The position numbers were made by a program, and so were the translations under genes. A stretch of 64,000 nucleotides of DNA from an uncultured Eubacteriales bacterium (GTDB lineage: Bacteria > Bacillota > Clostridia > Oscillospirales > CAG-272): the NCBI GenBank assembly GCA_934489945.1, contig CAKSSY010000002.1, positions 14,002 through 78,001 on the forward strand, written 5' to 3'. The notes under the pieces were generated by a model, which was not told the DNA's origin, searched no databases, and saw nothing but the letters and a program-made list of their open reading frames with translations. Below are positions 1-64,000 of the stretch, piece by piece (within the stretch, counting starts at the first letter, position 1; every line of letters begins with the position of its first letter).

Positions 1-1
1 G

Positions 2-160
2 CCCCTCAAAAATACCGAAACCCCGATCGGCACATTGGGTGCGATCATGACCGGTGGGGCATTTTTTGATTTTCGGATTTCTTTGGCGGTAACCCGGCGG
101 GGTCAAGCCGCCAAGAACCATGTCGGCGGCGATGTTAAAAAACTCTTTTTGCGTTTTTAA
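2..160 (+). CDS. 3' end of an upstream gene (last 52 codons; product unknown)
   Basis: Frame 2 is open from the window edge to TAA at 158-160 (...GAIMTGGAFFDFRISLAVTRRGQAAKNHVGGDVKKLFLRF*). There is no start inside the window, so it is absent from the ORF track. Confidence 0.35.
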   Translation, partial: PLKNTETPIGTLGAIMTGGAFFDFRISLAVTRRGQAAKNHVGGDVKKLFLRF

Positions 161-379
161 CACCGCCTTTTGGTTTCTCTGTTCCGAAAGACCGTGACAA
201 AATCCTCTGACATTGTGCCTTTTGTCTGCCATAAACACCTCTCGCGTTCTCTTTTTGTTTTCCTGCAATATGTTTTAACCTTTTATGCACAATTTTTTCA
301 TGTTTATCGATATAATAGAATTGTAGCGTTGCAATCTCTCTCGTTTTTGGAAACAAGTTTTCATAAATTCAAAAAGTAG

Positions 380-409
380 TTGACAAAACCATATTAGATG
401 GTGTATAAT
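380..409 (+). promoter_or_regulatory. sigma-A-type promoter upstream of sanA
   Basis: TTGACA (380-385), an 18-nt spacer, then TATAAT (404-409), about 19 nt upstream of the TTG start at 428. An AAGGCGGTGA Shine-Dalgarno sequence lies in between. Confidence 0.5.
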
Positions 410-427
410 ATATAAGGCGGTGAGCTT

Positions 428-1138
428 TTGAAAAAAATTCTTCACAGACTGCTTCTTCTCGGCGGAATTGCCATCATGACGGTGCTTCTTCTGATCGTTG
501 TAACCAATGCTATTATGGTGCTGAGCACCAAAGATCGCGTCCTGACGCTGTCCGATCTTTCGGACATAGAAAGTAAACGGAATGAATTTGACTGCATTTT
601 GGTTCTCGGTGCCAGCGTGCACCCCGGCGGAACGCCGAGCGATATGTTGCGTGATCGTCTGGAAGTGGGAAACGAACTGTATTTTGCCGGTTTTTCGCCG
701 CGTCTGCTTATGAGCGGCGACCATATGGGGCAAGACTATGATGAGGTAAGCGTCATGAAACACTATGCGACAGACGCAGGAATCCCATCGGATGCCGTCT
801 ACCTCGACCACGCGGGACTCTCCACCTATGACAGTATCTGGCGGTTGGCAAATATCTTCCAAGCGAAAAAAGTGCTGATTGTCACACAGAGTTACCATCT
901 TTATCGTGCCTTGTATTTGGCAAAGGCTTTCGGTATAGATGCTTATGGATTTTCCGCAGATCTTCGTCCCTATCGCGGACAATTGGCGCGGGATGTCCGT
1001 GAGGTTCTTGCACGCGTGAAGGATGTCGGACTTTCGGTTCTGAAACCCGAGGCTGCTTATGTCGGCTCACCCATTTCATTCTCGGAGGGCGGCAACGCCA
1101 CCGATCAAAATCCTTTCTGGACGGAGGAAATCTCGTAA
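428..1138 (+). CDS. sanA: SanA/YdcF (DUF218) family membrane protein
   Basis: 236 aa with an N-terminal TM helix. The DUF218 pattern is present: ILVLGASV...GTPSDMLRDRL...LLMSGDH...YDEVSVMKHY...GIPSDAVYLDHAGLSTYDS...VLIVTQSYHLYRALYLA. TTG start with a Shine-Dalgarno sequence. Confidence 0.8.
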   Translation: MKKILHRLLLLGGIAIMTVLLLIVVTNAIMVLSTKDRVLTLSDLSDIESKRNEFDCILVLGASVHPGGTPSDMLRDRLEVGNELYFAGFSPRLLMSGDHMGQDYDEVSVMKHYATDAGIPSDAVYLDHAGLSTYDSIWRLANIFQAKKVLIVTQSYHLYRALYLAKAFGIDAYGFSADLRPYRGQLARDVREVLARVKDVGLSVLKPEAAYVGSPISFSEGGNATDQNPFWTEEIS

Positions 1139-1813
1139 ATGACACGAACCAAACTCAAAGACCGTACCCTTCCCGACTACACACACGGGGAAGAAGTGTT
1201 CAATATGGTGACGCATATTGTGGGAGGCGGTGTCGGCGTAGTCGCCGTCACACTCTGCGTAATATTTGCGGCACTGCATCATAATGCGTGGGGCGTGGTC
1301 GGCAGTGCCATCTATGGTGCCATGATGATTCTGCTGTATACCATGTCAAGCGTGTATCACGGTCTGAAACCCGAAAGAACGGCAAAAAAGGTTCTCCAGG
1401 TTATGGATCACTGCTCGATTTTTCTGTTGATTGCGGGAACGTATACCCCCATTGCTCTCTCAGCCCTGCGTTCTTATTCGCCGGCTCTCGGCTGGACGAT
1501 CTTCGGTATTATCTGGGGCATTGCCGCACTCGGCATCACGCTCAATGCGATCGACCTGAAAAAATACAAGGTGTTTTCCATGATCTGTTACCTTGGGATG
1601 GGATGGTGTATCGTGTTTGCTGCCAAGGCAACATGGCTGACATTGGGACTCGGCGGAGTCGTGTTTCTCGTCAGCGGCGGCATCTGCTACACGATTGGTG
1701 CCGTAATCTATATGGCTCTCAAGAAAAAACGTTACGCCCATTCCATCTTCCATATTTTTGTGGTTTTGGGCAGTATTCTGCACTTCTTCTGTATCCTGTT
1801 CTATGTGATTTAA
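1139..1813 (+). CDS. hemolysin III / PAQR family 7-TM protein
   Basis: 224 aa. The ATG directly abuts the sanA stop. Multi-TM protein with the family motifs EEVFNMVTHIVG, SSVYH and MDHCSIFLLIAGTYTP. Confidence 0.85.
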   Translation: MTRTKLKDRTLPDYTHGEEVFNMVTHIVGGGVGVVAVTLCVIFAALHHNAWGVVGSAIYGAMMILLYTMSSVYHGLKPERTAKKVLQVMDHCSIFLLIAGTYTPIALSALRSYSPALGWTIFGIIWGIAALGITLNAIDLKKYKVFSMICYLGMGWCIVFAAKATWLTLGLGGVVFLVSGGICYTIGAVIYMALKKKRYAHSIFHIFVVLGSILHFFCILFYVI

Positions 1814-1895
1814 TGTTTCATCTGCGCTATGGCAGTACAGAGAAATTTTGAGGGCGGTAAAAAACATTACGTTTTTTACCGCCCTCTTTGTGCAG

Positions 1896-3653
1896 TCAAT
1901 ATGTCGGAAGATTCCAGACACCCGCAAAACCGTATTCCACACGGTCATTGCCGAACACGGCTTCTGTTTTGTATACAAAGAACCCTTCTTTTAATTCAAA
2001 AGAGAGTCCCTCACTTAAAAAGACTTCATTGCCGACTTCATCATAGTAAAAAACACGAACCAGATCGGGATACACGGTATCAAATTGCAAGATAACCTCA
2101 TTGTCCTTTTTATATGACATCGGCGAAATACGTGCAGTCAATACCGGCAACTCATTTTTCAACACATCAAAAGAGGCAGCGGCATCCGTGATTTTTGTCG
2201 TCACATATCTGCCGTCTTCGTCCGCATAGCTCCATGAGTAGCCGCCTTTCCGTGCGGTAATCTGTGTTTTTCCGTCGGAAACAACCAAAGACGGCGGTTC
2301 CGCAATATGAGTAGACTTCGCCGTTTTGGCAGTACCGTACACAAACTCTATCCAAGCACCACCCGGTTGAAAATCGTTCAGATAAAGACGGTAAGTTTCT
2401 CCCTCCCGAAATCGGAACATGGAAAGATCGTACGTTACCTGCTGGAAAGCACCGCCAAAAAGCACTAACGCGATATCGTTAACTATAATTTCATCGTTCT
2501 CCGACATTCTGACAGCCCGGTCACCTTGAATATGATACAGACAATAGTAAAATCCAAAATTAAACTCATCTTTGTCAAGATTTCTCCACTCCACCGTAAT
2601 ACTCGGCTCTCTGCCGTAGAGATTGTGCCCGGCGACCGCCAAAGAAATCTTTTCGGAATCCGAAACGTGTGCGACAAAAGAAATGTCGGCATTTGCGTTG
2701 TGTCCGATTCCCTTCGGGTTTGTCAAAAAACATACTGCCACAGCGACACAGGCGATGAAAGCGACTATGATAATCCAAAACGCGGGCTTTTTGTAGGTTA
2801 ACACAGACTTCACTCTTTCTTTGACGCCGACTTCGCCAAAAGCAATCGGACAGGCAATCCCCGCTTTTTTCGACACACTGAATTTCAGCAATGCCTCCGA
2901 ATAATCGGCAATGCCGTCTTTTTCCAGATTCCGAATCACCTTTTCGTCACAGGCGAGTTCGATATCCCGACAAAACATACAATATCCAACCCACATAAGC
3001 GGATGGAACCAGTAAACACTTAACAGTAAAAAGCCGAAAAGTTTCCAAAAAGGATCGCCGCGTCTGATATGTGCTTCTTCGTGAGAAAGAATCAAATTTG
3101 CCGTTTCGGGGTCCATATTCGACGGAATATAGATTTTCGGATGAATCACGCCAAGAATAAAGGGAGATTGCACCGAATCGCAGGCAAAAATTCTTCCCTG
3201 AATCCGCACAGACGCATGAATCCGATTCCGGAGTCTTAATGTGCTGACAAGCGCATAGAGGAGCATTGCCAAAAGACCGATGCACCAGATGCCCCCCGCA
3301 ATCTCGGACATCACATGAAGCGGATTGACACTTTGTGCAGGGTCGGGAGTGAACGCGGCACCGATCACGGGATTTACAATATGATCCACAACCGGGATAC
3401 CGCTCGTGATTGCCGGAGCAGTATCATATTTCACGGTGTCCGGGCGAATGAACTCCGCACTCGGAATCAGGCTGAGTACACTTTCAACAGAAAACGGGAA
3501 AACCAAACGAATGCCTACGATTGCCCAAAGAATCCCCCGGATCCATTTCGGAGCCTTTTTCAAAATCAAACGAAGAAGAAGGACGGCAACAATCAAATAT
3601 CCTGCCGTAACACTGATGTTGAAGAGCTTTAAAAAAACATCCGCCATCATCAC
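1896..3653 (-). CDS. M56-family (BlaR1/MecR1-like) membrane metalloprotease with an unassigned extracytoplasmic C-terminal domain
   Basis: 585 aa with N-terminal TM helices and the zinc motif HEEAHIRRGD. A further TM helix (AFWIIIVAFIACVAVAVCFL) is followed by about 270 aa with no SxxK/KTG penicillin-binding motifs. Its start overlaps the blaI-like stop by 4 nt. Confidence 0.8.
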   Translation of the reverse strand: MMMADVFLKLFNISVTAGYLIVAVLLLRLILKKAPKWIRGILWAIVGIRLVFPFSVESVLSLIPSAEFIRPDTVKYDTAPAITSGIPVVDHIVNPVIGAAFTPDPAQSVNPLHVMSEIAGGIWCIGLLAMLLYALVSTLRLRNRIHASVRIQGRIFACDSVQSPFILGVIHPKIYIPSNMDPETANLILSHEEAHIRRGDPFWKLFGFLLLSVYWFHPLMWVGYCMFCRDIELACDEKVIRNLEKDGIADYSEALLKFSVSKKAGIACPIAFGEVGVKERVKSVLTYKKPAFWIIIVAFIACVAVAVCFLTNPKGIGHNANADISFVAHVSDSEKISLAVAGHNLYGREPSITVEWRNLDKDEFNFGFYYCLYHIQGDRAVRMSENDEIIVNDIALVLFGGAFQQVTYDLSMFRFREGETYRLYLNDFQPGGAWIEFVYGTAKTAKSTHIAEPPSLVVSDGKTQITARKGGYSWSYADEDGRYVTTKITDAAASFDVLKNELPVLTARISPMSYKKDNEVILQFDTVYPDLVRVFYYDEVGNEVFLSEGLSFELKEGFFVYKTEAVFGNDRVEYGFAGVWNLPTY

Positions 3654-4012
3654 ATCTCCTCCCGGAACTTTCCGATCATACGCTGAATTTCTTCAACCTC
3701 TTTTTCGGTCATTTTCTTGCCGTTCATAAACGCCGCCAAAAAAGCGGGCAAAGAACCGCCGAAAGAATCCTCCACGAATTGTTTTGACTGTGCGGAATGA
3801 AATTCTTCTCCCGATACGAGGGAGGTTACCATTCCGTTTTCGTTTCGGAAAAGTCCCTTGTTGCACAGTCTGGAAAGAACTGTATAGGTAGTAGACTTTT
3901 TCCAGCCGAAAACCTCGCCGCAGAGCGTTACAAGCCGTGAAGACGAAATCGGCTCGTTCTCCCAAATGATATCCGCAAATTTTGTTTCTATCGTTCCGAG
4001 TTGAAAATCCAT
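3650..4012 (-). CDS. BlaI/MecI/CopY family winged-helix transcriptional repressor
   Basis: 120 aa with a typical family N-terminus (ETKFADIIWENEPISSSRLVTL...WKKSTTYTVLSRLCNKGL). Translationally coupled to the M56 protease gene. Confidence 0.85.
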   Translation of the reverse strand: MDFQLGTIETKFADIIWENEPISSSRLVTLCGEVFGWKKSTTYTVLSRLCNKGLFRNENGMVTSLVSGEEFHSAQSKQFVEDSFGGSLPAFLAAFMNGKKMTEKEVEEIQRMIGKFREEM

Positions 4013-4032
4013 GTTCTGTTTCCCCTTTTGGT

Positions 4033-4082
4033 CTACAATTGTAGTCTGTTTGTATTCTACACCTGTAGACTAAATTTGTCAA
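4033..4082 (-). promoter_or_regulatory. promoter of the blaI/blaR1-like operon with two TACA-N2-TGTA operator dyads
   Basis: The minus strand reads TTGACA (4082-4077), a 17-nt spacer, then TAGAAT (4059-4054). The dyads CTACAATTGTAG (4033-4044) and TCTACACCTGTAGA (4056-4069) match the BlaI/MecI TACA/TGTA operator type. They overlap the spacer/-10 and the leader. Confidence 0.65.
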
Positions 4083-4138
4083 GTGCTTTTTTCAAATTTT
4101 ATAAAAAAATTGGTTCCGTCTCTTATCTACAGAGAACG

Positions 4139-4166
4139 CTCCACCGCCGGAAAATCGGCGGTGGAG
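4139..4166 (-). terminator. GC-rich hairpin downstream of the DUF4317 gene (weak U-tract)
   Basis: CTCCACCGCCG-gaaaat-CGGCGGTGGAG is a perfect 11-bp stem. The trailing sequence on the minus strand is only moderately U-rich. Confidence 0.45.
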
Positions 4167-4234
4167 TGTTCTTCCCCTTCTCATTTTATGTGAGACAATC
4201 TGTCGAAACGCGACACTTAAGATAAGCCGATTCG

Positions 4235-5371
4235 TTATTCGGCAATATTCACATTCAGTCCGTTCAACTCAACCCCTTCGTCAGCACGGATAAGAATGTA
4301 CTTTGTTCCGTCAATCACACGGGTTTCCAATAAATCGCTGTGCCCCGGCGTAACCTTGATCACCACTTCGGGCGTGCGGACTTCAAATTGCTTGGGATCC
4401 ACAAGATTGCGCGGCGAAAGATCAGTTCCCTTTCCGAAATTCTCGTCATAGCCATCGGTAAAAGCGTTCAGTTTTTCCTCGGCAATACCGCAGTCTGAAA
4501 GAATCTCTCTGACCTGATATTTTGACAATGCCAACGGTTCCTCCTGCTTGGTTGCCTTGTGTTCTTCAATTTTTTCACAGATTTCGTTGTGCAATTTCTT
4601 TGCCACACCAAAGCTGCAATCCTTGTCAAGGGAGTCGGCAAGTACCGTCCGGAACGCCGTGCTTTGTTCCGTCGCAGACATAGGCGGCTTTACACGGAAG
4701 ATCGCGTCAATAAAATCCTCGTGCAAATTCACATCATTTCCGCCTGTGTAATAAAGTGCATTGTAGATATTGGTCTGTCTGCCGTCAAATGCGGGGAAAA
4801 GAAAGCCCAAGGCGGGAGAAGCGATCACCGAGCCGGCGGTATTGTTGTGAAAGACCTTCTCGGAGGCATCATAGGTCAGTGCCGATTTCGTCATCTTCAC
4901 AGGACAGACCGCACAGTGAACACAGGAATAAATACTGCTCGAATCGGCATCCACCTTGCGCCCGTCGGTAGCACGGAACGGAATATCGTAGACATTGTAG
5001 GCAAGCAGAATGACATAATTTTCGTCCATGGCAACCGAATCGGTAATACTCTTGTAAAATTTGCCGACCGCCTCTTCATCCTTCAGTCCGGAATTTTTCA
5101 GAGACATCAGCAAACGATGCTCGTCACTGTCCGCCACCTGTTCGTTCGTAAATGAAATGTCAAGGAGGTGCCTGTCGGGCGTTCCTGACAGAGTGCGTTT
5201 GAATATCGAAAGATATTTTTCCAGTTCTTCCTGCGGCATAAGTCCTACCGACTGGTCAAAAGTTGCAATCATTTCTTTGTTGCCGTTAACATAACACCCG
5301 CGGATTGTGGTAATGGCGGTTTTATCAAACGTGAGCGTTCTGCGGATTTCGGCTGTTTCTTTTTCTGTCAT
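4235..5371 (-). CDS. DUF4317-family protein (function unknown)
   Basis: The N-terminus MTEKETAEIRRTLTFDKTAITTIRGCYVNGNKE... matches my recollection of DUF4317. I chose the internal ATG at 5371 (AAAGGA Shine-Dalgarno sequence) rather than the ORF-track start at 5464. Confidence 0.65.
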   Translation of the reverse strand: MTEKETAEIRRTLTFDKTAITTIRGCYVNGNKEMIATFDQSVGLMPQEELEKYLSIFKRTLSGTPDRHLLDISFTNEQVADSDEHRLLMSLKNSGLKDEEAVGKFYKSITDSVAMDENYVILLAYNVYDIPFRATDGRKVDADSSSIYSCVHCAVCPVKMTKSALTYDASEKVFHNNTAGSVIASPALGFLFPAFDGRQTNIYNALYYTGGNDVNLHEDFIDAIFRVKPPMSATEQSTAFRTVLADSLDKDCSFGVAKKLHNEICEKIEEHKATKQEEPLALSKYQVREILSDCGIAEEKLNAFTDGYDENFGKGTDLSPRNLVDPKQFEVRTPEVVIKVTPGHSDLLETRVIDGTKYILIRADEGVELNGLNVNIAE

Positions 5372-5534
5372 AATTTTTATCCTTTCTGCCGCATAGGGCA
5401 TCTTTCTGTATCTCCGAAGGAAAGACTTGTCCGTATATCTTCCCATGGATAAGTAGTATACCATATTTTCCCGCAGATTTCAAGTGTAAGAAAATTTCAA
5501 CTTTCTTTTGTTTCCTCCGCCACACGAAAAGTGA

Positions 5535-5566
5535 TAAAAAAGGGACTGTTAAAATTTAACAGCTCC
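5535..5566 (-). terminator. intrinsic terminator after the FAD-oxidoreductase gene
   Basis: The minus strand reads GGAGCTGTTAAA-tt-TTAACAGTCCC followed by TTTTTTAT. Confidence 0.7.
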
Positions 5567-5596
5567 TTTCAGACGCAAAGAAGAACCTCAATCCGT

Positions 5597-7156
5597 TTAT
5601 TTTCTCGTAAATTCGTTATCCCGGTTTTGAACAATGACGCTTTTGTTCCTGTACTCGGGATTCGGGTATTTTTCGTCATGAGTGGTCAAGACCGCAGAGA
5701 CCCCCTCGATTTCTCTCATTGTCTGTCCGAGATTGCAATTGGTGGCTATCAATTCACTCTGCAATACTTTTACATCAATTTTTCTCGGAGATACCCCTTC
5801 CGCTAAAGAAATGGCTGTCGCGACTCCGGCAGCTTCCCCCATGGAAAGACAACAAAGAATCAATCTCGCCCCCGACTGTGCATAGACATCGGATGAAAGA
5901 TTTCTCCCCGCCGCCAGAAGATTTTCCACCCGAATGGGAACCAAACAACGGTATGGAATATCATAACAACGATTCGGCTCAAATTCGGCAAACTCTGCCG
6001 TTTGCCCTTTGATGTTCACTACAGGTTTTCCGTCGGGAGGAGGCGTTGTTGTACCAAATCCGCCCGAGTTGCTGATAACATACTGAAGCTCCCCGTTCAA
6101 CATAATGGGTGCCCATTTGATATTCCCCGACTCTTCAAAATTGTGAACATCGTATCCGTGGTTGGAAATCGCAATCACGTCATCGTGCTTGCGACAGAAG
6201 GCAATATCTTCCGCTGTCAAACGGTACTCTCCTATGATCCGTCGGCTTTCGCGAACACCGAGAAGACTTGCCGTAGTCGTCAGAAAAGAATTTTCAAAGC
6301 CGGGAACCCGTTTTTTAATATACTCGGCAAGCATCGCCGCCTGCTCCCTGCCCTCAAAATACATACGGGTCAGATCGGCATTGTCCAACGGAAAACATCT
6401 TCTGGAATGGGCGAAACAAATGCTGACTTCGTCCATACCGCAATGTGGCGGTAGCCCCGGAATATGGGTGATCCAGTTGAGGTGGTTATCGGACTCATAA
6501 GGCAGAAGACCGCTTGCAAGATCCTCTATGACCATAGCTGTCCAACGAGGATCCTTTTTCTTGATTTCGGAATTTTGATATTCGTCCCAATTGACCCCGC
6601 CGAGAATAAATTCCAGCGAACACGCCTGACTCATTCCGTCTCCAACCCGTCCGTTTTCGGTTTCGGCACCGGCATAATAGGCAAGATCGGAGTCGCCGGT
6701 TGCGTCAATAAAGCGTTTTGCGGAAATGTATTTTCTGCCCGTCTTTGTCTGAATTATAACGCCTCTGACGGTACTTTCCTCCATCACAGCGTCCACCACG
6801 CTTGTCACGAGAAGAACCTCAACATGATATTTTTTGACCATTCGGTCCAACACGAGCTTGTGTTTTTCAATGTTCGTATTTCTGTGCCAGTGACCTTCCA
6901 TTGCCTCAAGTTCATCCATCATCTCTCTGCCAATCCCCGACACAAAATCCAACGGAATATTGACAAGTCCCATTGTAACAAGTCCTCCGAGTGCAGATGT
7001 AGCTTCAATCAGCAGCACACGATACCCTCTTTTGCCGACGGCAATCGCTGCACCAAAGCCCGCCACACCTCCTCCTGCGACCACGACATCATAAGTCCCG
7101 TAACGTGGGATCTCCCTCACCTGTTCCATAATCCTTTCGTTGTTGAAATCAATCAT
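5597..7156 (-). CDS. FAD-dependent oxidoreductase (FAD_oxidored-type, ~520 aa)
   Basis: Dinucleotide-binding motif DVVVAGGGVAGFGAAIAVGKRGYRVLLIEATSALGG near the N-terminus. The start is ambiguous (7183, 7177 or 7156); I chose 7156 (AAGGAG upstream), which overlaps the ferredoxin stop. Confidence 0.75.
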   Translation of the reverse strand: MIDFNNERIMEQVREIPRYGTYDVVVAGGGVAGFGAAIAVGKRGYRVLLIEATSALGGLVTMGLVNIPLDFVSGIGREMMDELEAMEGHWHRNTNIEKHKLVLDRMVKKYHVEVLLVTSVVDAVMEESTVRGVIIQTKTGRKYISAKRFIDATGDSDLAYYAGAETENGRVGDGMSQACSLEFILGGVNWDEYQNSEIKKKDPRWTAMVIEDLASGLLPYESDNHLNWITHIPGLPPHCGMDEVSICFAHSRRCFPLDNADLTRMYFEGREQAAMLAEYIKKRVPGFENSFLTTTASLLGVRESRRIIGEYRLTAEDIAFCRKHDDVIAISNHGYDVHNFEESGNIKWAPIMLNGELQYVISNSGGFGTTTPPPDGKPVVNIKGQTAEFAEFEPNRCYDIPYRCLVPIRVENLLAAGRNLSSDVYAQSGARLILCCLSMGEAAGVATAISLAEGVSPRKIDVKVLQSELIATNCNLGQTMREIEGVSAVLTTHDEKYPNPEYRNKSVIVQNRDNEFTRK

Positions 7157-7352
7157 CGTTTCCGGTCTCCTTTCCATCTTCAAGTCTTACGATTGCTTCC
7201 GATGCACAATTTTCAGCACACCGTCCGCATCCGACGCACTTTTCTCTGTCAATATGTGCCCCGTTCCTGCCTATCGTAATTGCATGAACCGGACATACGT
7301 ATTGACATTCCTGACAAAAACAGCAACCTGCTTCCACATTGTATTTTACCAT
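7149..7352 (-). CDS. small 2x[4Fe-4S] ferredoxin
   Basis: Two cluster motifs: CCFCQECQYVCP and CVGCGRCAENC. I chose the start MVKYNVE at 7352, preceded by GGGGGA; the longer ORF-track N-terminus lacks a Shine-Dalgarno sequence. Confidence 0.75.
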   Translation of the reverse strand: MVKYNVEAGCCFCQECQYVCPVHAITIGRNGAHIDREKCVGCGRCAENCASEAIVRLEDGKETGNDD

Positions 7353-7501
7353 AAGCGTCCCCCTTTTCTCAAAGTATAGCATAAGAAAATCCACAATAAA
7401 AGAGAAGATTTTTACTTTTGTTAGCATAATTTTTACCTTTCGGTTGACGACAGATTGCTTTCATGGTACAATAACCATATAAAGCGGGAGGAGAGACAGA
7501 T

Positions 7502-8371
7502 ATGGATTCTACCGAAGAGATCACCGTTTTGATCAATGCGGTAAGAGATTTGAGCGAAGTCGGAATTTGCTATTACGACCTGAAAGAATTCTTCCATTAT
7601 GACAAATACGGAGTCAAAAACAATCGCGGTCATTATTGCGAATTCTGTAAAAAAGCACGCACCTTGCCAAACGGACGAGCTCGATGTGAGAAAAGCGACC
7701 GATATGAGGCAATAGAATTAGCCAAACAATATAAAGAACCTTTCTTTTTTGAGTGTCACATGGGTATGAGAGAGTTAATTGTCCCCTTGTGGAGAGAAGA
7801 ATGGCTAATGGGAGTGGTATTTGTCGGTCAATGCCGCTTTGATGAAACTTATGATGAGGTAATCCGAACCAATGCCTCAAAAATGGGCGGAGATTCCGAC
7901 GAATATTTAAAGCTGTATCGTCAATTGCCTGTCATTTCCCCCAAAAATCTAATGAACATTGCAAACATTTTGGAAGTGTACTTCAGAACAAAAATCCTGA
8001 ACAATGAACTTTTGACCAATGAGCCGACGTCCCAACGGATTGGTGAGGATCTACCCGTTTCCATCTGCCACTTCATCCGCGATAATTTTCGCTACCATTT
8101 GTCTCTTCGGGAAATCGCCGACACCTTCCACGTAAACGCCTCTTATGCTTCCCGTCGCTTCAGTCAGCGATTCCATGTAACCGTCACGGAATACATCACG
8201 TCGGTGCGGATAGAACACGCCAAAATGCTTTTGCTGTCGACCGAAGCCCCCATAGGAAACATTACCTTGAATATCGGTTTTGAAGATGTCAATTATTTTT
8301 CAAGAACCTTCAAAAAACGGGTTGGATGTTCCCCCGGTCAATTCCGCAGGAATCACCGATTGGAAACATAA
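7502..8371 (+). CDS. AraC-family regulator with an N-terminal PocR sensory domain
   Basis: PocR-like Cys/His pattern (GHYCEFCKK...RCEKSD...FFFECHMGMRELIVPL...GVVFVGQ) and a C-terminal AraC HTH (INASYASRRF...VNYFSRTFKKRVGCSPGQFR). Confidence 0.8.
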   Translation: MDSTEEITVLINAVRDLSEVGICYYDLKEFFHYDKYGVKNNRGHYCEFCKKARTLPNGRARCEKSDRYEAIELAKQYKEPFFFECHMGMRELIVPLWREEWLMGVVFVGQCRFDETYDEVIRTNASKMGGDSDEYLKLYRQLPVISPKNLMNIANILEVYFRTKILNNELLTNEPTSQRIGEDLPVSICHFIRDNFRYHLSLREIADTFHVNASYASRRFSQRFHVTVTEYITSVRIEHAKMLLLSTEAPIGNITLNIGFEDVNYFSRTFKKRVGCSPGQFRRNHRLET

Positions 8372-8412
8372 AGAGGCAATATTCTCCCGCCAATGCGGAC
8401 GCATATTGCCTC
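8372..8412. terminator. long hairpin between convergent genes (AraC/PocR and spoIVB)
   Basis: AGAGGCAATAT ... ATATTGCCTCT forms an 11-bp stem with an inner CCGC/GCGG pairing, followed by TTTGTGTG on the plus strand. Confidence 0.55.
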
Positions 8413-8420
8413 TTTGTGTG

Positions 8421-9653
8421 TTATTCGTTACCGGAAGAGTGTAACTCCCCCATTTGATTGAGCATATTTTCTACAAATATTCCATATCCCGTGGTAGGAT
8501 CGCTGATGAGAACATGCGTGACCGCTCCCACAATTTTGCCGTTCTGAATAATGGGAGAGCCGCTCATGCCCTGAATAATTCCTCCGGTTTTTTCCAAGAG
8601 CTTTTTGTCCGTTACTTTCACAGTAAAACACTTGCCGCCGGTAGCATTGCGATTGATGTCACGAATCTCAACACTGTATTTTCCGATTTCGTTGCTGTCC
8701 AACGTACAATAGATGAAGGCTTCTCCTTCCGCGATGTCACCGCGCAACGCAATGGGCAGAGGATCACTCGGCGCATTGGGACAGTTTCCGTAAATTCCGT
8801 AAACGCCGCATGCGTTGTTGTCAAGAAGAGTTCCTGTCTTGCCGGAGTTAAAGAAACCTTTGATCTCACCGGGCGTACCGCTTACCCCTTTTGTAATGCC
8901 GCTGATCGTAACATCGACAATCGTTCCGCGGTCGATTTGAAGCAATTCTCCCGTATCGGTATCACAGATGCCGTGTCCGAGACCGGCAAAATAATGGCTG
9001 TCCGGCACAATAAAACTGACCGTTCCGATTCCCGCTCCACTGTCTCTGACCCAGATTCCGGTCTTGTAGATTCCTTCGGACTCCGAAAGAATCGGCGTCA
9101 CCGTAACCTCAAAGCTCTCATTGCCGCGTTTGCAACGAAGGCAGATCGGTTTCCCATCGGAATTTTCCACCTTCTCGGTCAATTCTCCCGAACCGGATAA
9201 TTCCTTGCCGTCGACATGCGTAATCACATCTTTCAGACGAATGCCGGCATTGTAGGCGGGATTGACCTTTCCTTCTGCGGTTTCAATGTCACAAAATCCG
9301 ACAACTAGAACACCCTCGGTGAAAAATTTAACACCGAACGGCATTCCGCCCGGACAGAGCTTCAAATCCTTGTAGGCGGTCAAATTCACATTTTTGACGG
9401 GAATGAAACCGAGTAATTTATACTGCACCTCCTGACCGGAGGCAAATAAAGAGTCTCCTTCGGCAAAGCAGGCTGTATCACCCGAGAATACGGCATCGGC
9501 ACCGAGATAGGAAGGAATCGACCCGCCGGAAAACAGCGATATTTCGTCGGGTATAATAGAATCGTAGAATCCGAGTACCGCCGACATGACGAGCAGCAAA
9601 GCCATGACGATGACGGAAAGGGTCTTCAGTTTTCGGTTGTTCTTACATTTCAT
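8421..9653 (-). CDS. spoIVB: SpoIVB peptidase (S55 family, stage IV sporulation signalling protease)
   Basis: 410 aa with a signal/TM anchor, a PDZ-like region (GIRLKDVITHVDGKEL) and an S55 catalytic region (GIGTVSFI...AGLGHGICD...GMSGSPIIQNGKIVGAVTHVL). Confidence 0.9.
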   Translation of the reverse strand: MKCKNNRKLKTLSVIVMALLLVMSAVLGFYDSIIPDEISLFSGGSIPSYLGADAVFSGDTACFAEGDSLFASGQEVQYKLLGFIPVKNVNLTAYKDLKLCPGGMPFGVKFFTEGVLVVGFCDIETAEGKVNPAYNAGIRLKDVITHVDGKELSGSGELTEKVENSDGKPICLRCKRGNESFEVTVTPILSESEGIYKTGIWVRDSGAGIGTVSFIVPDSHYFAGLGHGICDTDTGELLQIDRGTIVDVTISGITKGVSGTPGEIKGFFNSGKTGTLLDNNACGVYGIYGNCPNAPSDPLPIALRGDIAEGEAFIYCTLDSNEIGKYSVEIRDINRNATGGKCFTVKVTDKKLLEKTGGIIQGMSGSPIIQNGKIVGAVTHVLISDPTTGYGIFVENMLNQMGELHSSGNE

Positions 9654-9836
9654 AGGCTTGGCTTCCTTATGGTTCTGATAGTTTTTGCATGGGGATGCAC
9701 TCGTTAATGTGTGTCGGGGATGACACTTTCATGTGTAACAAAATTGGTTTCGGGAGGCAAATTTTATGGGTGCACAATCAAAGCATACTGTATTTTATGA
9801 AACTTTCCGAAACATTATACAAAAAGGAGACGGTCA

Positions 9837-10619
9837 ATGTTGGTAACAGCGGAAGAAAAATTGCGTTTTGAAAAGATTTGCCATCAGTATGAGAAAAATG
9901 TCCCCGAACCAATGGGCATCGGTACACTTCACGAGAAACCGCTCCATCGGATTCTGAAAACGTATTTTTGTCCGGATACCGAATTTCAGGAAGTTGGGAT
10001 CGGCGATTTTGTCGCCGACGCACTGGTCGGAAATACGATTTATGAAATTCAGACTGCCGGACTTTCTCCTCTCAGAAAAAAATTGCGGTACTATCTGGAC
10101 CACACCGAGAAAAACATTGTCGTTGTCTGCCCCGCAATCGTATCCAAAAGTCTCGTTTGGATTCATCCCGAAACGGGAGTCGCCTCAAGTCCGCGCCGTA
10201 CAAACCCGGGACACGGCAAAATGCGTGTTCTGCCGGAGCTGGTGTATCTGTTGGACTGCCTCGACTTTGAACGCTTGTCATTTTGTCTTGTAGGCGTAAA
10301 TGTTGAGGATGTAAAACTACTTGACGGCAGAGGAAAAGAGAAAAAAATCGGTGCCACACGCCTGACTCGCATACCGCACGAACTCATCTCCGTTGATTAC
10401 CTGTGTTCCGCGGAAGATATTGCCGCCGCATTTCTGCCTGCCAATCTTCCGGACGAATTTGGTTCCTCAGACTTTTCACGTCGCACAAATCTGCGTCGTT
10501 TGTCTCTCAGTGCGGCATTAAAGGTCTTGGTTCGACTCGGATTTTTGGAAATTGTCGGCAAAAAGAAAAACAGCATCCGATATCGTGTCAGCCAACGTTA
10601 CCATACCATCGTTCCATAA
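9837..10619 (+). CDS. hypothetical protein with a CoiA-like / PD-(D/E)XK nuclease-fold N-terminal half
   Basis: 260 aa. HEKPLHRILKTYF...GDFVADALVGNTIYEIQTAGLSPLRKKLRYYL resembles the CoiA-type pattern (H..LK ... aD ... EIQ.s ... Y). AAAAGGAG Shine-Dalgarno sequence. The C-terminal ~60 aa look wHTH-like. Confidence 0.45.
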   Translation: MLVTAEEKLRFEKICHQYEKNVPEPMGIGTLHEKPLHRILKTYFCPDTEFQEVGIGDFVADALVGNTIYEIQTAGLSPLRKKLRYYLDHTEKNIVVVCPAIVSKSLVWIHPETGVASSPRRTNPGHGKMRVLPELVYLLDCLDFERLSFCLVGVNVEDVKLLDGRGKEKKIGATRLTRIPHELISVDYLCSAEDIAAAFLPANLPDEFGSSDFSRRTNLRRLSLSAALKVLVRLGFLEIVGKKKNSIRYRVSQRYHTIVP

Positions 10620-10694
10620 AAATCCTCGTTTTATACAGCTTTGTATATAATAACAAAAGCGAGACCGGACATTGCGTACCGATCCCGCTTCTGC

Positions 10695-10728
10695 AAAAGC
10701 CGCCCCTGATTTTTCAAATCCGGGGCGG
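10695..10728 (-). terminator. hairpin terminator after the HPr-like gene
   Basis: The minus strand reads CCGCCCC-(15 nt)-GGGGCGG followed by CTTTTGC. Confidence 0.45.
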
Positions 10729-10743
10729 ACATTTTATATCCCA

Positions 10744-10980
10744 TTACTCAACAATATATTTCTTGATTTTTTCCAAAAGTTCATCTGCCGCCTTGTCGTC
10801 TGCCTGAACCGTCATCTTGATAGGAGAAAGAAGATCCAGACTGAAAATACCCATAATGGACTTGCCATCCACTACATAACGACCCGAGGAAAGGTCTACC
10901 TCTCCTTCAAATGCGGCAATATCGTTAACAAATTCGCGGACATCCGCAATGGTAGAAAGACGAATATTTGCTGTTTTCAT
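10744..10980 (-). CDS. HPr-family (PTS phosphocarrier-like) small protein lacking the His15 site
   Basis: 78 aa counted from MKTANIRL (GGAGG Shine-Dalgarno sequence). The HPr-like core GKSIMGIFSLDL is present, but there is no GLHARPA histidine motif near the N-terminus. Confidence 0.7.
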   Translation of the reverse strand: MKTANIRLSTIADVREFVNDIAAFEGEVDLSSGRYVVDGKSIMGIFSLDLLSPIKMTVQADDKAADELLEKIKKYIVE

Positions 10981-11007
10981 AATGATTTCCTCCAAATCTA
11001 ATTCAAA

Positions 11008-12912
11008 TTATTTTCCAAATACGGGAGCAACATCAAACAAACAAAGATTGGTAAAATCCTTACCGTCCACATATTCCTCCGTAGCACCGATCTTCACCTT
11101 TGCCCAATCGGCGGCACTGCCGTTGAAACGAAGCGTCTTCAAGGACTCACACCCATCGAAAGCCCACTTGCCGATTGCCGTAATACTTTGACCGAGTGTC
11201 AGGTTTTCAAGATCAAAGCAATAGTAGAAGACGTCCTCCGGAATTTCACCGGCAATATCCACCGTGATGTCCTTCAGATGATAACACGCCATAAATGCGC
11301 CCACACCTAATACTTTGACCGAGTCGGGGATTTTAAGTTCGGTAAGCCCCGTACAATATTCAAACGCCTTGGTGCCAATTGCGGAAAGCGAGGAACCGAA
11401 GTTCAGCTTTTCGATTTTCACACAACGGTAAAAAGCGGAATTGCCGATTGTAACAACAGAGGAAATATCCGGGGTTTCAAGATTGACACACTCGTAAAAC
11501 GCATTTCTTCCGATTGTTTTGACCGCCGAAAGATCAATCTTTTTCAAACCTTTGACTCCCGAAAAAGCCTCATCCCCAATATCCGTAATCTTGCCTTTGA
11601 TTTCCAGATCTGTCAAAGAAACGCATCCCGAAAGAAGTCTTGCGGGAATCTTGGTCAAGGTTTCGGGAAGGGTAAGTGCGTTAAGACTCTTGCAGTTGGC
11701 AAACGCGCCGACCCCGAGCGTTTTCAGAGAGGTCGGAATATTCAGCTCCTTCAGATTGACACAGTCAAGAAACGCCTCATCTCCAATAGATGTAACCTTG
11801 TCACTCATGTGAAATTCGACAAGTGCCTCGCACCCGGCAAACTCCTTATATCCAATGGAAGTAATAGCGTCACCGAAGCGGATCTTCTGCAAAGCCGTGC
11901 AGCCGGAAATCGAACCTGCGCCGAGAGATGTCACGTTGTCCCCGAAGGTGATGGCTGCCAATTTGCTACAGTTCTGGAATGCGCCGTCGCCGACTTTCCG
12001 AAGGGTGTTCGGCAAATCCAGTGTTGTAACGGCAACGCAGTCACGAAACGCATAGTTTCCGACACTTTCCAACGCCGTAGGAACATTTACGGAAGTCAAA
12101 GCGGCACAACCGTCGAAAGCACGCTCACCAATTGCAGTAACCCCTGTCGGAAGTCCGACAGATTCAAGAGCCGTACAGCCGGTAAAACAATTTTCCGGAA
12201 TCGCCGTAACCGCCCCGGGAATCACACAAGCCTTAAGTGAAATGCAATTTTCAAACGCCGATGCTCCGATAGAGGTAACACCGTCCGGCAGTTCCACATT
12301 TGTCAGTCTGGTACAATTCTTAAACGCCTCGTCGGAAATTTTCGTCACCGAAGAGGGAATTTTCACCGATGTCAGCACATCGGTAGCACGGCAACCGCCA
12401 CCGAAAAGATGCTTGTATGCCTCAAGCAGTTTTTCCGTCGTAAAATCAGGGCAGGAGTCTGTTATGTACTTGGAAAGGGACGCGCGCTCCGAATCAAAGT
12501 TTTTGGCGTAATCAAAACAATAGACCTCTGTGCCGTCGTCCAGAGTCTGCGTTTTATAATAGATCATAAATTTGTTGTAGGCAAAAGAATTTTTTTCTTT
12601 CATGGGAGTCAGAACCAAATTGTCAAAATCTTCTTTGCCGATCATCATCGGAGCAAGATATTCGACACTGACCGTGCCGAACGCAAATTTCCCGATTTCC
12701 GTGACCTTGTCACCTGCAGGGCTCTTTTCGGGAATCACGATTTCACTTACCTCGCCCAAATTGCCGATTCCCGCCACATAGCAGGTACCGTCACCATTGC
12801 TGACGAACTCCAATCCGTCACCTTTGACATTCGGTTTGGTGTCATTGCAGGCAGACACTGCCAGCAACATCAACAGAACAAAGAGCACAGCGAGAAAATT
12901 CTTCATATTCAT
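11008..12912 (-). CDS. leucine-rich-repeat (BspA/LRR_5-type) surface lipoprotein
   Basis: Lipobox LLAVSAC after a signal peptide. It is followed by more than 15 repeats of about 23 aa (xAFxxCxxLxxVxIPxxVTxIG). I chose the start at 12912 (GGAGG Shine-Dalgarno sequence). Confidence 0.85.
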   Translation of the reverse strand: MNMKNFLAVLFVLLMLLAVSACNDTKPNVKGDGLEFVSNGDGTCYVAGIGNLGEVSEIVIPEKSPAGDKVTEIGKFAFGTVSVEYLAPMMIGKEDFDNLVLTPMKEKNSFAYNKFMIYYKTQTLDDGTEVYCFDYAKNFDSERASLSKYITDSCPDFTTEKLLEAYKHLFGGGCRATDVLTSVKIPSSVTKISDEAFKNCTRLTNVELPDGVTSIGASAFENCISLKACVIPGAVTAIPENCFTGCTALESVGLPTGVTAIGERAFDGCAALTSVNVPTALESVGNYAFRDCVAVTTLDLPNTLRKVGDGAFQNCSKLAAITFGDNVTSLGAGSISGCTALQKIRFGDAITSIGYKEFAGCEALVEFHMSDKVTSIGDEAFLDCVNLKELNIPTSLKTLGVGAFANCKSLNALTLPETLTKIPARLLSGCVSLTDLEIKGKITDIGDEAFSGVKGLKKIDLSAVKTIGRNAFYECVNLETPDISSVVTIGNSAFYRCVKIEKLNFGSSLSAIGTKAFEYCTGLTELKIPDSVKVLGVGAFMACYHLKDITVDIAGEIPEDVFYYCFDLENLTLGQSITAIGKWAFDGCESLKTLRFNGSAADWAKVKIGATEEYVDGKDFTNLCLFDVAPVFGK

Positions 12913-13003
12913 TGTTGCCTCCATTTCATTCCTGAACATCACATTTAATTCATTATACAAGATTTTTCCTTGCTTGTCAAGGAGGAAAGCTCACCGTCCC
13001 ATT

Positions 13004-13762
13004 TTATTTTTTCTGTTGCCTGCACCAGATTTTCATAACCAGACGATGCGGCAGAAGTTTGGTAAAAAACACCTGTATGCGGATACGCAGTCCGCATATC
13101 GAAACATCCTTCCCGCGTTTCATGTCTTTCAGAGCGCGGATCACAACCTCATCGGGGTTGTAAAAATGATTGTAGTAGGTGATAGTATCGTCGGTAACGG
13201 CATGATCGAAAAATTCGGTTCTTACCCATCCGGGACAAACGGCAAGTGCGCGGATGCCCCGTGCCTTCAATTCCACATTCAAAGACCTTGTAAAACTCAG
13301 AACAAACGCCTTCGTTGCACCGTAAACATTGATATACGGCACCGGCTGGAAGGAAGAAAGGGAGGCAATTTCATAGATTCTTCCTCCCGCCGTCATATAA
13401 GGAAGCGTAAGATATGTCATAGCAACAAGAGCTTTGTCGTTCAGGTCGATCATGGAGAGCTGTGTGTCAAGGGGAATCCGGAAGAATTCCCCGAATTTTC
13501 CGAAACCGCTCCCGTTAACCAAAACCGCCACCTCCGGCATTTCCTTCTCCAATGCGGCGGCATATTCCTCAAGACAAGCACGCTCCGTCAAATCCAGTGT
13601 CATCGGCCGCAGATGAGCTCTCACCGTTCCGCCAAGCGACTCCAGCCGCTCCAACCTTCTGGCAATTACCCATATCTCGTCAAAATTCTCTTCGGCATCT
13701 ATCCGACGGACAAACTCACGTCCCATGCCGGATGACGCGCCGGTAATGACAGCAATTTTCAT
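13004..13762 (-). CDS. SDR-family short-chain dehydrogenase/reductase
   Basis: Cofactor motif MKIAVITGASSGMGREF and the catalytic YGATKAF (YxxxK) motif. Confidence 0.85.
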   Translation of the reverse strand: MKIAVITGASSGMGREFVRRIDAEENFDEIWVIARRLERLESLGGTVRAHLRPMTLDLTERACLEEYAAALEKEMPEVAVLVNGSGFGKFGEFFRIPLDTQLSMIDLNDKALVAMTYLTLPYMTAGGRIYEIASLSSFQPVPYINVYGATKAFVLSFTRSLNVELKARGIRALAVCPGWVRTEFFDHAVTDDTITYYNHFYNPDEVVIRALKDMKRGKDVSICGLRIRIQVFFTKLLPHRLVMKIWCRQQKK

Positions 13763-13772
13763 ATTTTTCCTT

Positions 13773-15005
13773 TCAGATCACACAATGAACCGGCAGTCCG
13801 TCCCGGTAAAGCGGCTGTCGTTCTCCGCGAATAAGAGGAAGCAAATAACGACAGCAAGCATCCGTAACATTGTTGCCGCGGGCATTGATGAATTCATCGG
13901 GGACAAATTTTACCTTGTTGGCAATCCCGGCAATATCCGCGGAGCCGATCCTGGAAAGATACGGTTCGTCCGAAATGCGATCAATCACCATCATCACACG
14001 GCTTTTCCCGTCAAGTGCCGCCGCCACGGCGGCTTTCCCGACGCGAACCGACTCTTCAATATCGGTTGCCGATGCCAAATGTCCCGCGCAACGTTGAGGA
14101 AGATTCAGCTCAACCGAGCGAACCTTGCATCCGATTTCATTCTGGATGGCATTTTCCAGCATTTTTCCCGTACCGGAAAGATACCGGTGACCGAACACAT
14201 CCGTAGCACCGCTCTGTGTCCCCTCGCCGACATATCTGCCGTCGGCAAACCGAAGCCCCTCCGAGACCGCCACCACCACATTCGGCTTTTGCTTCAGTTT
14301 TTCCCGTACGTCCTCAAAAAATTCTTCCATATTGAAATTTCTCTCGGGCAGATAAACAAAATCGGGAGCAACACCGTTCACCACTCTGCCGATTGCCGAT
14401 GCAGCCGTCAGCCATCCCGCGTCTCTTCCCATAATTTCGGCAATTGTAACAGCAGGTTTTGTATAGACCGCGCAATCCCGGATGATTTCGGAAACCGTAA
14501 CGGCAATATATTTCGCCGCCGAACCGTAACCCGGCGTGTGATCGGTACCAACAAGATCGTTATCAATGGTCTTCGGAACTCCGATCAGACGCATTTCATA
14601 GTCGTTGGTCCTAGAATATTCCGACAATTTGGCAACGGTGTCCATGGAATCGTTGCCACCGATATAAAAGAAATAACGGATGTTGTATTTACGAAAAATC
14701 GAAAAGATTCTTTCATAGAACGCCGGATTCTCCGCCACAGGCGGGAGTTTCCGTCGACAGGAACCGAGTGCCGCCGCAGGTGTGTTTTCGAGCATCGTGA
14801 TCTCGCTCTCGTCTGCAAAACGTGCCGAAAGATTGATCAGACGTTCTTCCGAGAACCCCTCCATGCCGTTTTTCATGCCGTAAAGTGTAACATCGCGTTC
14901 CACACGGAAAGCACGCAAAATACCGGCAAGTGTAGCATTGATGGCGGCGGTCGGGCCGCCCGATTGTCCGACAACAGCATTTCCCTTCAGGATTTTTTCA
15001 CTCAT
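13773..15005 (-). CDS. pfp: 6-phosphofructokinase family enzyme, probably PPi-dependent
   Basis: PFK motifs GQSGGPTAAINA, GGNDS and PKTIDND. An Asp in place of the second Gly of GGDGS, plus the Lys in PKTIDND, are the established signatures of PPi-dependent enzymes. Confidence 0.8.
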   Translation of the reverse strand: MSEKILKGNAVVGQSGGPTAAINATLAGILRAFRVERDVTLYGMKNGMEGFSEERLINLSARFADESEITMLENTPAAALGSCRRKLPPVAENPAFYERIFSIFRKYNIRYFFYIGGNDSMDTVAKLSEYSRTNDYEMRLIGVPKTIDNDLVGTDHTPGYGSAAKYIAVTVSEIIRDCAVYTKPAVTIAEIMGRDAGWLTAASAIGRVVNGVAPDFVYLPERNFNMEEFFEDVREKLKQKPNVVVAVSEGLRFADGRYVGEGTQSGATDVFGHRYLSGTGKMLENAIQNEIGCKVRSVELNLPQRCAGHLASATDIEESVRVGKAAVAAALDGKSRVMMVIDRISDEPYLSRIGSADIAGIANKVKFVPDEFINARGNNVTDACCRYLLPLIRGERQPLYRDGLPVHCVI

Positions 15006-15011
15006 ATCGCT

Positions 15012-16019
15012 TTATTCTCCGAATTCCATAGCACTTTTTTCCATCATCTGACGAATCGGCAATTGGTACGGACACCTCGTTTCGCAAATGCCGCAACCAA
15101 TGCAGGCGGAAGCCTTGACAGAAAGTGTAGCATACCGCTCCCGCGCCCATTTTTCAAGATCGTAACGCTCCAGATACCCCGAAAACAGAAAAACACTCGG
15201 AATGGAGATGCCGACCGTGCAGGGAGCGCAATAGTTGCAACGGCGACAAAAAACGGTTCCCAAAGAATCCCGTATTTTTCCGATTCTTTCCCTCTCCTCG
15301 GGGGAAAGCGGCGAAACGTCCGAAACCGCGTCACAGTCAGCATCCACCTCATCGGGTGTTGCCATGCCGGGAATAACCACGCTCACCGCGGGATTCTGAC
15401 AAATAAAACGCAAAGCCAACCGCGCATCTTCAATCGCGCCGCCGGCAAGCGGCTTCATGCAGATAAATCCGATGTTTTTCTTTTCGCACTCGGCAATCAG
15501 TTCCTCGCCCTGCCTCTCTACAATGTTGTAGGGAAACATAATCGTTTCAACAAAATCCAGCTCCAAAGCCCGTCGAAACGTTTCCAAGGAATGCGCGGTA
15601 AGTCCGATATGGCGGATTTTTCCTTCGCGTTTTGCCTCAAGAAGAGCATCAAGCCCGCTGCCCGGCTTGCAAAAATCATCAAGCTGTTCAACCGGAATAT
15701 TATGAATCTGGTAAAGATCCAGATAATCGGTCTTCAATTTTGCCAAAGAGTCCTCAATGTCCGCCCGAAGTGCCTCGTATGTCCGAGCCATGCTCTTGGA
15801 AGCCAGTATAAACTTGTCGCGTCTGCCCCGGATCGCATCGCCGATTCGTTCCTCGCTCACTGTATATGCCTTTGCCGTGTCAACAAAATTGATTCCTTTT
15901 TCCAATAACCTGTCAAACAATTCCACAGCACCGGCTTTGTCGGTTTTCTGAATCGGAATTCCCCCGAATCCCATTGCCGACACTTTGAGTCCTGTTTTGC
16001 CGAGAATATGATATTCCAT
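15012..16019 (-). CDS. aldo/keto reductase with a C-terminal 4Fe-4S ferredoxin-type domain
   Basis: AKR N-terminus MEYHILGKTGLKVSAMGFGG. C-terminal cluster motifs CRRCNYCAPC and CIGCGICETRCP. I chose the start at 16019. Confidence 0.8.
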   Translation of the reverse strand: MEYHILGKTGLKVSAMGFGGIPIQKTDKAGAVELFDRLLEKGINFVDTAKAYTVSEERIGDAIRGRRDKFILASKSMARTYEALRADIEDSLAKLKTDYLDLYQIHNIPVEQLDDFCKPGSGLDALLEAKREGKIRHIGLTAHSLETFRRALELDFVETIMFPYNIVERQGEELIAECEKKNIGFICMKPLAGGAIEDARLALRFICQNPAVSVVIPGMATPDEVDADCDAVSDVSPLSPEERERIGKIRDSLGTVFCRRCNYCAPCTVGISIPSVFLFSGYLERYDLEKWARERYATLSVKASACIGCGICETRCPYQLPIRQMMEKSAMEFGE

Positions 16020-16082
16020 TTGCAGAATCCATCCACCCTTTCCAATACTTTCCGCACACATTCGCCCACGGCAAAGTACAAG

Positions 16083-17144
16083 TCATTTTCTTTTTTCCCG
16101 TTCTGCCGAGAGATTGATTGCCCCCTCCTGCAGGTATTCGAGATTTTCCAGCCGGATTGCCGTGCCCAGTGCCACACACTCAATGGGATGCTCTGCCACA
16201 CGGGCAGGAATTCCCGTAATTTTCCCGATCAGTGTGTCCAGTCCGCGCAACAGACTGCCGCCTCCGGTCATCACAATCCCATTCTCCATAATGTCGCCCA
16301 CAAGTTCCGGCGGCGTCCTGGCAATCACGGAGCAAACCGCGTCAATCACTGCCGTAATCGGTTCGGCAAGTGCCTCCAGCATTTCGCGGGAGGAAAGACG
16401 TACCACATCCGGCAATCCCGTCCTGACGTTTCTGCCATGATATTCCTTTACGATTTCGGGAGAGTGATCGTACACCGCACCGATTTCGCGTTTGATCTGC
16501 TCGGCGATTGTCTCACCGATCAGAATATTGTACTTGGTACGGGTATATCGCATGATGGCTTCGTCGAATTTGTCACCGGCAATCTTGATTGATTCCGAAA
16601 CCACCACTTCGTCAAGTGAGAGTACCGCAATATCGGTCGTCCCGCCGCCGATATCGACAATCATCTTGCCGTTCGGTTCGGAAATATCCAGCCCCGCACC
16701 GATTGCCGCCGCAACGGGTTCTTCAATCAAATACGTCTGACGTGCCCCAGCCCCCGTGGCCGCGTCAATCACAGCACACTCTTCCACCTCGGTAGCACCG
16801 GTCGGAATGCAAATCATAACCCGCGGCTTGATAAGAGAGTTTCCGCAAGCACGACGGATAAAATAATCCACCATTTTCAGCGACACCTGATATTTGTTGA
16901 TTACCCCCTCGCGCAACGGTCTTACCACCTCAAGATTTTCCGGTGTCCGTCCTGCCATTTTCAATGCGGCATACCCCACTCTTACAATCTTGTCGGTTCC
17001 CTTTTCCACCACAGCGACAGAGGGTTCACGAAGAACAATTCCCCTACCTCTGACAGTAACGAGGACGCTTGCCGTACCGAGATCAATCCCGACATCATTG
17101 CAAACGATCCGCCCCTTGATTTTCTGAAATACGTTTTCTGCCAT
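16083..17144 (-). CDS. mreB: rod-shape-determining actin homologue MreB/Mbl
   Basis: 353 aa with the motifs DVGIDLGTASVLV, DIGGGTTDIAVLS and MTGGGSLLRGLD. Confidence 0.9.
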   Translation of the reverse strand: MAENVFQKIKGRIVCNDVGIDLGTASVLVTVRGRGIVLREPSVAVVEKGTDKIVRVGYAALKMAGRTPENLEVVRPLREGVINKYQVSLKMVDYFIRRACGNSLIKPRVMICIPTGATEVEECAVIDAATGAGARQTYLIEEPVAAAIGAGLDISEPNGKMIVDIGGGTTDIAVLSLDEVVVSESIKIAGDKFDEAIMRYTRTKYNILIGETIAEQIKREIGAVYDHSPEIVKEYHGRNVRTGLPDVVRLSSREMLEALAEPITAVIDAVCSVIARTPPELVGDIMENGIVMTGGGSLLRGLDTLIGKITGIPARVAEHPIECVALGTAIRLENLEYLQEGAINLSAEREKRK

Positions 17145-17239
17145 AAGCGATCGGCGTCCTCCGTTCCTTTTTCTACATTATACAATATTTTTGCCGGATT
17201 TGCAACGGAATCGGCGAATTTTTCCTCACGAATCCCGTC

Positions 17240-18016
17240 TCATCCTTTATTTACCGTCCGAGCCACCGTAACGCAGACAATGCGTCCGTGAAATTTCTCC
17301 TTCAGTAGCTTCACGCAGGCGGTAAGAGTCGCTCCCGTCGTTATCACATCGTCCACCAAAAGAATACAGCGGTACTCGCGGTTAAGCGTCTCAAAATCCT
17401 CCTCTTCAAGACAAAATGCACCGTTTGCATTGAGAAATCGCGCATTCTCGCCAAGACGCTTCTGTTCCCGACCGGTAAATCTCCGCCTGCCGACAAGTCT
17501 CAGACAAAGCGTGCCGAGTCGAAGTGCAAGAGCATCTGCCAGATTTTCTGCCTGATCAAATCCGAGTTTCAGGCAGATGTTTTTTCCGCGTGGCACAAAA
17601 CTGACAAGAACCTGTTCATTCGCAATTGCGGCTTCCGAAAGATATTGAAGAATCGGACGCATCAGTTCCCCCGCAAGAAAATCCGTAGCGCGTTTTTCGT
17701 TCTTCCGTTTAATAAAAAGAATCAATCGCCTGCAAACCGAGTCCTGATATTTGTCATAAGGAAGGAGTTTGAGTGTCGCCGCAGCACCCGAGCCCCTCAG
17801 AATTCCGGGCATACAGTTGCATCGGGAATATTCCCGTCCGCACTTCGGACAAACCGCAAGTTCCGCATATTCCCATTTAACGCGACAACTCTCGCAAAGC
17901 GCACGGACTCTCATATCCAAAATATCCTTTTGTAAGAGCACACCGCAAGCACAACATTTTGGAGGATAAAGCAATCGCGAAAGAAAAGAATAAAAATACA
18001 ATTTATCTTTCGACAC
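17240..18016 (-). CDS. comFC: ComF-family protein (ComFC-type phosphoribosyltransferase fold)
   Basis: N-terminal Cys-rich zinc-finger region (CCACG...CESC...CPKCG...C) and the C-terminal PRTase motif ILLVDDVITTGATL. Overlaps the recD2 stop by 14 nt. Confidence 0.85.
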   Translation of the reverse strand: MSKDKLYFYSFLSRLLYPPKCCACGVLLQKDILDMRVRALCESCRVKWEYAELAVCPKCGREYSRCNCMPGILRGSGAAATLKLLPYDKYQDSVCRRLILFIKRKNEKRATDFLAGELMRPILQYLSEAAIANEQVLVSFVPRGKNICLKLGFDQAENLADALALRLGTLCLRLVGRRRFTGREQKRLGENARFLNANGAFCLEEEDFETLNREYRCILLVDDVITTGATLTACVKLLKEKFHGRIVCVTVARTVNKG

Positions 18017-20243
18017 CTTTCATATCGCCTCCCAAATGAAACCCCAGACCTGTATAACGCAAAGCATGACGATCATTCGACACCATAGTAGCAATCACAT
18101 CGGTCTTGCCAACCAGAATCACCATTTTTTGTGCCCGCGTCACCGCCGTGTACAACAAATTCCGTGTCAGAAGCATCGGTGCCGCAGAGTACATCGGAAT
18201 AATCACGACAGGATACTCACTACCCTGACTTTTGTGAACCGTAATCGCGTATGCGTGTTCCAGTTCTTCCAACATCGAAAACTCGTACTGCACCAAGCGA
18301 TCGTCGAAAAAAATGTCCATGATCTTTTCCGACGGTCTTATGCTCCGTATTTCGCCGATATCGCCGTTAAAGATTCCCGTCCCCTTCCGGTTCCCGCGTT
18401 CCCATTCGATTTCATAGTTATTGCGGATTTGCATCACCTTGTCTCCGACACGAAAGAGACGGTCGCGAAACATATATTCCGTCTTGTCAGCCGCCTTCGG
18501 ATTGAGAACGCCCTGAAGAAGGCGATTGAGAGAATCGGTTCCACCCTCTCCGCGACGCGATGGAGTAATGACCTGGATCCGGTTCACAATGTCCGCACCA
18601 TATGCCTTGGGCAGGCGATTGCGGCACAAATCGGCGACTGTCGAAGCAATGGAGGCGTCTGTTTCGCGCGAAATAAAGAAAAAATCATTATCCCCCACAT
18701 TCAAAATCGGCATCTCCCCGACGTTAATCCGATGTGCGTTTGTGACAATCAGACTTTTCTGCGCCTGTCGAAACACCTCGGTCAACTCCACCGTAGAAAA
18801 CCTTCCCCCTGCGATCATGTCATGAAGAACATTTCCCGCACCGACCGAGGGCAACTGATCGGCATCTCCAATGAGAATCAGACGGGCACCCGGTTTGATC
18901 GCCCTCAAAAGCGCATACATCAGATAGGTGTCTGCCATGGAAAATTCGTCAACGATGATAACATTCTCGTCCAGAAAATTGTGTTCATTCCGTAAGAAAA
19001 CCGACTCATCGTTTTTCTCATGGCTGAATTCCAACAAACGATGAATGGTTTTCGCCTCACTGCAAGTCGATTCCGACAGTCGTTTTGCCGCACGTCCCGT
19101 AGGGGCAGCAAGCGCGATCTTCATATCCATGCTGAGGAAAATGCGAAGCAACGCTCTCACCACAGTGGTTTTTCCCGTTCCGGGCCCCCCCGTCAGGATC
19201 ATCACACCACTCGACATAGCATCCACAATCGCCTTTCTCTGCAATGCGGCATATGCCAGATGGCTGCTTTTTTCTTCACGTTCGATAAATCGCCCAATCT
19301 CCTGTATATCGGCACAGATACAGGTTTTGTCCAAAAGCATCAACTTGTCGGCAATAAATTTCTCACACTCGTATGTATGTGCGTCAAAAATGTATTTTTC
19401 CCCGTCAACTGTCATAGAAACAAACAACCCTGCACGAATCAATCCGGTAATCGTCTGTCGGATTTTTTCTCCGTCAACCCCCAGTACACGCGAAGAAGCC
19501 ATAATCAGCTTGTCCTCGGGCAAACAGGTATGACCGTTCTGCACCATGTTGTGTGTCAGAACATGACGCACTCCGCCCCTCAAACGCTCAGGCGAATCCG
19601 TATCAAATCCGAGACTGCCGGCAAAGCTGTCAACCTTTTCAAAGCCTATTCCCTCGATTTCGTCACAAAGAATATAGGGATTTTTCCCGGCAAGCTCCAC
19701 GGCATTGGCTCCCCACTTCTGATAGATTCTGACCGTTGCCGCCGCGCCGAAAGCATCACGGAAAAACAACATGGCAGAACGCATTCCCGCTTTGGCTTTG
19801 AAGTCCTCCGCAATTTCCAATGCTTTTTTTCGCGAAACGCCGTTGACCTGCGCCAACCATTCCGGGTGATTTTCCATAACCGAAAACGTATCGGGACCGA
19901 ATTCCTTTACAATTCTTGCCGCCAGTTTCGGACCGATTCCCTTGATTACGCCGGAAGCAAGATAGCGAAGCATCGCCGTCTCATCTGCAGGAAGAACAGA
20001 CTCGTACTCCGTCACCGAAAATTGCGTTCCGTACTTGGGATTATGTACCCACTTGCCGTAGACCGTCAGCGTATCGCCCTCCGTCACATAAGGCAAGGTT
20101 CCCACAATGGTAATAACATCTCCCGCGTCAAGAAGGAAATCAAGAATGGCATAGCCGTTTTCCTCGTTGGAATAAACCACGCCCTCCACACTGCCGGTCA
20201 GCATTTCCAACGACTTTCGATCCTCCGACAGATTTCCGTCCAT
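18003..20243 (-). CDS. recD2: SF1B ATP-dependent RecD2-type DNA helicase
   Basis: 746 aa with Walker A (LTGGPGTGKTT), the DEFSM motif (IIVDEFSMADT) and C-terminal helicase motifs (AITVHKSQGSEYPVVII). Confidence 0.9.
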   Translation of the reverse strand: MDGNLSEDRKSLEMLTGSVEGVVYSNEENGYAILDFLLDAGDVITIVGTLPYVTEGDTLTVYGKWVHNPKYGTQFSVTEYESVLPADETAMLRYLASGVIKGIGPKLAARIVKEFGPDTFSVMENHPEWLAQVNGVSRKKALEIAEDFKAKAGMRSAMLFFRDAFGAAATVRIYQKWGANAVELAGKNPYILCDEIEGIGFEKVDSFAGSLGFDTDSPERLRGGVRHVLTHNMVQNGHTCLPEDKLIMASSRVLGVDGEKIRQTITGLIRAGLFVSMTVDGEKYIFDAHTYECEKFIADKLMLLDKTCICADIQEIGRFIEREEKSSHLAYAALQRKAIVDAMSSGVMILTGGPGTGKTTVVRALLRIFLSMDMKIALAAPTGRAAKRLSESTCSEAKTIHRLLEFSHEKNDESVFLRNEHNFLDENVIIVDEFSMADTYLMYALLRAIKPGARLILIGDADQLPSVGAGNVLHDMIAGGRFSTVELTEVFRQAQKSLIVTNAHRINVGEMPILNVGDNDFFFISRETDASIASTVADLCRNRLPKAYGADIVNRIQVITPSRRGEGGTDSLNRLLQGVLNPKAADKTEYMFRDRLFRVGDKVMQIRNNYEIEWERGNRKGTGIFNGDIGEIRSIRPSEKIMDIFFDDRLVQYEFSMLEELEHAYAITVHKSQGSEYPVVIIPMYSAAPMLLTRNLLYTAVTRAQKMVILVGKTDVIATMVSNDRHALRYTGLGFHLGGDMKGVER

Positions 20244-20265
20244 TCAATCCCCTCCTTTTCACAGT

Positions 20266-20577
20266 CTAACTCTTTTTCTTTTCTGCCACAATGTGATAAC
20301 GGATATGCCGTCTGTCCAACAGTTCCGTCAGTTCTTTAGTAGCAAGTTCTTCCATAATCAAAACAGATATACGGCTGTCTTCTCGAACAAAATACGCACT
20401 TTTCGCCTCATCCAGATACATTTCGATCTGATCCGCCACTTCTCTTGAATCCACATCAACCGTCATATGTATTTTGTCACTCCGAAAACAGGTTTCCTCA
20501 ATGGCGTGAGCAAATGAATAAAGTCCGAAAACCGTAAAAACCGCCGTAAAAATTTTCAAAACAATCTCAACGTACAT
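20266..20577 (-). CDS. hypothetical small membrane-anchored protein
   Basis: 103 aa with one N-terminal TM helix (IVLKIFTAVFTVFGLYSFA) and an acidic soluble tail. I recognise no motif. Confidence 0.5.
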   Translation of the reverse strand: MYVEIVLKIFTAVFTVFGLYSFAHAIEETCFRSDKIHMTVDVDSREVADQIEMYLDEAKSAYFVREDSRISVLIMEELATKELTELLDRRHIRYHIVAEKKKS

Positions 20578-20623
20578 ATTCCGCCCTCCCTAACAAAGAG
20601 GATATGCACCTCAGGATAAAATG

Positions 20624-21808
20624 TCAGTCCAAAAGCTCCGCACGAAGCAACGGGGCAAGGTCTTTCTTTTCCCACGCAACGTCAAGGTCTTCCCGCCCCA
20701 TGTGCCCGTAAGCGGCGAGGTCGGCGTAAATCGGACGGCGAAGATCAAACTTTTCAATAATTGCAGCCGGACGCAAATCCACATACTTTGCCACCGCATC
20801 GGCAATTCTGCCTTCGTCAACCTTGGCAGTCCCAAATGTATCGATCAGAACCGAAACGGGCTTGGCTACACCAATGGCGTAAGCCACCTGAACCTCGCAC
20901 TTTTCGGCAAGACCCGCCGCCACAATGTTTTTGGCAACATAGCGTGCGGCATAGGATGCCGAACGGTCAACCTTGGTCGGATCCTTGCCGGAAAAGGCGC
21001 CGCCGCCGTGGCGGGAATAGCCGCCGTAGGTATCCACAATAATTTTTCTGCCTGTCAATCCCGTATCTCCCGCAGGTCCGCCAACCACAAAGCGACCGGT
21101 CGGATTCACATAAATTTTAGTATCGTCATCAAGGAGTTCGGCGGGAATCGTCGTCCGGATCACCTCACGGATAACGTCCTCTCGGATCACAGATAACTCC
21201 ACATCAGCACTGTGCTGGGAAGAGATCACAACCGTATCGATCCGACTCGGTTTGTCGTCGTGATATTCCACCGTTACCTGAGTTTTTCCGTCCGGACGAA
21301 GATAACTCAAGGTTCCGTTCCGACGAACCTCAGTCAGCTTCTTGGCAAGTTTGTGTGCCAATGAAATCGGAAGCGGCATCAACTCGGGCGTTTCATTGCA
21401 AGCAAAGCCAAACATCAGTCCTTGGTCTCCCGCACCGGTATCATATCGATCGGTGATTTCACCGCTCTTGGTTTCGAGTGACTTGTCCACGCCGAGAGCA
21501 ATGTCGGGCGACTGTTCATGAATGGAATTAAGAACCGCACAACTGTCACAGTCAAAACCATACTTGGCTCTGTCGTAACCGATCTTGCGAATGGTCTCGC
21601 GAACGATTCCCTGAATATCCACATAAGCCTTGGTCGTAATTTCTCCCATAACCATTACGAGACCTGTCGTGCAGGTTGTTTCGCAAGCGACACGGGACAT
21701 AGGATCCTGACGCAGAAATTCGTCAAGAAGACTGTCAGATATTTTGTCACAAATTTTATCGGGATGTCCTTCCGTCACCGATTCACTTGTAAAAAAGCTC
21801 TTTTTCAT
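20624..21808 (-). CDS. metK: methionine adenosyltransferase (SAM synthetase)
   Basis: 394 aa with the motifs [19 protein letters not shown] and GGGAFSGKD. Confidence 0.95.
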
Positions 21809-21834
21809 AGTTTCCTTTCCCGGCGGAAGCCGTC

Positions 21835-21955
21835 AAAAAATCCCCCGTCACCGAGGGATTAACCGAAAAAGTCTCATCTCTCGGGAATTAGCACCTTGCA
21901 AAATGCAGGTTGCCGGGCTTCACAGTGCCAGTCACTCCGCCACTCTTGATAAGAT
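21835..21955 (-). promoter_or_regulatory. SAM-I (S-box) riboswitch with terminator, leader of metK
   Basis: The minus strand reads CTTATCAAGAGTGGCGGAGTGACTGGCACTGTGAAGCCCGGCAACCTGCATTTTGCAAGGTGCTAATTCCCGAGAGATGAGAC (21953-21871), matching the S-box consensus. It is followed by ATCCCTCGGTGACGGGGGAT plus TTTTTT. Confidence 0.9.
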
Positions 21956-21970
21956 TATTATAATATATAT

Positions 21971-21999
21971 AGTATATCACAGTATGTTTCTTTTTTCAA
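21971..21999 (-). promoter_or_regulatory. sigma-A-type promoter for the SAM riboswitch-metK transcript
   Basis: The minus strand reads TTGAAA (21999-21994), a 17-nt spacer, then TATACT (21976-21971), just upstream of the riboswitch P1. Confidence 0.55.
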
Positions 22000-22028
22000 G
22001 ACTTTTCGCACTTTTTTTACAATAGCAC

Positions 22029-22730
22029 TTACGACTTCCGAAACAACTGAAAATGTCCGTTCAAAACCAGGATCATCAAAAGAATACAAACCACAACCAC
22101 CGCAATACCGCCAATCAAACGAATAATCGATTTGCGATCATGGACATAGGTTCGCGGTTCACCGCCGGCAACATGAATCCGGCGAAGCGCGTTGGAGAGA
22201 GGTTTGTACAAAACAAACACAATAGCCGCATTTGCCACCGCCTTGATGGCATTAAAAGGCAATAATAAAGGCAATAACATTTTGTACACCGCCTCCACGG
22301 GAACCTGATAATAAATCGGAGTAACAAAAATATTCAGAACCATCATCACACAGATCACACTGACAACCGAACCGCAAAGTCCGGCGATCGCGCCGCCAAA
22401 AGTCTTTTTCAAGTGCGGAGCACTGTGATAGATCAGGCTGGCAACCGAGGAAAAGACAGCACTGCTCACAAAGTTCATGAGAAAGCCCCACGGACCGGTT
22501 CCGCTAATCGTAATCATTTCCACCAAAGACACGACAAAAGAAATCAGGATACCATGCAAAGGTCCGAAAATCATAGCGGCAACTGTGATAATTGCATCCT
22601 TGACATCAAAAGTCAGAAAACCGCCGATTCCGCCGATTCTCATTACAAACAACGAAATATAGGCAATTGCCGCAAACATAGCAAGTGCCAGAATTTGTCT
22701 GATATTGTATTTCTTCGCTCTACCGTTCAT
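22029..22730 (-). CDS. ribU: ECF-transporter substrate-specific (S) component, predicted riboflavin transporter
   Basis: About 233 aa with 5-6 TM helices, typical of an ECF S-component. The substrate is assigned from the FMN riboswitch immediately upstream. The start is uncertain (ATG at 22730 or GTG at 22745). Confidence 0.75.
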   Translation of the reverse strand: MNGRAKKYNIRQILALAMFAAIAYISLFVMRIGGIGGFLTFDVKDAIITVAAMIFGPLHGILISFVVSLVEMITISGTGPWGFLMNFVSSAVFSSVASLIYHSAPHLKKTFGGAIAGLCGSVVSVICVMMVLNIFVTPIYYQVPVEAVYKMLLPLLLPFNAIKAVANAAIVFVLYKPLSNALRRIHVAGGEPRTYVHDRKSIIRLIGGIAVVVVCILLMILVLNGHFQLFRKS

Positions 22731-22756
22731 AAAAAAACAATCCACTCTTTCCGAAA

Positions 22757-22895
22757 GGAAAAATCCCCGAACGCCGGGGATATCCTACCTTCTTTTCTCA
22801 TCCGGACTTTACCGTCGGCACAGGAATCACACCTGTTCATGCTTTCGCTCGTGGGCTATACCACCGGTATTGGATTTTCACCAATCCCCAAAGTA
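22757..22895 (-). promoter_or_regulatory. FMN (RFN) riboswitch with terminator
   Basis: The minus strand reads GGGGATTGGTGAAAATCCAATACCGGTGGTATAGCCCACGAGCGAAAGCATGAACAGGTGTGATTCCTGTGCCGACGGTAAAGTCCGGATGAGAAAAGAAGG, matching the RFN consensus blocks. It is followed by ATCCCCGGCGTTCGGGGAT plus TTTTT. Confidence 0.9.
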
Positions 22896-23008
22896 TTCAA
22901 AAAACAAACAGAAAAATAATCGTTCAAACAACCTTTCAATACGCTCGATCAGAAAAACAGACAGTTGTCAACGCATTTCCAAAGGAAATGTCGCATAACC
23001 TCACACAG

Positions 23009-23300
23009 ATTCCATTATCGACACAATGCGCAAAGCCTTTTGTTCGCTTTTTAAAACAACGAACCGAGCAAAGTACAGACAGCCAAAAAGATTCGCACCG
23101 ACATAGCAAAACAACCAATCGTTTCCCCAATTTTTTAAGACAGCGTGCCGAATGAAGCACAAATTGTCAAAAAATTCGTGCCGACATAGTAAAACGGCCG
23201 ATCGTTTCCCCGTTTTTTAAGACAACGCGCCGAATGAAGCACAAATCGTCGAAAAGATTCGTGCCGACACAGCAAAACAATCAATTGCCCCCGCTACTCT
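23009..23300. repeat. 83-bp tandem direct repeat, about 3.5 copies, non-coding
   Basis: Units start at 23091, 23174 and 23257 (ATTCG(C/T)(A/G)CCGACA(T/C)AG...). The two central copies are near-identical (roughly 85-90% by eye). A degenerate copy precedes them at 23009-23090, and the last copy decays after about 35 nt. Confidence 0.85.
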
Positions 23301-23447
23301 TGTAAAAAGCGATGTACTTACCGATGAGTCCCATAGTCTGCTCTCAATCAGCAAGTTGCAAATCGATTCTCAAAAGATTTTTCTCTTTGACTCTTCGCAT
23401 TTCTTATTTGGCAAAGAAAAAGAGAAGAACCAATCTATACAATCTGT

Positions 23448-23477
23448 AATATACCCTGCATGAAATGGATTTGTCAA
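23448..23477 (-). promoter_or_regulatory. orphan near-consensus sigma-A promoter reading into the repeat array
   Basis: The minus strand reads TTGACA (23477-23472), an 18-nt spacer, then TATATT (23453-23448). There is no ORF with a Shine-Dalgarno sequence downstream before the FMN riboswitch, about 550 nt away. Confidence 0.45.
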
Positions 23478-23505
23478 GCAATACTTCCTATAAGAATTAG
23501 GTCGA

Positions 23506-23534
23506 ACGGAGCCGTTTCTTTGAAACGGCTCCGT
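23506..23534 (-). terminator. perfect 13-bp hairpin 14 nt after the tuf stop (non-canonical: the U-run lies 5' of the stem)
   Basis: ACGGAGCCGTTTC-ttt-GAAACGGCTCCGT. On the tuf strand the TTTTTT run precedes the stem, and only a mixed UCGACCUAAUUCUU sequence follows it. Confidence 0.45.
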
Positions 23535-23548
23535 AAAAAATGCTTCAA

Positions 23549-24754
<1,206 letters not shown>

Positions 24755-24797
24755 TTTGAATTTCCTCCGTTAAAAATTATTATTTCTGTAAATGGGA

Positions 24798-26924
24798 TCA
24801 GTTGTTCTTTGCACGAGCAGAGATAATGGAGTCCTGAATCGACTTCGGCACTTCTGCGAAGTGGCTGGGTTCCATTGTATACTGTGCACGTCCCTGAGAT
24901 TTAGAGCGCATATCCGTTGCATAACCGAACATTTCGGAAAGCGGTACGAAAGCAATCACTTCCGTAATGCCTCCGTTTCCGGGTTCCATCGACTGGATTG
25001 CACCGCGGCGAGAGTTGAAGTCGCCGATAATATCGCCGAGATACTCGTCGGGCGTAATCGTGGTAACCTTCATAATCGGCTCGGTAAGAACCGGATCTGC
25101 CAACTTCATTGCTTCCTTGAATGCCATGGAACCGGCAATCTTGAATGCCATTTCCGAGGAGTCGACCTCATGATAAGAACCGTCATAAAGTGTAACCTTT
25201 ACGTCAACGACATTGTAGCCAGCCAAAACACCGTTCTGCATAGCTCCCTGAATGCCCTGGTTGACAGGTTCAATGAATTCCTTCGGAATTGAACCACCGG
25301 TAACGGCGTTGATAAATTCATATCCCTTGCCCGGCTCATTTGGTTCAAGAATAATCTTGACATGACCGTACTGACCGGAACCACCGGACTGACGCTTATA
25401 TTTGCATTCATGGTCGACTCTCTTGCGAATCGTCTCTTTGTATGCAACCTGCGGCTTACCGATGTTTGCCTCAACCTTGAATTCACGAAGAAGTCTGTCT
25501 ACGATGATTTCCAAGTGAAGCTCACCCATACCGGCGATGATGGTCTGACCGGTTTCCTCATCGGTATAGGTTCTGAATGTGGGATCTTCCTCTGCGAGCT
25601 TGCCGAGTGCAATACCCATCTTTTCCTGACCGGCTCTGGTCTTGGGCTCGATGGCAACACGGATAACAGGCTCCGGGAACTCCATAGACTCAAGAATAAC
25701 AGGATGCGCTTCGTCACAGAAAGTATCACCGGTTGTGGTGTATTTTGTTGATACAACGGCGGCAATGTCGCCGGCGTAGCAAACATCAATATCCTTTCTG
25801 TCGTTGGCGTGCATCTGAAGAATACGTCCGAAACGTTCTCTCTTATCCTTGGTGGAGTTATACACGTTCGTACCAACTTCAACCTTTCCGGAGTAAACGC
25901 GGAAGAAGCAAAGTTTTCCGACAAACGGGTCAGTCATGATCTTGAAAGCAAGAGCAGAGAACGGCTCGGTATCGGAAGAGTGTCTGTCCTCTTCCTGCTC
26001 GGTTTCGGGGTTGATGCCGCGGATAGCGGGAATATCGGTAGGAGCGGGCATATAGTCAATAACGGCATCAAGAAGTTTCTGGACACCCTTATTCTTATAG
26101 GAAGTACCGCAAATAACGGGAACGATCTTGTTGGCGATTGTAGCAGCACGAAGTGCCTTCTTCAATTCAGCAACAGAAATCTCCTCACCGTTGCAGTATT
26201 TTTCAAAGAGTTCCTCATCGGTTTCGCAAATAGATTCCACCATTGCATCATGATACTCTTTTGCGAGATCCGTCATGTCAGCGGGAATCTCTTCGACTCT
26301 GACATCCTGACCGAGATCGTCATAATAGACATCTGCGTCCATTGTCATCAGGTCAACGACGCCCTTAAAGGAAAGCTCTTTTCCGATGGGAAGCTGAATC
26401 GGGACCGCATTGGCATGAAGTCTTTCTTTCAGCATTCTGACAGCACGAAAGAAGTCCGCACCGTTAATATCCATCTTATTGACGTAAACCATTCTCGGCA
26501 CGCCATACTTGTCCGCCTGTCTCCAGACGGTCTCCGACTGAGGCTCAACACCGCCCTTCGCACAAAGGACAGTGACTGCACCGTCAAGGACACGAAGTGA
26601 TCTCTGTACCTCTACAGTAAAGTCGACGTGACCGGGTGTATCAATGATATTGATACGGTGCATATTTGCCTTAGCCTTGACTGGGTCATTATGGTACTCG
26701 GAATGAGACCAGAAGCAGGTGGTTGCGGCAGACGTAATGGTAATACCGCGTTCCTGTTCCTGTGCCATCCAGTCCATAGTGGCTCCGCCTTCGTGTGTTT
26801 CACCAATCTTGTGAATCTTACCTGTATAGAACAGGATTCGTTCTGTGGTGGTCGTCTTACCGGCATCAATGTGAGCCATAATACCGATATTACGAGTGCG
26901 CTCAAGCGAATACTCTCTTGGCAT
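24798..26924 (-). CDS. fusA: translation elongation factor G
   Basis: 708 aa with the motifs [23 protein letters not shown] and NKMD. Confidence 0.97.
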
Positions 26925-26954
26925 AGATTGTTTCTCCTTTCAAGAATCGGTGAA

Positions 26955-27425
26955 TCAATATCTGTAATGTGCGAAAGCCTTGTTGGCTTCTGCCATTCTG
27001 TGTGTTTCTTCCTTCTTCTTGAAAGCACCGCCCATGCTGTTCTTTGCATCAACAATTTCTGCTGCAAGACGTTCAGCCATGGTGCGTTCGCCACGAGTTC
27101 TGGAATACGCAACAAGCCATCTCAGACCAAGGGTCTGGCGGCGTTCTGCTCTGACTTCCATGGGAACCTGATAGGTGGAGCCACCAACACGGCGAGCCTT
27201 AACCTCCAGCTTCGGCATGATGTTTTCGAGAGCTTCCTGGAACACTTCAAGAGCGTTCTGACCGGATTTTTCTTCCACGGTCTTGAAGGCATCGTAAACG
27301 ATAACCTGTGCAACGCCCTTCTTGCCGTCTTCCATCACGTTGTTAATCAGCTTGGTTACAATCTTGGAACCATACAACGGATCCGGCAATACATCTCTTT
27401 TGGAAATACGACCTCTTCTCGGCAC
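26955..27425 (-). CDS. rpsG: 30S ribosomal protein S7
   Basis: GTG start at 27425 preceded by AAGGAGGGAAGAACA, giving the 156-aa sequence (V/M)[20 protein letters not shown]... The ORF-track N-terminal extension is rejected. Confidence 0.93.
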
Positions 27426-27577
27426 TGTTCTTCCCTCCTTCATAAAATAAATGAATTCACAGGTACTCAAAAGCATTCTTCTGCAAGCGCACGTCGTGGT
27501 CGGCATATAAACATTATCTATTCAATGCAACTCGGACGGGCAAACATTTTGCTTGATTCCCTCTTGAAACTCCCGGA

Positions 27578-27994
27578 TTACTTCTTTTTGGGAGCCTTTG
27601 CGCCGTACTTGGAACGGCTCTGCATCCGGTTCGCTACGCCCTGAGCGTCAAGCGTGCCGCGGATGATGTGGTAACGAACACCGGGCAGATCACGCACTCT
27701 TCCGCCTCTGATGAGAACGACAGAGTGTTCCTGCAGGTTGTGTCCGATGCCGGGAATATAGGTTGTAGCTTCCAAGCCGTTGGTCAGTCTGACTCTGGCA
27801 ATCTTACGAAGTGCAGAGTTCGGCTTTTTAGGGCTGGTAGTCGAAACCTTTGTGCAGACGCCTCTCTTCTGAGGAGAAGGCAGATTGGTAGCAACGTTAT
27901 CAAGTGTGTTGAAGCCCTTCTGAAGCACGGGTGCTTTGGACTTGTAGTTCTTGTCGCTGCGTCCCTGTCTGACAAGCTGGTTAAATGTTGGCAT
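27578..27994 (-). CDS. rpsL: 30S ribosomal protein S12
   Basis: [12 protein letters not shown]... 138 aa, with an AAGGAGG Shine-Dalgarno sequence 7 nt upstream of the ATG at 27994. Confidence 0.95.
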
Positions 27995-28117
27995 GATTTT
28001 CCTCCTTCTTTGAATAATAATGTTTATATGCGTCGTCCGCCGCAAGGACGGACGTTACCGCCTTTTACGTTTCCGGAAAGTCGCCTTTTGAAGGCAATCC
28101 TTCCAAAAATTCATATT

Positions 28118-28146
28118 ATTATATCATTTTTGCGGCTTTTTGTCAA
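28118..28146 (-). promoter_or_regulatory. consensus sigma-A promoter of the rpsL-rpsG-fusA-tuf operon
   Basis: The minus strand reads TTGACA (28146-28141), a 17-nt spacer, then TATAAT (28123-28118), followed by a structured leader of about 115 nt. Confidence 0.7.
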
Positions 28147-28230
28147 GAATCCATAACCGTCGTGCACATTTTCTCCCTTTTACACAAAATGTCATCGCAT
28201 CGCAACGAATTTCTTGCACACATTGCAAAA

Positions 28231-28280
28231 GAACAGAAAAGTCTCATATCGGATGCCAACCCGTAAGACAGCATCCGATA
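28231..28280 (-). terminator. intrinsic terminator/attenuator after rpoC
   Basis: The minus strand reads TATCGGATGC-(14 nt)-GCATCCGATA followed by TGAGACTTTTCTGTTCTTTT. Confidence 0.6.
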
Positions 28281-28288
28281 CAACGCCG

Positions 28289-31200
28289 TTATTCCTGTAC
28301 TTCTTCCGCTTTCGGCTCGTTGTGAACGACACCGACATTGCGGTAGCACTCCATGCCGGTTCCGGCGGGAATCAGCTTACCGATAATAACATTTTCTTTC
28401 AGACCGAGCAGATGGTCAACCTTGCACTTGATTGCCGCTTCGGTCAGAACCTTGGTAGTTTCCTGGAAGGAAGCAGCCGACATAAAGGACTCACTCTGCA
28501 ACGACGCCTTGGTAATACCCAGCAGAACAGGATCGCCCTGTGCCTCGCGAAGTTCGGTCTCACCTGCCGCAACCCGCGCCTTGATCTTATTGTTTTCATC
28601 CTCAAGATCCATCATGTCAACCAGCGAACCGGAAAGAATCTCTGTATCACCGGGATCCTCCACCCTCATTTTTCTCGTCATCTGACGGGCAATGATTTCG
28701 ATGTGCTTATCGTTGACGTTACAGGACTGAGAACGGTAAACCTTCTGAATTTCCTTGATGATATATTCATAAACCGCGTCAAGACCGCTGATACGCATAA
28801 TATCGGCGGGGCTCTTGTTACCTTCCGTCATAACCTGACCGCGCACAAGATGCTCACCGTCGGTAATGGAAAGACGCATACCGTACGGAATCGGGTATTT
28901 CACAATTTCGCCGGTTTCCTCGGACTGAATATGAACCTCGCTGACATTTGCCGTCTCGCCGAGCTGAATATGGGCAATACCGCTGTGCTCGGTCATAAGT
29001 GCAACCTTCTTGGGAGGTCTTGCTTCAAACAATTCCTCAACACGGGGAAGACCCTGTGTAATATCCGAACCTGCGACACCGCCGGAGTGGAAGGTACGCA
29101 TCGTAAGCTGAGTACCGGGTTCGCCGATCGACTGTGCGGCAATGATACCGACGGCTTCACCGACATTGACCTGTTTCCCGGATGCGAGATCTGCGCCATA
29201 GCAGTGAGCACAGATACCAAAACGCGAATGACACTGAATAATCGTGCGGATATACACCTTATCAATGCCTGCCGCAACAATAGCGTTCGCCTGTTCCTCG
29301 GTAATCATTTCGTCGTCACCGACAATCACCTCACCGGTTGTGGGATTGGTAACGGCACCGATGGTATATCTGCCGACAATTCTGTCCTGAAGCGGCTCCA
29401 GAACATTCTTGTCTCTCTCGTCAATGATCTGAGTAACCCAAGCACCCTTCTGCGTATCGCACTTCTGCTCGCGGATAATCACTTCCTGTGCAACATCGAC
29501 CAGACGTCTGGTAAGATAACCCGAGTCAGCCGTACGAAGTGCCGTATCGGAAAGAGATTTACGTGAACCGCGTGCGCCCATGAAATATTCCGTAATATTC
29601 AGACCCTCGCGGAAGTTGGATTTGATAGGAAGTTCAATCGTTTTACCGTTTGTGGCGAACATCAGACCGCGCATACCGGCAAGCTGTCTCATCTGAGCAA
29701 TCGAACCACGGGCTCCGGAATCGCTCATAATCTTGATGGGATTGTAGCGGTCGAAATGACGCTGAAGCGCATCGGTAACATCGTTCGTAGTTTTTTCCCA
29801 GACTTTGATAACGTTGTTGTAACGCTCGTTCTCGGACAACTCACCGCGCCCGTAGTGTTTGCGGATCTGTTCCACCTTCTTTTCCGCCTCGGCAATCAGT
29901 CCTGCCTTTTCCTCGGGAATGGTCATATCGTAAACCGAAATGGAGATGGCGGCACGGGTCGAATACTTGTAGCCCATTTCCTTGATGTTGTCCAGCATAT
30001 CGGCGCAAACCGAGAAGCCATGAACCTTAATGCAGTTATCAATGATCTTACCGAGATCCTTCTTCTTGATAACGAAAGTAATCTCCAGATCAAATGCCTT
30101 ATCGGGATCGCTTCTGTCCACAAAGCCGAGATCCTGCGGAATCGGCTGGTTGAAGATCAGACGACCGAGCGTGGCATCAATGATCTTTTCCTGTTCCACG
30201 CCGTTTATTTCTTTCTTCACGCGAACGCGGATGGGTGCGTGAAGACCCAGTTGCTTATTCTCATAAGCCATCATAGCTTCGTCAAAATCGCGGAACACTC
30301 TGCCCTCACCCGGTTCTCCCGCACGTTCCATAGTCAGATAGTAAGAACCGAGAATCATATCCTGTGTAGGAACGGCAACGGCACGACCGTCCATAGGTTT
30401 CAGCAGGTTGTTGGCAGACAGCATCAGGAATCTCGCCTCTGCCTGTGCTTCCGCGGACAGCGGAACGTGGACCGGCATCTGGTCGCCGTCGAAGTCGGCG
30501 TTGAAAGCGGTACAAACCAGCGGATGGAGCTTGATTGCACGACCCTCAACCAAAACCGGCTCAAACGCCTGAATAGACAGACGGTGAAGGGTCGGCGCAC
30601 GGTTGAGAAGAACCGGATGCTCCTTGATAACATTTTCCAGGGCATCCCAAACCTCCGGATAGAGGTAAGCACGATCGATCTTCTTCTGTGCATCCTTGAC
30701 GTTGGTTGCCTTCTGCATTTCGGTCAGCCGTTTGACAACAAACGGCTTGAACAGTTCAAGAGCCATTTCCTTGGGCAGACCGCACTGATAAATCTTCAGA
30801 CTGGGACCGACGACGATAACCGAACGTCCGGAGTAGTCAACACGTTTACCGAGAAGGTTCTGACGGAAACGTCCCTGTTTACCGCGAAGCATCTCGGAAA
30901 GAGATTTCAGAGGTCTGTTGGAGGGACCCGTGACCGGTTTGCCGCGGCGACCGTTATCAATCAAAGCATCTACCGCTTCCTGAAGCATACGTTTCTCGTT
31001 GCGGATAACGATTTCGGGGGTGTGAATCTCCATCAGCTTTTTCAGACGATTGTTTCGACTGATTACGCGGCGATAGAGTTCGTTCAGATCGGAGGAAGCA
31101 AAGCGACCGCCGTCAAGCTGAACCATGGGACGAATGTCGGGAGGAAGAACGGGGATAACATCGAGAATCATCCACGAAAGCTGATTGCCGGATTTCCGGA

Positions 31201-31858
31201 ATGCTTCAACCACTTCCAAACGCTTGATGATACGGGTCTTTTTCTGTCCCTTGGCAGTTTTGAGTTCTTCCTTAAGGTCTTCGGAGAGCTTCTGAACGTC
31301 AATGTCATTCAGAAGTTCCTTGATTGCCTCGGCACCCATGCCGACGCGGAATTCGTTTTCATAAAGCTCGGTATACTCCGTCAGCATCTTTTCGGTCAGC
31401 ACCATACCCTTGGTAAGCGGTGTCGTACCGGGATCGAGAACCACATTCTCCGCAAAATAGAGAACCTGTTCAAGCTGTTTGGGAGACATATCGAGAACCA
31501 AAGCCATGCGGGAAGGGATCGCCTTGAAATACCAGATATGAGACACGGGAGAGGCAAGCTCAATATGACCCATTCTTTCACGACGAACCTTTTTGGTGGT
31601 AATTTCCACGCCGCACTTTTCGCACTTGTGCGGCTTGCCGTCACGAGACATGTTGTGCGCATTCTTGTATTTGCCACACATGCAGGCTCCGTCCTTGGTA
31701 GGCCCGAAAATTCTTTCGCAGAACAGACCTCCGACTTCCGCCTTAAGCGTGCGGTAGTTGATCGTCTCCGGCTTGGTAACCTCGCCGTAAGACCACTCTC
31801 GGATCATTTCGGGAGAAGCCAGACCGATCTTGATCGAATCAAATTCATTATTTGCCAT
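28289..31858 (-). CDS. rpoC: DNA-directed RNA polymerase beta' subunit
   Basis: About 1189 aa. Zinc-binding Cys residues near the N-terminus and the catalytic NADFDGD motif. I chose the start [17 protein letters not shown] at 31858 (GAGGAG Shine-Dalgarno sequence), 18 nt after the rpoB stop. Confidence 0.97.
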
Positions 31859-31876
31859 TTGCTTTCTCCTCACCAA

Positions 31877-34800
31877 TTACAGATTTTCGTCATCGAGTTC
31901 ATCGTCTTCACCAAGACTTTCCTCGTCCAGTAAAAGGTCATCCTCTTTACCGAACAGATCGTCCTCGCCATCGGCATCCTCAATGATGTAGGAATCCTTA
32001 ATATCATCGGTTTCGTAGCCCTTGTCAAGATCCTCGGACATATCGAAATCAACCGTCTTGCTGTAAGGCGGAAGTTCGTCGTCGTTGCAAAGTGAGGAGA
32101 GCTGAATTTCGTCGCCGTTCTTATCCAGAACACGGACATCCAGTGCCAAAGCCTGCAATTCCTTCACCAAAACCTTAAAGGACTCGGGAACACCCGGCGT
32201 GGGAATATTCTGACCCTTGATGATTGCCTCATAAGCCTTACGTCTGCCGTTGATATCGTCACTCTTCACCGTCAGAATTTCCTGAAGAGTATAAGCGGCA
32301 CCGTAAGCCTCCAGTGCCCAAACCTCCATCTCACCGAAACGCTGACCGCCGAATTGTGCCTTACCGCCCAAAGGCTGTTGCGTAACAAGAGAGTACGGAC
32401 CGTTGGAACGCGCATGGATCTTGTCGTCAACCAGATGATGGAGTTTGAGATAATACATAATACCGACCGTAACGGGGTTGTCAAAGGGCTCACCGGTACG
32501 ACCGTCGTACAGAATCGTCTTGCCGTTCGGGTTCATCCCCGCCGCTTCCAGACATTCGGAAATATCCTTTTCGGTCGCGCCGTCGAACACGGGAGTCATA
32601 ATCTTCCACCCCAGCTTCTTTGCGGCAATCCCCAAGTGAACCTCAAGCACCTGACCGATATTCATACGGGAAGGCACGCCCAAAGGATTCAGCACGATGT
32701 CCAGCGGTGTACCGTCTGGCAGGAAAGGCATATCCTCGGGAGGCAGAATACGGGAAACGACACCTTTATTACCGTGACGACCTGCCATTTTGTCGCCGAC
32801 GGAAATTTTACGTTTCTGTGCCAGATAAATACGAACCTGTTTGTTGACACCGGCGGGAAGATCGTCTCCCTGCTCGTGCGAGAACACCTTGACATCGACA
32901 ACAATACCCGATTCGCCGTGCGGAACACGCAATGAGGTATCTCTGACCTCTCTTGCCTTTTCACCGAAGATAGCGCGAAGCAGTCTTTCCTCGGCAGTCA
33001 GCTCGGTTTCGCCCTTCGGTGTAATCTTACCGACAAGAATATCGCCGGCGCGAACCTCGGTTCCCTTCTTGACAATACCGTCGGCATTCAGATCCTTCAG
33101 CGCATCCTCACCGACGTTCGGGATTTCACGCGTAATCTCCTCCGGTCCGAGTTTCGTATCGCGCGCCTCAAGCGGATAAACTTCAATATGAAGCGATGTA
33201 TACACATCATCGCGGACAAGTCTCTCATTCAGAAGGACAGCATCCTCGTAGTTGTAGCCTTCCCATGTCATGAAGCCGATCAACGCATTTTTACCGAGCG
33301 AAAGTTCACCGTTCGAGGTTGCAGGACCGTCAGCAATGACGTCCTTGACCTCCACCCTGTCGCCGCGATTCACAACCGGTCTCTGATTAAAACAGGTGCC
33401 CTGGTTGGTGCGTTTGAACTTTATCATATCGTAAATGTCTTTGTGACCGTCGTCACAGGCAACAATGATCTTATCGGCATCGACGCGCTCCACAACGCCA
33501 GCGTTCTTGGCAGTAACCACGACTCCGGAGTCCACGGCAGCGTTGTACTCCATACCGGTTCCGACGATCGGAGATTCGGTAACCATAAGCGGCACAGCCT
33601 GCTTCTGCATATTGGAACCCATCAGAGCACGCGAGTTGTCGTCGTTTTCCAGGAACGGAATCATCGCCGTAGCAACCGAAACCACCATCTTGGGCGAAAC
33701 ATCCATATAGTCCACCCGGTCAGCATCCACTTCCACAATCTCCGCCTTGTCGCGGGCAGTAACGCGCTTCTTGACGAAACGTCCGTTTTCGTCAAGCGGT
33801 TCGTTCGCCTGTGCGACAATATAGTTGTCCTCTACATCGGCAGTCATGTACTCAATTTCGTCGGTAACGATACCGGTAGCCTTGTCAACCTTGCGGTAGG
33901 GTGCCTCAATAAAGCCGTAATCGCTGATACGGGCATACGTGGTCAGATAAGAGATCAGACCGATGTTCGGACCTTCGGGAGTCTCAATAGGACACATTCT
34001 GCCGTAGTGCGTATAATGAACGTCACGGACATCGAAGGAAGCACGGTCACGCGAAAGACCGCCGGGACCGAGTGCCGAAAGACGTCTCTTGTGCGTCAGT
34101 TCGGCAAGCGGGTTATTCTGATCCATAAACTGCGAAAGCTGGGAGGAGCCGAAGAATTCACGTACAACCGTAACAACGGGACGAATATTGATCAACGCCT
34201 GCGGAGTCAGCTTTTCATTGTCCTGCGTGGTCATTCTTTCCTTAATAATCTTATCCATTCTCGAGAAACCGATGCGGAGCTGGTTCTGAAGCTGCTCGCC
34301 GACACTGCGGATACGACGGTTTCCGAGATGGTCGATATCGTCCACACGACCGACATCGTGTGTCAGATTGAACAGATAGTTGATGGATGCAAAAATATCA
34401 TCCTTGGTAATGTGTTTGGGGCAAAGTTCGGCAATGCGTTCCCTGCACTTTTCCTTGATGGCGTCAATATCTCCGCCGCACTCTTCGGCGATAGCGAGAA
34501 TCACGGGTGTGCTGACACGCTCGGTAATTCCGATATCACGAAGGTCGGTACCGATAACATACTCAGGTTCCACCGTGTTGTTGGAAATCACCTTGATTAC
34601 CTTTTCGTTATCCAGAACCAGTTCAACTTCGTTGACGGCGGCATGCTCCATCGCGAGAGCCTCGTCCTTGCCGATCACGGTTCCCGCCTCAAACAGCACC
34701 TCACCCGTCATGGGGTTCACAACAGGAGATGCCAGTCTGTGTCCGACAACGCGGTCGGACAGTGCCATCTTCTTATCAAATTTATAACGACCTACCGGTG

Positions 34801-35686
34801 CGATATCGTAGCGTCTGGAGTCAAAGAAATAGTTGGAAAGCAACGTATGAGCCGATTCAACCAGCGGCGGCTCGCCGGGACGCAACTTCTTGTAAATTTC
34901 TTTAAGAGCCTCAATGGCAATTTCGTCGCGATTACGGGCAGCAAGTTCTTCACACTCATCCTTTTCAAAGGTGGCAACGAGTTTTTCCTCTTCACCGAAT
35001 ATTTTATACACATCTTCTTTGGTCTCGATGGTAGACTTATACTCGGTGTTTTTCCCCTTGATAACGCCACCGACAGGCTCCACGCCGAGGGCGCGAATCA
35101 ACATCGTAACCGGAACCTTACGGTTCTTGTCAATACGGACATATGTCACACCGTTAATATCGATCTCAAATTCAAGCCATGCACCGCGATAAGGAATAAC
35201 CTGAGAGGAGTATACCTTTTTGCCGGACTTGTCAAAAGCGGAGGCGTAATACATTCCGGGGGAACGCGCGATCTGGGAGACAATGACACGTTCAGCACCG
35301 TTAATAACGAACGTACCCGTCTCGGTCATGATCGGAAATTCGCCCATGAAGATGTCGGTCTGCTTGACCTCACCCGTCTGTTTGTTGGTCAGTCTGACAT
35401 TGACCTTGAGGGGGGCGGCGTAGTTGGCTTCTCTGTCCTTGCACTCCTCAACGGAATACTTGGGTTTGGAATCCAGTGAGTATGAGAGAAATTCAATCGA
35501 AAGATTTCCGGAAAAATCCGTGATGGGAGAGACCTCGTGAAGGACCTCATCCAATCCCTTTTCAAGAAGCCACTTAAACGACTTGGTCTGAATCTCGACA
35601 AGATTCGGAAGCTCAAGCGTATTACGGGTCTTTGAAAAGCTCATTCTCACGTTTTTGCCAAGCCTTTGCTCTTTAACATTGACCAT
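31877..35686 (-). CDS. rpoB: DNA-directed RNA polymerase beta subunit
   Basis: About 1269 aa, starting [33 protein letters not shown]... at 35686. The 60 extra codons in the ORF track run into the promoter and are rejected. Confidence 0.96.
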
Positions 35687-35837
35687 TAAAACTATCACTC
35701 CATTCAAAGTAGTAATTTCCCGTGCGAGAGAAATTCCAAGGCTACCTTTTCTTCCGGCATGCACACACCGGAAAAGACCTGTTGCCATTTCGGTTCTTTG
35801 TCGGCAGGCAGAAATAGCAATTATAATGCAGTTTATT

Positions 35838-35866
35838 ATTTTACCATAGAAAGCAGAGCTTGTCAA
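35838..35866 (-). promoter_or_regulatory. sigma-A-type promoter dedicated to rpoB-rpoC
   Basis: The minus strand reads TTGACA (35866-35861), a 17-nt spacer, then TAAAAT (35843-35838), about 150 nt upstream of the rpoB ATG. Confidence 0.6.
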
Positions 35867-35999
35867 GGGATTTTGCTAAATAATTCCCGTTTTCCGAAAA
35901 AATAATTTCCTGTTTTCGGAAAAATCCGCGCCAAAAATGGTTTTTTTACGTGCCCCGGCATACATTCCAAAAAAAAAGAAACTTTTTTCAAAAAAACTC

Positions 36000-36028
36000 T
36001 TGCAAAATCCATTCGGATATGGTATAGT
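36000..36028 (+). promoter_or_regulatory. sigma-A-type promoter of rpsT
   Basis: TTGCAA (36000-36005), a 17-nt spacer, then TATAGT (36023-36028), followed by a leader of about 80 nt. Confidence 0.6.
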
Positions 36029-36110
36029 ATACCGGTATGGACGAATACAGCGGCACACCCTCTCAGGTGTCGTTGTTTGGACTATTTTGAAAAGAGGGAG
36101 ATGAAAACAC

Positions 36111-36374
36111 ATGCCGAATATCAAAAGCGCGAAGAAACGCGTAAAAGTCACGGAAGCCAAAACCCTTCGTAATAAGATGTTCCGTTCTCAGCTCAAGACA
36201 GACATCAAGAAATACGAAGCCGCATTGGCAGCAGGGGATAATGAGCTTGCAAAAGCCTCTTATCTGGAAGCTGTCAAGAAAATTGACCGTGCTTGTGCAC
36301 GCGGTCTTATGCACAAAAATACCGCCGCGCACAAGAAGAGTCAGTTTACCAAGAAGCTCAACGCCATGGCGTGA
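36111..36374 (+). CDS. rpsT: 30S ribosomal protein S20
   Basis: 87 aa starting MPNIKSAKKRVKVTEAKTLRNK..., with a GAGGGAGA Shine-Dalgarno sequence. Confidence 0.95.
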   Translation: MPNIKSAKKRVKVTEAKTLRNKMFRSQLKTDIKKYEAALAAGDNELAKASYLEAVKKIDRACARGLMHKNTAAHKKSQFTKKLNAMA

Positions 36375-36386
36375 GCCTCCGAAAAT

Positions 36387-36422
36387 AAACCGCCCGTTTT
36401 CAACGGGCGGTTTATTTTTTTG
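36387..36422. terminator. bidirectional intrinsic terminator (rpsT / convergent Gfo gene)
   Basis: AAACCGCCCGTT-ttc-AACGGGCGGTTT flanked by an A-run upstream and ATTTTTTTT downstream. Confidence 0.85.
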
Positions 36423-36444
36423 AAAAAATGTACTTTTAATCGGC

Positions 36445-37527
36445 TCAGCCTTGTATATAAGCCTCCCGCCCGCTTTCCGCCGAACGGTAGAAAGCCTCCA
36501 GAATGGCGGAGACCGCGATTGTCTCGGCAGGCTTTACAATCGGATTCTCACGACCCGTCAGCACTTCCCGCAGATTCCGCACAAGATGAATGTGACCCGG
36601 AAAATGACTGTCGGGATACGCCTCAGGAAGAGGAGGCAATTCGCAGTCAGTATTTACGCCGCTGTAGAGCCGGCAGGACGGCAAGGAAATGCCGATATGA
36701 CGGTTCACAAGGGTAATGTCCGATGCCTCCGGCAGATTCGTCGCCCACGCGACCTTGAAATTCATTATCGCCCCGTCCGAAAACCGAACGGTTCCGGCAC
36801 CGAAATCCTCCACATCCATTTCTTCGGGATGAAACTTGGCGATGCTGTCCACGTGACCGGTAAGCGCACCGCTCGCCACAAGGTCACCCAGTTCCCCCGG
36901 ATGATTCCGCTTTGTGCTTGCCAGAACCGAAACGGGATCGGTTCTGCCGGAAAGCCAGATGGCGGCATCCAGCATATGAACGCCGATGTCAAGAAAGGCA
37001 CCGCCTCCCGACACCGCTTTCTTGTGAAAAGAACCCCAAAACGGAATTCCGCGTCTGCGGATACGCGACAGTTCCATATAATAGAAATCGTTCTCTCCGT
37101 GTTCTTCGATGTATTTTTTTGCCGCCAGACGGTCGGGTGTAAAACGCATACTCTGACAAGCCATCAAAACTTTTCCCTGCCGCGCGGCAAAATCGAACAT
37201 TTCGCGTGCGTCCGCCACCGTCATGGCAAGCGGTTTTTCGCAAAGAACGTTTGCTCCGCTGGAAAGTGCCAACATGGTATATTCCTTGTGAAAGCGGTTA
37301 GGGACACAGACCGAAACCACATCGGGAGAAAGCTCGCGAAGCATCACACCGGCATCCGTGTACCAGTGCGGGATTCCGTTTTTTGCCGCCGTGCTTTCCG
37401 CCGCCGCGGCAGAAATATCCGAAACACCGACAATTTCAAAATCTCCGGGAAAAGTACGGTACGCCGGAATGTGCGCGGCATTGGCAATCATACCGCAGCT
37501 GATAATACAAACACGCAACATCCTCAC
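36445..37527 (-). CDS. Gfo/Idh/MocA family NAD(P)-dependent oxidoreductase (canonical)
   Basis: 360 aa with the Rossmann N-terminus RVCIISCGMIANAAH and the EKP motif VLCEKPLAMT. Its ATG overlaps the stop of the upstream TIM-barrel gene (ATGA). Confidence 0.85.
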   Translation of the reverse strand: MRMLRVCIISCGMIANAAHIPAYRTFPGDFEIVGVSDISAAAAESTAAKNGIPHWYTDAGVMLRELSPDVVSVCVPNRFHKEYTMLALSSGANVLCEKPLAMTVADAREMFDFAARQGKVLMACQSMRFTPDRLAAKKYIEEHGENDFYYMELSRIRRRGIPFWGSFHKKAVSGGGAFLDIGVHMLDAAIWLSGRTDPVSVLASTKRNHPGELGDLVASGALTGHVDSIAKFHPEEMDVEDFGAGTVRFSDGAIMNFKVAWATNLPEASDITLVNRHIGISLPSCRLYSGVNTDCELPPLPEAYPDSHFPGHIHLVRNLREVLTGRENPIVKPAETIAVSAILEAFYRSAESGREAYIQG

Positions 37528-38300
37528 ACCTCCCCAAGAAACCCGAAGGTTTCGGCATCCGGCACAGTGGCGCGGTATTCCAACCCGAAATAACCGTCAT
37601 AGCCGGTTTTCAGGATTTCACGCAAAATCGACGGATAATTGACGCATCCTGTTCCCGGCTCGTGTCTGCCCGGACAGTCTGCAATGTGAAAATGTCCGAT
37701 CCGTCCGATCTTCTCGCGGACAAGGGCAAGATCAAAGTCTCCCGTCATGTGTTGATGGTAAATATCATATAACATTTTTACGTTCGGACTGTTCACATCG
37801 TCAAGGATTCTGAAAAGGCGTGCCGCCTCCGGCATGAAATAATTCTTCCTGTCGGTAGCGTTGAGCGGTTCCACAATCAAAGTAATTCCTTCCGCCTCGG
37901 CATAGGGAGCGACAAAAGACAGGCAATCACGGACATTTTCCTCCTGCCTCTCCCTGTCCGGCTCCTCCAAGGTTTCTCCGATAAGAACAATCATCGCCGC
38001 AGCACCGAGTTTATGATAAACCGGCGCGCTCTCCTGCAAAGCGGTAAGCAAATCTTTCTTCCGCCCCGCGTTCAGAATCCCGCGTGAAAGATCATACGAC
38101 AGCGTTTCGTCCCGACTGTCGATATTGAATACCGACAGCTTCATTTCGTTTTCGTTCAGAAGTGTCGTCACACGGTCGATGTCTTTGTTCGTCCACTTCC
38201 AGAACTCCACGGCATCCATACCACAGGCATGCGCCGCGCCGATACGATCCTCAAATGCCATATCGGCGAACATCATGTCAATGCAAGTGCTGATTTTCAT
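37524..38300 (-). CDS. xylose-isomerase-like TIM-barrel protein (sugar phosphate isomerase/epimerase; hydroxypyruvate-isomerase-like)
   Basis: 258 aa with family-typical blocks: GMDAVEFW, ITLIVEPLN, HFHIADCPGRHEPGTG and YDGYFGLEY. 4-nt overlaps with both neighbouring genes. Confidence 0.8.
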   Translation of the reverse strand: MKISTCIDMMFADMAFEDRIGAAHACGMDAVEFWKWTNKDIDRVTTLLNENEMKLSVFNIDSRDETLSYDLSRGILNAGRKKDLLTALQESAPVYHKLGAAAMIVLIGETLEEPDRERQEENVRDCLSFVAPYAEAEGITLIVEPLNATDRKNYFMPEAARLFRILDDVNSPNVKMLYDIYHQHMTGDFDLALVREKIGRIGHFHIADCPGRHEPGTGCVNYPSILREILKTGYDGYFGLEYRATVPDAETFGFLGEV

Positions 38301-39571
38301 TGATCTTCCTCGTAATAATCTTTCTTTGTGATAACAAGACGCTCAAAACTGTCCGGTGCGTCGCCGAAATCCGGAACCTCAAGCGGTTCGCCGTCACGCA
38401 GTGCCGATTCGTGTGCCATAAGTCCCGGAATCATGTAACGTGCCGCATCCCATGCGTTGTTCGGAGGCAGTTTGTCTTCCACCACGGCACGGACAAAATC
38501 GTCTACCAAAAAAGGATGCGTAAACTGATGCCACGGTGCCTTTGTCTCGCGCAATTTTTTCGGAAGGCGCGAAAGATCCTGAATCGGCGAAGGACTGTTG
38601 ACATATTTCGGATTGATCGGATCGGTCGTGTTGTTCATGATGCCGGCGTGCTTGTCATGAACGTAACGGACGGAGTTTATCAATTCGTCAAGATACTCAA
38701 TGTACGGTGTCTCACCGGACGCCCTGCCGCGCTGATAGGTATGCTGAAGTGCACTGCACTCATAGGATCCCATGTCGCCGTAAAGGCAGGTAATATAAGA
38801 GGAAGGTTTGTTGATACCGACACGGCGGAATTCGTTGATACGCGCCACACCGCCGCCCGACATCCGGAAGATTGCCGTTTCATTGGAGAAAGGATTGTCC
38901 CAGAAATTTTTTCCTTCACCGTAAACACCGTCGTCGTGAAAATCACGCATCCCGAAGCAGGTGACTTTGGTTGCGTGTTCTCCGATGGCGGAAAACAGCA
39001 TGGAAACCGAATGTGTGGGATAGAACATCGGCGGAATTCCCGCGGCACGTTGCCAGTGTTCGCCACCGCTCCGCTTGAAATCCACAGACATTTCGTACAT
39101 ATCGTGATAATACTGCGACTCTCCGTATACAAACTTTCCGAAGCCGCCCTCCGCATATTTCTGACGACAGTAAATAGCACAAGGATAGTAATAACAGGTC
39201 TCGCCCATCATATAGACGCGCCCCGAACGCTTTACGGCATCAATAATTTCGCCGATCTCCTCCACGGTGCAGGCAATCGGCACCGCGCTGTAAACATTCT
39301 TTCCCGCTTCCAGTGCTTTCAGAACCATCGGACCGTGCAAATGGCGTTGTGTAAAAATCGCAATACAGTCAATGTCCTTACCGTTTTCGATTGCATCCTC
39401 GAAGGAGGTAAAATACCGCTTGATACCGTGTTTTTCACAGGCTTCCGTAATTCGTTCCGGAACAATGTCGGCAACCGAAACCTCTCCGACATCCGGATGA
39501 TCCCGGAACAGTTCGATAAAATCGTCGGAAAAGGCACCCAATCCGACCACACAGACCTTCAGTTTTTTCAT
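38297..39571 (-). CDS. long (~424 aa) Gfo/Idh/MocA-like oxidoreductase, tandem paralogue 2
   Basis: N-terminus KVCVVGLGAFSDDF. The family EKP motif is replaced by NVYSAVPIACT. More than 60% identical by eye to the gene at 39585-40868. I chose the start at 39571. Confidence 0.75.
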   Translation of the reverse strand: MKKLKVCVVGLGAFSDDFIELFRDHPDVGEVSVADIVPERITEACEKHGIKRYFTSFEDAIENGKDIDCIAIFTQRHLHGPMVLKALEAGKNVYSAVPIACTVEEIGEIIDAVKRSGRVYMMGETCYYYPCAIYCRQKYAEGGFGKFVYGESQYYHDMYEMSVDFKRSGGEHWQRAAGIPPMFYPTHSVSMLFSAIGEHATKVTCFGMRDFHDDGVYGEGKNFWDNPFSNETAIFRMSGGGVARINEFRRVGINKPSSYITCLYGDMGSYECSALQHTYQRGRASGETPYIEYLDELINSVRYVHDKHAGIMNNTTDPINPKYVNSPSPIQDLSRLPKKLRETKAPWHQFTHPFLVDDFVRAVVEDKLPPNNAWDAARYMIPGLMAHESALRDGEPLEVPDFGDAPDSFERLVITKKDYYEEDQ

Positions 39572-39584
39572 CGTATCATCTCCC

Positions 39585-40868
39585 TTATTCTTCGTAATAA
39601 TCTTTCTCGGTATAGGTAAGCCGTTCCCATGACGACGGCGCGTCTCCAAAATCCGGAATGTCCATAAGGATTCCGCCCCGAAGAGCCGATTCGTGCGCTA
39701 CAAGCCCCGGAATCATGTAACGTGCCGAATCCCATGCGTTGTTCGGAGGCAACTTTTCCTCCATGACCGCACGGATGAAATCGTCCACCAGAAAAGGATG
39801 GGAATTGAAATGCGAAAACGGCGCGATATCACGGAACCCCTTCGGCAGACGGCTCTTGTCCTGAACCGGAGAGAACCCTTTGATATACCGTATCGAAATA
39901 GGATCGCTGGACCAATCGATCTTTCCCGCCCTTTTGTCGGCAATGTAGTCGTCACAATTTACAAATTCGTCGAGATATTCGATGTGCGGTTTCTTGTCCT
40001 CACCCATCTTGACGGCGGAAACGCCGCGCTGAAAGGTGTGTTGCGTCACACTGCACTCATAGGCACCCTTGTCCCCGTAAAACGCCGTGATGTAAGAAGA
40101 CGGCTTGTTGATGCCGACCCGGCGGAATTCGTTGATCCGCACTACACCGCCACCCGACATCCGGAAGATTGCCGTCTCGTTGGAGAAGGGATTGTCCCAG
40201 TTGTTTTTGCCGACACCGAAAATGTCGTCGGTATGAAAATTGTCATCCAGTCCCATACAGGAAACCTTGGTAGCATACTCATCAATTGCCGAAAACACCA
40301 TGGAAATGGAGTGCGTGGGATAGAACATCGGCGGAATCCCCGCCACACGTTGCCAATGTTCACCACCGCTACGGCTGAACGAACTGTACATTTCGGAAAT
40401 GTCGTGATAATACTGCGCCTCGGCGTACACGAATTTTCCAAAACCGCCCTCCCGGTATTTTTCACGGCAATAGATGGCACAGGGATAATAATAACAGGTT
40501 TCGCCCATCATATAGACAAGTCCCGTTTTCTTTACCTTTTCAATAATCTCCCCGATTTCTTCAATCGTGCAGGCGATCGGCACGGCACTGTAGACATTCT
40601 TGCCCGCGTCAAGTGCCTGCAACACCATCGGTCCATGAAGATGACGCTGCGTAAAAATTCCGATGCAATTGAGGTCTTTTCCTTCTTTCAACATCTCGTC
40701 AAGCGAATGGTAAAGACGACTTACGCCGTGCTTTGCGCCGCTCTCGGTCAGTCTGCCATCATCCAGATCGGCAATTGCGAGTTCTTCCACATCTGGATGT
40801 TCGTGAAACAGCCGGATAAAATCATCCGAAAAGTTTCCCGCCCCCACAATTCCCATACGCGCTTTCAT
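39585..40868 (-). CDS. long (~427 aa) Gfo/Idh/MocA-like oxidoreductase, tandem paralogue 1
   Basis: N-terminus MGIVGAGNFSDDF and the same SAVPIACT variant. I chose the start at 40868 (AAGGAG Shine-Dalgarno sequence; promoter at 40894-40922); ATGs at 40895 and 40856 are also possible. Confidence 0.75.
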   Translation of the reverse strand: MKARMGIVGAGNFSDDFIRLFHEHPDVEELAIADLDDGRLTESGAKHGVSRLYHSLDEMLKEGKDLNCIGIFTQRHLHGPMVLQALDAGKNVYSAVPIACTIEEIGEIIEKVKKTGLVYMMGETCYYYPCAIYCREKYREGGFGKFVYAEAQYYHDISEMYSSFSRSGGEHWQRVAGIPPMFYPTHSISMVFSAIDEYATKVSCMGLDDNFHTDDIFGVGKNNWDNPFSNETAIFRMSGGGVVRINEFRRVGINKPSSYITAFYGDKGAYECSVTQHTFQRGVSAVKMGEDKKPHIEYLDEFVNCDDYIADKRAGKIDWSSDPISIRYIKGFSPVQDKSRLPKGFRDIAPFSHFNSHPFLVDDFIRAVMEEKLPPNNAWDSARYMIPGLVAHESALRGGILMDIPDFGDAPSSWERLTYTEKDYYEE

Positions 40869-40893
40869 TCTCCGATTCTCCTTGTTTTTCTTC

Positions 40894-40929
40894 ATTGTAC
40901 CACGTCCCGTCACATCCTGCAAGCAGGAT
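40894..40929 (-). promoter_or_regulatory. promoter of the Gfo/TIM-barrel operon with a 16-bp palindrome over the -35 box
   Basis: The minus strand reads TTGCAG (40922-40917), a 17-nt spacer, then an extended -10 TGgTACAAT (40899-40894). The perfect palindrome ATCCTGCAAGCAGGAT (40914-40929) covers the -35. Confidence 0.5.
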
Positions 40930-40964
40930 AACAAACTTTTCTATAACAAAATAAACTTTTTTTC

Positions 40965-40993
40965 TTGTAAAATGCGTTTTTCCGTGATATAAT
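40965..40993 (+). promoter_or_regulatory. sigma-A-type promoter of the divergent AraC regulator
   Basis: TTGTAA (40965-40970), a 17-nt spacer, then TATAAT (40988-40993). An AAGGAG Shine-Dalgarno sequence precedes the ATG at 41022. Confidence 0.55.
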
Positions 40994-41021
40994 TATAAAA
41001 AAAGAGACAAGGAGAAAAACC

Positions 41022-41864
41022 ATGGAACTGCGGGACCTCAATCCCTGCCTGCGTTTCGTACAAAAACGCTCGGTCACGGTATCTTATAAAGAAAACGTAT
41101 ATGCCTATGACTTCCGTTTGTTTTATCTCCTTTCGGGGCGGCTTGATATCAAGGTGGAGGACAAAATGTATATGCTGTCGCCCGATCAGGTGCTTTTTAT
41201 TCCTCCTGCCATTCCGTATCGCGTCTACGCATCGGAGGAAAACGAATTCATCATTCTGAATTTCGATATGACCCAGAAATATGCTGCCACATCATCCATC
41301 ACCCCCGACTACGCAAAGTATTTTGATGCCCGACACGTCATCAATCCCGAAACCGTCTCCGAGCTTTCCGTCACAACCCTGTTTGAAACACCTGACAGTG
41401 CACGGGAAGAAATCAATGCCCTGCATAATTGTTGGCTCGAGGAAATCCTGTATTATAAGGAAGAAAGCGACACGCGGTTGAAGTTGCTTCTGTTGTCACT
41501 CCTTGCTGCCAAACAATCCTCCTCGCCCAGCCACCCTCACATCGTGAATCGAATCCTCCGGTATATCGGCGACCATTATCGGGAGCCGCTTACGGCGGAG
41601 AGACTCGCACGGGAATTTCTTTACCACCCCAATCACCTCGGACGCGTTTTCCGTGAAGCAACCGGTGTCAGTCTGCATCGGTATGTCATAGACTGCCGCT
41701 TGCGGGAAGCGAAGGAGCTGCTTTCGACCACCGATAAAAGTATCGAAACCATCGCGCAACAGACAGGCTTTGAATCTCCGTCCTATTTCTCCAAATATTT
41801 CCGCCAAAAAACCGGTGTCTCCCCGTTCGCCTACCGGGAGAGCCATAAAAAATGGTTGTTCTGA
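41022..41864 (+). CDS. AraC-family transcriptional regulator (cupin-type sensor + HTH)
   Basis: 280 aa with an N-terminal AraC-binding/cupin-like region and a C-terminal HTH (PNHLGRVFREATGVSLHRYV...SPSYFSKYFRQKTGVSPFAYR). Confidence 0.85.
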   Translation: MELRDLNPCLRFVQKRSVTVSYKENVYAYDFRLFYLLSGRLDIKVEDKMYMLSPDQVLFIPPAIPYRVYASEENEFIILNFDMTQKYAATSSITPDYAKYFDARHVINPETVSELSVTTLFETPDSAREEINALHNCWLEEILYYKEESDTRLKLLLLSLLAAKQSSSPSHPHIVNRILRYIGDHYREPLTAERLAREFLYHPNHLGRVFREATGVSLHRYVIDCRLREAKELLSTTDKSIETIAQQTGFESPSYFSKYFRQKTGVSPFAYRESHKKWLF

Positions 41865-41947
41865 CCGCTCTTGCAATCGGTTGTGGATTGTGGTATAATA
41901 AGGAAATGAAAATTCGCCGCAGATGCGGCTGTTGAAAAGAGATCACT

Positions 41948-43168
41948 ATGAAAAACGAACGTCCTTATCCCGCACTCACTGTCACCCGTAAGGGACAAAT
42001 GTTTCTGGAAGGCGGACACGTCTGGGCTTACGCTGAAGAAATCACCTCGCCGACCGACGACATTCCCAACGGAAGTCTTGTCGATGTCGTCAGTGACAAG
42101 GGAAAATATATCGGCACCGGATTGTTCAGTAAACATTCCAAAATCCGCGTCCGCCTGCTGTCACGCAACGCCAATGACCGGTTTGATGCTTCTTTCTGGC
42201 ATCGCCGCGTCCGCTATGCGCTTGACTATCGGAAAACCGTCTACGGCGACGATACTGCCGCCTGCCGCCTTGTGTTCGGAGAAGCCGATGGCTTTCCCGG
42301 GTTCACCGTTGACCGTTACGGGGATATTCTCGTCACCCAGACACTCTCTTTCGGTATGGACAAAATCAAGCCAATGCTCTTCCCGATTCTCGTCGAAGAA
42401 CTCGCCGCGGACAAACAGAACGTAAACGGCATTTTTGAACGCAACGATGTGGCAATCCGGACTTTGGAGGGACTGGAACAGAATAAGGGATGGTTTCCGG
42501 GCTTCGTCGGAGATACCGTCAAAACCATTATCACGGAAAACGGTGTCCGCTACCATGTTGATGTGGAAAACGGACAAAAAACCGGCTTTTTCCTCGATCA
42601 ACGCCTCAATCGGCGCGCCCTTTCGGAAATTGCACACGGAAAGACGGTTCTGGATTGCTTTACGCATACGGGATCGTTTGCCCTCAATGCCGTAGCGGGT
42701 GGCGCGGCACATGTCACCGCTGTCGACATTTCGGACGATGCCATCGCCCTCGCCAAGCAGAACGCACAACTCAACGACGCAACCGACAAAATGGATTTTC
42801 TCTGTACCGATGTTTTCGACCTGCTCCCCGCCCTCGAAAAACAGGGAAAATCTCCCTATAATCTGATTGTCCTGGATCCGCCCGCCTTTACCAAATCCCG
42901 AAAAACCGTGGGAAATGCCGAACGCGGGTATAAGGAGATCAACTATCGTGCTATGAAGCTGTTGCCGCGCGGGGGATATCTTGCCACCTGCTCCTGCTCA
43001 CACTTTATGGAAAGCAGCCTGTTTGAAAAAATGCTTCATGATGCCGCGAAGGATGCCGGGGTTTCTCTGCGTCGAATCCGGATGCTCCAGCAGGCACCCG
43101 ACCACCCGATCCTCATGAATGTTCCCGAGACCGATTACCTCAAATTTTACCTGTTTCAGGTCGTATAA
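41948..43168 (+). CDS. rlmI: PUA-domain class I SAM-dependent rRNA (cytosine-C5) methyltransferase, RlmI/YwbD-like
   Basis: 406 aa. N-terminal PUA-like region followed by GFFLDQRLNR...VLDCFTHTGSFAL...LIVLDPPAFTKSRK. Confidence 0.75.
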   Translation: MKNERPYPALTVTRKGQMFLEGGHVWAYAEEITSPTDDIPNGSLVDVVSDKGKYIGTGLFSKHSKIRVRLLSRNANDRFDASFWHRRVRYALDYRKTVYGDDTAACRLVFGEADGFPGFTVDRYGDILVTQTLSFGMDKIKPMLFPILVEELAADKQNVNGIFERNDVAIRTLEGLEQNKGWFPGFVGDTVKTIITENGVRYHVDVENGQKTGFFLDQRLNRRALSEIAHGKTVLDCFTHTGSFALNAVAGGAAHVTAVDISDDAIALAKQNAQLNDATDKMDFLCTDVFDLLPALEKQGKSPYNLIVLDPPAFTKSRKTVGNAERGYKEINYRAMKLLPRGGYLATCSCSHFMESSLFEKMLHDAAKDAGVSLRRIRMLQQAPDHPILMNVPETDYLKFYLFQVV

Positions 43169-43179
43169 GGAGAAATGCC

Positions 43180-44460
43180 ATGACCGAAATCAACCTTCCT
43201 TTCGGAAAAGAGACACTCCCCCTCCGTATCGCCGACAATCACCTTGCCGCCATTCTCACCTCGGATATTCATAACTACATTCCCGGAAAAAGCGGCGCGG
43301 AACTTGTCCGGGAGGCATTGGAGCATCCTGTCGGCACACCCCGACTTTGTGACATGGCAGAAGGAAAAAATAAGGTGGTCGTCATATCCTCCGATCACAC
43401 ACGACCCGTTCCCAGTCATATTATCATGCCCCTGTTGCTTGCAGAGATCCGCCGCGGAAATCCCGATGCCGACATTACCATCCTTGTCGCCACGGGACTG
43501 CACCGCTCCACGACACGAGACGAATTGCGGGATAAATACGGAGAAGAGATTTTCAACCGTGAAAAAATCGTGATCCATGATTGCGATGACGAAAAGAATC
43601 TCGTTCGTGTAGGCAAACTCCCCTCCGGCGGCGAACTGATTCTGAATCGCCTTGCCGTGGAAGCGGATCTTCTGGTAGCCGAGGGATTCATTGAACCGCA
43701 TTTCTTTGCCGGATTTTCAGGCGGCAGAAAGAGCGTCCTGCCCGGAATTGCAAGCCGTAAGACCGTGATTTATAACCACAATTCGACATTTATCGCGAAC
43801 GAAAACGCACGCACGGGAAAACTGGACGGCAACCCCATTCACACCGATATGCTGTATGCCGCAAGAGCCGCAAGACTTGACTTTATCGTCAATGTCGTCA
43901 TTGATGCCGCTCACGAACCCATTTATGCCGTGGCGGGCGATTGCGATCTTGCCCACCGAGTCGGGAGAGAGTTCCTTGCCTCCCATTGCCGGAAGAAAGC
44001 CGTTCCCGCCGACATCGCCATCTCCACCAACGGCGGCTATCCGCTCGACCAGAACCTCTATCAGGCAGTCAAGGGCATGACAGCGGCAGAAGCCACCGTT
44101 CGCGAAGGCGGTGTCATTGTTATGGTTGCCAAGGCGGTGGACGGTCACGGCGGGGAATCTTTTTATAAAACCTTCCGGGATGCCGCGGATCTGCCCGCAC
44201 TCATGCAGTCCTTCCTCGATCGCAAGCCCGAGGATACGATTGTGGACCAGTGGGAATCGCAGATTCTTGCGCGGATTCTCCTGAAATGCCGCGTAATTTT
44301 TGTCTCTTCCTGCCCGGATGAGCTCATCCGTGAGATGCACATGATCCCTGCCCATACCATGGACGAGGCAATGGAAAACGCCATACGCCTTGTGGGAAAA
44401 GAGGACTATCGGGTAACGATCATTCCCGATGGTGTCTCGGTGATTGTGGAGCCGGCATGA
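43180..44460 (+). CDS. larA: LarA-family (nickel-pincer-dependent lactate racemase-like, DUF2088) protein
   Basis: 426 aa with the motifs VVVISSDHTRPVP, ILVATGLHR, EPHFFAGFSGGRKS and a C-terminal Rossmann-like half. The substrate cannot be read from the sequence. Confidence 0.75.
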   Translation: MTEINLPFGKETLPLRIADNHLAAILTSDIHNYIPGKSGAELVREALEHPVGTPRLCDMAEGKNKVVVISSDHTRPVPSHIIMPLLLAEIRRGNPDADITILVATGLHRSTTRDELRDKYGEEIFNREKIVIHDCDDEKNLVRVGKLPSGGELILNRLAVEADLLVAEGFIEPHFFAGFSGGRKSVLPGIASRKTVIYNHNSTFIANENARTGKLDGNPIHTDMLYAARAARLDFIVNVVIDAAHEPIYAVAGDCDLAHRVGREFLASHCRKKAVPADIAISTNGGYPLDQNLYQAVKGMTAAEATVREGGVIVMVAKAVDGHGGESFYKTFRDAADLPALMQSFLDRKPEDTIVDQWESQILARILLKCRVIFVSSCPDELIREMHMIPAHTMDEAMENAIRLVGKEDYRVTIIPDGVSVIVEPA

Positions 44461-45365
44461 ATAAACAGGAATCTGTTCGAATCAGTGCCGGTATCGGAAC
44501 CCTTATCACCGCCCAAAATCCCGTCATTTCCTATACCGCCGACGATGTAGAGAAAGCCAAAGCCTCCTACGACGCGGCAGAACTTGCCGAAATGCGGGAA
44601 CTGGGGCTTCTCGGAGAAGATTTTGAAGCCTATTTCGTAATTCGTGAATTTTGCGAACGCATCGGCTTGGGGGATGCGGCGGACGGCACATATATTCTGA
44701 AACTGTTTCAGAATTCCCGTCGGTTGGATGCCGATGCCTTTCTCCGTGACCCATACCTCCGCACGGTCAGCGTAACGGAGAAACAAATCGGTCGTTTTCT
44801 CCTGACGAATGCCGAATATGAACACGGCGAAATCTTTCTCTATGATATGCCGGACTTTACCGCTCCCATCGTAGTTCCGAAAATCGGCTTTTTTAACCGC
44901 CGTGTGCGCTTTCCGACCCTGTATGAAGGCAGTATGCCGTGGATCAGCGTCTGTCCTTCCGAAGTCAATTCCATGGAAAAAGAGATTGCCGCGGCGCACG
45001 GACGTGTGCTGGTTCTCGGACTCGGGCTCGGCTACTATCCCTTCCGCATCTCTGCCAAGCCGGAGGTGGAAAGTATCACGATTATTGAATTACAGAAAAC
45101 GATCATAGATATATTTTGCGAAAACCTCCTTCCGCAGTTTCCCGAACGCCAAAAAATACGGATTGTGAGAGGAGATGCCATCGCTTATCTTGGCTCGGTA
45201 CGCGACGGAGACTATGACTTCTGTTTTGCCGACATCTGGGAAGGTGTCGTCGACGGCGTTCCGCTCTATGAAAAGATTCGTCCGCACGAACACCGCCTTT
45301 TCTCTACCCATTTCACCTATTGGATCGGCGACCAGCTTTCTTATCTGTCGGAAACAGAAAAATAA
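44457..45365 (+). CDS. hypothetical protein with a spermidine-synthase-like / class I methyltransferase fold in its C-terminal half
   Basis: 302 aa. Its ATG overlaps the larA stop (ATGA). Glycine-rich loop VLVLGLGLGY, followed by IIELQKTIID...IVRGDAIAYL...DFCFADIWEG. Confidence 0.5.
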   Translation: MNKQESVRISAGIGTLITAQNPVISYTADDVEKAKASYDAAELAEMRELGLLGEDFEAYFVIREFCERIGLGDAADGTYILKLFQNSRRLDADAFLRDPYLRTVSVTEKQIGRFLLTNAEYEHGEIFLYDMPDFTAPIVVPKIGFFNRRVRFPTLYEGSMPWISVCPSEVNSMEKEIAAAHGRVLVLGLGLGYYPFRISAKPEVESITIIELQKTIIDIFCENLLPQFPERQKIRIVRGDAIAYLGSVRDGDYDFCFADIWEGVVDGVPLYEKIRPHEHRLFSTHFTYWIGDQLSYLSETEK

Positions 45366-45374
45366 AAACGAAGG

Positions 45375-45420
45375 GGTGGAAAAAACTCAAAATGAGTTTT
45401 TTCCACCTCATTTTCTTTTG
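45375..45420 (+). terminator. intrinsic terminator
   Basis: GGTGGAAAAAACTCA-aaa-TGAGTTTTTTCCACC followed by TCATTTTCTTTTG. Confidence 0.8.
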
Positions 45421-45446
45421 CATATTTTCGGTGTTCAACACATAAA

Positions 45447-45875
45447 ATTTCGAGAGGGGAGGCGATCCGAACGGAGTTCCTATGGAAATGCCGCAACGTA
45501 AACATACGGGAAGACGGGGTAACACTTGTACGCGGCTCCTTTCGTTATCCCGTTCTGCCGAAAGAGGATCTCTACGGCGAACTTGCCGAAAAATGCGAGA
45601 ACTGGCTCCGCGCGGAGCTTGCGCCTGTCGCGGCGCGGGAATACGCCGAATTCCCCTCGGCAAAAAAACACTTTTTCTTTCCCTCCTATGACTACCGCTT
45701 TGAGGTACAGACGACAGAAAAAACGGCATCAAGCGTCACTCTGAAGCTGCAAGTGACGCTTGCACGCCGCCATACACACGAGCCACCGGTTCATACCGAA
45801 AGTCTTGAGACCTTCCGCCTGTCGGATATGCGACTCCTGCCGCCGGTGCGACAAAAGAAAACGAAATCCTCTGAC
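45447..45875 (+). pseudogene. protein-like open frame without a canonical start codon (possible pseudogene or unusual start)
   Basis: Frame 0 is open from 45396 to TGA at 45873-45875 and translates to a non-repetitive, protein-like sequence (...IREDGVTLVRGSFRYPVLPKEDLYGELAEKCENWLRAELAPVAAREYAEF...). The only in-frame ATG/GTG/TTG codons are at 45753 and 45828. A strong GAGAGGGGAGG Shine-Dalgarno-like sequence sits at 45452-45462. Confidence 0.3.
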
Positions 45876-45917
45876 AAACATCCCCCCGATGCACACTCGT
45901 GAATCGGGGGGATTGCT

Positions 45918-48131
45918 TTACATACCTTCCAGGAATCTGTCCACCACAAGCTGGCGGAATTGCGGAGAAAGCGATGCAAAATACGCCGTAAAACCTGTCA
46001 CACGCACCACCAGATCGGGATAGGCTTCCGGATCCCGATTTGCCGCCATCAGTTTTTCTCCGTCGAGAATATTGATGTTGATCAGTGTTCCGCCACGCTT
46101 GAAATGCCCCTCAATAAAGGCAAGAATAATGTCCACACCGTGTTCGTCCGCGGCAACCTTCGGATCAAATTCAATCTGAAGCGGCGCGGTATTACCGTAA
46201 CCGCACTGCACATCGGCAATCCCGTTCGACTGTGCCGTAACCGCACCGTCCACACGGAAGTGGGGGTTCGGGTTCGCACCGTGCGAAATCGGCTCTCCGC
46301 GTCGACGACCGTTCGGCGTGGCACCGACCACACTTCCGTATTCAATCGTCCGCGCCCATGAGAACCACCCCGGCACCAATGTCCGACCGCCCGGCATCGG
46401 CTGTGCTTTGACAGCCTTCACCCATGTTTCGGTCAGCCGCTTGGCAAACTCGTCGGAAATTGTCCCGCCGTGACAGTATTTCGGTGACGTATTCATCATC
46501 AGCCGCAGACTTTCATCGGCAAAATTGTTGTCGAGTGCCTCGTAGAGTTCGTCCCACGTCAGTTTCTTTTCTCTCTCAATGCGTGTCACAACGGCACCGA
46601 AAGAATCGGCAACCACGGCAAGTCCCGCACCGTCCACACCGATCGTGAAAAGCCGTGCACACTCGGAGGCATCCAGCCCCTTCTCCAACGAACCGGCAAA
46701 CATCAGATTCATGATCAATTCGGGCGTCACATCGTGAATGTGATCCAGATGCAGGTTGACCCCCGCCGCCGTGACCTCAATGGCTTTTTTCAGATGTTTT
46801 TCAAAGAGCGAATACAGTTTCTCGCTTGAGCGTTCCGTCTCTGTTCGCATTTCTTCCAATGCCACTTCCAAAACTTTGGCAATGTTGATCTTTACCGTGT
46901 CGTTCATCGGAAACTCCAAACCGGGAACACACATCCAGTTGCAACCGACCGCAATACGGCGACGCGCAGTCTCTTTGTCCACACCGTTTCTCATGTAGCC
47001 TTCGCAGAGTGTCTTGTCGCCGCAGAAACGTGGCCATCCGTTTTTGTTTTTCAAAAGACAGGCGACGGCTTTCCGAAGGAAAACCCGATCGCAGTTTTCG
47101 TGAACCCGAACGGTTAAATTGCAGGAAATATTGATGGAATCGGCGGCATCAAGAATCAGATAAGAAAGATGATTGGTCAGATCTCGGTCTTTTTCGTCCA
47201 CACCCGAAATCTGATAATAGTGCGGATCAATGAGAAGCAGATTGGCAATCAGAAATTTCGCCGTTTCATCATCCAGAATTCCTGCCCTGATGTCGTTTTC
47301 ATAGTAAGGCAGAAGAAGTGTGTCCAACTGAAATCCGGCACCGTCGCGCGTATAAATACGCGCGGCGCAGTTGAAGAACGCCACCCATTGGCAAGCCTCG
47401 TGAAAGGTTTTCGGTGCATTCAGCCGCACAGCTTCACAAACGACAAGCATCTTTTCAAGCGATTCCCGAATCTCCGGACGTTCCTCCCCGGGAATCATCT
47501 CGCGGATCTTCTCAATATGCCGATCCACAAAGGCGATAATGGCACGGACACAACGCTCCTCAGCATCGTAAAAATCCTTTTTGTCGGGATGGAGCTTGCG
47601 GTACTTTTCGATCTTCTCCAAAAAACCGCCGAATCCGAGCGAAAGACCGATGGAATAATCGCAGGCAAAATGCGCGTCACCGTCGATACCGGTCTGAATA
47701 TTGTACTTTTTCTGAAGCGGTTTCAACTCATCATAGGGAAAATGCTTTTCGTCCCACCGCTTGCTCCATTGTGCGGTAGCACCGTTCAGAATGGCACAGA
47801 GCTTCTCGTTCTTTTTGATCCAATCCGGCATATAATGTACATCGCCGCGGTAGTTGACCAGCATATCGCGCCACCTGCCGCAAAGCATTTCCATCGGATC
47901 GACATAGGCAGGATGCGCCCCGATCACACGGCAGAAATTCTCTGCCATACCGTCAAGTCCGTAAAAACTGCCGTTTTCGCTGTTGTATGCCGGCTCCACA
48001 TAATACCCCTCCGGCAACGGAACGGTACCGAAATCATCAAGATCGGTATAGCCGTTCTGCCGCTTTTTGGCAAGTGTATGTTCAATTTTGGTTTTCCGCA
48101 TAGCACAAAGTCTGTCCCGATAACTCAACAT
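45918..48131 (-). CDS. glycyl radical enzyme (PFL-like fold) with an atypical active-site loop; substrate unknown
   Basis: 737 aa with GRE blocks TFHEACQW, NLTVRV, VGATPNGRRRGEPISHG and GGTLININILD, plus the C-terminal glycine loop VVRVTGFTAYF (Gly codon at 45993-45995). The Cys loop is VGCNWMCVPG (Cys codon at 46941-46943) rather than GCVE or CC. Confidence 0.8.
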   Translation of the reverse strand: MLSYRDRLCAMRKTKIEHTLAKKRQNGYTDLDDFGTVPLPEGYYVEPAYNSENGSFYGLDGMAENFCRVIGAHPAYVDPMEMLCGRWRDMLVNYRGDVHYMPDWIKKNEKLCAILNGATAQWSKRWDEKHFPYDELKPLQKKYNIQTGIDGDAHFACDYSIGLSLGFGGFLEKIEKYRKLHPDKKDFYDAEERCVRAIIAFVDRHIEKIREMIPGEERPEIRESLEKMLVVCEAVRLNAPKTFHEACQWVAFFNCAARIYTRDGAGFQLDTLLLPYYENDIRAGILDDETAKFLIANLLLIDPHYYQISGVDEKDRDLTNHLSYLILDAADSINISCNLTVRVHENCDRVFLRKAVACLLKNKNGWPRFCGDKTLCEGYMRNGVDKETARRRIAVGCNWMCVPGLEFPMNDTVKINIAKVLEVALEEMRTETERSSEKLYSLFEKHLKKAIEVTAAGVNLHLDHIHDVTPELIMNLMFAGSLEKGLDASECARLFTIGVDGAGLAVVADSFGAVVTRIEREKKLTWDELYEALDNNFADESLRLMMNTSPKYCHGGTISDEFAKRLTETWVKAVKAQPMPGGRTLVPGWFSWARTIEYGSVVGATPNGRRRGEPISHGANPNPHFRVDGAVTAQSNGIADVQCGYGNTAPLQIEFDPKVAADEHGVDIILAFIEGHFKRGGTLININILDGEKLMAANRDPEAYPDLVVRVTGFTAYFASLSPQFRQLVVDRFLEGM

Positions 48132-48141
48132 CTTTCATTCC

Positions 48142-49245
48142 TCAACTTTCCGCAACCGCTTCCGCTTTGCCGGTACGGTTCGATTTTTCCGCCGCCGCAA
48201 TCATGGCAATGACATCGGCATTGAATTCCGCTGTCAGCGTTTCGTGCATGGAAGTTCCGTGCAGAACGTGCGCGGCGTACTGCCACGGCATATTCCGAAA
48301 GGCGGGATCGTCGGGGATTTCCGCCACTTCCAGATCGTTTCCGTAAAGATCGGAGGCTACCGTAAAGGCTTCCCCGTCCGGCACGCCGTCACACCAGACA
48401 ACACCGTCCGAACAAATCGCTTCGGGTCCTGTCGGCATCCGACGGCGCGGCGTGGTCCATGTTCCCTCGGCAACCGCAAAGCCGTTCTTGTAACGCATCA
48501 GTGCGGCAATGTTGTCCTCCACGTTTCCATAGGGCGTTCCGAGATTTTCTCCCACCGACATCACACTCTCCGGCAGACCGCCGAACATCCATCTGGCAAA
48601 ATAACAGCCGTAGCACAAAATGTCGAGATAGGCACCACCACCGCACTCTTTCCGATACCACCATGTGCGACCGCGTTCCTCGTCGGTCATTTCCTCCGCC
48701 CGGTCGGAAACGCCGCGGTGCTTGGCACCCTTTCCCAAAGGACCCGTATGACCATTCAGATAACGAAGTTTTTGCAGTTTTCCGATTTTTCCGCTGTCCA
48801 ATTCTTCCTTCATCTGCCGCACATAACGACGCCACGTAACAGGCCAGTTGACAAACACTTCCACGCCGTATTTTTCTTTCAGCGCGACAATCCGCGCAGC
48901 ATCCTCCGGCGTTGCCGCCATCGGTTTCTCCAGAATGACATTCACACCGCGCCTGGCGACCTCCTCCGCGACCTCCGCTTTGCGGACGTTTTCGCAAAGA
49001 AGATACGCAACATCGGGTTTCACCTCGTCCAGCATAGTTCTGTAGTCGTCAAAGGGCTTCGCACCGCAGTTTTCGACAACATTTTTAAAATTCCATGCAC
49101 GGGTGTAGCGTTTTTCGGTGTTTTCCGGCAACGCCGCGGGAATGTCGGCAACACCGCACAATTCACTTTCGGGTTGTCCTTTGATATAAAGAGCCACCTC
49201 ATTGACGTGCATATGTGCACATCCGATAATAACCGAACGAATCAT
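48142..49245 (-). CDS. Gfo/Idh/MocA-like oxidoreductase with a degenerate dinucleotide-binding motif (paralogue D)
   Basis: 367 aa. The N-terminus is RSVIIGCAHMHVNE instead of GxGxxG/A. EKP is present (ILEKPMAAT). Shares WWYRKECGGGAYLD with paralogue B. Confidence 0.75.
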   Translation of the reverse strand: MIRSVIIGCAHMHVNEVALYIKGQPESELCGVADIPAALPENTEKRYTRAWNFKNVVENCGAKPFDDYRTMLDEVKPDVAYLLCENVRKAEVAEEVARRGVNVILEKPMAATPEDAARIVALKEKYGVEVFVNWPVTWRRYVRQMKEELDSGKIGKLQKLRYLNGHTGPLGKGAKHRGVSDRAEEMTDEERGRTWWYRKECGGGAYLDILCYGCYFARWMFGGLPESVMSVGENLGTPYGNVEDNIAALMRYKNGFAVAEGTWTTPRRRMPTGPEAICSDGVVWCDGVPDGEAFTVASDLYGNDLEVAEIPDDPAFRNMPWQYAAHVLHGTSMHETLTAEFNADVIAMIAAAEKSNRTGKAEAVAES

Positions 49246-49262
49246 AAAAATCTCCTTTCCGT

Positions 49263-50381
49263 TCAGACAATCTCATCGGCACGGACTTCTCTTCCCGTCT
49301 TTGCCGACCGATAGAAGCATTCGATGATCTTTGCGACCTCCAGATTCTGGTGTTCTTTGATGAGATATTCCGCATTGCCTGCCAACGTTTCGAGAATATT
49401 GTCATACATATACCGATGCTGTTCAAAAGGAACCCCTTTGTACTCGCCGTTGTCAAACCATTTCAGTTTTGTCTCTGCCTGGTATTTTCCCACATTCTTG
49501 TAGAGCGTTTCGTTGTTGACCGAAAGTCCCCCGCGGTCTCCGCAGATCACCATGTCGAGGTTCGTCGTCGGCAGGTTGATTGCCCATGAAAACTTGAAGT
49601 TCACCGACATTCCGTTGTCCAGACGCATAAAGCCGGTGGAAAATTCCTCCACATTGAACTCGTGATAATCGTAAGGACGAGGCGTAAAGGTTCCAGCATA
49701 CGCTCCGCTCTCGGCAATGCTGATCATCACATCATCACCACGGCAACCGATCTTATTGTACGCCGAACCGCTGACCGAAACCACCTTCGGGTCTCCACAA
49801 ATCCAAAGCAACGAGTCAATCAAATGAACGCCAAGATCGCAGAAAGGACCGCCGTAGTTGTGTTCCTTCATGTGGAACATACCCCATGTCGGAATTCCGT
49901 AGCGACGGATGAATGCGATGTCGGAGAAATACGGGACCCCCAATTCACCGCTGTCCACAAGAATCTTCGATTGTTGCATATAGTTGCGCCATCTCATACA
50001 TTGACAGGGAAACAGCATCCGTCCGCAACGCTTGGCGGTATCCCACATTTCCTTGGCATCGGCGTAGGTCACGGCAATCGGTTTTTCGCAAGCAACATGC
50101 GCGCCTGCCTCCAGCGCGGCGATCGTCCACTGCTTGTGATAAACATTCGGGGTACAGACCGACACAAAGTCCGGCTTCACCTCATCAAGCATCCGTGCGG
50201 GATCGGCATACCACTTCTCCACCCCGTGCCGCTTTGCCGTTTCCTCAGCAACCTCCGGGCGAATGTCGGCAACGGCGACCACGTCCACAATACCTTTGTT
50301 TCTCAAAATATTCAACGCCGGAAAATGTGCCTGATTGGCAATCATACCGGTTCCGATTATAGCGACTCTGATCTTGTTCAT
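49263..50381 (-). CDS. Gfo/Idh/MocA family oxidoreductase (canonical, paralogue C)
   Basis: 372 aa with RVAIIGTGMIANQAH and VACEKPIAVT. I chose the start at 50381 (AGGGAG Shine-Dalgarno sequence). Confidence 0.85.
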   Translation of the reverse strand: MNKIRVAIIGTGMIANQAHFPALNILRNKGIVDVVAVADIRPEVAEETAKRHGVEKWYADPARMLDEVKPDFVSVCTPNVYHKQWTIAALEAGAHVACEKPIAVTYADAKEMWDTAKRCGRMLFPCQCMRWRNYMQQSKILVDSGELGVPYFSDIAFIRRYGIPTWGMFHMKEHNYGGPFCDLGVHLIDSLLWICGDPKVVSVSGSAYNKIGCRGDDVMISIAESGAYAGTFTPRPYDYHEFNVEEFSTGFMRLDNGMSVNFKFSWAINLPTTNLDMVICGDRGGLSVNNETLYKNVGKYQAETKLKWFDNGEYKGVPFEQHRYMYDNILETLAGNAEYLIKEHQNLEVAKIIECFYRSAKTGREVRADEIV

Positions 50382-50394
50382 GTTCTTCTCCCTT

Positions 50395-51468
50395 TCAAAT
50401 CTCTGTTTGGACGAATCCACCCGATTTCACCGACTTTCTGCCGGCATCCAACGCGGCACAAACGTCAAGATTGATTCCGGGTGTCAGCATTTCGTTGATT
50501 GATTCCTTTCCCCGCAGGAAAGCGATCAGGTTGGCACCGAGAAGGTCAAGCTGTCGATCAGCCTCCGCGTCAATCACTTCGGACGGCTCAACGGGTCTGT
50601 GTTCCGCACCAACGTATACCTTCACGAGATTGCTGTAACGATCACAGACAATCGTCCCCTCGGTTCCGTAGATCACCGGTCCCGATGGCACCTGACCGCA
50701 GTTGAAGGTCAACCATGACCCTTCCAAAAGACCTACGCCATCTCCAAAATCCAGCATCATGGAGCTGTAATCCTCCGCATCCGAGAATCCGGCGGTAAAA
50801 TTCTTTGTCATAGCGCACACACGTTCGGCGCGTTTGCCGAAAATCCACGTAGCAAGCATCGTTCCGTAGCAGGCATAGTCCAAAAAAGCACCGCCGCCGC
50901 GGTCGTGCCGATACCACCAACTTGCCGCTTTTTCTTCGGTCGGCTTTGTCAGGTTGTAGGGTCCCCATGTCGCGGGACTGCGATACGTCACGCGCATCAC
51001 CTTCCCGATTCTGCCGCTGCCGGCAAGCTCTTTGGCAATCCGGAATGCCGGAACCCACGCAATCGGCCAGTTTGTAAGAAACGGCGTATCATTTTTTTGG
51101 GCACATTCGGCTATTTTCACGGCGTCGGCATAGTCCATTGCCATCGGTTTTTCATCGAGCGTCGGAATTTTTTGCGAAAGAAGTCCACAGCAAATGTCTC
51201 CGCGTGACCGATTGTCACTCATCACAACCGCAAGATCGGGCATTTTCGCCGCAAGTTCCCGCCAATCATCAAAAATCCGAAGATCGGCAATGTCAGTCGC
51301 ATTTCCGAGATTGCGAAGCCGCGCCGCGTAAGGTTGATCGTCGACCGGCGGAACATCGGCGGCACCAAGAAACTCCACCTCATCCGTATGCAGGGCAAGC
51401 GTCTTGCGAAGCATCCCCGCGTGCGGATGCGCCATGCCGAAAAAGGCAACTTTCAGTTTATTCATCAT
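50395..51468 (-). CDS. Gfo/Idh/MocA-like oxidoreductase with a degenerate dinucleotide-binding motif (paralogue B)
   Basis: 357 aa with KVAFFGMAHPHAGM, LDEKPMAMD and WWYRHDRGGGAFLD. I chose the start at 51468 (AAGGAG Shine-Dalgarno sequence). Confidence 0.75.
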   Translation of the reverse strand: MMNKLKVAFFGMAHPHAGMLRKTLALHTDEVEFLGAADVPPVDDQPYAARLRNLGNATDIADLRIFDDWRELAAKMPDLAVVMSDNRSRGDICCGLLSQKIPTLDEKPMAMDYADAVKIAECAQKNDTPFLTNWPIAWVPAFRIAKELAGSGRIGKVMRVTYRSPATWGPYNLTKPTEEKAASWWYRHDRGGGAFLDYACYGTMLATWIFGKRAERVCAMTKNFTAGFSDAEDYSSMMLDFGDGVGLLEGSWLTFNCGQVPSGPVIYGTEGTIVCDRYSNLVKVYVGAEHRPVEPSEVIDAEADRQLDLLGANLIAFLRGKESINEMLTPGINLDVCAALDAGRKSVKSGGFVQTEI

Positions 51469-51476
51469 CCGGCTCC

Positions 51477-52568
51477 TTAAAATGTAGTTTCCAGATTTAC
51501 AGTGCTTCCCGTGCGGGCGGCTTCGGGAATCTTGCACATAATTTCCAGAACATGACGCGCGTGTTCAGGACGAAGAACAGGTTCGGTTCCCTTCTCCGCC
51601 GCCCGAATCAGATCGGCAAGACAACAGCACTGACTCTTGAGCTTTGGCGGATTGGTCTCCCAACTTTGCGCCGTAATCCATCCGCGGACACCGATCGCCG
51701 GAGAATCGATATACAGATCGGGAATCGGGTTGGTCATATAGGGTTGCGTCACGGCAATCGTTCCCTGCGTACCGAAAATTTCAAGCTGTGGAGCCTTGGT
51801 TGCCCTCTGTGAAAAACCGGTATCAACAAAACCGATCTTTCCGTTGGCAAACGTCAGCGAGATCAAATATTCATCCGGAATCTTGTCGGATTTGATCTTC
51901 TTGCCGTTAAAAGCCCCCGAGCGCACTACGCGGGCAGGATTTGTGACAGCGGCAAGACAGGAGATTGACTTTGCGGGACCGAACATGGTCGTCACAATCT
52001 GTAAACCGTGAACTCCCATATCGACGAGTGCACCCGCTCCGTCCTCAAAAAACCATGTCGGATCGGCATTCCGGAACTGAAAATACTCCGGACCGCCGTG
52101 TGCCGAATTACACTTGATGTAAGTCGCTTCACCAATCGCACCGTCACGTATCATCTGCTTTGCCACGGCAAGATCGTAACGCATCGGATGAATGGGGGCG
52201 CAGACAAACTTCACCCCTTTTGCCCTCGCCAGTTCAATCTGTTCGGTCATAAGCGCAACGGCGGGGGCAGCGGGCTTCTGAGAAATCAGATGCTTCCCCG
52301 CATTCAGCACCGCCATGTTGATCTCGTGATGAGCCTGGATAGAAGCCGCATCTATGGCAATGTCAAAATCGCACTTTTTGATCATCTCATAAACATTCGG
52401 ATACCACGAGGGCACATCGAACCGGCGCGCAGCAGACTCGGCACGTTCGGGTACAATATCGCAAACCGCCACACACACGGCATTTGCTTCTTTGGCAATG
52501 TTGGGGAGGTATTGCGCGGTGGCAAACATTCCGCATCCGATCACGGCAACCTTCCATTTTTTCATCAT
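51477..52568 (-). CDS. Gfo/Idh/MocA family oxidoreductase (canonical Rossmann, QKP variant; paralogue A)
   Basis: 363 aa with KVAVIGCGMFATAQ and LISQKPAAP. I chose the start at 52568 (GGAGGG Shine-Dalgarno sequence). Confidence 0.85.
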   Translation of the reverse strand: MMKKWKVAVIGCGMFATAQYLPNIAKEANAVCVAVCDIVPERAESAARRFDVPSWYPNVYEMIKKCDFDIAIDAASIQAHHEINMAVLNAGKHLISQKPAAPAVALMTEQIELARAKGVKFVCAPIHPMRYDLAVAKQMIRDGAIGEATYIKCNSAHGGPEYFQFRNADPTWFFEDGAGALVDMGVHGLQIVTTMFGPAKSISCLAAVTNPARVVRSGAFNGKKIKSDKIPDEYLISLTFANGKIGFVDTGFSQRATKAPQLEIFGTQGTIAVTQPYMTNPIPDLYIDSPAIGVRGWITAQSWETNPPKLKSQCCCLADLIRAAEKGTEPVLRPEHARHVLEIMCKIPEAARTGSTVNLETTF

Positions 52569-52603
52569 GAATCCCTCCGTTCGGAATTTTGTTCGGTCGC
52601 CCT

Positions 52604-52661
52604 TTACAAGAAAAGGCTTTTCTGATATAATCATTATAAAACAAAAACCAAAACCGAGCAA
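52604..52661. promoter_or_regulatory. divergent promoter region between the Gfo/GRE operon and its AraC gene
   Basis: Plus strand: TTACAA (52604-52609), 16 nt, TATAAT (52626-52631). Minus strand: TTGCTC (52661-52656), 17 nt, TATAAT (52638-52633). The two -10 boxes are separated by 1 nt (TATAATcATTATA). The palindrome AGAAAAGgCTTTTCT lies at 52609-52623. Confidence 0.45.
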
Positions 52662-52681
52662 TACACAATCTGAATATCTTC

Positions 52682-53608
52682 ATGCACAAAATGAACATTC
52701 GGGAGGAAATTATGCTTTACCGGATTTCCCTGTCCGCCCTGCCGGAGCTTTGCGAAATCTATGAAATCGAGCGAAAAACCGTGTGGCGTTGCGCCGATCG
52801 GCGCAATATCCTCGTTCATATCACCGACGGCAGTTGTCTCTTTGAGATTGACGGCGACGAACTGCTCCTGACGCGTGGCGAAACGCTCTTAATCCCCGCA
52901 GGACAGGAATATACCCGTCGCCCGGCAAACGATGCGCTCTGTCGCTTCGTCTACCTCCACTTCCGCACCGACACGCCAATCTGCGCTGTCACCGAAGAAG
53001 AAGCAACAAACGAACGCCGCACCGAGGATGAGAATGCGGAACCCGGTGTTCCCGTCACACGGCGCGTGCTGTTTTTCCCGCAGGTCAGCCCTGTCGGTCA
53101 GACCGCTGAACAACGGAATGCCCTTCTGCACAAAATCATCACCGAACGCTACGCCCATATGGGACTTTCGCGTACCTTTTCGGCAATCTACCTGTGCGAA
53201 TTTCTTGCATTCCTCGCCTCGGAGTCGGATATCAACGGCAGTGCCAAAACCGGAATCGGACAACACCTCCCACGTCCGTTGCGGGAAGCATTGCTCTATA
53301 TCCGGCAAAATTACGACCGTAAAATCACGACTGAAGACCTCTGTCGGCATTGCGGACTCTCCCCTCAGCATTTGATTCGACTGTTCCGCAAACACCTCGG
53401 AACGACACCGATTCAGTATATCAACCGCAACAAAATCATGCACGCAATCGAAATGCTCCGTACATCCGAACTGACAGTCAAGGAGATTGCTTACTCGCTC
53501 GGCTATGACAATCCCAATTATTTCAGCCGTCTTTTTACGAAACTGGAAAACACCTCCCCCCGTGCCTGTCGCGAAAGAATACGAAGCTATTCAGATACAC
53601 TTGAATAA
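52682..53608 (+). CDS. AraC-family transcriptional regulator (cupin-type sensor + HTH)
   Basis: 308 aa with a cupin-like N-terminal region (LLLTRGETLLIPAGQEY) and a C-terminal HTH (SPQHLIRLFRKHLGTTPIQYI...NPNYFSRLFTKLENTSPRACR). Confidence 0.85.
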   Translation: MHKMNIREEIMLYRISLSALPELCEIYEIERKTVWRCADRRNILVHITDGSCLFEIDGDELLLTRGETLLIPAGQEYTRRPANDALCRFVYLHFRTDTPICAVTEEEATNERRTEDENAEPGVPVTRRVLFFPQVSPVGQTAEQRNALLHKIITERYAHMGLSRTFSAIYLCEFLAFLASESDINGSAKTGIGQHLPRPLREALLYIRQNYDRKITTEDLCRHCGLSPQHLIRLFRKHLGTTPIQYINRNKIMHAIEMLRTSELTVKEIAYSLGYDNPNYFSRLFTKLENTSPRACRERIRSYSDTLE

Positions 53609-53622
53609 TCAAAAAAGGGGAG

Positions 53623-53651
53623 GTAAAAAAACTCAAAATGAGTTTTTTAAC
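53623..53651 (+). terminator. A/T-rich hairpin after the AraC gene sharing a 23-nt core with the terminator at 45375
   Basis: GTAAAAAAACTCA-aaa-TGAGTTTTTTAAC. The core AAAAAACTCAAAATGAGTTTTTT is identical to 45380-45402. Confidence 0.5.
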
Positions 53652-53774
53652 ATCCCGCCGACTTTGGTCGCAGCGGCTGAAAGCCGCCACTTTGCAGCCA
53701 AGAAAATCGAAAAAAACAAAGTCACCGAGGCAAAAACGACCAAGATCGCATCCAAAATCCCGTCCGGCATTTTT

Positions 53775-53814
53775 AAGGGGCTGTTAAAAACATCGTGTTT
53801 TTTAACAGCCCCTT
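53775..53814. terminator. strong hairpin downstream of the convergent HAD gene
   Basis: AAGGGGCTGTTAAAAAA-catcgtg-TTTTTTAACAGCCCCTT is a 17-bp stem. The flanking runs (TTTTT on the 5' side, TTTGG on the 3' side) are weak for either direction. Confidence 0.45.
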
Positions 53815-53864
53815 TGGTTGTCGATAACGTTTTGACACCACAGATGTTTCGACAAAATACACTT

Positions 53865-54692
53865 TTATTCTGCTTTTTCCAGTAACTCCACGAGATCGGC
53901 AATCACACCGTCGTCGTTGGAACAGAGACAATAGTCGGATATTTCCCGAATCGAATCCAGTGCGTTCGACGGGCAAACCGCCACATCCGCCGCGCGGAGA
54001 ATGGTGGCATCGTTTTCAAAGTCGCCGCAGACATAAATCTTCAGAGTTCTACCCTGCCGGCGGTAATATTCGCGGAACGCACCGAGCATGGACGCTTTGC
54101 TCGTTCCCTTCATCTGCATCTCCAACAGATGGTCACTCGAACGGTTGTACTCAAAGACCCCGGGGAATTCCGCCTCCAGTGCCGCACGGATTTCACGAAG
54201 ATTTTCGGAATGATCGGTACAGACAAATTTATACCACCCGTCTTTCCGCCATTCGGAAAACGGAAGTACCGTGCGTGCGTCGATTCCGTAACCCACGATC
54301 TCGGAAATTGACGTCAGGTCTCCCTCTTCCAGTAAATATCCGCCGCGAAAAGAAACACGAATATGAGAATCGGGAAAACGACGCTTGATAAATGCCACCG
54401 CACGGTAGGCAACTTCTCCGTCCATCGTAATCTCGGAAAGTACGTGTCCGGACGCAAAGTCGTATAAGTAAGTACCGTTGCAGAGAATGGCAGGCGCGTT
54501 GACGATCTCCCGTACCCCCGGCACAGCGCGGTCAAGATTGTAGTGCATACGTCCCGTAGAAAGCGAGAAAAGACCGCCTTCCGCCTTGAATCTCTCAATG
54601 GCACGCAGATTGCGCGGCACCGGCACCGCGCCGGTCCCAAAAAAAGTATTGTCAAGATCGGTGAGAATCGCGATCGAATCCAATTTTCCCAT
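53865..54692 (-). CDS. Cof-type HAD-IIB family hydrolase (sugar-phosphate phosphatase-like)
   Basis: 275 aa with motif I (ILTDLDNTF) and motif IV (VCGDFENDATIL). Confidence 0.8.
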   Translation of the reverse strand: MGKLDSIAILTDLDNTFFGTGAVPVPRNLRAIERFKAEGGLFSLSTGRMHYNLDRAVPGVREIVNAPAILCNGTYLYDFASGHVLSEITMDGEVAYRAVAFIKRRFPDSHIRVSFRGGYLLEEGDLTSISEIVGYGIDARTVLPFSEWRKDGWYKFVCTDHSENLREIRAALEAEFPGVFEYNRSSDHLLEMQMKGTSKASMLGAFREYYRRQGRTLKIYVCGDFENDATILRAADVAVCPSNALDSIREISDYCLCSNDDGVIADLVELLEKAE

Positions 54693-54706
54693 TTTTCTTT
54701 CCCCTT

Positions 54707-55657
54707 TCAGCCGGTCATCTGCCGCAGCTTGTCAATCAAAGCCTTCATCTCATCCGGCAGATCACAGACAAATGTCATGGATTTCCCTGTCCGCGGATGG
54801 ATGAGGGTCAGTTCCGCGGCAAACAAACATTGCCCGTGAATCAGTGACTTGTTCGCCGTTTCAAAAGGCGTTTTACCGCCGCCATAGACCGTATCGCCCA
54901 TCAGCGGGTGTCCGAGATGCGCCATATGAACGCGGATCTGATGAGTTCTTCCGGTTTCCAGCACGCATTTCACAAGACAAAATCCGCGATACCGCTCCAA
55001 AACCTCATAGTGTGTCACAGCGCGACGTGAAAACCCCTGCCCCGGTCTGAGAACCGCCATTTTCTTACGATCCGTGGGATTCCGACCGATCGGTGCATCC
55101 ACCACGCCCGCCTCTTCTCTCAGATTTCCCACAAGAATTGCTGTATACACACGGCTCACGGTGTGATCTTTGAGTTGTTCCGAGAGGCACTGATGTGCAG
55201 CATCGTTTTTCGCGACCACGAGAAGTCCGCCCGTGTCCTTGTCGATCCGGTGGACAATCCCCGGACGTTCCACACCGCCGATTCCCGAAAGCGAATCTCC
55301 GCAATGGTAAAGAAGCGCGTTGACAAGTGTACCATCCTCATTTCCCGCCGCAGGATGGACAACCATACCGCTCGGCTTGTTGACAACAATGATGTCGTCG
55401 TCCTCATATACGATATTCAGCGGAATATTTTCCGCCTGTGCCTCGGCAGGTAACGGAGCGGGAATCGAAACCGTCACGCTTTCCCCCGCCGCCACTCTGT
55501 AATTTTTGCCAACGGCTTTTGCGTTCACGAGGACACCGCCGTCCTCAGTCAGTCTGACCGCCGCCGAGCGCGACATCCCGCCCTTTTCGCCAACAAAAAC
55601 ATCCAACCTCTTCCCGGCATCTTCAATCGTAACCGTAAAAATCAAATTTTCAGACAT
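54707..55657 (-). CDS. rluD: RluA-family 23S rRNA pseudouridine synthase (RluD-like) with an S4 domain
   Basis: 316 aa with an N-terminal S4-like region, the catalytic block GIVHRIDKDTGGLLVVAK and the HQIRVH motif. Confidence 0.88.
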   Translation of the reverse strand: MSENLIFTVTIEDAGKRLDVFVGEKGGMSRSAAVRLTEDGGVLVNAKAVGKNYRVAAGESVTVSIPAPLPAEAQAENIPLNIVYEDDDIIVVNKPSGMVVHPAAGNEDGTLVNALLYHCGDSLSGIGGVERPGIVHRIDKDTGGLLVVAKNDAAHQCLSEQLKDHTVSRVYTAILVGNLREEAGVVDAPIGRNPTDRKKMAVLRPGQGFSRRAVTHYEVLERYRGFCLVKCVLETGRTHQIRVHMAHLGHPLMGDTVYGGGKTPFETANKSLIHGQCLFAAELTLIHPRTGKSMTFVCDLPDEMKALIDKLRQMTG

Positions 55658-56156
55658 TTTTCTCCGATTTTTCTTTTCGATAGTCCCATATAATGTCGAT
55701 CAGCAAATATACAAACAAAATCCCGGCTCCGACGCAAACAAACGCGTCCGCAACATTGAAAATCCACTTCCAAAGTGACGGAAAAGCACAAAAATCCAAA
55801 AAATCCACCACCGTCCGTTTTCCCTCGCTGTCGATGTAAAAAAGACGGTCAATCATGTTTCCGATTCCACCGCCTGCAATCATAGAAAGCGGAATCCACA
55901 GCAATTTTTTCCGAGGACGATATTTTACCAGATAAAAAATAACGGCGGCGATTCCGACAAATGACAGCACCAAAAACACCCACCGGCTGTCACTGAGCAT
56001 CCCCATCGCGGCACCCGGATTGCGAATATACGTAATGTTGAAAACGCCGGGGATTACCGGAACGGATTGTTTTTCCGTCATATTCAGCATAACAATCCAC
56101 TTGCTCGCCTGATCCAGTCCGATCACACCCGCCATCACCAGAAAATAGTACCACAT
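55650..56156 (-). CDS. lspA: lipoprotein signal peptidase II
   Basis: 168 aa counted from MWYYFLVMAGVIGLDQASKW at 56156, with motifs NPGAAMG and FNVADAFVCVG. The ORF-track extension overlaps the ileS 3' end and is rejected. Confidence 0.88.
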   Translation of the reverse strand: MWYYFLVMAGVIGLDQASKWIVMLNMTEKQSVPVIPGVFNITYIRNPGAAMGMLSDSRWVFLVLSFVGIAAVIFYLVKYRPRKKLLWIPLSMIAGGGIGNMIDRLFYIDSEGKRTVVDFLDFCAFPSLWKWIFNVADAFVCVGAGILFVYLLIDIIWDYRKEKSEKNV

Positions 56157-56223
56157 AGTTCCGACCCACTCCTTTTTCAGAACGGACTGCCTTCCCGCTT
56201 TGCGGAAAAGCAGTCCGTCATTG

Positions 56224-59025
56224 TTAACTTTCGATAATGGCTCTGCACTTTGCGCAGAGGAAGCCGCCCTCTTCGGGATGAATTCCCTCTGTGGAATAGC
56301 TCCAACATCTGTCGCACTTTTCGCCGTCCGCAGGTTCGACCAAAACACCGATACCCGATGACGTTTCGCGGAACACACCGTCCGGAATTTCACCCTTAAC
56401 GAGCTTGGCCCCCGAGACAATATAAATTGTCGAAAGCTCCTTGCCAAAACCATTCAGCAATTCGTAAATTTTCTCGTCAGCAGTATAAATCGTCAGCTTG
56501 GCATCCAACGATTTGCCGATTTTCTTTTCGGCGCGTGCCAGTTCCAGTGCCTTCATCACGTCGTCACGAAGCGCAAACTGCCTGTCCCATCTTGCCGAAA
56601 GCTCGTCGAAATTCCACTCGGCACGCCAGGACGGCATTTCGTTCAGGAATACACTCTCGCGGTTCTCGCGTTTGCTGTGCGGCATTGCCTGCCAGATTTC
56701 CTCACCCGTAAAGGCGATGAGCGGCGAAACCATTCTCGTCAGCGCATCCAACACCATATACATAGCAGTCTGTGCACTGCGGCGTGGGAACCCGTCCTTT
56801 TTGCCGACATACACGCGATCCTTGGTAATATCGATATACAGTTTGGAAAGATTGGTTGTACAGAAATTGCTGATCTCGTGATAAACGATATGGAATTCAA
56901 AATCGTCATAAGCCTTACGAACCGTTGCCGTAAGGTCGTTACATTCGGAAAGAATCCACTTGTCGATTTCCACCATGTCCTCCGCCTTCACCATATCGGT
57001 GTCGGGGTTGAAATCTCCGAGATTCGCCATAATGATGCGGGCGGTATTCCGAATTTTACGATACGCTTCGGAAAGTTGTTTGAAAATCGGGTCCGAAACG
57101 CGGACATCCACTCTGTAGTCGCTTGAAGCCACCCAAAGTCTGACCAGATCGGCACCGTACTTGGAAATCATTTCCTCGGGTGCGACCGAATTGCCCAGCG
57201 ATTTGTGCATCGCCTTGCCCTCGCCGTCCACGACCCAGCCGTGTGTCAGAACCGTCTTGTACGGGGCTCCCTCACCCTTGGCACCGACAGCCGTCAACAA
57301 AGAGGACTGGAACCATCCGCGGTACTGGTCGGCACCTTCCAGATACAGATCTGCCGGCCATTTCATGCCCTCACGGTCCTCCAGTGTGGCAAAGTGGCTC
57401 GATCCCGAGTCAAACCAACCGTCCAGCGTGTTGCTTTCCTTGGTAAAACTCTTGCCGCCGCAGAACGGGCAACTGTAATTTTCGGGCAGAAGCTCCTTCA
57501 CATCCAGATCATACCAGCAGTTGGAACCTTTTTCGCCGAAGAGACGGGAAATGTTGTCAATTGTCTGATCATCACAGATCGGTTTTCCGCAGTCGGCGCA
57601 ATAAAAGACAGGAATCGGAAGTCCCCAATGCCGCTGACGGGAAATACACCAGTCTGCACGTTCGCGCACCATCTGCTTGATGCGTTCTCCGCCCCACTCC
57701 GGCAACCATTCCACCTTGTCGCAGGCGGCAACGGCGGCATCCTTGAAGGCATCCACCGAGCAGAACCACTGCGGCGTAGCGCGGAAGATGATGGGAGACT
57801 TGCATCTCCAGCAGTGCGGATACTCATGTTCAATTTCCTCGGAAGCGAACAAGGCTCCGCTCTGCTTCATTTCGGCAAGAATTGCCTCGTTCGATTCGGC
57901 ATAATACATTCCGGCAAACTTTCCGGCATCCTTGGTCTGATATCCCTTGTCGTCCACGGGAACAAGAATCTCTATATTGTAACGGCGGCAGGTCTGATAG
58001 TCGTCGGCACCGAACCCGGGAGCCGTATGAACGCAACCCGTACCACTATCCATCGTAACGTAGTCGGCATTTACCAACAGACTTTCGCGGTCAAGAAACG
58101 GATGTTGTGCCGTCATGAACTCAAACTCACGTCCGGGCATGGAACAGACGATCTCATAAGAATCGATGCCGCCCTCACGCATGTTTTTTTCCAGAAGTGC
58201 CTCGGCAACGATGTAGGTCTCGCCATTTCCCGCCTTTGCGGCAACATAGGTCTCATCGGGATTCAGCGCGATGGCAAGGTTGCCCGGAAGCGTCCATGTA
58301 GTCGTCGTCCAGATCACGAAGTAGGTCTTGGAGAGGTCGCAGGCAGACAGTTTGCCCTTGTCATCCTTCACCTTGAATTTAACATAAATAGAGGTACATT
58401 TATCGGTCTGATACTCAATCTCCGCCTCAGCAAGTGCCGTCTCGTCCTTCGGGCACCAGTACACGGGCTTGAGTCCCTTGTAAATATAACCCTTTTTAAA
58501 CATTTCCCCGAACACTCTGACCTCTCTTGCTTCAAAAGAGGGATTCATCGTCAGGTAGGGGTTCTGCCAGTCACCCGTCACACCGAGACGGATAAACTGC
58601 CCCCGCTGAATGTCCACAAAATCCTGTGCAAACTTGTGGCAAGCATTGCGGAATTCGGAGATCGACATTTTTTTGCGGTCGAGCTTGTTTTTCCGGATGA
58701 TAGCACTTTCAATGGGCATACCGTGATTATCCCAGCCCGGAATATAAGGAACACGGTAACCGCTCATTGCCTTGGACTTGTTGATAAAATCCTTGAGAAT
58801 CTTGTTCATCGCGGTTCCCATATGAATGTTGCCGTTGGAAAAAGGGGGACCGTCGTGAAGAACATAGAGCGGCTTGTCCTTTGCCGTATCCAACATTTTA
58901 TGATACAAATCAATCGAATCCCAGTATTTCAGCATTTCCGGCTCACGCGTCGGCAGATTCGCCTTCATTGCGAAGGTTGTACTCGGCAAATTGAGTGTAC
59001 TTGTAAAATCCTTTGCCATTTTCAA
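56224..59025 (-). CDS. ileS: isoleucine--tRNA ligase
   Basis: 933 aa with the HIGH-type motif PFSNGNIHMGT, the KMSKS-type motif KAMHKSLGN and a C-terminal zinc-finger (CDRCW...CAKC). Confidence 0.95.
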   Translation of the reverse strand: MKMAKDFTSTLNLPSTTFAMKANLPTREPEMLKYWDSIDLYHKMLDTAKDKPLYVLHDGPPFSNGNIHMGTAMNKILKDFINKSKAMSGYRVPYIPGWDNHGMPIESAIIRKNKLDRKKMSISEFRNACHKFAQDFVDIQRGQFIRLGVTGDWQNPYLTMNPSFEAREVRVFGEMFKKGYIYKGLKPVYWCPKDETALAEAEIEYQTDKCTSIYVKFKVKDDKGKLSACDLSKTYFVIWTTTTWTLPGNLAIALNPDETYVAAKAGNGETYIVAEALLEKNMREGGIDSYEIVCSMPGREFEFMTAQHPFLDRESLLVNADYVTMDSGTGCVHTAPGFGADDYQTCRRYNIEILVPVDDKGYQTKDAGKFAGMYYAESNEAILAEMKQSGALFASEEIEHEYPHCWRCKSPIIFRATPQWFCSVDAFKDAAVAACDKVEWLPEWGGERIKQMVRERADWCISRQRHWGLPIPVFYCADCGKPICDDQTIDNISRLFGEKGSNCWYDLDVKELLPENYSCPFCGGKSFTKESNTLDGWFDSGSSHFATLEDREGMKWPADLYLEGADQYRGWFQSSLLTAVGAKGEGAPYKTVLTHGWVVDGEGKAMHKSLGNSVAPEEMISKYGADLVRLWVASSDYRVDVRVSDPIFKQLSEAYRKIRNTARIIMANLGDFNPDTDMVKAEDMVEIDKWILSECNDLTATVRKAYDDFEFHIVYHEISNFCTTNLSKLYIDITKDRVYVGKKDGFPRRSAQTAMYMVLDALTRMVSPLIAFTGEEIWQAMPHSKRENRESVFLNEMPSWRAEWNFDELSARWDRQFALRDDVMKALELARAEKKIGKSLDAKLTIYTADEKIYELLNGFGKELSTIYIVSGAKLVKGEIPDGVFRETSSGIGVLVEPADGEKCDRCWSYSTEGIHPEEGGFLCAKCRAIIES

Positions 59026-59039
59026 ATGACTCCTTTTTA

Positions 59040-59852
59040 TCAGTCGTATTGATCCGCATAGAGGCGGTATCTTCCCTTTTTTGTCTGTTCCGAGACACTG
59101 CGGATCACGTATTTTCCGTGTCCGCGGATACTGATAACAGCACCCTCTCCCGGCATTTTATCGTTTCGGTCGGCAACCTCATAGTTGACTTCGACCGCCC
59201 CTTCGCGAATCGCGCCTTGCGCCTTTTCGCGCGAAGTCCCGATGAGTGCCGAGACAATATTGTCCAGCCTCGGGGACGCCACGGTGTCGTGAATCGGGAG
59301 AAAGCGACGCTCCACCCGAAAATCGTCACCGATCTTTGACATTGTCACCTTCACCGCATCGTTTCCGACCCTGTGAAGCTCCTGTATCAGAAAGGTTGCT
59401 ATGGTTCTGTCGCAGAAAATGAGTGCGTGAGCATTGTCGGTCACAACAATGTCCCCCACCTTGCTCCTTTCAACGCCCAAAGCCAGAAGCGAACCGAGAA
59501 AATCCCTGTGTGTCAGTTTCCGGTATCCGCTTCCCGCGACTGCCAGAACCGCCACCGCCTCGGCGGCAAGTTCGGGAACCGCATCGCGGACAAATGCAGC
59601 GGTGTACTCACCGTTCCCGTTTGCAAGATACCCGGGCAGAACAAACAGCCGGTTGCGTTCGCTCCCATCATAACCGCCGTAAAAAACAGCAAAAGCGTCC
59701 GTGTCATTTTTCCGGATCTGTCCGCCAAGCCAAAATTGCTCGGCAGGTGTCAGAAAAGGACCGACGCATGGTTCATACCTCCGGGCACGGCGAAAAAGAT
59801 CGTCCACCCGTGCCAAAAGGAGTGCCTTTTCGGCATCCGCACCTTCCCTCAT
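59040..59852 (-). CDS. ylmH: YlmH-like S4-domain RNA-binding protein
   Basis: About 270 aa with the motifs THRDFLGSLLALGVERSKVGDI and a C-terminal S4 domain (ASPRLDNIVSALIGTSREKAQGAIREGAVEVN). Its ATG overlaps the yggT stop (ATGA at 59849-59852). Confidence 0.8.
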   Translation of the reverse strand: MREGADAEKALLLARVDDLFRRARRYEPCVGPFLTPAEQFWLGGQIRKNDTDAFAVFYGGYDGSERNRLFVLPGYLANGNGEYTAAFVRDAVPELAAEAVAVLAVAGSGYRKLTHRDFLGSLLALGVERSKVGDIVVTDNAHALIFCDRTIATFLIQELHRVGNDAVKVTMSKIGDDFRVERRFLPIHDTVASPRLDNIVSALIGTSREKAQGAIREGAVEVNYEVADRNDKMPGEGAVISIRGHGKYVIRSVSEQTKKGRYRLYADQYD

Positions 59853-60139
59853 CCCAATAACCCCGCCGACAGCGTAGAGACCAAAGTCTGTACCACACAC
59901 AGCAACAGCCATGCAATGATGAAAGAAAAATCGATCGGAGAGTTCCGAAAAATTTCAAAGCGTTCAAAAAACGCACGCACCGGCACAACAACGGGATCGG
60001 TGATGATATAGATAATGTCTGTCCACGCCTGTCCGTCAAGAGTCGGTATCCATGAGATAACCGCCCGTACAATCATGGCAATTTCCAGAATCAGGAGCAG
60101 CGCAGAGACGATCCTTGCCACCAGATATAAACCCAACAT
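59849..60139 (-). CDS. yggT: YggT/YlmG family membrane protein
   Basis: 96 aa with two TM helices and the motif IMIVRAVISWI, at the typical position after sepF. Confidence 0.8.
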   Translation of the reverse strand: MLGLYLVARIVSALLLILEIAMIVRAVISWIPTLDGQAWTDIIYIITDPVVVPVRAFFERFEIFRNSPIDFSFIIAWLLLCVVQTLVSTLSAGLLG

Positions 60140-60205
60140 AACCCTCTCCTTTGCGCCGCGAAAAAACGCGGAACAACACGGGTCGCCCCGTGTTCTCCGT
60201 ATCCT

Positions 60206-60658
60206 TTACTCGCCCTTTGTCTCATCCTCGCTGTCATCGGTAATACCCGAAGGAGAGACGACCACCGTAGTATTGGACACATTCTTCATATTGCCGCGAA
60301 TAACGTACAGAACCCCCATCAAAAAGTCCATAAAGCGGATCATTTCCGCCTTTTCCAAAGCCTCCACATTCAAAACGACCGTACTGCCGGCGATCAGACT
60401 GTCGGCAACTTTGGTTGCCTCCCCGTAATTCTTGGGAGTCATGACCTTAAGAGACACAGCCGCCTCGTTGATTCCGCCGAAATTGGTCTGAGGTTTCTCG
60501 CGAACGACCTCTTTGATGTCGGCATCGATATTGACGACGGGCTCGGGGTCTTCCTTCGCGTCGATTTCTTCCTTGGTTTCAAAGCCATCGGGATAATAGG
60601 AACCGTAATAAGAATCGTCTTCTTTTCTCTTGCCGAAACCGGGCAATTTGATAACCAT
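60206..60658 (-). CDS. sepF: cell-division protein SepF
   Basis: 150 aa counted from the ATG at 60658 (GGAGG Shine-Dalgarno sequence), with the C-terminal SepF domain (PKNYGEATKVADSLIAGSTVVLNVEALEKAEMIRFMDFLMG). Confidence 0.85.
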   Translation of the reverse strand: MVIKLPGFGKRKEDDSYYGSYYPDGFETKEEIDAKEDPEPVVNIDADIKEVVREKPQTNFGGINEAAVSLKVMTPKNYGEATKVADSLIAGSTVVLNVEALEKAEMIRFMDFLMGVLYVIRGNMKNVSNTTVVVSPSGITDDSEDETKGE

Positions 60659-60679
60659 GATAACCTCCAAAATGTATAA

Positions 60680-61378
60680 TTATTTTTCAAACAGTTTTCT
60701 TCCGACACGGATCGCGGTTGCACCGCAGGCAATTGCCTGTTCAAAACTTCCGCTCATTCCCATAGACAACATATATTTTTTATTATCCATGTTTTCACCG
60801 AAAATGTCAACAGCTATTCGTGAAATTTCCCGAAAATAGTTGCAAAAATCCTCCGGATTTTCGCAAACGGGTGCCATAGTCATCAGACCGGACAGCTTCA
60901 GATGCGGATATTTCCCGATCGCCCCGCAAAGCGATGCTGCATCTTCGGGCAAAACGCCGCTTTTGTTTTCTTCTCTGCCGCTGTTGACTTCAACCAAAAC
61001 TTTCATGATCCGTCCGTGTTTTTCCGCCTGCCGGTCAATCTCGGCGGCAAGGTGCTCGGAATCTACCGAGTGGATCATGGTAACCTTGTCGATGATGTAC
61101 TTGACCTTGTTGGTCTGCAAATGACCGATAAAGTGAAAATTCAATCCCACGCGGTCAATTTTTTCATAATGCTCCAGAAGCTGTTGCACGCGGTTCTCAC
61201 CGATGTCGCACAGACCGCAATGATGATGAAGATAGTCGATTTCCTCGGCAGTACCGCTTTTTGCCGCGGCAATCAAGGTTACGGGAGAAGTACGTCCCGC
61301 CGCCTTTTCCGCCGCATCCATACGGGAACGTATGTCTTTATAATTTCTGTCAAGATACGAAAAATCCATTTGTTCCAT
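60680..61378 (-). CDS. yggS: YggS/YlmE family pyridoxal-phosphate homeostasis protein
   Basis: About 232 aa. The PLP lysine lies in VTLIAAAKSG, followed by FHFIGHLQTNKVKY and LSMGMSGSFEQAI. I chose the start at 61378. Confidence 0.85.
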   Translation of the reverse strand: MEQMDFSYLDRNYKDIRSRMDAAEKAAGRTSPVTLIAAAKSGTAEEIDYLHHHCGLCDIGENRVQQLLEHYEKIDRVGLNFHFIGHLQTNKVKYIIDKVTMIHSVDSEHLAAEIDRQAEKHGRIMKVLVEVNSGREENKSGVLPEDAASLCGAIGKYPHLKLSGLMTMAPVCENPEDFCNYFREISRIAVDIFGENMDNKKYMLSMGMSGSFEQAIACGATAIRVGRKLFEK

Positions 61379-61435
61379 TCCTTTTCCCCGTTTTAGCACG
61401 GGTGACATGGCTAATATTGATAGTATAGCACATTT

Positions 61436-62380
61436 TCAAGAAAATTGAAATGCCTTTTCGGTTTTTTTTACAATTTCTTCAAAGCTTTCCCGCGACAAAT
61501 TCCCCTCCGTCGCGACAGGATCCACATATGGCTTTGCTCCGAACCATGTAATCTGTCGTTTGGCGTAGTGTCGCGTAGCAAGTTTGATGGCGGCGACCGC
61601 CTCTCCGCGTGTACCGTTTCCGTCCAAAAAGGAGATCAGTTCCTTGTAACCGATTGCCTGAGCCGCAGTACAATCACGGGGCAGCCTTCCCGTTCCGATA
61701 AGCGTCCGCACCTCGTTTTCAAGACCGGCAGTCATCATGGCGTCCACACGACGATCAATCCGATCGTACAACACCTCGCGGTCTGGATAGGAAAGTCCGA
61801 ACACAAGTGCACGATAAGGAGAAGGTGCCATACGGGAACGTCTGTCCCATTCGGACTTCGGAATTCCCGTCAGAATTCCGATTTCCAATGCCCGAACCAC
61901 CCGTTTGACATTGTTCGGATGAATGGCGGCGGCAGATATGGGGTCTGAAGTCTCCAACCGCTCCCAAAGTGCCTGTACGCCGATTTTCTCCGCCTCGGCA
62001 AAAAGAGAAGCTCTCAGTTGCGGGTCGCTTCCGGCATCGGAGTAGGCATTGTCGGACAGCACCGCGTCCAGATACAACCCCGTACCGCCACAAAAGATGG
62101 GAAGTTTTCCGCGGGTGTGGACTTGTTCAATCGCCGCTTTTGCCAACGGAACATAGTCGGCAACCGAAAAATTCACCGACGGTTCCGCAATGTCGATCAG
62201 ATGATGCGGAATCCCCTGTTTTTCCTCCTCGGTCGGCTTCGCCGTACCGATGTCCATTCCCCTGTAGACCTGCATGGAATCGCAGGAAACGATTTCACCG
62301 CCGAAATACCGCGCAAGAGCGATTGAAAGTGCGGTTTTGCCGGATGCCGTCGCTCCGACGACGGCAAGTACATTCATCAT
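61436..62380 (-). CDS. miaA: tRNA dimethylallyltransferase
   Basis: 314 aa with the P-loop VVGATASGKT, followed by SCDSMQVYRGMDIGTAKP and GGTGLY. Confidence 0.92.
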   Translation of the reverse strand: MMNVLAVVGATASGKTALSIALARYFGGEIVSCDSMQVYRGMDIGTAKPTEEEKQGIPHHLIDIAEPSVNFSVADYVPLAKAAIEQVHTRGKLPIFCGGTGLYLDAVLSDNAYSDAGSDPQLRASLFAEAEKIGVQALWERLETSDPISAAAIHPNNVKRVVRALEIGILTGIPKSEWDRRSRMAPSPYRALVFGLSYPDREVLYDRIDRRVDAMMTAGLENEVRTLIGTGRLPRDCTAAQAIGYKELISFLDGNGTRGEAVAAIKLATRHYAKRQITWFGAKPYVDPVATEGNLSRESFEEIVKKTEKAFQFS

Positions 62381-62431
62381 ATTCTTATTTCCGCCTCCGT
62401 CTGAAAAGAAAGAGTCGTTCCTTTCGGTTAC

Positions 62432-62459
62432 AGTATATCATATTCCTGCGTTTTGTCAA
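62432..62459 (-). promoter_or_regulatory. sigma-A-type promoter of miaA
   Basis: The minus strand reads TTGACA (62459-62454), a 16-nt spacer, then TATACT (62437-62432). Confidence 0.5.
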
Positions 62460-62602
62460 CATGAAAAGACACTTTTCCGATAGAATCTCATCTTGATTGG
62501 TTGGGTTTGAAGCCTCACGACACCGTCGTCCCGAAACGTCAGAATTCTATATCGAATCGCCGTTGTTTACGGCATATAAGAAAATTACCGATCGGAACTC
62601 TT

Positions 62603-63679
62603 TTATACGATAAACATGGCATCCCCAAAACTGAAGAAACGATATTTTTCCTCCACGGCAATTCTGTACGCCTCAAGCATTTTCTCACGGTTGTAAAATG
62701 CCGAGACCAACATCAGAAGCGTGCTTTCCGGCAGATGAAAATTGGTAATCAACGCGTCCACCGCCCTGAAACGGTAACCGGGATAAATGAAAATTCCCGT
62801 CTCGCCGCACATGGCACGGACAGTCCCATTCTCGTCGGCAACACTCTCCAAAGTACGACAGGAAGTCGTCCCGACGGCAATCACCCTGCCTCCCGCGGCG
62901 CGTCCGGCATTGATCAGATCGGCACTTTCACGGGAGACCGAAAAATACTCGGTGTGCATAACGTGTTCACCGATGTTCTCCGCCTTGACAGGACGGAAGG
63001 TACCCAGACCGACATGAAGCATCACGGGAGCGATTGCCACGCCCTTCTCCCGGATTTTTCCGAGCAATTCTTCAGTAAAATGCAGTCCCGCCGTGGGTGC
63101 CGCCGCACTTCCCTCTTCGTTGGCGTATACCGTCTGATAGCGGTCATTGTCGCGAAGCTGTTCGGTAATGTAGGGCGGAAGTGGCATCAGACCGATTTCG
63201 TGCAGAATTTCATAGACATTGGCATATTTTTTTTCGTCATATTCAAATCGGATCAGGCGGGTTCCCTCCTCGACAATGTCGACAATTTCACCGACCAGCA
63301 TCCCCCCGCCGAAAACGAGACGACTGCCGATCTTCGCCCGCTTGCCGGGTTTCACGAGGGTTTCCCATGTATCCGACGAACGGGAACGAAGCAGAAGAAG
63401 CTCTATAACCGCGTCCTCCCGCCCCTCCGTGTGACCATAGAGCCTTGCGGGGATAACTTTGGAGTTGTTGATAACGAGGACATCCCCGGGGTTCAGCATA
63501 TCCGCAATATCATAAAAATGTTTGTGTTCAATGTTGCCGCTTTTGCGGTCTATACACATCAGCCGGGAATGATCGCGCGGCTCAATCGGCGTCTGAGCGA
63601 TCCGTTCCTTGGGCAAGTCATAGAAAAAATCCGACGTTCTGAGGTCGGTGGCACGCATGGGATTGGTGATAACAGGCAT
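62603..63679 (-). CDS. queA: tRNA preQ1(34) S-adenosylmethionine ribosyltransferase-isomerase
   Basis: 358 aa with [34 protein letters not shown] and [11 protein letters not shown]. Confidence 0.93.
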
Positions 63680-63739
63680 GAAAGTGTTCCTTTCCTTTGG
63701 CTCGGCGCATACACTGATAACGCAAAGTCATTCAAAGAT

Positions 63740-63768
63740 ATTATAAACCTTTTTTGTCGTTTTTGCAA
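63740..63768 (-). promoter_or_regulatory. sigma-A-type promoter of queA
   Basis: The minus strand reads TTGCAA (63768-63763), a 17-nt spacer, then TATAAT (63745-63740). Confidence 0.55.
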
Positions 63769-63805
63769 TACCCTGTCCGATTTTTGTTACCCGAAAGGAG
63801 AACAC

Positions 63806-64000
63806 ATGGAAAAAACAAGGCTCTTTGAAGGTGCCGCCACCGCACTGATCACACCGTTTTCGGACGGAAGAGTGGATTTTGATGCCTACGGAAAACTGAT
63901 TGAACGTCAAATCGAAAGCGGGATTGATGCGTTGGTTGTAACCGGAACGACGGGCGAAGCCCCCACCCTCACCGACACCGAACACCGCGCCTGTATTGCC
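63806..64000 (+). CDS. dapA: 4-hydroxy-tetrahydrodipicolinate synthase, 5' part (runs off the window)
   Basis: ATG at 63806 after an AAAGGAG Shine-Dalgarno sequence. The translation is MEKTRLFEGAATALITPFSDGRVDFDAYGKLIERQIESGIDALVVTGTTGEAPTLTDTEH..., a typical DapA N-terminus. Confidence 0.88.
   Translation, partial: MEKTRLFEGAATALITPFSDGRVDFDAYGKLIERQIESGIDALVVTGTTGEAPTLTDTEHRACIA

Follow-up and report, generated by a model that had tools for sequence, protein, structure and literature searches.

A glycyl radical enzyme operon with four Gfo/Idh/MocA paralogues: candidate for an undescribed catabolic pathway in gut Clostridia

Pathways for 3-keto-glycosides and levoglucosan combine a Gfo-type dehydrogenase, an eliminase or hydratase of the AP_endonuc_2 family, and a Gfo-type reductase; to our knowledge, no glycyl radical enzyme (GRE) takes part in them. 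The DgpA-DgpBC system for C- and O-glycosides of gut Lachnospiraceae is Gfo-based and redox-neutral, and O-glycosides oxidized by DgpA collapse spontaneously to the aglycone and a hexose enediolone (PMC11239390). Among GREs, the closest described systems are the B12-independent glycerol and propanediol dehydratases and the YbiW/PflD enzymes of “anhydroglycolysis”. In YbiW and PflD, radical cleavage of a C-O bond opens the ring ether of a sugar (GRE review). Every characterized GRE eliminase and isomerase carries a C-x-E motif, which defines these classes and whose glutamate deprotonates the carbinol radical; the same review sets out the roles of His164 and Asp447 of glycerol dehydratase.

The locus described here lies in a 64-kb stretch of DNA (the window) and comprises five minus-strand genes, coding for the Gfo/Idh/MocA proteins GfoA (51477–52568, 363 aa), GfoB (50395–51465, 356 aa), GfoC (49263–50381, 372 aa) and GfoD (48142–49245, 367 aa), and for a GRE (45918–48131, 737 aa). 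Re-measurement bore out the close packing given in a preliminary description of the sequence: neighboring genes are separated by 11 nt (8 nt if an upstream ATG is used), 13, 17 and 10 nt, and each start has its own purine-rich Shine-Dalgarno sequence (GGAGGG, AAGGAG, AGGGAGA, AAGGAG and a weaker GAGGAA). The operon is divergent from a gene for a regulator of the AraC family whose sensor domain is of the cupin type, as indicated by domain matches (52682–53608, plus strand). The true start of the latter is more likely the ATG at 52712, which is preceded by GGGAGG and yields a protein of 298 aa, so that the control region (52569–52711) extends over about 143 nt rather than the 113 nt stated earlier. 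The back-to-back −10 boxes within it stand as described, with TATAAT at 52626–52631 on the plus strand and its mirror image at 52638–52633 on the minus strand. The plus-strand promoter scores 11/12 and has a TG extension; on the minus strand the −35 element (TTGCTC) is weak, which is to be expected of a promoter that depends on an activator. A terminator hairpin with a perfect, G+C-rich 10-bp stem (45881–45912, minus strand; −27.8 kcal/mol, z = −6.1) begins 6 nt past the GRE stop codon, and promoter- or terminator-like signals inside the operon did not exceed the shuffled expectation. The operon encodes no transporter or kinase, hence the substrate class has to be read from homology and context.

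Matches of the 737-aa protein to PF02901 (E = 4e-92) and PF01228 (E = 7e-13) agree with alignment and fold in confirming the conserved GRE blocks and the C-terminal glycine loop noted earlier. The loop R710-V-T-G713-F fits the pattern RVxG[FWY] and is invariant among 40 aligned relatives; Cys397, likewise invariant, aligns to Cys433 of glycerol dehydratase and Cys431 of PflD. The AF2 model (pLDDT 91.4) shows the GRE barrel, with Foldseek TM scores of 0.78–0.85 against about 50 GRE chains. Other key residues are Trp399, His154 and Asp410. The glycerol/propanediol dehydratases provide both the best sequence match (PDB 1r8w, E = 3e-52, followed by PflD with E = 4e-51) and the top structural match (propanediol dehydratase 5i2g, TM 0.85), and they have in common with the operon GRE the RVxG loop, the position of the catalytic cysteine and, according to the alignment, equivalents of the acid His164 (His154) and of Asp447. 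However, identity to these dehydratases is only 20–22% (17–23% to known GRE structures in general), the operon GRE is shorter by about 50–100 residues, and it has Gfo/Idh/MocA partners instead of a microcompartment or aldehyde dehydrogenase context. Above all, its cysteine loop reads C397-N-W399 in place of C-x-E. The tryptophan is kept across the clade, and since C-x-W is common to the nearest ~25 sequence clusters (28–53% identity), the GRE is, judging by its aligned relatives, a member of a large, unstudied clade without the usual catalytic glutamate. Consistently, the profile and structure searches proposed in the preliminary description placed it in no characterized functional clade: the best curated-family score was that of TIGR01774 (258 bits; cut-off 678), and all NCBIfam equivalogs remained below 220 bits against cut-offs of at least 1000. 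Public databases name the relatives “formate acetyltransferase” or “pyruvate formate lyase family protein”, but that the protein is a pyruvate formate-lyase is next to impossible. TIGR01255 scored 68 bits (cut-off 994), the PDB match is weak and partial (E = 5e-18), and there are no adjacent cysteines, the second Cys of the loop G-C-N-W-M-C not being conserved among relatives; motif and score tests thus refuted this identity.

All four upstream proteins, taken in the preliminary description for dehydrogenase-fold proteins of the NAD(P)-sugar/cyclitol type, pass the Pfam cut-offs for both the N-terminal Rossmann domain (PF01408) and the C-terminal alpha/beta domain (PF22725) and are Gfo/Idh/MocA family members. 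With pairwise identities of 22–31% they are ancient paralogues rather than recent duplicates. Over its full length, GfoC is homologous to the glycoside 3-dehydrogenase DgpA (PDB 7xr9; E = 1e-56, 196 bits, residues 1–363), the CEKP and GGPxxDxGxH blocks (EKP, D-x-G-x-H) being aligned. Enzymes of the DgpA type are defined by oxidizing glycosides at C3 with a tightly bound NAD. GfoA is a weaker DgpA-like protein with QKP in place of the EKP found in the other three, and has a conserved CCC motif. GfoB and GfoD (29% identical) share an atypical nucleotide loop, G-x-A-H-x-H, which in GfoD reads G-x-x-H-M-H; GfoD retains EKP and has a tyrosine replacing the usual histidine. The AF2 model of GfoD matches 1,5-anhydro-D-fructose reductase best, followed by GFOR. 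Overall, GfoD and GfoB resemble GFOR, KijD10 and anhydrofructose reductase, albeit at only 17–20% identity.

A second AraC-divergent operon, 5 kb from the GRE operon (36445–41864), extends this inventory. Its minus-strand genes, the Q module, code for two tandem long Gfo/Idh/MocA proteins of 424 and 427 aa (38297–40868; 68% mutual identity), a xylose isomerase-like TIM barrel protein (37524–38300, 258 aa, PF01261) of the hydroxypyruvate or 2-oxo-tetronate isomerase type (PDB 3ngf and 1k77, E = 1e-22; TIGR03234, 166 bits, under cut-off) and, as last gene product, the DgpA-like GfoC paralogue Gfo358 (36445–37521). A second AraC/cupin regulator is encoded divergently on the plus strand (41022–41864). 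In Qingrenia, one operon holds what the window splits over two: the tandem pair is 62–64% identical to Gfo433, whose gene opens the GRE operon of that organism, the TIM barrel is 65% identical to a member of that operon, and Gfo358 is 59% identical to Gfo356, which is encoded inside it. The preliminary description had missed the TIM-barrel partner, which sits in this second operon. In its domain composition, the Q module resembles the 3-keto-glycoside and levoglucosan pathways fully, and matches to the LevoglcsnDh, BT_2158 and BT_2159 families are all far under cut-off. Like the DgpA-DgpBC system, the locus belongs to gut Clostridia, is Gfo-based, would be redox-neutral, and has full-length DgpA homologues (GfoC and Gfo358), but a GRE stands here in place of the bond-breaking enzyme. 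Homologues of DgpB and DgpC, the Mn-dependent C-deglycosidase subunits, are absent and the operon lacks a TIM barrel; the only TIM barrel of the window matched no C-deglycosidase chain at E ≤ 0.001.

Loci for inositol catabolism typically hold several Gfo paralogues together with an AP_endonuc_2 TIM barrel, which raises the possibility of a cyclitol pathway, with the Gfo enzymes interconverting or oxidizing inositol isomers and the GRE dehydrating or cleaving the carbocycle under anaerobic conditions in place of IolE and IolD. Inositol 2-dehydrogenase (TIGR04380) is indeed the top NCBIfam match of GfoC and GfoA, and the TIM barrel weakly matches IolO and IolE. However, the TIGR04380 scores amount to 74–87 bits against a cut-off of 355, GfoC is far closer to DgpA, iolB, iolC, iolD and iolJ are absent from all sampled loci, and the neighbors are glycoside hydrolases and sugar transporters, making this pathway improbable.

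Dozens of genomes from gut and rumen contain this arrangement, and the proposed neighborhood analysis showed the Gfo-rich surroundings to be conserved. GfoD, which in relatives almost always adjoins the activase and the GRE, is adjacent in 65 of 71 loci. Of the 56 loci whose sequence reaches far enough upstream to judge gene order, at least 23 show the order A-B-C-D(-activase)-GRE and 44 have a DgpA-like Gfo; nine consist of GfoD, activase and GRE alone. Two loci have activase and GRE only, and together with the nine they indicate that the DgpA-like step is not obligatorily linked. Comparison of these gene orders identifies GfoD-activase-GRE as the constant core, to which either GfoA-B-C, as in this operon, or Gfo433, TIM barrel and Gfo356 are joined as interchangeable front ends. 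The quartet noted earlier is corrected accordingly to one of two front ends to this core. Even locus L088, whose GRE is only 44% identical, keeps activase and GRE together with a GfoC orthologue (57%) and a GfoD-like protein; upstream, past a divergent LacI-type regulator, follow ABC permeases and a PF12831 flavoprotein. Immediately downstream of the GRE, most genes code for enzymes of carbonyl or redox chemistry (in 14–15 loci a PF12831 flavoprotein; also AKR, Fe-ADH, SDR, aldose epimerase and PfkB), and the wider context comprises glycoside hydrolases and sugar transporters. More distant relatives adjoin CUT2 or CUT1 sugar ABC transporters, ROK protein, PFK and SIS genes. Literature searches found no paper assigning a pathway to the Gfo-GRE neighborhood and none describing the system, in agreement with the earlier view of an undescribed system.

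Gene content, motifs, the fold and the conservation of synteny are observations, from which we infer a substrate class, an order of steps and residue roles. Our preferred explanation, which we put forward tentatively, is AraC-induced catabolism of a neutral carbohydrate-type substrate, either a glycoside or a ring-locked sugar (anhydro- or keto-sugar), by a logic of oxidation, radical cleavage and reduction. DgpA-like GfoC and GfoA would oxidize one carbinol of the ring, with C3 of a pyranose as the likeliest site, to give a keto-sugar; with O-glycosides, the aglycone would also be released, leaving an anhydro-enediolone sugar. The Gly713 radical would then generate a thiyl radical at Cys397, which abstracts hydrogen beside the carbonyl, and the GRE would break a C-O bond that does not yield to hydrolysis, be it that of a ring ether, an aglycone or a hydroxyl. 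His154 may serve as acid and Trp399 may stack against the sugar ring. Since radicals alpha to a ketone are acidic in themselves, we propose that the enzyme can do without the glutamate base. Subsequently, GfoD and GfoB would reduce the carbonyl product. GfoA-B-C and Gfo427/424, TIM barrel and Gfo358 (36445–40868) might be alternative front ends feeding the GfoD-activase-GRE core. The earlier interpretation of redox or epimerization steps coupled to radical C-O or C-C chemistry is supported; neither a characterized clade with an assigned pathway nor a loss of the neighborhood in related genomes was encountered. The locus suggests that gut Clostridia have an as yet undescribed pathway for the anaerobic metabolism of carbohydrates or glycosides. 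Non-radical E1cB enzymes of the DgpBC or LgdB type can cleave both C-O and C-C bonds in 3-keto-sugars, so that it stays unexplained why a radical enzyme should be needed.

The data do not constrain the order of the steps, and the GRE could act first. Its substrate might then be a neutral sugar or polyol, unoxidized and ring-locked, for example 1,5-anhydroglucitol or 1,5-anhydromannitol. The GRE would be an unphosphorylated counterpart of YbiW/PflD or of a diol dehydratase, while the Gfo enzymes would serve only to interconvert epimers via keto intermediates or to reduce the carbonyl product. We see some possibility for this, albeit a rather doubtful one. YbiW and PflD, which share a carbohydrate-metabolism context with the operon, set a precedent (GRE review). 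The close PflD match, the resemblance of GfoD to 1,5-anhydro-D-fructose reductase, the His164 equivalent His154, and two relatives, one whose operon is confined to activase, GRE, ROK protein and a monosaccharide ABC transporter (P0122) and one with activase, GRE and PFK (P0121), fit such a reaction. YbiW and PflD, however, keep C-x-E and act on 6-phosphates, whereas the operon has dehydrogenase partners, lacks a kinase or PTS gene, and has lost the glutamate that acts as carbinol-radical base in every characterized eliminase and isomerase; moreover, the tight and deep linkage to DgpA-type 3-dehydrogenases suggests that oxidation is part of the core chemistry.

The preliminary description was right that the operon lacks transporter, kinase and activase, but the missing activase is not a feature of the system. 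An activase gene lies directly upstream of the GRE gene, between GfoD and GRE, in 72 of 75 orthologous loci of other genomes (TIGR02494, 260 bits; cut-off 174); the window, in which tblastn over the whole 64 kb found neither activase nor activase remnant, is one of three exceptions. The absence is an exception of this genome, not a trait of the system. It might mean that the GRE became an inactive orphan after deletion of the activase, so that the operon works, if at all, by its dehydrogenases alone; the GRE review, according to which each activase is specific for its own GRE, would agree with this. Nevertheless, we give such a loss of function little credence, since the GRE reading frame is intact with every invariant residue present, and the 10-nt junction between GfoD and GRE carries its own Shine-Dalgarno sequence. 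In L073 and L079, sister loci that lack an activase, the GRE has a dN/dS of 0.047, which we count as support for GRE function without a linked activase. The activase of this GRE would then be supplied in trans; in the one orthologue examined, that of Qingrenia, the activase is short (255 aa, with Pfam Fer4_12 and Radical_SAM domains only), and another genomic activase could plausibly substitute for it.

The operon studied here, on the minus strand, comprises genes for four Gfo/Idh/MocA proteins, GfoA (51477-52568; 363 aa), GfoB (50395-51465; 356 aa), GfoC (49263-50381; 372 aa) and GfoD (48142-49245; 367 aa), each of which passes the Pfam thresholds for the N- and C-terminal domains of the family, followed by the gene of a 737-aa glycyl radical enzyme (GRE; 45918-48131; PFL-like domain, E 4e-92; Gly_radical domain, E 7e-13). 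The tight packing noted in the preliminary description was confirmed (intergenic gaps of 11 (or 8), 13, 17 and 10 nt), as were the Shine-Dalgarno sequence preceding every one of the five starts and the mirror-image TATAAT boxes of the divergent control region. The divergent gene at 52682-53608 indeed encodes an AraC regulator, in which Pfam recognises a ligand-binding domain of the AraC type, but its true start is probably ATG 52712 and not the one assigned previously. The four Gfo proteins are paralogues, as had been proposed, but with pairwise identities of only 22-31% they must be ancient ones. A hairpin follows the GRE stop codon (-27.8 kcal/mol, z -6.1); inside the operon, promoter- and terminator-like matches were no more frequent than in shuffled sequence.

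The radical glycine of the GRE is present in the motif R710-V-T-G713-F, and the catalytic cysteine is Cys397, the counterpart in the alignment of glycerol dehydratase Cys433 and of the PflD cysteine. An AlphaFold model computed from an alignment of 40 sequences (pLDDT 91.4) matched propanediol dehydratase with a TM score of 0.85, and all other GRE structures with scores of 0.77-0.85; sequence identity to known GRE structures is only 17-23%. The best NCBIfam match, the PFL2/glycerol dehydratase subfamily, reached 258 bits versus a cut-off of 678, and the equivalogs for HypD, CutC, the sulfopropanediol dehydratases, PFL and the decarboxylases all scored far below this value. The protein lies outside every curated family. 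Its Cys loop reads G-C-N-W-M-C-V-P-G, i.e., a tryptophan (W399) occupies the position of the glutamate of the usual CXE motif. Annotation as PFL was rejected, because motif and score both contradict it. The second cysteine of the loop, C401, is replaced by Ala or Ser in close relatives, which excludes a PFL-like pair of catalytic cysteines.

According to a review of June 2026, the CXE motif is common to the six C-O eliminases, CutC, C-S lyases and the three isomerases; its glutamate hydrogen-bonds to and deprotonates the substrate hydroxyl, and His164 of glycerol dehydratase is the acid that protonates the leaving hydroxyl (PMC13450708). Counterparts of His164 and Asp447 of glycerol dehydratase are kept in the alignment as H154, near-invariant across the GRE relatives, and D410. 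The roles of these active-site residues are read from the alignment to glycerol dehydratase rather than from 3D inspection.

When 1.84 billion cluster representatives were searched exhaustively with HMMER, the GRE fell into a large uncharacterised clade with a C-x-W loop, in which tryptophan follows two residues after the catalytic cysteine. All of the closest full-length clusters (28-53% identity) carry this motif, in the variants CNW, CHW, CFW, CQW and CPW, and C-x-E proteins occupy only lower positions in the ranking. The immediate family is tight, with >120 clusters at 77-85% identity, the closest GREs being from faecal MAGs of uncultured Eubacteriales and Clostridia. Species-representative genomes contained 179 matching stretches; in the best 80 of these, the GRE is 73-85% identical to the window protein. 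The sources are gut and rumen Clostridia MAGs and the isolate Qingrenia yutianensis (GCA_014385105.1; locus L001), and the hosts of the family are Clostridia of human (including Hadza and Nepali), ruminant and other herbivore guts. In one relative of 1052 aa (P0127), 42% identical to the window GRE, a radical SAM activase and a C-x-W GRE are naturally fused into a single protein.

The gene neighbourhood was scored by tblastn with reference proteins as queries, and architectures were read in the 56 loci whose upstream sequence extends over at least 6.5 kb. A radical SAM activase (TIGR02494, 260 bits, above the cut-off of 174) is encoded immediately upstream of the GRE in 72 of the 75 loci with enough sequence, GfoD upstream of the activase in 65/71 loci, and a Gfo protein resembling the glycoside 3-dehydrogenase DgpA in 44/56. 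With A to D denoting GfoA to GfoD, AE the activase, L a long Gfo protein of ~430 aa, T a TIM barrel and C2 a protein of the Gfo356 type, the order A-B-C-D-AE-GRE was found in 14 of the 56 loci, D-AE-GRE in nine, L-T-C2-D-AE-GRE in eight, T-C2-A-B-C-D-AE-GRE (both modules in tandem) in six, C-D-AE-GRE in four, and A-B-C-D-GRE without activase in three, namely the window, L073 and L079. These architectures indicate a constant GfoD-activase-GRE core, joined by two front ends that can replace or complement each other. The Tyzzerella MAG RGIG4201 contains two GRE cores (L050 and L056), each with a different Gfo front-end module. Two GRE copies also occur in MAG JAZQCN01 (L039 and L077); the sequence of L039 ends 99 nt upstream of the GRE.

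In the family's loci, genes immediately downstream of the GRE code mostly for redox or carbonyl enzymes and sugar-related proteins: a PF12831 flavoprotein in 14-15 loci, as well as AKR-FeS, Fe-ADH and SDR proteins, another Gfo protein, aldose 1-epimerase, PfkB kinases, GH2, GH5 and GH30. The comparison establishes a deeply conserved synteny of the GRE with a DgpA-type dehydrogenase and a Gfo protein of the GFOR/AFR kind, in a context of carbohydrate metabolism. No remnant of a PF12831 gene was found downstream of the window GRE; the window has only a distant paralogue, a 528-aa ORF (5597-7183, minus strand) with ~30% identity to the post-GRE flavoproteins in partial alignments obtained by tblastn only, which is adjoined by a 289-aa ORF (7502-8371). 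A bidirectional 17-bp terminator lies at 45373-45409, ~470 nt past the GRE's own hairpin. No convincing gene lies between the two terminators (45410-45880), where other genomes often have a PF12831 flavoprotein gene.

More distant GRE relatives retain the carbohydrate context. At the P0123 locus (GRE 44% identical), a GfoC orthologue (57%), a GfoD-like protein (36%) with the same G-F-A-H-V-H loop, a 145-aa ORF without family match, the activase and the GRE are encoded in this order, preceded by ABC permeases, a PF12831 flavoprotein and a divergent LacI-type regulator. The GRE gene of P0122 (48%) is located after a CUT2 monosaccharide ABC transporter and before a ROK protein, that of P0121 (53%) is followed by a PFK-family kinase, and that of P0158 (L096; 31%; C-F-W loop) comes after genes for a CUT1 sugar ABC transporter and a SIS protein. 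URO-D family genes flank the P0158 gene on both sides, and its set of partners is unlike that of the other loci.

The activase-less layout of the window is an exception, not the rule. Neither an activase nor a remnant of one was detected in the 64-kb window by a CX3CX2C scan or by tblastn at E 1e-20 or E 10, which might suggest an inactive orphan GRE. Its ORF is intact, and the GREs of the sister loci without activase, L073 and L079, show a dN/dS of 0.047, which argues for a functional GRE with the activase supplied in trans; inactivity is among the weaker or refuted alternatives. The activase of Qingrenia, the only orthologue examined, is short (255 aa), with Fer4_12 and Radical_SAM as its only Pfam domains.

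The match between GfoC and DgpA (7xr9; E 1e-56) spans the full length of GfoC and takes in the CEKP and GGPxxDxGxH blocks; GfoA resembles DgpA less closely (E 9e-19). Residues 314-316 of GfoA are Cys-Cys-Cys, at least 95% conserved in 28 aligned sequences (the window protein and orthologues); to our knowledge, such a triplet is unusual in the Gfo/Idh/MocA family. GfoD and GfoB, with 29% mutual identity, stand apart as a pair, in which an invariant G-x-[AS]-H-x-H loop replaces GxGxxG, EKP is kept, and a Tyr is found at the position of the His of DgpA-type enzymes. The top match of the GfoD model (pLDDT 90.9) was 1,5-anhydro-D-fructose reductase (AFR), followed by GFOR and the anhydro-sialic acid oxidoreductase RgNanOx, all at identities of 17-20%. 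The second front end forms an AraC-divergent operon of its own in the window (36445-41864), coding for Gfo427, Gfo424, a 258-aa TIM barrel and Gfo358, which are 59-65% identical to products of genes within the single GRE operon of Qingrenia. For the TIM barrel, the similarity is to hydroxypyruvate and 2-oxo-tetronate isomerases, not to DgpB/C. The long 424- and 427-aa Gfo proteins, encoded in tandem (38297-40868, minus strand), share 68% identity, and their C-terminal halves lack a Pfam match; Qingrenia has one copy.

DgpA oxidizes C- and O-glycosides at C3; the resulting 3-oxo-O-glycosides collapse non-enzymatically to the aglycone and a hexose enediolone, and 3-oxo-C-glycosides require a dedicated C-deglycosidase (PMC11239390). 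The operon may follow a logic of oxidation, radical cleavage and reduction on a neutral sugar or glycoside. A keto group installed by GfoC would acidify the adjacent radical, so that the glutamate base could be dispensed with; judging from the alignment, His154 might donate a proton to an oxygen leaving group and Trp399 might stack on the sugar ring, and GfoD would reduce the product. We tentatively put forward, as a possibility somewhat against the odds, that C-x-W GREs are a new mechanistic class acting on pre-oxidised (keto) sugars, with the GRE in place of the DgpBC-type lyase and the Gfo proteins providing the substrate for the radical step and reducing its product. The main weakness of the preferred model, the sequence of oxidation, radical cleavage and reduction, is that keto-sugars can be cleaved without radicals, too. 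Its main rival has the GRE as the first enzyme, with unoxidised anhydro-sugars or polyols as substrates, and finds a precedent in YbiW and PflD, which act on anhydro-sugar phosphates. Cyclitol catabolism, like a PFL function, belongs to the weaker or refuted readings.

The most difficult bond cleavages of anaerobic gut metabolism are catalysed by GREs and give rise to TMA, p-cresol, H2S precursors and hydroxyproline breakdown products. In the literature library searched, including all GRE preprints since 2023, we found no publication that connects a GRE with Gfo/Idh/MocA or DgpA-type enzymes, and no description of a GRE-Gfo system in the literature on 3-keto glycosides, C-glycosides, inositol or anhydroglucitol alongside GREs. 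The June 2026 review lists no GRE class that lacks the CXE base yet is eliminase-like and none with sugar dehydrogenase partners, and it notes whole clades without validation (PMC13450708). What is new is the combination of a changed catalytic loop in a GRE with a new set of partners; C-x-W GREs are an untouched branch of GRE chemistry, and the elucidation of their reaction could explain how such an enzyme does without the canonical glutamate. If the proposed radical chemistry on keto sugars is true, gut Clostridia would have a radical route for breaking bonds in 3-keto-glycosides or anhydro-sugars, among them perhaps C-glycosidic or ring-ether bonds beyond the reach of hydrolases. Once known, the reaction could bring to light a new anaerobic pathway for plant glycosides, anhydro-sugars or related dietary compounds. 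Since the cultured Qingrenia yutianensis carries the complete operon including the activase, the system is experimentally tractable.

Between the two Gfo operons (43180-45365, plus strand), the gene of LarA, a genuine lactate racemase of the nickel-dependent type (NF033504, 620 bits versus a cut-off of 460), overlaps a 302-aa ORF by 4 nt; no larB, larC or larE was found near it. LarA, the 302-aa gene and a methyltransferase gene, also between the operons, were rejected as pathway members, as they are not kept beside the GRE elsewhere; for LarA, its identity as a true lactate racemase also counted against membership. A search of Rfam at the gathering threshold found no riboswitch or RNA leader for the operon, only distant SAM and FMN riboswitches. 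The former (21871-21955, minus strand) precedes a metK-like gene (20624-21808), and the latter (22786-22899, minus strand) a gene (22029-22745) for a 238-aa membrane protein, which is probably a riboflavin transporter.

Follow-up and report, generated by a model that had tools for sequence, protein, structure and literature searches.

The glycyl radical enzyme gene and its neighbourhood

The window, meaning the whole 64-kb stretch of DNA that was analysed, carries on its minus strand a gene for a 737-residue glycyl radical enzyme (GRE), preceded by four genes for GFO/IDH/MocA oxidoreductases (GFO) and accompanied by a second, companion operon. The features are listed here with the evidence on which each assignment is based.

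36445–40868, minus strand: companion operon encoding two successive long GFO proteins, a Hyi/OtnI-like TIM-barrel isomerase and a further GFO protein (tblastn, Pfam)
41022–41864, plus strand: divergent AraC-family regulator of the companion operon (Pfam)
45882–45911, minus strand: 9-bp GC-rich hairpin (CCCCCCGAT...ATCGGGGGG), 6 nt past the GRE stop codon (sequence reading)
45918–48131, minus strand: GRE, 737 aa, assigned to the C-x-W clade described below (ORF, Pfam, AF2 model, clade placement)
45990–46004, minus strand: Gly loop of the GRE, R710–F714 (RVTGF), with Gly713 as the predicted radical site (aligned with RVAGY, Gly763, of glycerol dehydratase, GD)
46920–46949, minus strand: Cys loop of the GRE, V395–G404 (VGCNWMCVPG), with Cys397 as the predicted thiyl site (gap-free HMMER alignment)
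48142–49245, minus strand: GFO protein of the ‘GFO3’ type, 10 nt upstream of the GRE gene (Pfam)
49263–50381, minus strand: GFO protein, second from the GRE (Pfam, gene call in an identical contig)
50395–51465, minus strand: GFO protein, third from the GRE (Pfam, gene call)
51477–52634, minus strand: GFO protein, first gene of the operon (Pfam, gene call)
52682–53608, plus strand: divergent AraC-family regulator of the operon formed by the four GFO genes and the GRE gene (Pfam HTH_AraC, HTH_18, AraC_binding)

The 737-residue product matches the PFL-like (PF02901, E = 4e-92) and Gly_radical (PF01228, E = 7e-13) families of Pfam, and its AF2 model (pLDDT 90.9, pTM 0.91) forms a full GRE barrel that Foldseek superposes on the solved enzymes GD, PflD, PD and HplG with TM scores of 0.81–0.83. 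The barrel and C-terminal glycyl radical domain of the superfamily are therefore both present, together with a radical glycine in the RVxG[FYW] motif (here RVTGF) and a thiyl cysteine at the tip of the Cys loop, G713 and C397 both being invariant across the clade. The codons read from the sequence are TGC at 46941–46943 for Cys397, TGG at 46935–46937 for Trp399 and GGT at 45993–45995 for Gly713. An aminoacyl radical enzyme, with a radical site other than glycine, was ruled out by the presence and invariance of Gly713. No public name was found for this exact protein.

The GRE gene is tightly spaced from the GFO gene before it: a TGA codon is followed by 10 nt that include GAGG and then by the ATG of the GRE. 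The hairpin beyond the GRE stop codon is likely to be the operon terminator; its T tract is weak, and a consensus scan did not call it. The product of the adjacent GFO gene is 51.5% identical to the GFO3 protein of Qingrenia, and that of the next gene (49263–50381) shows weak similarity, far under cutoffs, to IolG and levoglucosan dehydrogenase. An AraC gene upstream of the operon is kept in many loci. Genes of the companion operon are 59–65% identical by tblastn to Qingrenia GFO1, TIM and GFO2, and are orthologues of the first genes in the single Qingrenia operon. Across the clade, 59 of 80 loci contain GFO genes, and 15 contain a TIM-barrel gene together with a long GFO gene. Clustering of the neighbourhoods recovered no transporter, kinase or aldolase conserved with the operon and no conserved families of small ORFs; the Anaerocolumna locus encodes an ABC sugar transporter, DUF1861 proteins, an FAD oxidoreductase and an SGNH esterase, and the context of P0152, a deep member of the clade, gave no functional clue. 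Naming the substrate from the partner enzymes failed, because matches between the GFO paralogues and characterised enzymes reach only E values of ~1e-9 to 1e-25, far under all equivalog cutoffs, and the TIM-barrel isomerase scores 166 bits with the hydroxypyruvate isomerase model TIGR03234, under its cutoff of 353. The genomic tie between sugar or cyclitol dehydrogenases and this GRE clade is new to the literature, in which no paper was found that connects a GRE with Gfo/Idh/MocA proteins, inositol dehydrogenase, inosose, levoglucosan or a sugar-phosphate isomerase.

A clade with tryptophan at the position of the catalytic glutamate

In the HMMER alignment, VGCNWMCVPG matches IGCVEPQKPG of GD and VGCVELSIPG of PflD column for column. 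Because no gap is needed, Cys397 is assigned as the canonical thiyl cysteine, and Trp399 aligns precisely with the CXE glutamate; a catalytic cysteine elsewhere, or one in a GCVE context, was ruled out on the same grounds. The equivalent GD residues are C433 for C397, E435 for W399, D447 for D411, H164 for H154 and G763 for G713. As of mid-2026 no eliminase or isomerase GRE without the CXE motif was known, and in every characterised one the motif is kept with its glutamate hydrogen-bonded to the substrate (June 2026 GRE review). The motif is absent from the window GRE, where the loop of GD, PD, HypD, CutC, IslA, HpsG, HplG, PflD and YbiW is replaced by C-N-W.

This replacement is shared by a large group of proteins. 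In a comparison of 26 representatives with 73 other sampled GREs, all 26 proteins with tryptophan at +2 formed one clade with no intruder in an NJ tree, and position 399 was tryptophan in 26 of 26 clade members against glutamate in 55 of 55 representatives of the CXE group. C397 and W399 are both invariant in the 26 representatives and in 24 members spanning 25–83% identity. Further clade-wide residues are E471 and D411 (26/26 each) and E406, H154 and T712 (23/26 each), and G713 is kept in all aligned orthologues. As defined here, the C-x-W clade combines a G-C-x-W Cys loop, an RVTG[FY] Gly loop, E406, D411, E471, a length of about 700–760 residues (typically ~730) and monophyly; the window GRE shows every one of these features and, judged by sequence, belongs to this deep monophyletic clade, whose members extend to identities as low as ~27%. 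At least 587 species-representative genomes carry it, mostly those of gut and rumen Clostridia, and it is abundant in gut metagenomes of human, ruminant and poultry. No NCBIfam equivalog matched the clade, no solved structure exceeds 23% identity to it, and the June 2026 GRE review mentions no class like it.

The preliminary description of this DNA had correctly located the gene, both loops and their codons, as Pfam and codon reading bear out, and had correctly noted that position +2 is tryptophan with no acidic residue. Its treatment of the loops and the length as oddities of a single gene does not stand, since they are traits of the clade. The expectation that GREs have ‘roughly 800 aa or more’ was overstated: 737 residues are ~3% fewer than in PFL (759) and ~5–6% fewer than in PflD, PFL2 and GD (776–787). 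RVTGF is indeed uncommon but not peculiar: 23 of 26 clade members have threonine ahead of the radical glycine, as do 7 of the 73 other GREs. The second cysteine at +4 is present here but not conserved: Cys401 occurs in 7 of 26 representatives, the remainder including Ala (6), Ser (4) and Val (4), and alanine also takes its place in 4 of the 120 closest orthologues, so this cysteine appears dispensable across the clade. Three findings that could have undone the description went in its favour: alignment to GD and PflD puts the catalytic cysteine at its canonical position and outside a GCVE context, the GCNW loop belongs to no characterised subfamily, and the radical glycine is retained in all orthologues.

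Against curated models, which included TIGR01774, HypD, CutC, HpfG and HpsG, the best score of the GRE was 258 bits for TIGR01774 (PFL2-3; cutoff 678), and equivalogs reached at most 217 bits against cutoffs of at least 1000. GD of C. butyricum (PDB 1R8W/1R9D) and PD of R. inulinivorans (5I2G) are the best matches in both sequence (E = 3e-52) and fold (TM 0.81–0.82). They share with the window GRE the 10-stranded barrel, a Cys loop of equal length (G-C-x-x-x-x-x-P-G), the Gly loop and equivalents of the GD/PD general-acid residues His164 and Asp447 (H154 and D411), and with its orthologues a PflA-type activase. The window GRE differs from them in its low identity (20–22%, within 18–23% for any solved eliminase), in being ~50 residues shorter, in the invariant tryptophan replacing the CXE glutamate, in a glycine or alanine at the position of GD Ser282 throughout the clade, in extra aromatic residues (Y/F305, F/Y407 and W592) and the clade-specific E406 and E471, and in having GFO/IDH/MocA dehydrogenases as partners instead of aldehyde-processing enzymes or microcompartment proteins.

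Similarity to PflD/YbiW (8ID0, 8YJO, 8ID7) is comparable (E = 4e-51, TM about 0.81, 20–22% identity). No characterised GREs other than these two act on sugars, a carbohydrate context being likely for the window GRE too. PflD and YbiW open the rings of 1,5-anhydromannitol-6-P and 1,5-anhydroglucitol-6-P. They retain CXE, with the glutamate hydrogen-bonded to the C2-OH, whereas the window GRE lacks that glutamate; their substrates are phosphorylated, derived from a PTS and passed to aldolases, whereas the conserved surroundings of the C-x-W genes include no kinase, PTS or aldolase. PFL2 of Archaeoglobus fulgidus (2F3O), a solved GRE whose function is still debated, matches at E = 5e-50; it is archaeal, has a GCVE loop and lies outside the C-x-W clade. 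PFL and TdcE resemble the window GRE in length, in the lack of a glutamate at +2 and in having a second cysteine near the first, but PFL aligns with it only over the C-terminal third (E = 5e-18), and the formate lyase model TIGR01255 gives 68 bits against a cutoff of 994. Assignment as an HPAD/IAD decarboxylase was rejected (103 against 1150 bits for NF033715, 112 against 1100 for NF033718), as was an X-succinate synthase, since BSS and MasD are weaker PDB matches and no conserved small accessory ORFs lie nearby.

Presence and loss of the adjacent activase

No radical-SAM gene lies in the window, as originally reported, and the absence extends over ~82 kb of the parent contig, which adds ~9 kb to the left of the window and ~10 kb to the right. 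The CxxxCxxC motif occurs in the window only in three spurious frames of 83–109 residues, and tblastn with two orthologous activases found none in the window or in the ~19 kb of extra flanking contig. A degraded activase pseudogene was also sought in the window, where nothing appeared at E ≤ 10 except a 30-residue ferredoxin motif in an unrelated small Fe-S protein. The ORFs at 18003–20243 and 17240–18016, considered as a second GRE–activase pair, proved to encode a RecD2-type helicase and a ComF-like phosphoribosyltransferase.

True as it is here, the lack of a neighbouring activase does not characterise the family. Of 75 evaluable species, 72 (96%) have a dedicated PflA-type activase directly upstream of the orthologous GRE gene, which argues that the clade is radical-dependent. 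The activase gene is placed between the GFO3-type gene and the GRE gene, and orthologous activases exceed the cutoff of the curated model TIGR02494 (273 and 260 bits against 174). One clade member, P0127, is an activase–GRE fusion. In three loci (L062, L064 and L066) two GREs that differ in their Gly loops sit on either side of a single activase, an arrangement that makes shared activases plausible.

The relative with 83% identity (L088) has the order AraC, four GFO genes, activase, GRE, whereas in the window and in the sister with 85% identity (L087) the GFO gene is followed directly by the GRE gene. The same junction is found in three independent assemblies, which rules out an assembly artefact. 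Comparison of these loci shows a recent, clean, lineage-specific deletion, common to the window and the 85% sister and not shared by the 83% relative. The adjacent activase has also been lost in three unrelated species (L038, L057 and L070), independently. All five activase-less GREs keep the 22 invariant or near-invariant residues that were checked, and dN/dS between the GREs of the window and L087 is 0.037 (~0.04), an approximate value because dS is saturated (2.9); the activase-less gene thus appears to be under strong purifying selection. Together, the retained residues and the low dN/dS imply activation in trans, and the activase that acts on Gly713 would have its gene at another genomic site.

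Activases seldom cross-activate other GREs, and whether they do depends on the Gly loop (June 2026 GRE review); this rarity, and the lack of an activase in ~82 kb, count against trans-activation.

Proposed reaction and alternatives

Different active-site chemistry and a trans-encoded activase, both raised in the preliminary description, are the leading readings. With a probability of roughly 0.55, the gene encodes a functional C-x-W enzyme, activated in trans, that performs radical C–O chemistry on a neutral carbohydrate-derived substrate in concert with its GFO partners. The Gly713 radical, installed by an activase from another part of the genome, would generate the Cys397 thiyl radical, and the thiyl would abstract hydrogen from the substrate. 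That substrate would be non-phosphorylated. A keto-sugar, an anhydro-sugar or a cyclitol is probable, which the co-transcribed GFO/IDH/MocA dehydrogenases and the companion operon's Hyi-like isomerase would either produce or use up; W399, Y305/Y306, F/Y407 and W592 would line its aromatic-rich pocket. By homology, W399 should point inwards, with E406 and E471 positioned in the active site. The reaction would most likely be C–O cleavage, either dehydration or ring opening. The retained His154 would serve as acid, the base that replaces the CXE glutamate would be one of the clade-specific carboxylates E406, D411 and E471 at a new position, and the product would pass to the GFO enzymes for reduction or oxidation.

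A pocket this rich in aromatic residues is also compatible with a hydrophobic or aromatic substrate.

The same residues could belong to an ordinary 1,2-eliminase, a GD/PD-like diol or polyol dehydratase acting on a new polyol with its base moved and no new type of reaction. The best sequence and fold matches (GD, PD, PflD and HplG), the alignment of His154 and Asp411 with GD His164 and Asp447, and the availability of E406 and E471 to stand in for the CXE glutamate speak for this account; it is nevertheless rather unlikely, given that the glutamate present in every characterised eliminase and isomerase is here an invariant tryptophan, that the Ser282 position and several other pocket positions have changed, the latter to aromatic residues, and that the TIGR01774 score and the identity to solved eliminases are low. 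Much less can be said for a PFL-like mechanism in which Cys397 and Cys401 relay the radical for C–C cleavage of an α-keto or dicarbonyl compound. The window protein does have the second cysteine, and GFO and TIM-barrel enzymes could make dicarbonyl sugars, but because the +4 cysteine is not conserved the mechanism is very improbable. The two essential cysteines of PFL (C418 and C419) are moreover adjacent, a pair of cysteines is found only in PFL and TdcE (June 2026 GRE review), and the TIGR01255 score lies far under its cutoff.

Loss of the activase raises the question of whether the window GRE works at all. If it could no longer be activated it would be an orphaned relic, non-functional or becoming a pseudogene, as the ~82 kb without an activase and the usual specificity of activases for the Gly loop of their partner (June 2026 GRE review) might suggest. 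We consider this improbable: the ORF is intact with all 22 checked residues, the activase-less sister has diverged by 15% at a dN/dS of ~0.04 (with dS saturated) since an inferred single loss, the gene is closely coupled to the upstream GFO gene through a Shine–Dalgarno-like sequence, and L038, L057 and L070 lost their adjacent activases without decay of the GRE. A role independent of the radical, whether structural, regulatory or in non-radical catalysis, with the loops merely inherited, would also accommodate the missing local activase and a clade that has no characterised member. It would, however, leave unexplained why Gly713 and Cys397 are invariant down to 25% identity, within an RVTG motif whose threonine is itself largely kept, and why 96% of species have a dedicated activase next to the GRE, with the two proteins fused in P0127; such conservation is not expected without a radical function, and this role is accordingly given very little weight.

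GREs carry out much of the difficult anaerobic chemistry of the gut, including the conversion of choline to TMA, hydroxyproline metabolism, the conversion of isethionate to H2S and the formation of skatole and p-cresol, and every new clade assignment has brought a pathway to light. Beyond the functional reading favoured above for the window gene, we tentatively propose that the C-x-W proteins may form a new functional class, neither CXE eliminases or isomerases, PFL-type lyases, decarboxylases nor X-succinate synthases. They would convert a neutral keto-sugar, anhydro-sugar or cyclitol by a radical reaction not described before, in a Trp-lined pocket with relocated acid and base, as part of a GFO-linked catabolism in gut and rumen Clostridia, with the activase not co-encoded in several lineages. 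If this is true, GFO/IDH/MocA dehydrogenases and the GRE would constitute an oxidise-then-radical-cleave route of carbohydrate catabolism. What is defined already is a clade of at least 587 species with an invariant tryptophan in place of a catalytic glutamate. Activase–GRE specificity is regarded by the field as poorly understood, and lineages that have repeatedly lost the adjacent activase while their GRE stayed intact amount to a natural experiment on it. Cultured carriers, among them Qingrenia yutianensis and Anaerocolumna xylanovorans, with compact operons and cognate activases, make the clade a concrete and testable target for enzyme discovery.

The Cys loop of the window GRE and the clade that shares it

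The open reading frame at 45918–48131 of the window (minus strand) is genuine and encodes a glycyl radical enzyme (GRE) of 737 amino acids, composed of a Pfam PFL-like domain (residues 148–599, E=4e-92) and a Gly_radical domain (residues 617–718, E=7e-13). In phmmer alignments to PDB sequences, its segment VGCNWMCVPG...D411 lies gap-free on IGCVEPQKPG...D447 of Clostridium butyricum glycerol dehydratase (GD), and VGCNWMCVPG likewise on VGCVELSIPG of Escherichia coli PflD, so that Cys397 is the canonical thiyl cysteine and Trp399 falls in the column of the glutamate of the Cys-x-Glu (CXE) motif. His154 and Gly713 correspond to His164 and Gly763 of GD. The preliminary description had located the Cys and Gly codons correctly, and its non-canonical Cys loop lacking an acidic residue at +2 is borne out, the catalytic Cys not lying elsewhere in a GCVE context. 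The three codons, read from the sequence, are:

46941–46943, minus strand: TGC, Cys397
46935–46937, minus strand: TGG, Trp399
45993–45995, minus strand: GGT, Gly713

When 1.84 billion representatives were searched exhaustively, 4,444 GRE matches came back. Among the best 98 full-length matches plus the query, 26 sequences have Trp at +2 (G-C-[NHFQ]-W), nearly all of them with RVTG[FY], and these form a single clade with zero non-W intruders in a neighbour-joining tree (the C-x-W clade). Their median length is 732 residues, versus 788 in 55 CXE sequences; the shortness remarked on earlier is modest (PFL, 759 residues; PflD, PFL2 and GD, 776–787). The 120 protein clusters closest to the window GRE, from Clostridia and Oscillospiraceae metagenome-assembled genomes and Qingrenia yutianensis, are 77–100% identical to it and 727–740 residues long; GCNW and RVTGF are each present in 119 of the 120, and the Cys at +4 is replaced by Ala in 4. 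Features first described as peculiarities of one gene are therefore traits of the clade.

W399 and E471 are present in 26/26 clade sequences, the five commonest residues at position 471 in the other GREs sampled being T, D, S, L and Y. D411 is likewise invariant (21/73 in other GREs), T712 occurs in 23/26 (versus 7/73) and E406 in 23/26, and H154, D280, D487 and R609 are common to the clade and the superfamily. Pocket-lining positions of solved eliminases differ in the clade: Trp stands in for the polar Glu and Gly/Ala for the Ser equivalent to GD S282, with aromatics gained at Y/F305, Y407 and W592.

An AlphaFold2 model of the window GRE, built with a 24-sequence clade alignment, has a pLDDT of 90.9 and a pTM of 0.91, with low confidence confined to residues 98–122; the side-chain geometry of the active site is a prediction from the alignment. 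Foldseek matched it to every eliminase or isomerase GRE in the PDB (TM 0.76–0.84, at just 18–23% identity), with GD, PflD, 1,2-propanediol dehydratase and HplG the best, and no solved structure from the C-x-W clade was among these matches. In the June 2026 NCBIfam release the best match is TIGR01774 PFL2-3 (258 bits versus a cutoff of 678), and all equivalogs (HpfG, PflD-like, HypD, HpsG, CutC, IAD, HPAD and PFL) stay at 68–217 bits where about 1000 or more would be required, which places the enzyme, on these profile scores, outside every CHARACTERISED GRE subfamily. A June 2026 review records that CXE is retained, with its Glu hydrogen-bonded to substrate, in all six C–O eliminases, CutC, the C–S lyases and three isomerases (PMC13450708). 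The window GRE belongs to a large clade, so far uncharacterised, whose active site bears a signature of its own.

Operons and conserved partners

Five genes make up the operon, four for GFO/IDH/MocA oxidoreductases (GFOs) and, in final position, that of the GRE; a divergent AraC regulator accompanies it. Two further features belong to this region:

45882–45911: 9-bp GC hairpin after the GRE stop codon, read from the sequence
36445–40868 (to 41864 with AraC): second AraC-controlled operon of two long GFOs, a Hyi/OtnI-like TIM-barrel isomerase and a GFO

Q. yutianensis has one operon (GFO1–TIM–GFO2–GFO3–activase–GRE), whose leading genes share 59–65% identity with those of the second window operon. 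Because this second operon is orthologous to the front half of the Q. yutianensis one, the pathway in the window genome is divided between two regulons separated by about 5 kb. Between the two GFO operons lies a LarA-like gene (43180–44460, plus strand; Lar_N and LarA_C, of the nickel-pincer racemase/epimerase family), adjoined by two SAM-methyltransferase-like genes.

Clustering of neighbouring genes without prior bias across 80 loci recovered a conserved core in which the GRE is joined by an activase in 64 loci, by GFOs in 57 (about 2.5 per locus) and by AraC; a TIM barrel and long GFO occur in 15/80, and no transporter, kinase or aldolase emerged as conserved. Occasional neighbours include PF12831 FAD oxidoreductases, CUT2-type sugar ABC transporters, SGNH esterases and glycosidase-like proteins. 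The GFO paralogues bear only remote resemblance to 1,5-anhydrofructose reductase, GFOR, IolG, levoglucosan dehydrogenase and DgpA. Full-text literature searches found no paper tying a GRE to Gfo/Idh/MocA, inositol dehydrogenase, inosose, levoglucosan or sugar-phosphate isomerases; the genomic partnership of the clade is of a new kind.

The clade, which has cultured carriers, is a solid lead for enzyme discovery. Anaerocolumna xylanovorans DSM 12503, a usable experimental system, encodes a 54% identical orthologue with its own activase in a carbohydrate locus that lacks GFO genes (L080, 1940–13838); the locus also holds ABC sugar permeases, a solute-binding protein (SBP), two DUF1861 proteins, a PF12831 FAD oxidoreductase and an SGNH esterase. 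A gene cluster on the parent contig (L090:1–3217), about 20–24 kb to the right of the window, looks like one for quinate/shikimate-type or cyclitol catabolism: it combines an AraC regulator with a type I 3-dehydroquinase, a Zn-dependent alcohol dehydrogenase and an SDR.

Activase association and its loss

The preliminary description had reported no radical-SAM gene in the window, and this stands: CxxxCxxC occurs only in three spurious frames of 83–109 residues, and tblastn with two orthologous activases found nothing there. Along the 94.6-kb parent contig the activase-free span extends to about 82 kb. The activase auxiliary-cluster motif gave a sole, spurious tblastn match, a small 2×[4Fe-4S] ferredoxin encoded at 5597–8371 with a FAD_oxidored/Thi4-like protein of 519–528 residues and a PocR-AraC regulator.

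The absence is not a hallmark of this GRE type. An activase lies directly upstream of the GRE in 72 of the 75 loci with enough upstream sequence, drawn from 80 species-representative GTDB loci out of at least 587 matching loci. In Q. yutianensis, whose GRE is 79% identical, the operon reads AraC | GFO (433 residues)–TIM barrel–GFO–GFO–activase (255 residues)–GRE, its last two genes overlapping at the activase stop and the GRE start. Orthologous activases score 273 and 260 bits against TIGR02494, the curated GRE-activase model (cutoff 174), and one clade representative (P0127, 1,052 residues) joins a radical-SAM activase, at the N terminus, to the GRE in one protein, which could be a true fusion or gene-calling read-through across overlapping genes. 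Because of this placement, the TIGR02494 scores and the fused member, the clade has a dedicated activase and is probably radical-dependent. Clade activases are short (255–265 residues, versus about 300 for eliminase activases); those at L001:9250–10017 (Qingrenia) and L088:7229–8026 have a single CxxCxxCxxxC auxiliary motif downstream of the CX3CX2C site and so may hold one auxiliary cluster instead of two.

In the window, a 10-nt spacer with an SD-like GAGG and no scar separates the TGA of the GFO3 orthologue (48142–49245) from the GRE start. This arrangement recurs in three independent assemblies and in the sister locus L087 (85% identity), whereas L088 (83% identity) has a 265-residue activase at that position in the same AraC | GFO ×4 operon. 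Three loci from unrelated species (L038, L057 and L070) also lack the gene; because their nearest relatives carry activases, these losses are independent. The missing activase in the window is a recent, recurrent gene loss, and the earlier interpretation is only partly supported: its observations are confirmed, but the unusual features belong to the clade and the absent activase to gene loss. In L038, a gap of about 2.3 kb without GFO, activase or GRE homology (6584–8904) splits the GFO array just upstream of GFO3–GRE; an insertion linked to the rearrangement may account for it.

All five activase-less GREs retain 22/22 of the invariant or near-invariant residues checked, and dN/dS between the window and L087 is about 0.037 (dN=0.109, dS=2.9); strong purifying selection has therefore continued to act on the window GRE after the loss. 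We infer that it would be activated in trans. In three loci one activase lies between two GREs, an upstream RVGGFSARF paralogue of a different clade and a downstream RVTGF C-x-W enzyme, which suggests natural activase sharing in this group:

L062:7184–12214: one activase, two GREs
L064:7044–12214: one activase, two GREs
L066:89–4333: one activase, two GREs

Proposed chemistry and alternatives

Radical relay from Gly to Cys is established GRE chemistry. Here the Gly713 radical would generate a thiyl radical on Cys397, which would take a hydrogen from a substrate stacked on W399 inside the aromatic pocket; the genomic context points to a neutral keto-sugar, anhydro-sugar or cyclitol. C–O cleavage, the least certain step, would then follow; His154 would serve as acid, the base would be a carboxylate at a new position (E406, D411 or E471), and GFO enzymes would perform redox steps before and after the cleavage.

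An eliminase of the ordinary kind whose base has moved is plausible, with a fairly low probability, and overlaps with this proposal. The purifying selection on the GRE contradicts a decaying relic, and the variable Cys at +4 contradicts a PFL-like two-Cys mechanism. A radical-independent role is likewise contradicted, by the invariance of the Gly and Cys and the near-universal activase. In a subset of species, a PF12831 FAD-dependent oxidoreductase stands directly beside the GRE, at L088 (10235–11515) and at least nine other loci (for example, L023:5569–6735), and may be an alternative or extra redox partner.
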